A program made the position numbers and the translations under genes. Positions 1 to 33,034 of a DNA stretch of 33,034 bases are shown here, one piece after another. The notes beneath the pieces were generated by a model. The model did not search any database. It was not told the origin of the DNA and was given only the letters and a program-made list of their open reading frames with translations. Source of the DNA: Raillietiella orientalis (taxonomy: Eukaryota); NCBI GenBank assembly GCA_036172245.1, contig JAYWIR010000196.1, forward strand, positions 1 through 33,034, written 5' to 3'. How positions within the stretch are numbered: position 1 is the first letter of the stretch; each line of letters opens with the position of its first letter.

Positions 1-30
1 CAGAAAGCATTCGACACCCTGGAGCACGCA
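1..30 (+). mobile_element. Fragment of a LINE reverse transcriptase (KAFD motif), cut by window edge and by copy A
   Basis: Frame 1 reads QKAFDTLEH, matching the D-x-x-KAFD-x-V/L-x-H motif of non-LTR RTs. Only about 9 codons are visible. Confidence 0.45.
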
Positions 31-39
31 AGGCGTTCG

Positions 40-1335
40 ATTTTCACCCGGATTTCGCCGGGGCGTTTATTATAAAATAAACATTTACAAAGACGTGCAG
101 TGGCTGGACCATTGCTCCAGCCACGCACGAAGAAACACAGAGCCTGCCGGGTCACCGGTTCGCAGACCGGTACGGTCCACCACGGCAGCAGGTTGAACGG
201 GGAAAAACAAAAAACAAAACAGAAAGAAAAGAAAAAACTGGGAGGGTACGGGAAGGGATCACAGTTGCTGGTGGGGCCGTTGCATCCTTTGCAGGATGCC
301 GGCAAGCTCCTTCTGTATTCCTGGATCCAGGTGGGGCCATCGGGACGCCCTCCTCAGGAACTGGGAGGCTGGCTGGATGGCACCCTGGTCGTGTGGTCCT
401 CCCGTAGCCTTGCTCCAGGCGGCGACGATCCCGCGAAGGCAGCACAGGGCTGCTAACGAGGCCGCTGGCCGAAGGGCGTCGGCAACGAAGAGGGCTTTCA
501 GTACGTCCCTGGGGTTGCCGCAGGGGATTTCGATGGCCGCGGCAAAGCGGAAACAAAGGGGCCGAAGGGCAACACAATCCACTAGCAGGTGAAGGAGGGA
601 CTCCCGTTCCCCACACCTGACGCAATTGGGGTCCACCGCTCCCCAGGTCCAGTGGTGTCGGCGGGCGTTGCAGGGGAGTCCCCAGTGCTGCAACAGGAAT
701 GCCGACTCCTGCCATTTGAAGGGGAGGGTGAAAGTGTTTATGAGCACCGGGGGCCACTTCAGATGTTCAATGGGAACATGGAGAAGCGCGCCCCAGCGTA
801 GAAGTCCATTGGGAGGCGTACTCGGGGTCGCAGCGTCTGTTAACTAACCCGTCTTCTACTCTCCTATCTTCTTCTCCCTTCCGTAGATTCTTACTGTAAC
901 CTCCCACTTCGCCGCAACATCGCTGTCCAGATCTTCCATCAGGGAGGGCAGCGCAGCAGCGAGGCAGGTTCTTCCTGCCCACGCTCTCTTCTTTGGATCC
1001 TCCAGGATCTCGCGGAGCGTGCAACTTCTGTAACCCCCAAACAGGAACCTTCGTTCTTGTTGGGGGCGTTGCATGCCGAACTGTCCCCACGTTCGAACGG
1101 TTTCCTGCAACCAGGCACTACCGTGCAAAGGGCGACGGGTGAGCAATCCTGGGTTTTTCCGTGGCAGCGCAGCCACCCTCCGTAGCTGGAGTCCGCATCG
1201 GTTGACGCGGCGACGGAGTGCAAGAAACGACGTCAGTCCCGTCTTGCCGGTGGCTTGCTGGAGAAGGAGACGTGCAGGGACGCACCAACAGGTGCACCAC
1301 AACTCTGGAAGAAGTGCCGACATTCAGAACCAAGG
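40..1335 (-). mobile_element. L1/Tx1-like LINE copy A: 5'-truncated, post-RT region, CCHC zinc finger and 3' UTR
   Basis: ORFs 856..1323 and 259..747 align with the post-RT part of ORF 1218..2561 and with ORF 29643..30872 (e.g. WCVPARLLL vs WCTPARLLA). Finger CVRCGERESLLHLLVDC. U-rich 3' UTR with AATAAA at 66-71 (minus strand). Confidence 0.85.
47..124 (-). other. LINE 3'-terminal structure of copy A (hairpin, AATAAA, CCCGG hairpin)
   Basis: Inverted repeat gtggctgga 100-108 / tccagccac 116-124; tttatt 66-71; cccgg 47-51 / ccggg 58-62. Confidence 0.7.
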
Positions 1336-2561
1336 TAGACCAGGAACTACTCTTGGAGCTCCTGGGTCGCATGGGCTTCCCACCCTCCCTGATTTCCTCC
1401 CTGCGCTCTTGCTGGCGGAATGCGATAATTACCGTCTCTTTCAGCGGTCAGAAGGTGTATGGCGTGCCGGTGCGGCGGGGCATAAGGCAAGGAGATAGCC
1501 TCAGCCCCCTGCTCTTCAGCACCTACTTTGGGTTGGTGCTGAGAGCGTACAGGGTGACTCTGGCCCCCTTGCCGAGCTCGTGTCCCGGCACGCCCACCGT
1601 AGCAGCGTACGCCGACGATCTTCTGCTCTTGTTGCCAATGTCCACCTTGGCAAAGGCGGTCGGAGACTTATTCGATCTGCTCAGCCGCGGGACCGGACTG
1701 CAGGTTAACAGGGCGAAGTCGTCGGTGGTGCCAATAGGTGCGGCGTGGGCAGGGCAGCAGGACTGGGTCCGTCTGGGGATCTCCACGGCGAGGTGCTTTA
1801 AGTACCTTGGTGTGCCGTTGGGGGACTACTCCACTGCGGAAGCGTGGTCCAGCTGCCTTCAGAAAGTCGAGACGGCGATCGGCCCGTTTCTCGAAGGCAA
1901 GTTTCACTTGCCGGAACGGGCCGCGGTTTGGAACGCCTTCGCGGCCTCCATCCTCCGCCCCTTGCTTTTTGTTTTCTTCCCCACCGTGGAATCCAAGAAG
2001 AGGACGAAGGACCTCCTCCGTATCGCCCTTTGGGGCAAGGGGAGGCCCCGAGTCCCTCTGAAGCACTTGTGCGCTCCGCGTCGGGACGGCGGTCTTGGCC
2101 TCCTGACGCTGGAGCGCGTGAAGAAGCAGCTGCGGTGTCTAACTCTCGCCATCGCAGCGAAGATGTGGAGCACCCCTTGGTGCACTCCGGCCCGCCTTCT
2201 GGCCAGCCGTGTGTCCCGGTTCGATGGACTCGCATCTTTTCTTCTGAGCCCTGGCCGGATTATGCGAAGATGCGGCCTACTGCTCGGGCGCATGGCGACA
2301 TTGGCCAAGGAGAACAGCTGGATTGTTTGCTGCCCCGCCAACTCCCCCGCCTGGCTGGAGGAGAATATTGGAACGTGGGCAGTGGTTAACCAGAGAAGCC
2401 ACGAGACGTGGAATCGTCTCCGATGGGGCCCCTACGCCCGCTGCACGCTGCGGAATCCCCTGGAGAGTCCAGCAAGATGCACGTGGGCAGAGACGACCTG
2501 CCTAGCTACGGCGTCGCCCTTCCTGAGGAGGGCACTTCACAGCAGCCGGACGCCAAGGTGA
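1332..2561 (+). pseudogene. Non-LTR retrotransposon ORF2 remnant (reverse transcriptase domain)
   Basis: RT-homologous part of ORF 1218..2561 starts at KVDQELL. The upstream codons are antisense of copy A. No endonuclease domain; premature stop. Confidence 0.9.
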
Positions 2562-2710
2562 CAAGTCTCCTGCTGCATCGAGGGACGGGAGAAGTTGATA
2601 AGCGGCTGGACAACAGGAGAACTGACAGACGCCACGACCCCGAGCATCCAGCCGCGAGGATTATTAAGATGGGGCGAGCTGCTCGCCATCCCCAGGGATG
2701 AGCTGAAGTG
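1332..2710 (+). mobile_element. L1/Tx1-like LINE copy B: RT core and post-RT region, truncated at both ends
   Basis: RT motifs GIRQGDSLSPLLF, YADD (1608-1619), GLQVNRAKS, FKYLGVPL, PRRDGGLG. Homology continues past the in-frame TGA at 2559-2561 (…PRGLLRWGELL…) to about 2710. Confidence 0.92.
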
Positions 2711-3005
2711 GCCCCCGGTGATGAAGGAATCCAGGATGCTGCCCTGACCTTTTGCCAGTCCGGTTCTTCTCCTTCCGCCCCGGTTGCCTGCGTTTTCGCA
2801 GACGGGGTGTTCGGCACGGCCTTTTCGGCTGGCTCCGGGTCAACCTGTTTTTCGGACGTTGGCCAGGGCTTGCCAGGCTTCTTTTTATTCGCGTTCGTGC
2901 CACTCGTGGCAGCAGCCAGCGCGCGCGGATTCTTTTTCGGGCACATTTCTTCTGTGTGCCCGGTTGCCTCGCACTTGCGGCAGGTGATGTTTGGGCAACG
3001 TTTCT
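2710..3005 (-). mobile_element. Inverted LINE ORF1 C-terminal fragment with CCHC zinc knuckle
   Basis: ORF 2506..3036 contains KKRCPNITCRKCEATGHTEEMCPKK, matching RKRCPNTERYLCGEKGHVRRVCSRR in ORF1 at 31652..32110, followed by a low-complexity tail. Confidence 0.8.
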
Positions 3006-3009
3006 TCAC

Positions 3010-4061
3010 GGCAGGGATCGTTGCATGCCTGGGCAAAGCAACAGGATGTTTCGCTCTTGGAACTGTGTGGCGCCAACCTCTCCCCGTACTGCACGGTGGA
3101 TGAGGTCTGCAACAGCCAGAAGAAGTGGACTCGCCTGGCCGTCACGCCCCTCGCCGACGTGCTGTCAGCCCTCAGGGCAAGAGATGACAGCTGCGAAGCG
3201 GCGAGATGGGAGGTCGCCTGCACCATCGCAGGAGGAACACCACCCATAGGAGGCTGGAGGACTTGCGAGATGGCAGACGCCGCCACGCCTCGCATCATCC
3301 TGAAGGGACTCCTTCGGCGGAGTGAACATTTGAGTGTGCCCCTCGAAGAACTTGTGGTCCCTACCTTGTGTCTGAACACTTCTGTGTTCCCTCTGAACTG
3401 GGAACAGGACGTCATCATGCTGGTGCATTGGGGTTTTCACTCCAAGCAGCGGATGAAACGTGTTTCCTGGGGAGTTGTCTCCCGAACTGCAAAAGGTGCA
3501 GGGAAGTGGAAACGCTCCCGCACCTGATCCTGGACTGCAACGTCCTCCAAGGACTCTGGTGGAGGCTGGCCTTAGCTCTCCTGCACCAGAAGGACTCCGC
3601 GAGAGACTTGATGCGCCGCTTCTTCACGCCAAGCGGTCTGTCCTTGGGTGCTGTAATCGCAACGGTCTGTTGCACCCGCGCCATCCACAAGGCCCACCGA
3701 TAGCTGGAGAAGCTGGCGATTCGTCGTCAGGCCACCGGAATAGGCGGCGTGAAGATGGCGTCAGCTGCCGAGTGGGCCCATCTGCCAGACGACGCTAGTA
3801 GAGAGATCGCCAGCATCCATCACCGGTTCTGGAAGGAAGGAACGGCCTTACCAAAGAGCCCTGTCCCCTACTCTCCATATCTTTATTTTTATTTTTGTAC
3901 AAGTGTATTTGTGGTCCCCTCCCTAGCGTTCCGGACTTTCCGTATGCCAACTTGCGTATCGGGGATCGCACCCCCGTCGTGTCTTCTATGTCCTTTGTCC
4001 GGGAACTCTGTTCCTGGATAGTTTAGTAATAAACACCCGGAGCACCCGGGAGAGAAACAGC
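3010..4061 (+). mobile_element. L1/Tx1-like LINE copy C: 5'-truncated C-terminal region and 3' UTR
   Basis: ORFs 2991..3527, 3368..3703 and 3749..4021 join by one frameshift and one stop into a homologue of ORF 29643..30872 (ARWEV, KGLLR, HWGF, CKRCREVETLPHLILDC, VCCTRAI). AATAAA at 4028-4033. Confidence 0.88.
3998..4061 (+). other. LINE 3'-terminal structure of copy C
   Basis: tccgggaac 3998-4006 / gttcctgga 4010-4018 (9 bp, one G-U); AATAAA 4028-4033; cccgg 4036-4040 / ccggg 4046-4050; aaacagc 4055-4061. Confidence 0.7.
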
Positions 4062-4329
4062 TCAGTGGAGTTAGCACTCTACCGTGGTTCTCGCAATTTG
4101 CCAACATTTTGTGGCAAAGATGCTGTTTCTTTGCTGCAAAACGTCTTGCTGCGTTGAAAATGCTTGAACACGGAAAACTTCATTCGCGATCGTCATCTCT
4201 CACTCCTGTCTCTGTGGCGATAAACGAAATTGGCGTTAATAAGAAAATTTGATCGTCTACCTATTTATCTATTTCTTACTTATGAAATTTTTATTGAAGG
4301 CTTAAAAAAATTAAAGTAATGAATGTGCC

Positions 4330-5460
4330 TCCTTAGCTTCGATTCTCCATACGGATGTGTTCCCACATATTCATTTCAAAAGGCTGATTCCTTCTTCTTT
4401 CCTCAGCTAACAGCTCCAATGGGTGAGGGTGGCCTGTTCTTCCCTACAATATTGCAATTCTTCAGCTGCAGCATTCCGCTTGCAATTCTCTGTTCAAACC
4501 AGCAAACCAGGCATTTTTTGAGGAAGGCCTTATAGAATAAGGAGGCAGCTTCAGACCTATCTGTGAATTAAGGATTCAACAGTGCCAGTGAGAGATGTTC
4601 CGACAGTAAAAGATGCTTATATCAGATGGAGCAGAGAAATCTCAAAATGAACAAGTCGTGCAATTGCTTTCTAGCAACTTCATTCAAATGTCACAGCTCA
4701 GCTTCACTTTGCTTTTTGACAGCTGTGGTATCAGCAAAACTGAAACAACATTTTCTGTATCCAAACTCCCAGAAAGCCAAAATTTCATCCTTTTTGATAC
4801 TTTCAGATCCTACCAAAAGGTGGCTTTGGCACGATAGCTTTCATCACAGTTAAACATCTGGAAAATGATTTCTGTGACGAGGTTTATCAAAAAGATCCCT
4901 ATGGTGCTGTGTAGGAAAGGATTCACATGAAATACTTTGCCTGCTGGACCTGGAGAAGGAAAGCACAGACAGTCCACAAGCAGGTAAGGAAAAAGAAACA
5001 CTCTCCTGCACCTGCTTGTGGAGTATGATGCCATCCGTTCTCTGTGGAAACCTCTTCTCGACGGATCTCCATATACCTGCTAGTAACCACAACGCATTTG
5101 TGGAAGCTCTCTTTCTGTGTAACACACTGGAAGCAGCTGCATAGCCTGGAGCTTTCTGCCAACTGAGGAGGATGCTGGCAGCAGGAAATGCCTGCAGCAG
5201 AAAACAAGATAAGGGTGCCATCTGCTTAGCGAATGACTTTGCAAGGATCGTAGTGAGATGGACCCTTCTGGAAAGTGCAAACCTAACCTCCCAGCATCCT
5301 CCGGAAGATGAATGCGACACTGCAAAACACACTTTGATCCGTTTCCGACCATCCACGACTACGGTTTGATGGTCTTTGACATGCATGATATGCAGCAGGT
5401 CACTCGCCACCTGGCTGGCACTGAGTTGTTCTTTGTTTTCCTGAGAGAGAAAAGCACTGA
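4330..5460 (-). pseudogene. Degenerate intron-containing gene, KDZ/Zisupton-type transposase-like remnant
   Basis: Several GT-AG intron-like segments. An exon near 4950-4815 reads STIGIFLI..(RH)..IIFQMFNCDESYR, resembling the KDZ GIF-x3-CxHG…ES-x-R motif, and a later LSCDI resembles YDIxC. Similar NPF…GIFL text at about 17430-17350. Confidence 0.4.
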
Positions 5461-5519
5461 GGAAGGGGAGGAGATACAAGCCCACGGGTAGCTTTTGAAC
5501 CTTAATTCCCTTTTATTTC

Positions 5520-6120
5520 TTATCCCTCATTCCTCATGGCTCCGAATCTAATTCGAAGTGCCACGCGGAATAAAAGTTCAGCACGTGGTTCGCCAAATAC
5601 TAACTTAAACAACATCAGCCTGGAGGCTCAAGGAGTCTTCAGCGCTGTCAACGTCCTCCGAGGTGCGTGCTCACACTTCAAGCTAGAGGTTCACGCCGGA
5701 GGGAGCACCTTGAGGATCTAGGAAGCCTCCGGCGGAAGAAATCCGTTTCTGTTACGCTAACGAAAGAACTGCGAAGTGAACCTTGAGCTCGTTGCCACCG
5801 AGGGAACTCCGAAGAACACCTCTTCCTCCTTCCCTCCGGAGGGACCCCACCAGTAGACCGCTCCTGGAATTCCTTCTCCGGACCGAACCAGAAAGGGAAC
5901 AGCCCCTTCTTTCCTCCTCTGAAGAGAACTCCGCAGAGAGCAGTGCGCTTCTTGAACACTGGAGAGGCAACGCCCGCAAGGGAATGAACCAGTTCCATGG
6001 TCCGCGAAGGAAGCCCTCCGAGGATGAAGGACGGCTCCATTCTGACAACCGGAGAGGAACCCTGGAAGGAGCCTTGGTTCCTAAAGGGTCACCAAAGGCT
6101 CCACCCGGCTCTCTCAATTC
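5520..6120 (-). mobile_element. Fragment of a second repeat family (LINE-like post-RT region)
   Basis: Aligns with 14045-14600 in two frames: GGLPSRTM..SPVFKKRTA vs GDLPSRTV..SPEYKNRAA, and RNGFLPPEAS*ILKVLP vs RNGSLFQGSSWIHKVYP. Confidence 0.6.
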
Positions 6121-6289
6121 CGGCCTGTCGACGTGGGTATCCAGTTTTTACCAGCATGCACCAGTGCCTCACCCGATTATGGACCGACTATCGTCATCTT
6201 GCGGAAGAATCTCGAACACAGGACGCATCCGTTTCTCGGCATCGATCCGCAACGCAGGGATTCGAATTCGCAACGCTCGAAACCACGCG

Positions 6290-6796
6290 CGGTGTTTGCA
6301 GCCACGCGGTCGCCAATGCGGGCGTGTGGCTGCACACGGCCCGCACTCGGATTACAGACACCTCCACTTCCGGTGTTCCGTCTGAAGGGGGCGGGCGCTC
6401 TTCTCGGGGCGCGGCACGCGAGGGCGTGTTCTCTTAGCTCAGGAATGAGGCCGCAACCGGAAATGGCAAACGGAGTGACCGGATCGGTTTCTCCGTGGAC
6501 GGTCATCCGTTTGCTCCGGGGCGTTCGTTTCTGCGCCAGCCCGGTGAGCAGCCGCACACAACCGCAGAACACCACGGAAACGCGAAACTGTGCACCACTT
6601 TGGAGTGACGGACCCTCCGGAGCGCGGCTCGGCCGCGCCGCCGACTACAGAACGAAACGCCCCTTCCGTTTCCGGGAGCGCGCGAAGAAGGACGCGTTTC
6701 ATTGGTTCTCCGCTTCCGCGGAGCTCTCTGCCTGCCGCACGCCCACATTACTGCTGCACGCGTTGAAGAGTTGTGTGTTGCGCTTCCCTCGTGGTG
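6290..6796 (+). promoter_or_regulatory. Putative CpG-rich, structured 5' UTR / internal promoter of copy E
   Basis: CpG-rich. ETS-like cacttccgg 6365-6373 and accggaaatg 6456-6465, GC-box-like ggggcggg near 6388, inverted CCAAT (attgg) 6701-6705, and several strong inverted repeats. Confidence 0.4.
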
Positions 6797-7495
6797 ATGG
6801 CTTCCTCCAGGAAAGGAACGGACAGGCAAGGTGCTGTGCCGGACCCGTCCACGGTGGCCGAACGCAGTGAACCAGCCTCTCCATCGGCGGGGTCATTAGC
6901 GGAAGTGGATGCAGCTGCCGGAGGCCTCGCACCAGTGCCCGACAGAGCGGAGCAGCAGGCGTACGTAGCCTACGATTACAAGCTTGCGCTCTCTTACAAG
7001 GTGAGTAACGTGTGGTCGAAGCGCCTCTGCCGAGAGATGGGAGAGGAGCTGAAGCGTTTGGGAGTGAAGTCAGATGACCTCCTCGCCCTCATGCCACTCG
7101 CATACAAAAAGTGCTGGGAGTTAGACTGCAAGGATGCGGCCATGGTGCAGCGCCTTCTCCGCACGCCGGTGCGCATCGACGGCAAACAAGTCCTCCCCCA
7201 CGTAGGGAACCAATCTTTCGTGGTCCACCTGAGTGGCCGAAATCGCTGATGACCAAGTCGTGGAGGCTCTGGGAGAGTTCGCCACCGTCCACGCGCTGTG
7301 GAGGGACGTGAAGCCCTGCAAACGTGTCGACTTCGTCCGCTGCGGAATGGCCTCGGCGCGCATCACACCGAAGGACACAAAGTCCATCCTCTCCGTGCAG
7401 AGAGTGCACGGCACGGACGTCCGCATGTGGCACCGCAGGAAGAAAAAGAATCAGGTGCCGTAACTGCGGAAGACGGGGACACCCACTCTGCCTCC
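6797..7495 (+). pseudogene. LINE ORF1 (gag-like nucleic-acid-binding protein), frameshifted
   Basis: ORFs 6773..7249 and 7233..7463 align with ORF1 at 31253-32110 (VVHLSG/MVHLTG; VHALW in both). Knuckle CRNCGRRGH at about 7457-7483. Confidence 0.8.
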
Positions 7496-8744
7496 TGGAG
7501 ACGCCGGTCGGCCCGTTTCCGGGAGGCAGGGAACGGGCCGCGGCGTGAAGCACTTTCTTTGCCCCCGTTTTCCGGCCTCTGCTCTTCGTTTGCTTACCCC
7601 TCACGGATGTGTGAGAGAGGACAGGGGTCCTACTTCGGACCTCCCTTCGTGGCAAACAGGGAGTTCCCGTGTCCGGTCCGAGTACGCATGCCTTCCGCGG
7701 CCGTACGGAGGAAAGGGCTTGCTGACGCTGGAGCAGCGGCTTCAGTCCAGGGAACCGGACTGACCTTTAGGCCTGTCCCTGCACGTGTGCTCCTTGATGC
7801 AGCGAATGGCTTAGTAGGGCTGCTTCAGCTCCAGCACCGGAAGATGACCACCTGCGGCATCCCACTGAGGCTAGCGACTGCGCAGGAGATGGCCAGCATC
7901 CGTGGATCTCCTGACGCCCGATAACCAGAAGGTGCACCTTTTCCATCTGTGAAGTGAAATCTTCTGCGAGAGCTCGGGTAGCAGGAAATCTCCAGTTCGC
8001 TAGCTTGCTGGACGGTCCGTCAGCTCGGTGATGCTGTAGCGATTGTGACCCCGCTCAGAGGACTCCTTCCCCGGGAAGAATGCTTCGGCATCCCACTGGA
8101 AGGGTGAAAGGTGCACGAAGGTGGTCGCGAAGAACTCGGTCCCCTTCCTCATCCTAGATGGCAGAAGTCGGCTCCTGCTGGTGTCTCGATGCAACACAAG
8201 CCACTACCACCGGAAGAAGAGGTGGATCGGTGCCGCCAGGCGCGGGGAACAATTGACCTGCCCCCAGCTGCTACGGACACATGTTTCCTTTAGCACATTC
8301 CGGGAAGGTTACACCGCTTCCCTTCCCATCCAGTTGGGACGACCCCAGAGTCGTTCTCTTCGTCCAGGGTTCCACCTCGCCCGCAGCCACAGTCTCACCT
8401 CCGTGCTGCGTGCGCGCCTTCGACGCTGCCAGTGGGTGCAAAAGCGGAACGACAGGGGTGCCACCCGGTTCCCGCGGATAGCGCCAAGTCTGTCACACCT
8501 AGGAAGCCATCTGCAGTCCGCAGGCATTGAGACATGCAGGTGACCCAGCGTCGTGATTTCTTACCTACTCTCCTGATTTAAAAACAATTCCTTCCCTCCC
8601 TCCCCCCTCCCCTTCCCGTTTGCTATATTGACTCCATCGATATCACCTTCGATCAGGATTGTTTGACCCGGAGGGACACCACCTTCCACCAGCCCTTCTC
8701 TGTCGGTTGTTCAATAAGGAAACGCCTTGACTGAAGGTTTTTTC

Positions 8745-8990
8745 TACAGTCATGCCTGCAGGATGAGGCCAAGCTGGAGATCGCTGGTACTTGGTCAGAA
8801 GTGTTCCATCGAAAGACCCTTAATATCACCCCTTCTTTACTTATTTTTTGTATCCTCCTCTCCCGCTTTGGATATCCCGTGAGTATATCAATGAGCTCTC
8901 CTATTGAACTTCTTTTTTTTGGTGTTGTTTTCCTTTTTGCTCTGGACGCTGGGTTTCCGGGTCGTTTATTTTTTCCTTCTAAATAAGCCT
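8745..8990 (+). mobile_element. Short 3'-terminal LINE fragment (copy F)
   Basis: CLQDEAKLEIAGTW resembles HLPDDASREIASIH of copy C. Followed by a U-rich UTR, a hairpin (tctgga…tccggg) and AATAAG. Confidence 0.5.
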
Positions 8991-9240
8991 TATGGCGTGA
9001 TCGGATGGCAAAGTTAGTCGGAGGGCTTTTATATCTCTCATTACCTGGAGGAGGTCAGATTCCACGTTCGTCGTCCGAATCCTAGGGCTTCTGGAAGCGC
9101 ACAGTCGGAGGTTGCTGCACCTCTGGCTTTTTGGATGCGAGAATACTGGTGACCCGAGCATAGTGAGCCGTAAGGTTTGCCTGAGGGAAGGGTGCAAACC
9201 AAACTAATTGAGAGGACAAGTCGAGCGAGAGTCTTTCCAC
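8990..9240 (-). mobile_element. Possible APE-endonuclease C-terminal remnant
   Basis: ORF 8979..9197 has …HP…ASRSPRI…LPSDHAI, resembling the SRID…SDH end of LINE APE domains. Weak. Confidence 0.3.
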
Positions 9241-9249
9241 TTGATCAGT

Positions 9250-9680
9250 GTAAAAGATGAACGATATGGCACGATAAAGGTGAAAAGTCTACCAGCGTCT
9301 GTGACCACCACGCAAAATGCAAGACCATGCGACGGCCTCTAGGCTGCTGGGCAGTTTTCTGCGGCAGTGGTGACCCAATTGTGCGGCAACTAGAACTCAA
9401 CTCAAAGAATGATCGAGAATTCTTCCCTTCCGTCTGAGAATCCGCGAAACTCCTGGGAATGTTCTCATGAAAATGGAGCTGGCATACCCACGTTACGAGG
9501 TGTTGCATCCTGTGGTAGATATTGTGTTGATGGGTGGAAATCTCGTGTGTGCCTTTCAAGGAACTGTTCGTTCCTCCTCCGTGCTTTTCTCAACAGCGTG
9601 GTGCTCCTCTCGACTAGGATGCCGCGAATGCTCGCAATGTGCCAAGAGGGGTGGCATTTCACATAAGACTTCGAGGTAAG
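9250..9680 (+). pseudogene. Degenerate exon-like segment, possibly KDZ-transposase-related
   Basis: RNSWE…VASCGRYCVDG resembles the CxxCG…VDG start of KDZ domains. Ends at a GTAAG donor near 9676. Confidence 0.25.
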
Positions 9681-11509
9681 AGGAGGACCACCCGCTTTCA
9701 GGCTTCTCGTAAATTGCGCTATTTCCCGTCGGAAGGTCTCACGTCCCCTTATATCCTGAAGAGACGCGCCGGCTGTGGTTCCTTGTGCGTTCCTCTCAAA
9801 GGGGGGTTTCTCATCCGACGCTGTGATTACGATTTTAAGGTGCATCTGCTGTATTTAAACGCACTTCTCAACCAAGAAAAGCTGCATTAGAAACGACGAG
9901 AAACCTTCTACGTTGCTGTCTTTGCGATCACGAAACCATGCACTAGGTCAGAAATGAAAACACAGATCAGCAGAGAGATCGAAACCATCTCGTGGAGACT
10001 TAAAAGGGAGGGCACGAATCCCAATGCACTTCATGCCCAATCACTTATTTAATTGTTCATGCTTTTGAATCTACGAATGCTCCAGACAATTTCTTCAGAT
10101 GACCTGCGAGCCTCAAAGTCCTCAACCTTTTTTGTGCCCCTTTTTTTAAATGCGGGTGATTACAAGAATCTGTGCTTCTTTTCCTTCGTGCGTCATGTTT
10201 CTTGTAAATGAGGACTCTGTCGTGGCCCATCAAGAACTTTTCTCAAAGCCATCGCTCCGACACTGACCTATAAAAGCTGAGCGACATCTAGATGTGCTCT
10301 TTGAACATGATGTGGCTTTTGCCACTCTCTTGTCAGATGTCCCTCTTGATGGTCATCCCGCAAAACCGGACGTTTCTAAAAAAACAAAAAAAACAGTGAT
10401 CAGCACGTCCTTTCAGGAATAGAGCAAACACGCAAAGGTTTGTAGCCAGAAGCGGAGACAGCTCCTTCAGAGGTCCTAAGTCGATATCACTTTGCAGTTC
10501 AACTGTTACTGCTGGGACTTCCGGAGTTCCACCTGGACCTGCTGTCGGCTTCCTTGAGCTAACATCCAGCTGTCCTCGCAGCACGGACGTCGGAGCGGAT
10601 GTTGCACCCGGAGGCTCAGATGCGCGAAGGAGAGTTTGGCGCTCACGAATCAGCAGGAAACACAAGCATAAGTTTGTTCCGACATTTTACATTTTGTTTT
10701 CTGCCACGCCAATGTCATTAAAGCAGTCCTGACGGAGACCTTTGGCTATTCAGTTGTCCAGTTGACAGCAGAGTTGCGCGTGTTTATGCTGCATCGGCAA
10801 TGAAACGAAGCAATTAATAAGAATGTGGGAATGGTGCTCCTGTGGGATAATCGATTGCAATTCCTCGCATTCGCAATAAAAAAAAGCATGAAAGGAGAGC
10901 AGGAGACGTGCACGCTGGAAATGACGTTACCCATGGCTACACCAGGTTCCGTACGCGTTTTATCCCCCTGTTCTTTCTCCCCTCTCAGGAGAACAGCCTG
11001 AGCTGCATAAGGATCGGCTGCCCAAGTTTCTACGTGACCCTTGTAACGGACGCCATGTGTGCAGAGCTGAAGGCACTTTAGGCTCTGAATCCGTGCTGCG
11101 CGTTCTTCTACCAAGCAGGAGTTGCCCATCATTTCAACATCTGCTGCAAGAAAGCAGGATTCACCCTAGAATTTTTGTCTCTGAGCTGAAACTTTGGAAA
11201 TTTTAGTCCATGTTTTGTGCTGTTAGTTCTGTTAAGCATGGAAGCCAACACAGAGCTGAAGAGTGGAATTGACGTTAGTCTTCAATGCAGCATGAAAAGA
11301 CAAGAGATTCAGGACTTCCTCGTATTGAAGAATTTTCACTTATTTGTGGATTTTCAAGCTTCCACTCGCAGCGAAGTGAGTTTTCGAAAACCACTGAATT
11401 CAAGATAACTGTAAAGGGATTTAAAGAAAAAGGTCGATTAAAAGCAATCCTCTGAACGCAGAACGCCATTGCTGCTCTGAGCATCATCTACGAAAGACGT
11501 TCCGAAAAA

Positions 11510-11870
11510 TGATGACAGTTTGTAAGTTTAGTGATACACGATCAAAGTTTCTTATTTGTACACCATCTGAAAGTGCCCCTTTGATCGCCCGTTGTGTGAC
11601 ACTTCGACACTCTTTTCATCATCTTCACTGTCCATCAATTCTTCACTGTGCTGCTTCAGGGAATCTCATGAGCGTCGCTTGTTCCGTACGAAACGTTCCA
11701 TTTTTCCTCAGCTGTTTGAGGATCATTTTCCTCATGTGCTCGCGCATATGCATCTCCGAATTGAAAAATAATCTTACACATGAAATGGCAATCGCTCTCC
11801 CAGATCTTCCTTCCATATATTTTCCCCGCATTGCTTTCATCAGACGTTGAGGGAACATGGACAACTTGCG
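11510..11870 (-). pseudogene. Repeat-derived coding remnant similar to 15545-15769 (possible KDZ C-terminus)
   Basis: YMEGRSGRAIAISCVRLFF aligns with FIHEEMSRRASAKVAAKVFF (ORF 15545..15769). Confidence 0.3.
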
Positions 11871-11879
11871 AACATCGAA

Positions 11880-12450
11880 GTTAGCCAAGAAACAGCGCAA
11901 AGGGCTCTTGTTTGGTAGGTGTGGAAACTTTGATCCTCTACAGGTGAGCCCACACGGTGTTTACTCCCAAGTCCACAGCGCGGAGCACAAACATGCCACC
12001 ACCCACTGGCCGCCGAACACTCCCCTTATATTGCTACGGCAATCTCTCTCTGCCCTGAGAGACATCGGACGGGTCACCGTCCTCATGGATGGAACAAAAA
12101 AATGCGGATCTCCCTCGCGGAGAAGGTTTCTAGGTCGAGGACACGCAACACTGCGTGCAACAAGGTTCTACCTGTGGCTTCGGCTTCTCATGAACCATCC
12201 AAAAGACGCATATCGCATCATAGAAACCATCATGGAAACAAACAACTCCCTATCTTGAGGGATCATCGCTAAGCATTGCTGATGGCAATTCCACAGAGGA
12301 AATTCGACGGCGCATACAAATCTGAGGAAAGAGTAGCATTAGAAGAGTGTTTCTCGGCATTTCCTACCGTCTCATGGCTCCTCTCGGAGCTGCTCTTGAA
12401 GATTCATGTCCATGTCGGCACCTCCGCCGTCGCTCCCGTTTTTTCTTTTT
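11880..12450 (+). mobile_element. Highly degenerate LINE RT N-terminal subdomains
   Basis: ORF 11857..12258 has HWPPNT (cf. NWRPIT), KKCGSPSR (cf. QxCxVPGR) and LLMNHPKDAY (cf. LDxxKAYD) in the expected order and spacing. Confidence 0.45.
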
Positions 12451-12619
12451 GCACCTTTAATGACGACGAACATTCTGCGCTCTGGCGAGAGAAACCTGAA
12501 CTCTCCCGAACGGAGTTCGTTCCGTCCTTGCGTGCGGGTGGCAGCTCGCAAGAGATGACAAACGGTCCACCATGAATGTCCTCATTGACCTTTGAGCGGC
12601 GTGTTGGTTCGCACCTCGA

Positions 12620-13570
12620 GGAATGCCAACCTTCAACCTTGCAGAAATAAATCTGAAAGGAAGGCCGATGTGGCGGTAGGCAGCATCCGAAACGCGCGAG
12701 TCGTGTACCGGAATCGTTGGAAGGATATCCAACCTCATCCGACTCGGAGGAACGACCTGCTTCTTCTTTCGATTCTCAGAAGCGCGGCCATTCGCGTCTG
12801 CAGCCCAGGAGCCGGCACGACTCGTGCTTGAAGTGCAGCGCCATCGAGCGTTTGCTCTTTCGGATACTTCCGCGGCAGAAACACCTGCGCGGAGGTTTCT
12901 CCGTGTCCAATCCACGGCAAAGCGAGCACATTGCTGAGTGCCTCCTCGATCTCCGTTGCCACTTCCACTTCTGAGGCGGCAGATGCGAATTCGGTGCAAG
13001 CAAGTCGCAGCCGTCTGACCTCTTGTCCAGCATAGAGCTCCGTTTCTTACCCTGAAGAGTGCCCGACGTGGTCGCGGTGCGGACGCCGTCCTCCCTGTCA
13101 TCCGGAAGAGCCCTGAAACTTCCCATCGCGACTACAATATCTGTCCAGAAAAACAGTGGTGACGAAGATGTCGCTGCTGTGTTCTGCTGCACCAGGGAGG
13201 AAGAATCTTTCGGGGGCAGAACCGTGCGTGTGCTGCCACGCGCAGAAGCGAGGAAAACAAACCAGCCGGTGATATCGTCAGCACGAAGGAACGATCTCCG
13301 TCAGGTTGGTCGTGTTGCCGTGTACGCCTCCAAAGGCCGGGAATCCATTGGCAGCGGCTGCATGCTTTGCCAGTGCCCAAGCGCTGTTGGGGTCGCAGGG
13401 TGCGGTGATGCTTGTGGAGATGACACGTCAAGCACGCGCTGCGGAAAGCACGCAGCACGTCGGAAAAGACAAGGAAGGAAGGCTCGCTGTGGCGAGATGG
13501 GATGCAATGAGGGATCGTTGCTCGGAGTTGATGGCGCGGAAGAAAGAACTGCCGATCGTTCTCATCTTTA
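12620..13570 (+). mobile_element. Degenerate LINE ORF2 APE endonuclease domain plus linker
   Basis: Across frameshifts: TFN, KADVAV..ETR (cf. D-x-x-x-LQET), AADAN (cf. GDFN), SRLQY (cf. SRLDY), TNQPV (cf. SDHxPV), then RWDAMRDRC as the linker W motif. Confidence 0.5.
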
Positions 13571-14044
13571 AGGCTTTCCATCATTTTTCTGCATCTAAGA
13601 ATACGGTAAAAAGTGTCATACGTCTTTGGTATCTAACAGTAACAGAAAACCGGAAATCGAATACCTTCATCTCCATCAAACGGCTTTGGACCTACATCCG
13701 TTGCAATGGTGTCTTCGCTGGAGAGCATGCATGTAACTCTGCTTAGATTTTTTGGTGCTCCGAAAAAACTGAGTTTTTCAGCAAACTTTCGGCACTGAGT
13801 CTAACTCCAACGCCTTTCATCTCACGTCCACGAGGCACCGAGGTGATTCGAGGCTTTGGGGTGCTGCTGTTCTAGCAGTCTCCCTGTCCACAGCCGTCGT
13901 GTGCTTCGAGTGCAGCCACAGAAAGTCGCGAGGATGGGAAACAGAAGAGCGGCAAGCGGCGAATGAGAAAGCAGTGCCTCAGGTCAAAAAAGAGAAGGGA
14001 TTTCACTTTCTGGTACTACAATGGAAGTATGATGACAAAGTCCC

Positions 14045-14960
14045 TTAAAGTTCTTTTGTGATTGCTGTTTCCCTTCCGGGTTTTTTCCTTTCTTTCGTAG
14101 TTCCCAAGTGCTGAAGAACCGTTCGCCTTCTTGTTGAGAGGTTCACGGAGCTCTTCAACTCTGACCACGGTGCGAGGAACTCCTCAAGGCTAGAGGATAA
14201 CACCGCAGGGTACACCTTATGGATCCAGGAAGACCCCTGGAAAAGGGATCCGTTCCTCCTACTCTTGGAAGGGAATCCTCGCCCAAGCTGTCTCTGAGGA
14301 GAGCCCCGAAGGTTGTCTCTTCCTTGTTCTTTCTGAGGCACCCCTCGGATAGGATACGCTTTACATTTCCCGCGCTGAAGAGAACCCCTGAGAAACGCTT
14401 CTTAATTTCCCTGAGGGGCCGATTCCTAAAGAAAGCTGCACGATTCTTGTACTCTGGAGAGGTGTCAGTCCACAACCTCACTGTGCGCGATGGGAGGTCT
14501 CCCTCCCTGAGGGGAGGGCAGGCTCTGTTAGCACAACTGAAGGGCAAGAGCCTTGGAGTGAGAGGGATTCTTGATTTCTTAAAGAATGCTGGAGGGAGGA
14601 CTTCCAATCCCGGGTGGTCAGCGGGAACGACCAGATCCCGGCATCAACCAGTGTCGCATCTGAACCTCCATACCAACTGGCGTCGTCCTGCAGGGGGAAC
14701 TCCAAGCTAACAGCGCATCCCCATTTCTCGGCCTTGACCCTTTGTTTTCACGCGGTCATGCCGGGGTGTTAGCGATGAGGTCACCCTTCGACTGACCTCT
14801 TTCGGCGCGGACTCTCGCCGCCACGGTTTAAAGAAGGCAGCACGGAGTTGCAAGGGGGTAAGCTGCAGACGACGTCGGATCGCGCGCGACAAGGCACTAC
14901 AAGACCTTTCTGCCGTTGGGAGCAGAAGGACTTCAGTAAAGCGTTCTAAGGCATTCAGAT
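14045..14960 (-). mobile_element. Second copy of the second LINE-like family
   Basis: Homologous to 5520-6120 (see that entry); multiple stops and frameshifts. Confidence 0.6.
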
Positions 14961-15000
14961 CAACGCAATCCAACGCAAAGCTTTCTTGCAAAGCTTTCTT

Positions 15001-15057
15001 TTCTTTTCATGGTTGGATCGGACGACGTCATCAGAGAACATCTGCTGCAGCCGGAAG
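15001..15057 (+). repeat. 57-bp direct repeat, copy 1 (partner 17996-18052)
   Basis: ttcttttcatggttggatcggacgacgt(c/t)atcagagaacatctgctgcagccggaag, 56/57 identical. Confidence 0.95.
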
Positions 15058-15320
15058 GGGAAGCTTTCTTGTTCCCCGCACCTGACACAGTCTGGGGCCG
15101 CACTCTTGTCCAGCAGTGGACTCGCAGGCTGCATAGGATCGTCCAGTACAAACACTGCAATGCCGAGTCCTGACGCTCCAGTGGAAGAGTAGAGATGTCC
15201 ACAAACACTCGGGAAATTTCCCCTATCTTCAAGAATTACGCGAACCGTCGGATGGCGTGGAACTCTGCTTAAGAGATGTGTGAGCCGACAGGCGCGGACG
15301 GCTCTTGAGTACTTACAGGA
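15058..15320 (-). mobile_element. LINE fragment (copy A-like zinc-finger region)
   Basis: DISTLPLERQDSALQCLYW and PDCVRCGEQESF match INTFTLPFKWQESAFLLQHW and PNCVRCGERESL of copy A. Confidence 0.75.
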
Positions 15321-15499
15321 CCAAAAAAAAGAAACCCTCCCCTTCTCAAAATAGAAGCTGAAAGGAAAACAGCGGAGACAGAAAAAAGACCCCAAAAGGA
15401 TTTTCATGAAGTTCACATGAACTTCATCTGTCATACGAAATCTTATGATCCATTGGCACTCAAGGATGATGTGGTTCGATGCCAGACTTAGAGAAATTT

Positions 15500-18400
15500 G
15501 ATGATGACCCGAACTATGGAGCACGCAGCTTGCGGTTGCGTCAATCATTCCATTTCTTTAACTTCGTCCGAGAAAAAAAAAACAGCGTCTTTGCTGGAAG
15601 AATTTCCTTCCATCCTATCATTCCTCTCCTCTGATCCACGAAAGAATACCTTCGCAGCAACCTTTGCCGATGCTCGTCGTGACATCTCTTCATGAATGAA
15701 TTGATGCAAATGAGCTTCGTGAAGAGTGTTGCTCTTCTTTCTTAGGAAGAGCAACATTTTTTGAATCATTCCCAGATTTTCCCAAGAAACGATGGGAATG
15801 ATTCAAAACGTGTCGACAAGCGTGAGAGACTGCCAATCATATTGAATTCTGGAGGTGAGGAGCACATTGAATTGGGAAAGTGGCACGTTACCTATCGTGT
15901 AGGAACCTCTGCGGTTCCCTCTAAAAATGCACAAGATAAGAGGGAAAGAAAAATACATTTCCAACAGATGAATGGATAAGTACGGAACGACCTTTGTTCA
16001 CGTGCTGTGAGGTTAACAGGGTGTGTTCCTTGGAAAAATTACCATACACTAATGAGAAAAGAATCAAAGATTCGAAGCTACTTCTCAGACCAACAGAAAT
16101 ATTCCAATGCGATGCAGCAGCTTTGCAAATTCCACATATCTGCCCTACAGATCTCTTCGAAGCCGAGCAGAGAATTAAATTTTTTAATAAGAAGCATCGA
16201 ATGATCGGCAATTCTCCCAAAGATATCCGCTAAACGGGAAACATCCCTGACGTCATCCATGTCGGTAGCATCAAAGACACACATGTGCAGACGTCATTTC
16301 TTCGTTCGCACGTCACTCCCGGACAGAATGATGGACTCGACGTTTTCTTGGGCACAGCAAACTCCATCCATCCCGCAGCAAGCGACAAAAGTGCACACTT
16401 TGACACGCAACACCTGAAGCGGAAGTTCTTTGGCTCAAAGCAGCCCGAGTCGGAAAACTCCAACAAATTTTGCTCAGAACCTCTACAGCCTAAGAGTTGC
16501 GTGGTGAGATGCTGCGTCAGTGTTGACCATCCCCCGCATTCCTCAGCCACAAGAAGTGCTGGGATGAAGGGATGATGCGAGAACTGGGAACTCATAGCAT
16601 GCACAGAAGGAAAAGGATCCCTTGCAGTGTTCCCAGTGACACGGAGTTGGACATGATCCTCTTACAGCGTTGCAATCTCCTTGGGCGTGCGCACCTGAAA
16701 TCGTACAGAGGAAAACCGGGAAGACACGCATAAATAAAACAACAAATCGGGACTGAGGTCCCCACGATCAACGGACTGCATGTTCGAAGTCGGGAAAAGC
16801 AAGGGATTTGAGGCGAAACTGAGTTATGAGAGATTCTTGATCGCCAGGAAGGAGTCACGAGCATTGTGATGAGTGGAGACGCACGATGGACCACGCATTG
16901 CTTGCCTTCGGTGCATACATACGAACACTACAGGGCGCCTCTGCTCAGGGGAAAAGAAAAGTTTGCTTTCATTGCAGTTCTTCTTGCGGTCAGCATATAA
17001 TATGGAGGTTTCGTAAGGTTGGCGAGCGCTGCTCACGCTGAAACGCTCCTTCCATTCTATGAAGGCTGCACATTAACCACCTTCGAATGGGAGGTGGCAA
17101 CATTCTCCTGCTTGCCACAAGGAGAAACACCGTCATTGCACCTTGCCCTTTGTCCGGATGGAATGTCATCACACCCTTCATTACAATCTTCATCGGCACA
17201 GACGTCGAACGGAAATGCTGTGACCACCCTGATACATAACCAAAATGACGGCTTTTCATTTCACTAGTGGATCGCATCGTTGAGGTGTCAGCGGATTCAC
17301 TTGAAATCCTTCTGCGTGGATGTGACCCAAGTGAGCAGGCATAGCTGACGAAACACACAGTGTATCGACGACAGCAGGAAAATTCCGGTGTTTGGTACAC
17401 TGCACTTACGGCGTCCAGAGGTGCTAAACGGGTTGCGCGTCCAATGCACTAACAACGCTCCCTGCGAGTGTGGAAGAGATGTACTGCAGAACTGAGGTGA
17501 AAGGTTCAACCTCACCATAGCAATCCGCTGGAGAGCAACATCTGGAACTGAATCTAAAAAGCACCGCCGTTTGCGGATTCATTTGGATACCTCCAATGGA
17601 AAGCTGCTGCTTCATTCTTCAGCACTGACTTCTGCAGTTGCACTTTGCTTTGGGTGGGGCAGTGAATGATGTGCTGCATCTCACGCGAGATTCGCGCTCG
17701 AAAAGCGTACTTCAACGCTACTGGAGACTCAGAAACGGAAATTTGACCTTGGAGTAAAACTGCTGTGGCTCTGATTCTGAAAAACCCTGTGGCTGTGTTA
17801 TCTCAGCGATCACGGTGGGATGTGGACGGGGCATTATCAAACTTTGATGCTCTAGAACCGTCCAATGTCTCGAGGTTTTAAATGGATGGCTGAATGCTAC
17901 TGATATGTTTGATTGGTCCACCTGCGGAACAAGCCTCTGAGTGGAATGCTAAATAGCAGACAGCCTGCAATTGCAATGAAAAAGAGAGTTCTTTATTCTT
18001 TTCATGGTTGGATCGGACGACGTTATCAGAGAACATCTGCTGCAGCCGGAAGCAGATCTGGTCAACAGGAGTGCTCAAATGCTGAAAGTGTGCAACATCG
18101 TGCTGACCTAAGAATTTATGGACCCTTTTTCTTTAAACGTGGATTCTGCCAGAAGATGCAGAAATCTTCAAGTTTCAAGAGGGGCTCCTGGGTGGAAGTG
18201 GGAAATAGGTGGCCTCGACGCGATGGGAGTTTGATCCAAAAGGTATCTTAGGGAGTGTAGAGCATGCTGTGGAGACAAAGAATCCTACTGTGAGCTTCCG
18301 GGTTTGTTTCCTGATTGCCATCAAGCTCTCCAGGAAGCGGATTCTGCAGCCAGTGATTCTTTGCCTTTGCATCAAAGCCAACAAGTGTGGATTGACCCTG

Positions 18401-20450
18401 GTCAGGGCTGCTCCAAGCATGCACCAGGGTGATACTTTTACTTTGATTTCATGTATCGCTCTGTGTCTGCACATGGCCCACTCTTTTAGGTTGTTTATAT
18501 CCACTCTGAATGTTGTAGAAAGACTTCCAGCCGCTCCCATGTTTGAGAAGCAATCTTTCCTGGCATTTGATTTGTGCACGCCCTCGCAAATGCCTTTCAC
18601 TGGAGGAATAATAGGAATTCAGAATAAAATCCCAATGAAAATGCGGAAACGGACACTGGAAAACACGCAGAGCTGACGCATACAAACATAGAAATAGGCG
18701 TGTACAAAGAACGTATGCATGTGCAGAACAGGAATTCGCATGGACGACGGTAGTCATCAAGAAGGGTCATTGCAGACACGAGGAAGCCCACACGGAAGAT
18801 GTGCAGCTCCATCAGGTGGTTGCACTGCTGTCATGATGAAAGAGATATGGGAGGCGTTCTCAGAAAAGCGACTTTTGCTGCTCGAATAATGACTTTTGGT
18901 TTCGGTGGGTTCGATTCCTCTCTGAAGTATTGCCGTGGTGCTCTAAAGAAAGTTTGGGCACATGTCACTCTCTCCATTCGCTTTTTTAACCACCACACAT
19001 TCATAAAGCCACAAGATGTTTCTTCTCTTGAAGTAAATGTGTAATGTTCTCCAGGCATGTGCTTTCTCCGCAAATGAGCGTCCCTTATCAGTGGTCGCTA
19101 TGGGATGGTCCACATCTGGGCGCTCCTCCAAGATTGTTACAGCAGCAGTGAGTTGCGTATCTTCTTGATCATTAGACACCACACAACGTTGAGTTGATGG
19201 TAGAGAGACACATGCAAGGCCTGTGCTAAAGATGGTTACAACTCATCTCCATGATGGGGGATTCCTGAACTTAATTCTTGTCGAACGCTCGCCGATGATC
19301 AACAAACTCCTCGCATCCCTGAAAAGAGACTGCCTACTCTACCATAAGATATATCGAAAGTAATTCGACAGCAACTCTTGAAGAACGTGTTTGTGCCAAG
19401 TCAATGAGAAGAGCAAAAAGTCAGTGCATGATGAGGGTCGACCAGCGAGACTTTCTCGACCCGACGCAATATACCACCATCATGAGCATTCGGATTTCGC
19501 ATTCGAATGAACACACAGAGATATCAGCCCTCGAAATTGCAGGGCACCATTGGGGCACGTCAAATAGCGTCCAGAAATGTACGAAGGCGACCCCCAAAAG
19601 CTGAAACCGAGGGTTTCCTTGCCCAAAGAGAAGAAGGGCTGCTGAGAAAAACTGCTGAATTGAGAAACTCGCAATTATCGCTCACATCGATTACATCCGA
19701 TTTAAGTATGAGCTATTCCTATTCTCTGCCTCTGCCCATAAACAGCGGTCTTCATCCACATGGAATTCCTGTGCACTGAAACTAGTTCTGAATTCCATGC
19801 ATGCAGGATTTCCCAATTCCATCAAGACTTCGATGTTAAGAGAAAGCGGTCCGACATGTGGAGAAGAATTTGATCGAAACTCGCGCATAGCAACTCCAGA
19901 GATGAATGCGGCCAAATGCGGTGATGCCTCCAGGTGCTGCATGCACTTGCAGAACGTGGCAACCGAACCCGGAGTTCCCATTGGTATCATCAGGTGCGGA
20001 AAGATGACAAAACGGTGCACCTTCTCCATTTCAGCTCATCTCGGGACAACCTTCTCCCAATAACCTTCGAGTTTCATCTGTGCTCCACCTGAGGACATTC
20101 TGCTTCCATTCGAAGATCCTTCTCGGACATCCTTTCCGAGTGTTCCAGAAGATCGCCCCTTGCATCTACCCATCTCGGTCAACCAGGTAGCTGCAAAATT
20201 TTCCTCAGGTAAATATGGATCCCAGCCTTCTGCTTTTATGCGGTCAGAACGAGTAACCTACGAGCTATAGAGAGAGACTCGAAAGAAAAGCAAAGCGCAA
20301 TAGATAACAGTTGATGACGAGGACATGAAGTGAGTGATTTTGGACTTCGCTGCAGTTCAACACAGCGGCAAGGGCACGAATTCATAGCCCTCAAAGATCA
20401 ATGAACTGAACGGAAAGTCCTTAGAAAACAGAAAAAGAATGAGGTGAACC
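15500..20450 (-). mobile_element. Cluster of degenerate intron-containing KDZ/Zisupton-like transposase remnants
   Basis: Minus-strand exon-like pieces in order: TFCKCMQH…H (SWIM-like), LTCPNG, TGIFLLSSIHCV…QKDF, FPFDVCADEDC; then a second core VFVCMH…NARDSF, PGFPLYDFRC, IKKFNSLL. These resemble the KDZ CxHG, ES..D, YDxxC and EQxNS motifs. Many stops. Confidence 0.45.
17996..18052 (+). repeat. 57-bp direct repeat, copy 2 (likely donor, inside a minus-strand exon-like segment)
   Basis: See 15001-15057. Confidence 0.95.
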
Positions 20451-21993
20451 TTTCATGTGGTCATTTGACATATACTCATAGCCAGACCAGGACGAAGTCA
20501 CATCTTTGGGTGGGTGTGAACCTGAATGGAGGACTGCGCTACTTTTCCAGGAGTTTCAATCAGAATGGCGGGATCGGCATTCACGTGTGCGAATCATAGC
20601 AACTCCCTCCAGCGGCTACCATGCAAAAGAAGGTGGACGCAGGTGAAAGAAACGCTGCAAATCGAGCTTGGTGGATAAGCAGGAAGCGTGCTGTGCGCAA
20701 AACAGGGTGCATCGCTTTCAGAAAGGGATCTGTGGTCTCGGGCTGATGGTATCTTTTGTGCACTGCCAGTGAAAGTAATGAGGAAATGGACTCAGTCAGC
20801 TTCATCTTCGGAAACTATCCGAAAACATCGCCTGCTTTGCAGGAGGTCTCCGCACCGACACTCTTCAGTGATTTGTGCAGAAACGGCAGGAATGCTTCCC
20901 GTCCTCAAGAAAAGTTCTGTTCCGGAAGGACCACGCTTGACGGAGCGCTTGCAAGGTCACTCTTCAAATCAGGGCACCGATGCAGGGAAATGCCACACCC
21001 TGCTGAACGCCGTGTCGCCGTTCGTCGCACGACGGCTGATGCTTTCCTCTTTCGCGCGTACCAGCAGAGCAGTCCTCCGGGTGGCGCTGCAGACGACGCG
21101 ATTCCCGAAGACGCTTTCGCTCATCTGAGAGGAGTGTTGCAGATTCGGAAACAAGTTGAACTGCAAGTTCGGATGGAGGCAACTTGTCCCGTGCTGGGAG
21201 CCGAAGTCATTCGTGTAGCGAAACTTTCAAGGTCGGGGTGGCACCTCTGGGCAGATTGTTGGGCCGTTACTCATGGGGCTTCGCAGGATGCTTCCTTTGA
21301 TACCGAAAACTCGAGCCCTCTTCTCCAGAATCCTCATCCATATGTTTTTTCAGGAAGAGCTAAGCAAACACCAGCAGATTGGAGATGGAGCTCATCCTGG
21401 GACTCCTCTTGGCCCATGCTGGCTACTTTTTCGGAGAAGCTGCGAGGTACAGCTCTGTGCTTCATTTTTGCTGAAAAGTCTGTGTCATACTTCTTGGAAA
21501 AGGTTCTTTAGGTGTGCGATTGTTTCTTGTGATTGGAAGCCAAACTGCATGCATTTCTGTTTCCTTTATAGTAGGAGAAAATTTCCGGAAACAGAAGAGT
21601 GTCAAGTGATTTCTATGCTTGGCTTGAAGATCGTTCTCTGCAGAGAAAACACATTTTGGGAACTAACTGCCTTAGTTTCCTCCTCACTTTATCAGGTCTT
21701 CTCATCTTTCAAGGCCCACCAAGAAGTCGGAGTTACTGCGCGCTGTCAATGAACAAGTATAATTTGACTGCAGATGTCCATGCACGTGCGAGGAAGCAAG
21801 AAGACGAGCCAAGGAGTACGAAATGCCCGTCTTCAGTAATGGCACGGTGAGTTGTTTCAGCAGTGCGTTCGAGCACAGGCAAAGATGCAGCTCCCGGGCT
21901 GCATGTCCTTGCAACAGCAGAGTTGGCTTCCAAGCTGTATCCATCTTGGAGGCAGCTTGGAAATATCCATCTGGGAGCCTCATAACCATCGCC

Positions 21994-24900
21994 ATGAGCG
22001 GAGGAAAGCACCATTTGGTAACATTGTGGGCTTTGCGCTTCATCCTTGACGACATTCCGTCGTTGCTGGGGGCAACCGCACGGTTTTCGCTTTCGATATG
22101 GGTGCGTCGGTTTCATGGGAACCGTTGTGGAGTCCTATGGTGGCCTGAGGGGTATTCCTTGACTTCGCAGCAGCCTTCCAATGCAGGAATTTTGTTTGCA
22201 GAATAAAGTGTGGTCCCTAGCGTGGACAACGACGTGGCTATGTGGACGCTTTGGTGCATTCAGTCCACTCTCTCTCATTGAGAGGATGTCGCGCCACCCA
22301 GGAAGGAATTTCGGGACGGCTTTCTCACCGATGCAGATCATAGAAAATCCAGTAATCTTCGTGTGGAGGATGACCCATTCGGGGGCCGTTCCCTTGTCTG
22401 GTTTAGGGGTGGGAAAGGAATCATGAAGGTACCGCGAGGGGAATATCTTGCGCGATGTCTTGTGTATGGGCGAAAAGACCCAAGGCGAACTTTCGCGAAG
22501 ACTGAGTTCCCAAGTGAGATCCGTATGCAATTTACCACTGTACTTTGTTCTTTTTGTTTCAGAATTACTACTTGAAGGTGAAAATTGGACACCCCCAGAA
22601 AACTGCTCTTCTCCTTCCGAATTCACAAAGGCGTGATCTTGTGGTTATTTCGGATGACTCCGCTAAATCTATGAACGGTATTTTCATTCACGTTATAGAA
22701 ATGAAGATGATGACGAATTTTGCTTTCTAGGAAACACCCGCACAAATAAATACAGCACGTCCAATTCGGACACGTATTCGCTCATGCAGGAGCAGCTTGA
22801 TGAAAATGACCTAGGAGTGGGACAGATTGCGAAGGAAAAAATTCGGGTGCGTTCTCGTGGGGATCATTGTGATCGTTGTGATGCATGCAGTCCAGGACCC
22901 ATCAGGATTTCCCTTAGATTGCGTTGTCTGGTGATGATGTAGCGGGAATTGGTGCTTTCTTTGTGACTCTGGGGTTTCAAACTTTTTTACTGAAAAATCC
23001 GGTTCCAATGCACCACCGAGTGCTTGGATATGTAGGGCGGACGAAGCGTTCAAACCCCAAAACGGAAAGATGGCGCATTTTCCGTGGTGTTCTGCTCAAC
23101 ACACGGAACCGTTTCCTGTCAGAGAGCGGTGTTCGAATCACGTGAGCGCATGCGCATTTGTGCTCCTGTTTTCGGGAGGCGCTATCCTGGGCAATTTCAA
23201 GCTTTCACTTGAAAATTTGGAACATTTCGATTACTTTCGCAGGAGAATGCACTTTTCCTGTACTTCCAGGTCGCAGGCCACACTTTCAAGGATGTTTCTT
23301 TCTCCGTAATCAGAAGGAGCGTAGCTGACAAGAAAGGTTATTCTACAAGCTTGGATGGGTTGTTTGGACTCGGTTCTTCTGCCGGGGACCAGGATCTTTC
23401 ATCGACAGCGTTTCTGGACCATTTCGAAAAGCTGATACCTTATCCTCTAGGCCTGAGATTCAATTTTCTCCTGTACAGGTGAGATGCTCACGAAAAATCT
23501 CTCTTTCCCACAAAGAAGCACCCGTCCTTCACACGAGTGCTTTCATCCCTCACCGAAGCGCTCGAGATGCGATCCGTTTTTCCTACTCTTCCGCAAAGAG
23601 ATGTCCTGAAAGGAAACGTCTCTCGTATACGAAGGGGGAAAGGACACACCTAACGTACGGCACCCCTTCTGGTCGAAGTACCACAAACACTTCTCCTTTC
23701 CTTAATTCCTCAGCCGATCCATACTATACGTAGGGTTACTATGTGTGTTTGCATATGTGATACATACATATGAAACGCACATGGAAATATCGAATTACAA
23801 AAAAAAACAATGAGTGCGTATGAAAATAATGCGAAAGGAATGTTTAAATGCAAAGGAATCTGAAAAATCAATTAACCACTCTGGTCTTTCATCTTCCTCA
23901 TTTCCAGCCCTCCACGAGTGAAACTGCCTCAGGAAGTGGCGGATCCCATTCTCAGCATCTGCATCATTCGATCAATGGACGCGTTTCTTTCTCGATATTT
24001 ATATACTCGTTCCATACGTATTTACCGTGTGTAGAAATGCATGCCACTACATAAGAGAACACATGTATTTGTGTCTTATCATCATTTATATATATATTGT
24101 TTAAGATGTATCATTAATTACATTAATTAACATAATTTTGCACGAATATCGCCATATAAATGCTTCACAGGCATTTGTATTCTTTTCCATCATCTTTATA
24201 CCACATAGTGCTCTGTACGTATATGTTGATGTATAAAGATAAAGATAAGGATGAAATGCGTTATGTGCTCATCATTACTTATAACAATAATATGTATTCT
24301 TATAGATGTTAATAAACGTGTACGTTAAAATAACTTTGTGAGTGGCTCTACATCGAAATTTAGATAATCAACTTTTGCATTTACTTTGGATATTCTTCCA
24401 AAAATATTTTTTCCACATATAAATACGGATTACTAATAATGCGCATAAAGAGCCATATTTTATGATCCTTTGTCCTTTTGACCATTTCGGATTTTCATAG
24501 GCACCTTCCACCTGCCCTGTCCACCAAAATGCAAAGACCGCCAGAGGGCAATGAAGGGAATCGCTCCTCTTATTTGCCTTTTCCCTTCTGTACCCTCGCG
24601 TGATCTGAACTCGGGGGGGAGGGGGGCATCATTCTCCACGGGATTATTCTATTTCTCACTCTCCACCGGCACGTTCCATTCTCTCACATCTGCACGATGG
24701 GAACCCGGTTGTTGCCATGGTTCCGCCTCTGTGCACATCTGGATGCGAGGCTCATCACGGATCTTCCTGCTGAGTTCTTTTGATCTGAAGCGGGGCAAAA
24801 AAGTCAAAACCCTTGTCGAAACGCAGAGCACCGCCAACAGATTCCCCATTTCTTCATCTTTGAGGTGCTTTCTCTCGTGGCTTCTCAACACTTCCCGATA

Positions 24901-26266
24901 CCAAGAATGGGATTCATCAGTGGCATTCGGGAAGCGGCCGAGGTCGTCGATCTTCATGAAGGAGCTCCCTCACGATGGCAGTTAGCTGCTACACTCCAAA
25001 CAAGCAAACACTTGGAAAGTGTAGCAACGACTTGCACGCGTGGGTGGTACTTGGTCGCGCACCAAAAGCCGTTGGCAGGCAAAAAATTGGAAATTCTTAT
25101 TGGTCGGCGTGAAAAATGCTCTGTGCGGAGATCGTGTCTTCACGAGACTGAATCGGTTCTTAATACCAACCGTGCGTGAAGGGAAGCCATCGGCTAGCGC
25201 GTGGTGATCGATGGAAACAGCACGTTTGCTCATTGAAGATTGGGTGACATAGTGGACAGATCCTTCTATGTAGTAGCCCTTGAAGAGGCTGAAGAGTTGT
25301 AAAGGCAGTTCTTGCATTCCCCACCATTTGTGACAACCTGTAGTTTGTTGCACATCAGTCGAGCTGCGAAACAAGAAGAGGACAAAGGCGAGGTCTGGTT
25401 GTCTAGCCTAAGAGAATGTTGGCTTGTTGGCAGGCAGCGTTGACTCTCGTGTTAAATTCTAGACACCATTAAAACGATGCCCCCCATCTCAGATCTTTGT
25501 AAATTTCAATATCACTAAAAGATAATTAATGATGACTTGCTTGATGTTACTACTTCTAACCGATTCGCTCCTTCTTGCAGTGAGCCAAGCAGAAACCACG
25601 AAGTTGGAAAACTGTCCATAGGGATGCAAAGGCAGCAGAGCATTCCAAACGACTTGATAATGGAAACTATTGGCACTGGAAATTGGATCTTTCCCATCGA
25701 CAAGTAAGTGATTGCAGAGAAATATGCTGGAAAGCGGTTAACAGCTAGCATCTCTTTTGTTAAGCGCGGTAGTGGGATCAATGAGAATCTGCAAGCACAA
25801 TTGTGCTTTATTTGTCGTTTTTGACGATCCTTGTCTTCAACTTCCCAAACAAGCGTACCGCAAATACTCTGAAATGATAACGAATGCGGATAAGAGTGGA
25901 CGGCTCATGAAGGTGAGTTACAGCATTTTGTAGGTCTATTTTCACAAGATGACATAGATACCTTGTTCCAGTGCTAAGGATGTTCCCGAATTCAGCTTCG
26001 TCATGGGAAATCGGCAGTTCAGCTTCAGAGGCTTGGAGTACACGAGGAAGGTAAAGGAACAAACGAAACGTCTTCAGGAAAAACACGAAGAGGTTTTTCA
26101 GGTGGAATCCAGGAGTGGTGCAGGGGATCAATGCGAAATATTGATCCGAGCACAACCTGAGCTAAAGAACAAGCAGATAGCATTGGGAACCCTTTTCTTG
26201 GAGAAGTATCCAACGGACTTTCATCCCACCGAAGGGAAAATGATCGTTGGAGGCCTGCATTCCTAG
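21994..26266 (+). CDS. Spliced gene for a pepsin/cathepsin-D-like (peptidase A1) homologue lacking both catalytic Asp
   Basis: Core exons 22563-22677, 22731-22846, 23270-23478, 25581-25703, 25765-25912, 25958-26050, 26102-26266 all have GT-AG introns and splice in frame to 322 aa with A1 hallmarks: YYLKVKIGHP, KYSTSNSDTY, LDGLFGLG, FNFLLY, GKLSIG, WIFPID, CKHNC, IPC..VPEFSF, LGTLFLEKY. The 5' exons (21994-22101, and 22202 or 22337 to 22408) are tentative. Confidence 0.85.
22563..22677 (+). CDS. A1 homologue exon, first active-site region (DTG replaced by NSQ)
   Basis: tttcag|NYYLKVKIGHPQKTALLLPNSQRRDLVVISDDSAKSMN-G|gtattt. Confidence 0.85.
22731..22846 (+). CDS. A1 homologue exon, flap region
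   Basis: ttctag|(G)NTRTNKYSTSNSDTYSLMQEQLDENDLGVGQIAKEKIR|gtgcgt; 53-nt upstream intron. Confidence 0.85.
23270..23478 (+). CDS. A1 homologue exon, DGxxGLG motif
   Basis: ttccag|VAGHTFKDVSF…SLDGLFGLGSS…LRFNFLLY-AG|gtgaga. Confidence 0.9.
24600..25400 (-). mobile_element. Degenerate transposon remnant (KDZ-like family) inside the 2.1-kb intron of the A1 gene
   Basis: ECKNC, VSIDHHAL and YTF…FACLECS parallel TCPNG, VSLVDPHHAL and YTF…SCG at 19570-19010. Confidence 0.35.
25581..25703 (+). CDS. A1 homologue exon
   Basis: ttgcag|T-EPSRNHEVGKLSIG…GNWIFPID-AA|gtaagt; phase matches the upstream exon. Confidence 0.88.
25765..25912 (+). CDS. A1 homologue exon, second active-site region (DTG replaced by VFD)
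   Basis: gttaag|C-AVVGSMRICKHNCALFVVFDDPCLQLP…RLMK|gtgagt. Confidence 0.88.
25958..26050 (+). CDS. A1 homologue exon
   Basis: acatag|IPCSSAKDVPEFSFVMGNRQFSFRGLEYTRK|gtaaag; 45-nt upstream intron. Confidence 0.85.
26102..26266 (+). CDS. A1 homologue last exon
   Basis: tttcag|VESRSGAGDQCEIL…IALGTLFLEKYPTDF…IVGGLHS*, cf. WILGDVFxxKYYTxFD…RVG. Confidence 0.9.
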   Translation: MESRSGAGDQCEILIRAQPELKNKQIALGTLFLEKYPTDFHPTEGKMIVGGLHS

Positions 26267-26329
26267 CAGAATGTCGTTCGCGGCTGCCGCGAAATGAAAG
26301 TGACTTCGTTATGAACCACGCATACTCGT

Positions 26330-27500
26330 GCTCGTTCGTTTGGGCTTCCTTGGGTTCAGAGGAAGCGGAAGTGACACGCCAGCAGATGGGGTTCACCACA
26401 GCAACGAAGGCACCTTTGCACTTCATATCGGCACGCAAGGAGTGCACAGAGCACATTCTTTCAGTGATGCGCCCTCCACATCGCATGCGACGCACCAAAG
26501 TGCACGCAGCACGCTTTCCCATTCCCTTGAGCTTTCCCTGTCGGCGAATGTGTGCGTACTTTAGGCCGCCGTCGTTAGAGAAAGTCTTCTCAGCTACAGC
26601 AGGCGCTTCATCCTTTGGGCACCTTGGAAACAACAGCCCCTCATCCCGACGCGGAGTCGAAGCGACCTTCGGCCGCACGCTCAACCACCCTCTGAGCTGG
26701 AAGGCGTGACTCAAGGGGACTGCGGTTCGACTTTTTACGTGGCGCTGGACGTGGCGAGCGAGAAGGAGGCGGGGGAGGGAATGCACGAAGATTCTGTACT
26801 CCCTCCATCGCCTCCTGAATGTAAAGGGATGGTTGCCAGCGTGCCTGCCCCGTGTGGGCTCCGTTTGTCTGTACGCTCTCCCAGGCGTACGTGCTTTGTC
26901 AGTGCACCTGTGGATCCCGTAGCTGAAACATTGTCGTAGGCGTAGCGCTTCAGTGTTGAAAAGGAAGGAGCCGCAACACTTGGTTCTTCCACTAAGGAAG
27001 GACAGGAGAGATTGCATCCTTGTCTTCCAAGTCTATGGAAGTGAAGCGTCTACTCTGGATGAATCATTCCTCGTTCCGACATGGGAATGGAGCGCTCTGC
27101 CTTCTTCCACAGAGTCCTGTGCTCTTTTCCGTATCAGTGGACAACCGTGGTGGTCCACCTCACATGGACAACCTTCCTCGCGGCGAAAGCGGCTTCGCGG
27201 AACGAGCAACGCAAGTGTGGAACCGCGCACCACTGTGGGTAAATTTCGAAAGGTTCGATGGGAGTCTTCAGTAGCCATGCTGCAGCGCACATGGTGAGGA
27301 ACAGAGGGGCAAGTTGCTTCTCGAACTCGAGTTCGCCGGACATGAGTTCTACATCTGGTATGTGGAGACACCCAAATGCTGTGGCAGTGCCTCGTTGTGC
27401 CACGCACTGCCATTGGAATTTTCAAGAAAAAGTCTGGACAGCGAATCAATCCACACTGACCTTTTCGGCAGTGAGAACTCGGGTCTTCGAGGTGGAAGAA
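26330..27500 (+). mobile_element. Degenerate LINE 5' UTR and ORF1 remnant (copy I)
   Basis: VVVHLTW and LEFAGHEFYIWYVETPKCCG match MMVHLTG and LEVANEAVDHWYVGKPRYCG of ORF1 at 31652..32110. Confidence 0.65.
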
Positions 27501-27974
27501 AAGGTTGGCAAAGAAGAAATCGTGAAAGGGAAAACGAGAGGAAAACGAGAACGGCGAATAGAGCAAGCAAAACGCCGAATAGCGATAGCATGAAGGAAGG
27601 TGCTGAAACTTATTCAAAAGGTCAATGCAACGAGCGCAACGGACGACTCTTTGGACCAAGACGCTGCAGCTGTGCAGCCAAGCAACCACCGGGAGACTTC
27701 CTGCCATAACAAAGCAGAGGAGCCAGTGTATACGCTGCATTCATCGTACTAATGTCGGAGAAAGGCTTTGAGGGCACCCGAAGCAGGGAAGGGAATGGCT
27801 TTGGTCGCGGAGCTGCTACGGAAGGTGGGAAGAAATTCTGAAACTCCGAGGCGGTGCGTTTCCCCGCAGTGCCTGTCTCTGAGATCGAGAAGACCATGTC
27901 AATGGTTTGCCTGGTGTGCGGTGGAAATAGCCAAGAAGATAATGAGCCTCGGCAACAGGAAGGAGAAGTGAAAA

Positions 27975-29107
27975 TTTTTAAAAATTAAATAAAAATGAAC
28001 ATAAAAAAGCGCTTCAGGGTTTGTGATAGGATTGCTGCTCGTTGGTGGACAGCCCTTGAATCTTTGCTAGGATGCCGGCAAGGTTTTGCTAAATAGTCCT
28101 CAACTGGGGGCACGTTGCTGCAATCCGGAGAAACTGAATGGCAAGGTGGTTGCGTCCTTTTTGTCCTGACCTCCATAGGCGTCTCCTTAGGCAGTCACAT
28201 TCCTGCGCAGGCAGCAAAGTGCTGCTAAGGACACGAGACGTAAGTAGAAAACAGCGCTGCAGGATGTCTCTGAAGTTGTCGTCGTCCGGGTTTCTCGGGG
28301 TCACAGCAAAGTGTTTTCTCACGGACCGGAGGGCTTGACTAAACATAAGCGGGTGAGGAAGGGATTTCCACTCTCCGAACCTGTTCAAGCTGGGGCGACG
28401 CCTGGTCCAGTGATGACAGTCGAATGGCGTTGCAAGGGAGGCACCATTGCAGCAGAAGGATCACAAACTGCCATTTAAGCAAGAAGGTGTGAGTGTTTGG
28501 CAGCTCTGGGGGCACTTGGCGTGTTTTTGGGAAATTCCATCTAGATCTCCCCAGAGCAAGAGTTCTTTCGGTAAAGCACTTGCGGTCGCAGCGTTTGTGG
28601 ACTAGCCCGTGGTCCAATTACCTAGAAGCTTTCTCCTGAATTGGAACTTGCAGGAGGTCTACTGGCAACAGCATAGCTGCAGAATATTCCATTTTGCCGG
28701 TAGATTGCTGCCAAAATGTTTCTTAAAAGGGGTAGCTCCGCGGTAAGGATAGTTTTTTCCGCTGATGACACTGGCTGGGATGCAGGATGATCTCCTGCAG
28801 AATTGAGCTGGTAAAGAAGTACAGTAGTCGCCGCCATGACTTTGGGATCGCCCCGGTTGTCCATAGGCGAATGGCTTCCTGCGACCAGTCGCTACGCGGG
28901 AAGGCAGGAGAATCAAATGATCTTCCTGATCAATGCCGGAGCTTTTGTCAGCAAAAGGCCACCTTTCGGCGGCAACGCATATGGGAGAAAAACATGTCTC
29001 GTAGCCTGCCGCTTGCCTGACCAAGTTGCTCAGACAACCTTACTTGTTGGTGGTCCACCTCTTCGCCACTGGAGACAAAGTTCTTTCCTTTTCAAAGACC
29101 GTTGCTC
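27975..29107 (-). mobile_element. LINE copy G (A-like subfamily): degenerate post-RT region
   Basis: NTHTFLLKWQFVILLLQWCLPCNA, KSLPHPL, QFLRIAATCPQL and NLAGIL match copy A peptides. Confidence 0.8.
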
Positions 29108-31013
29108 TTCATCTACTTTGAGTTGGTGCTGAGAGCGTACAGGCTCACGCTGGCCGTCCTGCCTGGAGCCTCTCCATGCACGTCGTCCGTTCCAGCATAC
29201 TCCGACGACCTTCTGCTTCTGTTGCCCATGTCCACTCCGCCGGTCGGAGACTTCTCCGAGCTCATCCGTCGTATAGCGGGCATGAGCGTCAACAGGGCGA
29301 AGTGATCCGTCGTACCTGTGGGTGAGTCGTAGGAGGGACAGGCCGACTGGATCCGCCTGGGGATCCCCACGGTCAAGTACTTCAAGTACCTTGGAGTACC
29401 GTTGGGCGACTTCTGCTCGTCAGAAGCGTGGTCTGTCTGTGTTCAAAAGGCAGAGATGGCTCTCGGTCCGTTCCTGGAAGGCAAGTTCGTCTTGCCGGAA
29501 AGGGCGTGCATATGGAACACTTTTCTTGCTCTCCTTCTCCGCCCCTTGTTTTTTGTTTGCCCGCCTCCTACTTGGAGGAACGCAGAGCCTCCAACGCAAA
29601 GCCTTGTGAGGCGCTTTACGCTCTCGGGTTCGCCTCAAAGATTTGGTGACGCCACATCAGGACGCAGGCTTGGGCATCCTGACCATACAGAAGATTGAAC
29701 TGCAAGTGCAGTTCCGGGTTCTATCCCTATGTGGGAAATTGTGGTCTAGTCACTGGTGTGCTCCGGCTCGCCATATCCTCCAGCGATGTGTCGGCAGTGC
29801 AGGACTGCTTTCGTTGCTGCCGCGTAACCTTCGCCGAAGAACTGAATTTGGCTACCCTCTGAGGCATCTCTCCTCGTTGTTGTTAGCCCATTCCTGGATT
29901 TCCTGCCGCCCCTCCAACTGGAATGCTCAGCAGCAGGAAGCTCTGGAGCACTGGACTCCCACTTTGGATGTGCGTCCAGAGCAACTGCGACCTCTTAAGG
30001 GCCTCTTACACAAACCGCTAGGAGTGATCCTACAGGACTGGTCGCTTTGGTCCCGGGTAGCCGTCTCACCCATCGCCGCAGCGCTGTCTGCTCTCAGGGC
30101 AAACAACGACAGTAGCCAACCGGCAAGATGGGAGTTCTTCTGCAGCATTGCAGGAGTGGAAAGACTGCTGAGCGGCTGCAAAACAAGCGTGTTGGTAAAA
30201 GCTGCCACTCCTAGGTACCCGGCAAAGGGACTCCTCCGGTGGAGTGAGGTTGTTGGATTACTCCCCGAAGATCTCGTGGTCCCTTCCTTGTGTGTGGACA
30301 CCTCCGTGTTCCCGCTTCGATGGAAACAGGATGTTCTGCTTTTCCTGCACTGGGGATTTCAGTGCAATAAGCGCAGACACTTGGTTTCCGGGGGAGTCGC
30401 CTCCCCGAACTGCCTCAGGTGCGGGCCGATAGAATCGCTTACGCACCTGCTCCTTGAATGCACTGACTTGCAGGAGTTATGGCGGAGACTTGCTTCGGCA
30501 CTTCGACGTCCCCAGTACACTGCCATCGACCTGCTGCTATGCTTCTTCAGCGAAGATGGGCTGGATAAAGGCGCTGTGATTGCAGCAGTCTGTTGCATCC
30601 GCGCCATCGTAGCGGCCCGCCGTAAGCTACAAGGAAGCTCTCAACGGATGGACGCCGCCAGGATAGCCTCGAACCGAATGACGGTAGCTCTCAGGTGGCC
30701 TCATCTGTCCAGAAAAGTCTCCAGGGAAGTCGACATCGTCAGACAGCGCTTCTATGAAGATGAGGAACGTTTAATGCCAAAGATCCCTTACCCCACACTC
30801 CACTGTATTTTTGTTTGTTCTCTTTTGTTTTGTTTATTTTGTACCCCTGTGCCCCCGAATCCTTTTTTTTGAAGCCGGCCTGCATGCCGGTGGTCCTTCC
30901 AGGCTAAACCTTTTGTATAGGCGTTTCTTGTGTCTTGAGGGGATATAATTTCCCTTCAAGTTTGTGGTTTGTTTTCACGAATAAACGTCCCGGCGAGACC
31001 GGGTTCAAACAGC
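29099..31013 (+). mobile_element. L1/Tx1-like LINE copy D: 5'-truncated within RT, complete 3' end
   Basis: PLLF, YSDD, VNRAK*, FKYLGVPLG with stops, then open 409-aa ORF 29643..30872 with CLRCGPIESLTHLLLEC. AATAAA at 30980-30985. Confidence 0.92.
30934..31013 (+). other. LINE 3'-terminal structure of copy D
   Basis: cttgagggga 30934-30943 / tcccttcaag 30951-30960 (10 bp, one G-U); AATAAA 30980-30985; cccgg 30989-30993 / ccggg 30999-31003; aaacagc 31007-31013. Confidence 0.7.
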
Positions 31014-31014
31014 A

Positions 31015-31135
31015 TCAGTGCGGCGAAGCTCGGCACCAAGGGGACGAGCTCTGCATCGAAGCACGGAAAGAACTCCGCGGGCAGGTCATCCTTTCCAGGC
31101 GCCTTACACCTCTTCAGGCGTAAGGCGTAAGCCCT
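31015..31135 (-). mobile_element. Small LINE RT N-terminal fragment
   Basis: LKRCKAPGKDDLPAEFF matches the KAPGxDGxPxEFY motif that precedes non-LTR RT domains. Confidence 0.75.
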
Positions 31136-31252
31136 TCGCCAAAACCTGGTGAAGGTGGACGTGTTTTTTGGTCGCTCCGTCAGGGAGTGTCTGGAAAGCA
31201 ACCTAAGTTCGTCAAGTTTAGTGAGGTGTTTAGTGTGGATCGTCGGTGTCTG

Positions 31253-32170
31253 ATGGCAGCCTTGCCAGAGGACACCGCGATGGAGGTAGGCATGAGGGAG
31301 GCGTGTCCTACAACCTACAGAAACAGGGGCATCTGCCCCGGGATCCTCTTCGGAGCACGCGAGGAGCTGGAGCGCCGTGGTGGCAGCGCCAAGCATAGAA
31401 GCCATGGCAGAGATGGCCGCATAAAGTCCTCCAGATACAAGCCATCGCTTGTATATAAGGTAGCTCCTTTATTTGACGGCCGGAAGGCACGCGCGTTTGC
31501 AAAGGCGCTAAAGGCCGCAGATGTGAAAGAACAAGTTCTTGACGGCCTCTCCGTCCTTAGGGGGCGTCAGCGCGTCGAGAAAGTCTGTTAAGAATTCACC
31601 TTGACCTAGCGCTTAATTGATACTTCTCTGAACGTACATGGCGGCAAGATCTTGCCGGTATCAATGGATCGCTCCATGATGGTCCATCTTACCGGCATCA
31701 CTAACCGCAGAGCGCGTCATGCGGTTAGTGAAGAATTGAAAAAGTATGGAGACGTGCACGCGCTGTGGGAAAAGCCCACGATATTCGAGAGCTACAATAG
31801 CCTCTTCGGAGGCCAGGCCACGGCGCGTGTCACGGTGAAGGTTGATTGTGGAATTCCCCACAAACTGGAGGTGGCCAACGAGGCCGTCGACCACTGGTAC
31901 GTGGGGAAACCACGGTATTGCGGGTACTGCAATGTAGTAGGGCGCCTCCGGAAGAGGTGCCCGAATACTGAGCGCTATTTGTGCGGGGAAAAGGGACACG
32001 TTCGACGCGTGTGTTCGAGACGCCCGTCAGACTCACCACGTACCGCCTGCAGCCAAAACGCCTACCCTTCGAGAAGGCGGCGGCGGAGCTCGCAACGATG
32101 CTCGCCGTGAGAACCCGTCACGCAAGGCCATGAGAAGGCCGGCTCAAGCGAGGAAGGCCCCCGCAGGTGA
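31253..32170 (+). pseudogene. LINE ORF1 (gag-like) remnant, copy H, with two degenerate CCHC knuckles
   Basis: ATG 31253. ORFs 31187..31591 and 31652..32110 are in one frame, separated by stops. CGYCNVVGRLRKRC and YLCGEKGHVRRVC. Aligns with ORF1 at 6797. Confidence 0.82.
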
Positions 32171-32189
32171 GTCCGACCTGGGGGCAGGA

Positions 32190-33034
32190 AGTTCGTTTTC
32201 ATCCGCGGAGGCATGAAGTCTTTGAGGCGGATCCTCGACCTCGCAGGTCCCCACAAAGCGTTCCTCAACTGGCTTTGCGCCTGCAGCTCAGCCGAGTAGG
32301 GGGGGCGGACAAACAAAAAACAGGGGTCGGAAGAGGAGGGCCACGAAGGTTTCCAAATAACCGCCCATTCCGGCAAAGTAAACTTGCCGTTAATGAACGG
32401 ACTGGCGGCCAACTCTGCCTTATGAAGGCAGTCCGACCACGCTTCGGCAGCGCCGAGGTCGCCCAACGGAACTGCAAGGTACATGAAATACCCTGTCGTG
32501 GGGATCCGCAGGCGGATACAGTCGAACTGCCCCTCCTACGACGCACCCACAAGAACGACCACGCACTTTCCTCTGTTCACGCTCACGCCCGCTTCCCGAC
32601 GAACCAGTTCGAAAAAATCTTCGACACTGGACGCCGGGGTAGTCATGGGTAAAAGGAGAAGCAGGTCGTCAGCATAGGCTGCCACGGATGGCGTTCCTGG
32701 ACAAGGGCTCGGAAGGTTGGCCAGTGTCAGCATGTGCGCCCTTAGCACCAACATAAAGAAGATGCTGAAGAGCAACGGAATTAAACTGTCGCACTACCTG
32801 ATGCCCCGGCGTACCGGAACGCCGTATACGTGGCAGCCGCTGAAAGAGATCGAGATCAGCACGTAAAGCCAGCAAGCGCGCAAATAGGCCACGAGGTGCG
32901 CCGGGAGACAGAAGCGTTCCAGGAACTCCAGAAGTAGATCCTCATTCACGCAGTCAAACCCACATAGTAATCTCACCTGCCTCGGAAAGAGGCGGGTACC
33001 CCCACACCGTCATCTTCCCAGCAGTAATGCCGGA
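32190..33034 (-). mobile_element. LINE RT fragment (same family as B and D), 3'-truncated, runs off the window
   Basis: FDCVNEDLLLEFL, VYGVPVRRGIR, AAYADDLLLLLP, VNRGK, YLAVPLG, LRNALWG; stops and frameshifts. Confidence 0.9.

What the first reader, a model, noticed from the sequence alone, without database searches (positions are those of the whole stretch)
22563..26266. Intact pepsin-fold gene with both catalytic aspartates and the flap tyrosine lost: candidate pseudoprotease
Seen: seven exons splice cleanly to 322 aa with no stop or frameshift, in a region where nearly everything else is decayed. Gapless alignment to the pepsin consensus gives FDTGSSNLWV -> PNSQRRDLVV (Asp32->Asn) and CQAIVDTGTSLLTGP -> CALFVVFDDPCLQLP (Asp215->Val). 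The flap YGxG motif and the first disulfide are absent. Structural motifs (DGLFGLG, LGTLFL, CKHNC, the IPC…QC pair) are kept. Known: A1 catalysis needs both Asp; inactive or atypical relatives exist (some pregnancy-associated glycoproteins, Bla g 2, plant xylanase inhibitors). Inference: a maintained non-enzymatic binding, inhibitor, storage or secreted effector protein, with a cleft remodelled with charged residues (RR on one lobe, DD on the other).
Basis: partly seen in the sequence, partly recalled or inferred. Interest (0 to 1): 0.75.

Follow-up and report, generated by a model that had tools for sequence, protein, structure and literature searches.

The report
Stop-bearing copy of dead-pepsin gene family
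This arthropod gene belongs to a fast-changing family of secreted pepsin look-alikes that have lost the residues needed to cut proteins, but this particular copy carries an early stop codon and is probably a non-working version of an intact twin elsewhere in the genome.

Summary
The seven exons splice to 322 aa without a stop. Asp32 is Asn, Asp215 is Val, and the flap tyrosine and first disulfide are gone. But they are exons 3-9 of a nine-exon cathepsin-D-type gene. I found the signal exon (21385-21446) and the propeptide exon (21696-21846), which holds an in-frame TAA at 21760-21762. 'Intact' therefore fails for this copy. The contig is ~95% identical to a C36 region whose copy is open, so it is probably a null allele. 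The genome has 11 further family loci: 9 open, 2 broken. None keeps a DTG motif, and the 'RR/DD' cleft is not conserved. Most codons are neutral or constrained, but about 9-16% fit omega 2.6-3.7, enriched at the old substrate cleft; gene-conversion mosaics are clear. Best reading: secreted, non-catalytic binders with a diversifying cleft, like tick RmPAP, PAGs or mite SMIPPs. Expression and ligand are untested. The scan noted such dead pepsin genes before in other windows of this genome.

The parts
21385..21446 (+).
   Evidence: Same 62-nt phase-2 exon found in all 12 family loci; best 9-residue hydropathy 2.4. No signal-peptide predictor was run.
21696..21846 (+).
   Evidence: Homologous exon with conserved donor in 9 other loci, 82-151 nt
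21760..21762 (+). In-frame TAA (codon 43 of 393) in exon 2: the lesion of this copy
   Evidence: the two C36 copies with a near-identical exon have a sense codon here
21769..21789 (+). Four alternating Cys in a prosegment extension seen only in the 151-nt form of exon 2
21772..21773 (+). Cryptic in-frame AG downstream of the stop: the only plausible splice bypass found
   Evidence: Score 6.9 against 13.0 for the homologous acceptor; below all 28 long-intron acceptors of paralogues (lowest 7.1)
22563..22677 (+). Exon 3: N-lobe psi loop, Asn at the Asp32 position (22620-22622); first disulfide lost
22731..22846 (+). Exon 4: flap region, shortened, no Tyr75 motif
23270..23478 (+). Exon 5: keeps the hydrophobic-hydrophobic-Gly (DGxxGL) motif
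25581..25703 (+). Exon 6 (123 nt, same size as in this genome's cathepsin D)
25765..25912 (+). Exon 7 (148 nt, same size as cathepsin D): Cys206-Cys210, Val at the Asp215 position (25814-25816)
25958..26050 (+). Exon 8 (93 nt, same size as cathepsin D): Cys249
26102..26266 (+). Exon 9: Cys282, second hydrophobic-hydrophobic-Gly motif, stop
25651..25852 (+). Tract diverged from the C36 twin to paralogue level (dN 0.46, dS 0.91; intron 6 31% different), inside DNA otherwise 96-100% identical
26027..26179 (+). Second diverged tract against the twin (end of exon 8, intron 8, 5' half of exon 9)
13636..26698 (.). Block 95.6% identical and collinear with G000:C36:1987797-1974737 (4473-8751 likewise 95.4%): the contig is probably the other haplotype of that locus

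Best explanation
The gene is a nine-exon descendant of cathepsin D in an unidentified arthropod, and one member of a genome-specific family (8 distinct open genes found, plus a broken pair) that lost both catalytic motifs, the flap tyrosine and the first disulfide. SHOWN: gene structure, loss of catalytic residues, family size, open frames, mosaic exchange between neighbours, and fast change at cleft positions. INFERRED: intact members enter the secretory route by the signal peptide, fold as two-lobed pepsin-type proteins held by two kept disulfides, and use the opened, flap-less cleft to bind rather than cut a protein or peptide. The partner differs between paralogues and changes fast (host, prey, microbe or mate proteins, or protease inhibitors soaked up as a decoy). 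The window's own copy stops at codon 43, before the whole mature domain, so it most likely makes no product: a young null allele (or young dead duplicate) of the open gene at C36:1.975-1.980 Mb, as expected in a birth-and-death family.
For: Intron phases match, and exons 6-8 have the same sizes (123/148/93 nt) as the genome's cathepsin D. hhalign 98.5%. No Asp at either catalytic column in 10 of 10 modelled copies. 9 of 11 other loci are open over nine exons, whereas 0 of 300 neutral simulations stayed open at 0.4 changes per site. dN/dS is 0.47-0.79 in 28 paralogue pairs, upper bootstrap bound below 1 in 22 of 28. M2a beats M1a (LRT 32.9; 12-31 in six subsets or variants; 0.1-2.2 in 3 null simulations). 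Cleft columns are 27% identical against 42% elsewhere in the family, the reverse of the five DTG-bearing genes (46.5% against 38%). The stop sits in sequence with no coding gap against the twin in exons 3-9 and equal exon 1-2 sizes, which argues against a sloppy consensus. Precedent: tick RmPAP is inactive and binds haemoglobin (PMC6345952).
Against: No read or transcript was examined, so expression of any member and the reality of the stop are untested. About 58% of codons fit omega = 1, so much of the protein is weakly constrained. Gene conversion and uncertain loop alignment can inflate M2a. The cleft list is recalled, and the contrast with polar non-cleft columns is modest (p 0.011; well-anchored subset p 0.023). 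A weak in-frame acceptor could bypass the stop. Allele versus recent duplicate was not settled. No ligand is known.
Confidence: 0.62

Rival explanations
1. The window copy is functional after all: the TAA is a consensus error in a small contig, or is skipped through the in-frame AG at 21772-21773, giving a shorter prosegment.
For: Exons 3-4 have 0 differences from the open twin in 231 nt; no second lesion anywhere; paralogues tolerate an 82-nt exon 2; weak acceptors occur in this family's short introns.
Against: The stop comes with two adjacent substitutions and no indel. The homologous acceptor at 21695 is strong (13.0) and the cryptic one (6.9) scores below all 28 long-intron acceptors, though those were scored in-sample. 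A 1.9% change in exons 1-2 matches the background between the two contigs.
Confidence: 0.2
2. The family is a bulk secreted or structural protein (yolk, cuticle surface, gland secretion, cement). The cleft has no job and drifts; the omega>1 class is an artefact of conversion and alignment.
For: About 58% of sites near omega 1; no invariant cleft residue; net charge ranges from -17 to +12; Bla g 2 and Lma-p54 are gland or cuticle proteins of unknown function (PMC9541408).
Against: The positive class survives removal of gap-near columns, of the window row, and in each lobe alone. Cleft columns are faster than polar non-cleft columns. Conversion tracts among the three C36 copies homogenise exons 1-2 and introns but leave mature exons distinct.
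Confidence: 0.13
3. The whole family is decaying cathepsin D duplicates without function.
For: High overall omega (M0 0.79); 3 of 12 loci are broken (window, two C24 copies).
Against: 9 open nine-exon frames with kept splice sites at dS up to about 1.2; neutral decay left 0 of 300 frames open at 0.4 changes per site and 2 of 300 at 0.2; 21-33% of codons at omega about 0.2.
Confidence: 0.03
4. An atypical protease in which the two Asp just after the old Asp215 site act as catalytic residues.
For: Two Asp lie 2-3 residues after the old site in this copy. Single-Asp relatives with reported activity exist (HAP, PMC11313796; BYC, PMC6345952).
Against: Exon 7 has the same length as in cathepsin D and aligns without a gap in the MAFFT alignment, so the Asp pair falls on Gly217/Thr218 (hhalign opens a 3-residue gap here). 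The first of these columns reads D, K or E across paralogues. Asp32, both Thr-Gly pairs and the flap are also gone.
Confidence: 0.02

Closest known systems
Cathepsin D / renin / pepsin (MEROPS A1, Pfam PF00026), including this genome's own cathepsin D on C25
   Same: Nine exons (stated for mammalian A1 genes in PMC2682831, passage); same intron phases and three equal exon sizes as the C25 gene; both hydrophobic-hydrophobic-Gly motifs; two of three disulfides.
   Different: Only 18-21% identical; no Asp32, Asp215, Thr-Gly pairs, Tyr75 or Cys45-Cys50; short prosegment.
RmPAP, pseudo-aspartic peptidase of the tick Rhipicephalus microplus (PMC6345952; abstract, introduction and results read)
   Same: Arthropod, signal peptide, no proteolysis, binds a protein (haemoglobin, KD 3.35e-8 M as reported).
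   Different: RmPAP lacks only the second Asp and is described as a single protein. Here both motifs and the flap are gone across a multi-gene, fast-diversifying family. No sign of close kinship.
Pregnancy-associated glycoproteins of artiodactyls (PMC2682831; passages)
   Same: Large duplicated A1 family with nine exons, intact genes beside pseudogenes (18 genes and 14 pseudogenes in cattle).
   Different: Placental, mammalian. That many PAGs keep one or both Asp is recalled, not checked here.
Bla g 2 / Per a 2 / Lma-p54 of cockroaches (PMC9541408; passages)
   Same: Secreted inactive A1 proteins of arthropods with unknown or binding function.
   Different: Far from this family (profile E 0.05, weaker than renin). 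That Bla g 2 keeps both Asp is recalled.
Scabies mite inactivated protease paralogues, SMIPP-C and SMIPP-S (PMC7815109 abstract; PMC4031079 search listing only)
   Same: Same strategy: a family of secreted dead protease paralogues in an arthropod that act by binding.
   Different: Papain and trypsin folds, not pepsin; host targets shown, whereas the lifestyle of this organism is unknown.
Plant xylanase inhibitor TAXI, basic 7S globulin, EDGP (PMC11313796; passages and section 2.3.2)
   Same: Pepsin fold kept after loss of the C-domain Asp; psi-loop geometry little changed.
   Different: Plant proteins; not related by descent to this cathepsin-D-type gene structure.

Membership tests
Pepsin family A1 (homologue) | Sequence homology over both lobes | tested here: met
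   hhalign family versus five DTG-bearing genes of the genome: 98.5%, E 2.4e-15, residues 2-309; PDB renin E 1.5e-6; Pfam Asp E 0.004 on the last ORF alone, 17.1 bits, under the 19.9 cut-off; atlas 10 of 10 best hits in one family or clan, but recognition value below its threshold
Pepsin family A1 (homologue) | Nine-exon cathepsin-D-type gene with signal and prosegment exons | tested here: met
Pepsin family A1 (homologue) | Bilobed three-dimensional fold | tested here: inconclusive
   Only a 102-aa C-terminal frame with an intron inside could be folded: pLDDT 62, no match at E<=0.001. The spliced protein was not folded.
Active A1 peptidase | Asp-Thr/Ser-Gly in both lobes | tested here: not met
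   0 of 10 modelled copies have Asp at either column. The broken C24 pair shows Asp at the 215 column but without Thr-Gly.
Active A1 peptidase | Flap Tyr75 motif | tested here: not met
Active A1 peptidase | Measured proteolysis or pepstatin binding | not testable with these tools
   Bench test
Functional pseudoprotease gene (this copy) | Open frame from ATG through the mature domain | tested here: not met
   TAA at codon 43
Functional pseudoprotease gene (family) | Open frames under constraint | tested here: met
   9 of 11 other loci open; dN/dS below 1
Functional pseudoprotease gene (family) | Expression and secretion | not testable with these tools
   No reads could be examined
Pregnancy-associated glycoproteins | Artiodactyl placental A1 clade | tested here: not met
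   Genome has 14 arthropod cuticle-protein (PF00379) matches over the cut-off among 16 candidates
Bla g 2 / RmPAP groups | Close kinship to these proteins | tested here: inconclusive
   Bla g 2 E 0.05 and tick cathepsin D E 0.005, both weaker than renin; no tree with these proteins was built

The most novel reading that the evidence does not exclude
The family is a variable binding repertoire built on the pepsin scaffold: an arthropod keeps many doubly dead cathepsin D copies whose former substrate cleft is driven to diversify by an antagonist (host, prey, microbe or mate). It reshuffles them by gene conversion and carries both deeply diverged alleles (C-lobe tracts at paralogue-level distance between the two haplotypes) and null alleles, as in immune or self-recognition loci. 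Several other separately inactivated pepsin lineages in the same genome would be parallel cases.
Probability: 0.2. Interest if true: 0.65.

Novelty: new variant of a known kind. Interest (0 to 1): 0.3.

Why it matters
Dead pepsin relatives are known, and so are families of dead proteases in mites and ruminants. I found no printed account of an arthropod family that has lost both aspartates and the flap and then diversified the cleft (six searches; open-licence papers and bioRxiv only). If the binding reading holds, it adds the pepsin fold to the scaffolds used for fast-evolving recognition proteins. For this finding the practical point is a correction: the window's copy is the wrong one to study, and the open C36 copy is the right one.

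Tried and rejected
RNA evidence: no RNA holder was listed, so no reads were laid. Word-indexed protein searches: none at E<=0.01 among 90 candidates for the last ORF and among 8000 for the exon-5 alignment; weak evidence by the tool's own note. Full HMMER scan of 1.84 billion representatives with an 83-position profile: 12 hits, best E 5.9e-5, none close; the 7 of 12 I read look like generic A1 proteins. Pfam on single exons: 1 of 6 pieces hit Asp. Folding the C-terminal frame: low confidence, no structural match; uninformative. A 21-nt intron after exon 3 gave a frameshift and was rejected. The acceptor at 23242 is in frame but was rejected for 23269 by paralogue comparison. A 48-nt cryptic intron removing the stop was rejected: donor score 1.2, below all 56 real donors. 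Donor of the diverged C-lobe tract: no sampled paralogue exceeds 60% nucleotide identity there, so conversion from an unassembled copy and an old balanced allele cannot be told apart. The 18S rRNA gene did not let me place the animal below Arthropoda. The Rhodnius A1 paper had no passage on inactive members (PMC5736985, 2 passages). Earlier-finding look-ups by sequence, near this place and by words returned nothing. Supplements of the papers were not read; they could list inactive A1 paralogues.
Full report
Setting. The window is the whole contig C196 of a 210-Mb, 491-contig assembly. Fourteen of 16 candidates pass the cut-off of the arthropod cuticle family PF00379, so the animal is an arthropod; I could not place it further. 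LINE reverse-transcriptase remnants lie near both ends of the window (4 of 17 long frames tested had a Pfam hit, all of retroelement type).

Observation. The seven exons splice to 322 aa with GT-AG introns and no stop. Homology to family A1 is firm: a profile of 9 family members matches a profile of five DTG-bearing genes of the same genome at 98.5%, E 2.4e-15, over 296 columns, and a C-terminal profile finds renin in the PDB at E 1.5e-6 (37 sequences at E<=1, all A1 types). The genome's own cathepsin D (C25) has the same intron phases, and exons 6, 7 and 8 have the same sizes, 123, 148 and 93 nt. This fixes the register: Asn at Asp32 (22620-22622), Val at Asp215 (25814-25816), no Tyr75 motif, Cys45-Cys50 lost, the other two disulfide pairs kept. 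One alignment (hhalign) opens a small gap near Asp215, so that column is slightly less certain than Asp32.

The seven exons are exons 3-9. Comparing upstream DNA of the paralogues gave a 62-nt signal exon at 21385-21446, found in all 12 loci, and a propeptide exon at 21696-21846. In the window this exon has an in-frame TAA at 21760-21762, codon 43 of 393, ahead of the whole mature domain. The two C36 copies with a 98% identical stretch have a sense codon there. A bypass would need the in-frame AG at 21772-21773; it scores 6.9 against 13.0 for the true acceptor and below all 28 long-intron acceptors of seven paralogues, which were scored in-sample. An assembly error is possible but not favoured: the change is two adjacent substitutions, and there is no coding gap against the twin. 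No reads were available to settle it.

Allele or duplicate. Window 4473-8751 and 13636-26698 are collinear with C36:1.998-1.975 Mb at 95.4% and 95.6%, and a further 1.4-kb piece matches C36:2.007 Mb inverted at 96%. A small contig ending in LINEs and shadowing a large one is most simply the other haplotype (inference); a recent segmental duplicate is not excluded. The C12/C40 pair at 97% is a similar case.

The family. The last ORF found 15 matches at 12 loci, the window included (a lower bound). Nine of the 11 other loci have open nine-exon frames. The two C24 copies, 99.9% identical, have no detectable propeptide exon and a frameshift in exon 6. Counting probable alleles once leaves 8 distinct open genes, 29-56% identical to each other and 18-21% to cathepsin D. 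None of the 10 modelled copies has Asp at either catalytic column; the broken C24 pair has Asp at 215 without Thr-Gly. The 10 rows form one side of a 99/99 branch in a 22-row tree; the 11 non-family models are rough, five further loci of that call were left out, and the root is a midpoint.

Selection. In 28 paralogue pairs dN/dS is 0.47-0.79 at dS 0.43-1.24, with the upper bootstrap bound under 1 in 22 (Nei-Gojobori; L056 and L060 were used only against their twins). Neutral mutation of one open gene left 0 of 300 frames open at 0.4 changes per site, so the frames are maintained. Site models written in my own script on 9 sequences favour a positive class: M2a over M1a LRT 32.9, with 26% of codons at omega 0.21, 58% at 1 and 16% at 2.7. 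It held in six variants (LRT 12-31) and not in three null simulations (0.1-2.2). Thirty cleft-lining columns (pepsin numbering, list recalled) have mean omega 1.46 against 1.02 elsewhere (p 2e-4), 1.16 for 160 polar non-cleft columns (p 0.011), and 1.35 for the 17 best-anchored ones (p 0.023). Cleft identity is 27% against 42% elsewhere in the family, the reverse of the active genes (46.5% against 38%). Caveats: gene conversion and loop misalignment can mimic this, and no true surface control was possible.

Mosaicism. L056 and L057 are 100% identical over window 20900-22300, L056 and L058 over 20900-21100 and 24700-25100, while their mature exons are near 50-70%. Between the window and its twin, mature codons 1-170 differ at 3 sites and 218-260 at none, but codons 171-217 differ at dN 0.46 and dS 0.91, and intron 6 at 31%. 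Because synonymous and intron sites diverge too, this is an old or imported tract, not recent selection between alleles. No sampled paralogue is the donor (at most 60% identity).

How it most likely works. Shown: anatomy, loss of catalysis motifs, maintenance, mosaic exchange. From established knowledge: A1 catalysis needs the aspartates, above all the C-domain one, and the fold survives their loss (PMC11313796, section 2.3.2). Inferred: intact members are secreted, non-cutting proteins that bind a changing partner in the opened cleft, as tick RmPAP binds haemoglobin (PMC6345952, first of four parts read) and as mite SMIPP-Cs act on fibrin (PMC7815109, abstract). The partner is unknown. This copy is probably a null allele (about 0.75 taken alone); the binding role of the family is about 0.8; jointly 0.62.

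Novelty and verdict. Inactive A1 proteins are known: PAGs (PMC2682831, passages), Bla g 2 and Lma-p54 (PMC9541408, passages), RmPAP, TAXI. Six literature searches showed no arthropod family with both aspartates and the flap lost and a diversifying cleft; subscription journals were not covered. The scan has already noted dead pepsin genes, mosaic pairs and fast flaps in other windows of this genome (AI notes, the shared claims retested here on my own loci). New variant of a known kind; interest 0.3.

Noticed in passing
window 21769-21789: The 151-nt form of exon 2 (window, L056, L057; partly L065) has a 15-codon prosegment extension with four alternating Cys, absent from the 82-106-nt forms; possibly a metal-binding or cross-linking patch.
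   Followed up: no
L072 (C30), L073-L075 and L082 (C1), L080 (C21), L081 (C26), L083 (C106), L085 (C36:455 kb), L086 (C8), L087 (C9): Many other A1 genes of this genome have lost one or both DTG motifs by different substitutions and mostly fall outside this family in the tree: several separate dead-pepsin lineages beside five genes with both motifs.
   Followed up: partly
L061 and L062 (G000:C24:64500-94499): Inverted pair, 99.9% identical over 9.9 kb, without a detectable propeptide exon and with a frameshift in exon 6: pseudogenes of the family.
   Followed up: partly
window 20500-22400 and 23900-25300 against L056, L057, L058: Gene-conversion tracts of 93-100% identity cover exons 1-2 and introns but spare the mature exons of the three C36 neighbours.
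   Followed up: partly
window 25704-25764 and 25913-25957: Short introns with unusual acceptors: an AAG acceptor at 25762-25764 and a purine-rich one at 25957; the family's short introns are 42-65 nt.
   Followed up: no
window 262-843 (-), 1206-2558 (+), 2509-3141 (-), 29610-30869 (+): GC-rich LINE remnants (RVT_1, zf-RVT, zinc knuckle) in both orientations at the contig ends.
   Followed up: no
window 8751-13636: Stretch not collinear with C36; 12131-13500 matches C36:2007107-2008468 inverted at 96%, while 9000-12130 has no long match elsewhere in the assembly: a structural difference between the probable haplotypes.
   Followed up: partly
L067 (C25) against L071 (C25) and L069-L070 (C13): GC content differs strongly between loci, 36% at cathepsin D against 56-61% at other A1 genes, even on one contig.
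   Followed up: no
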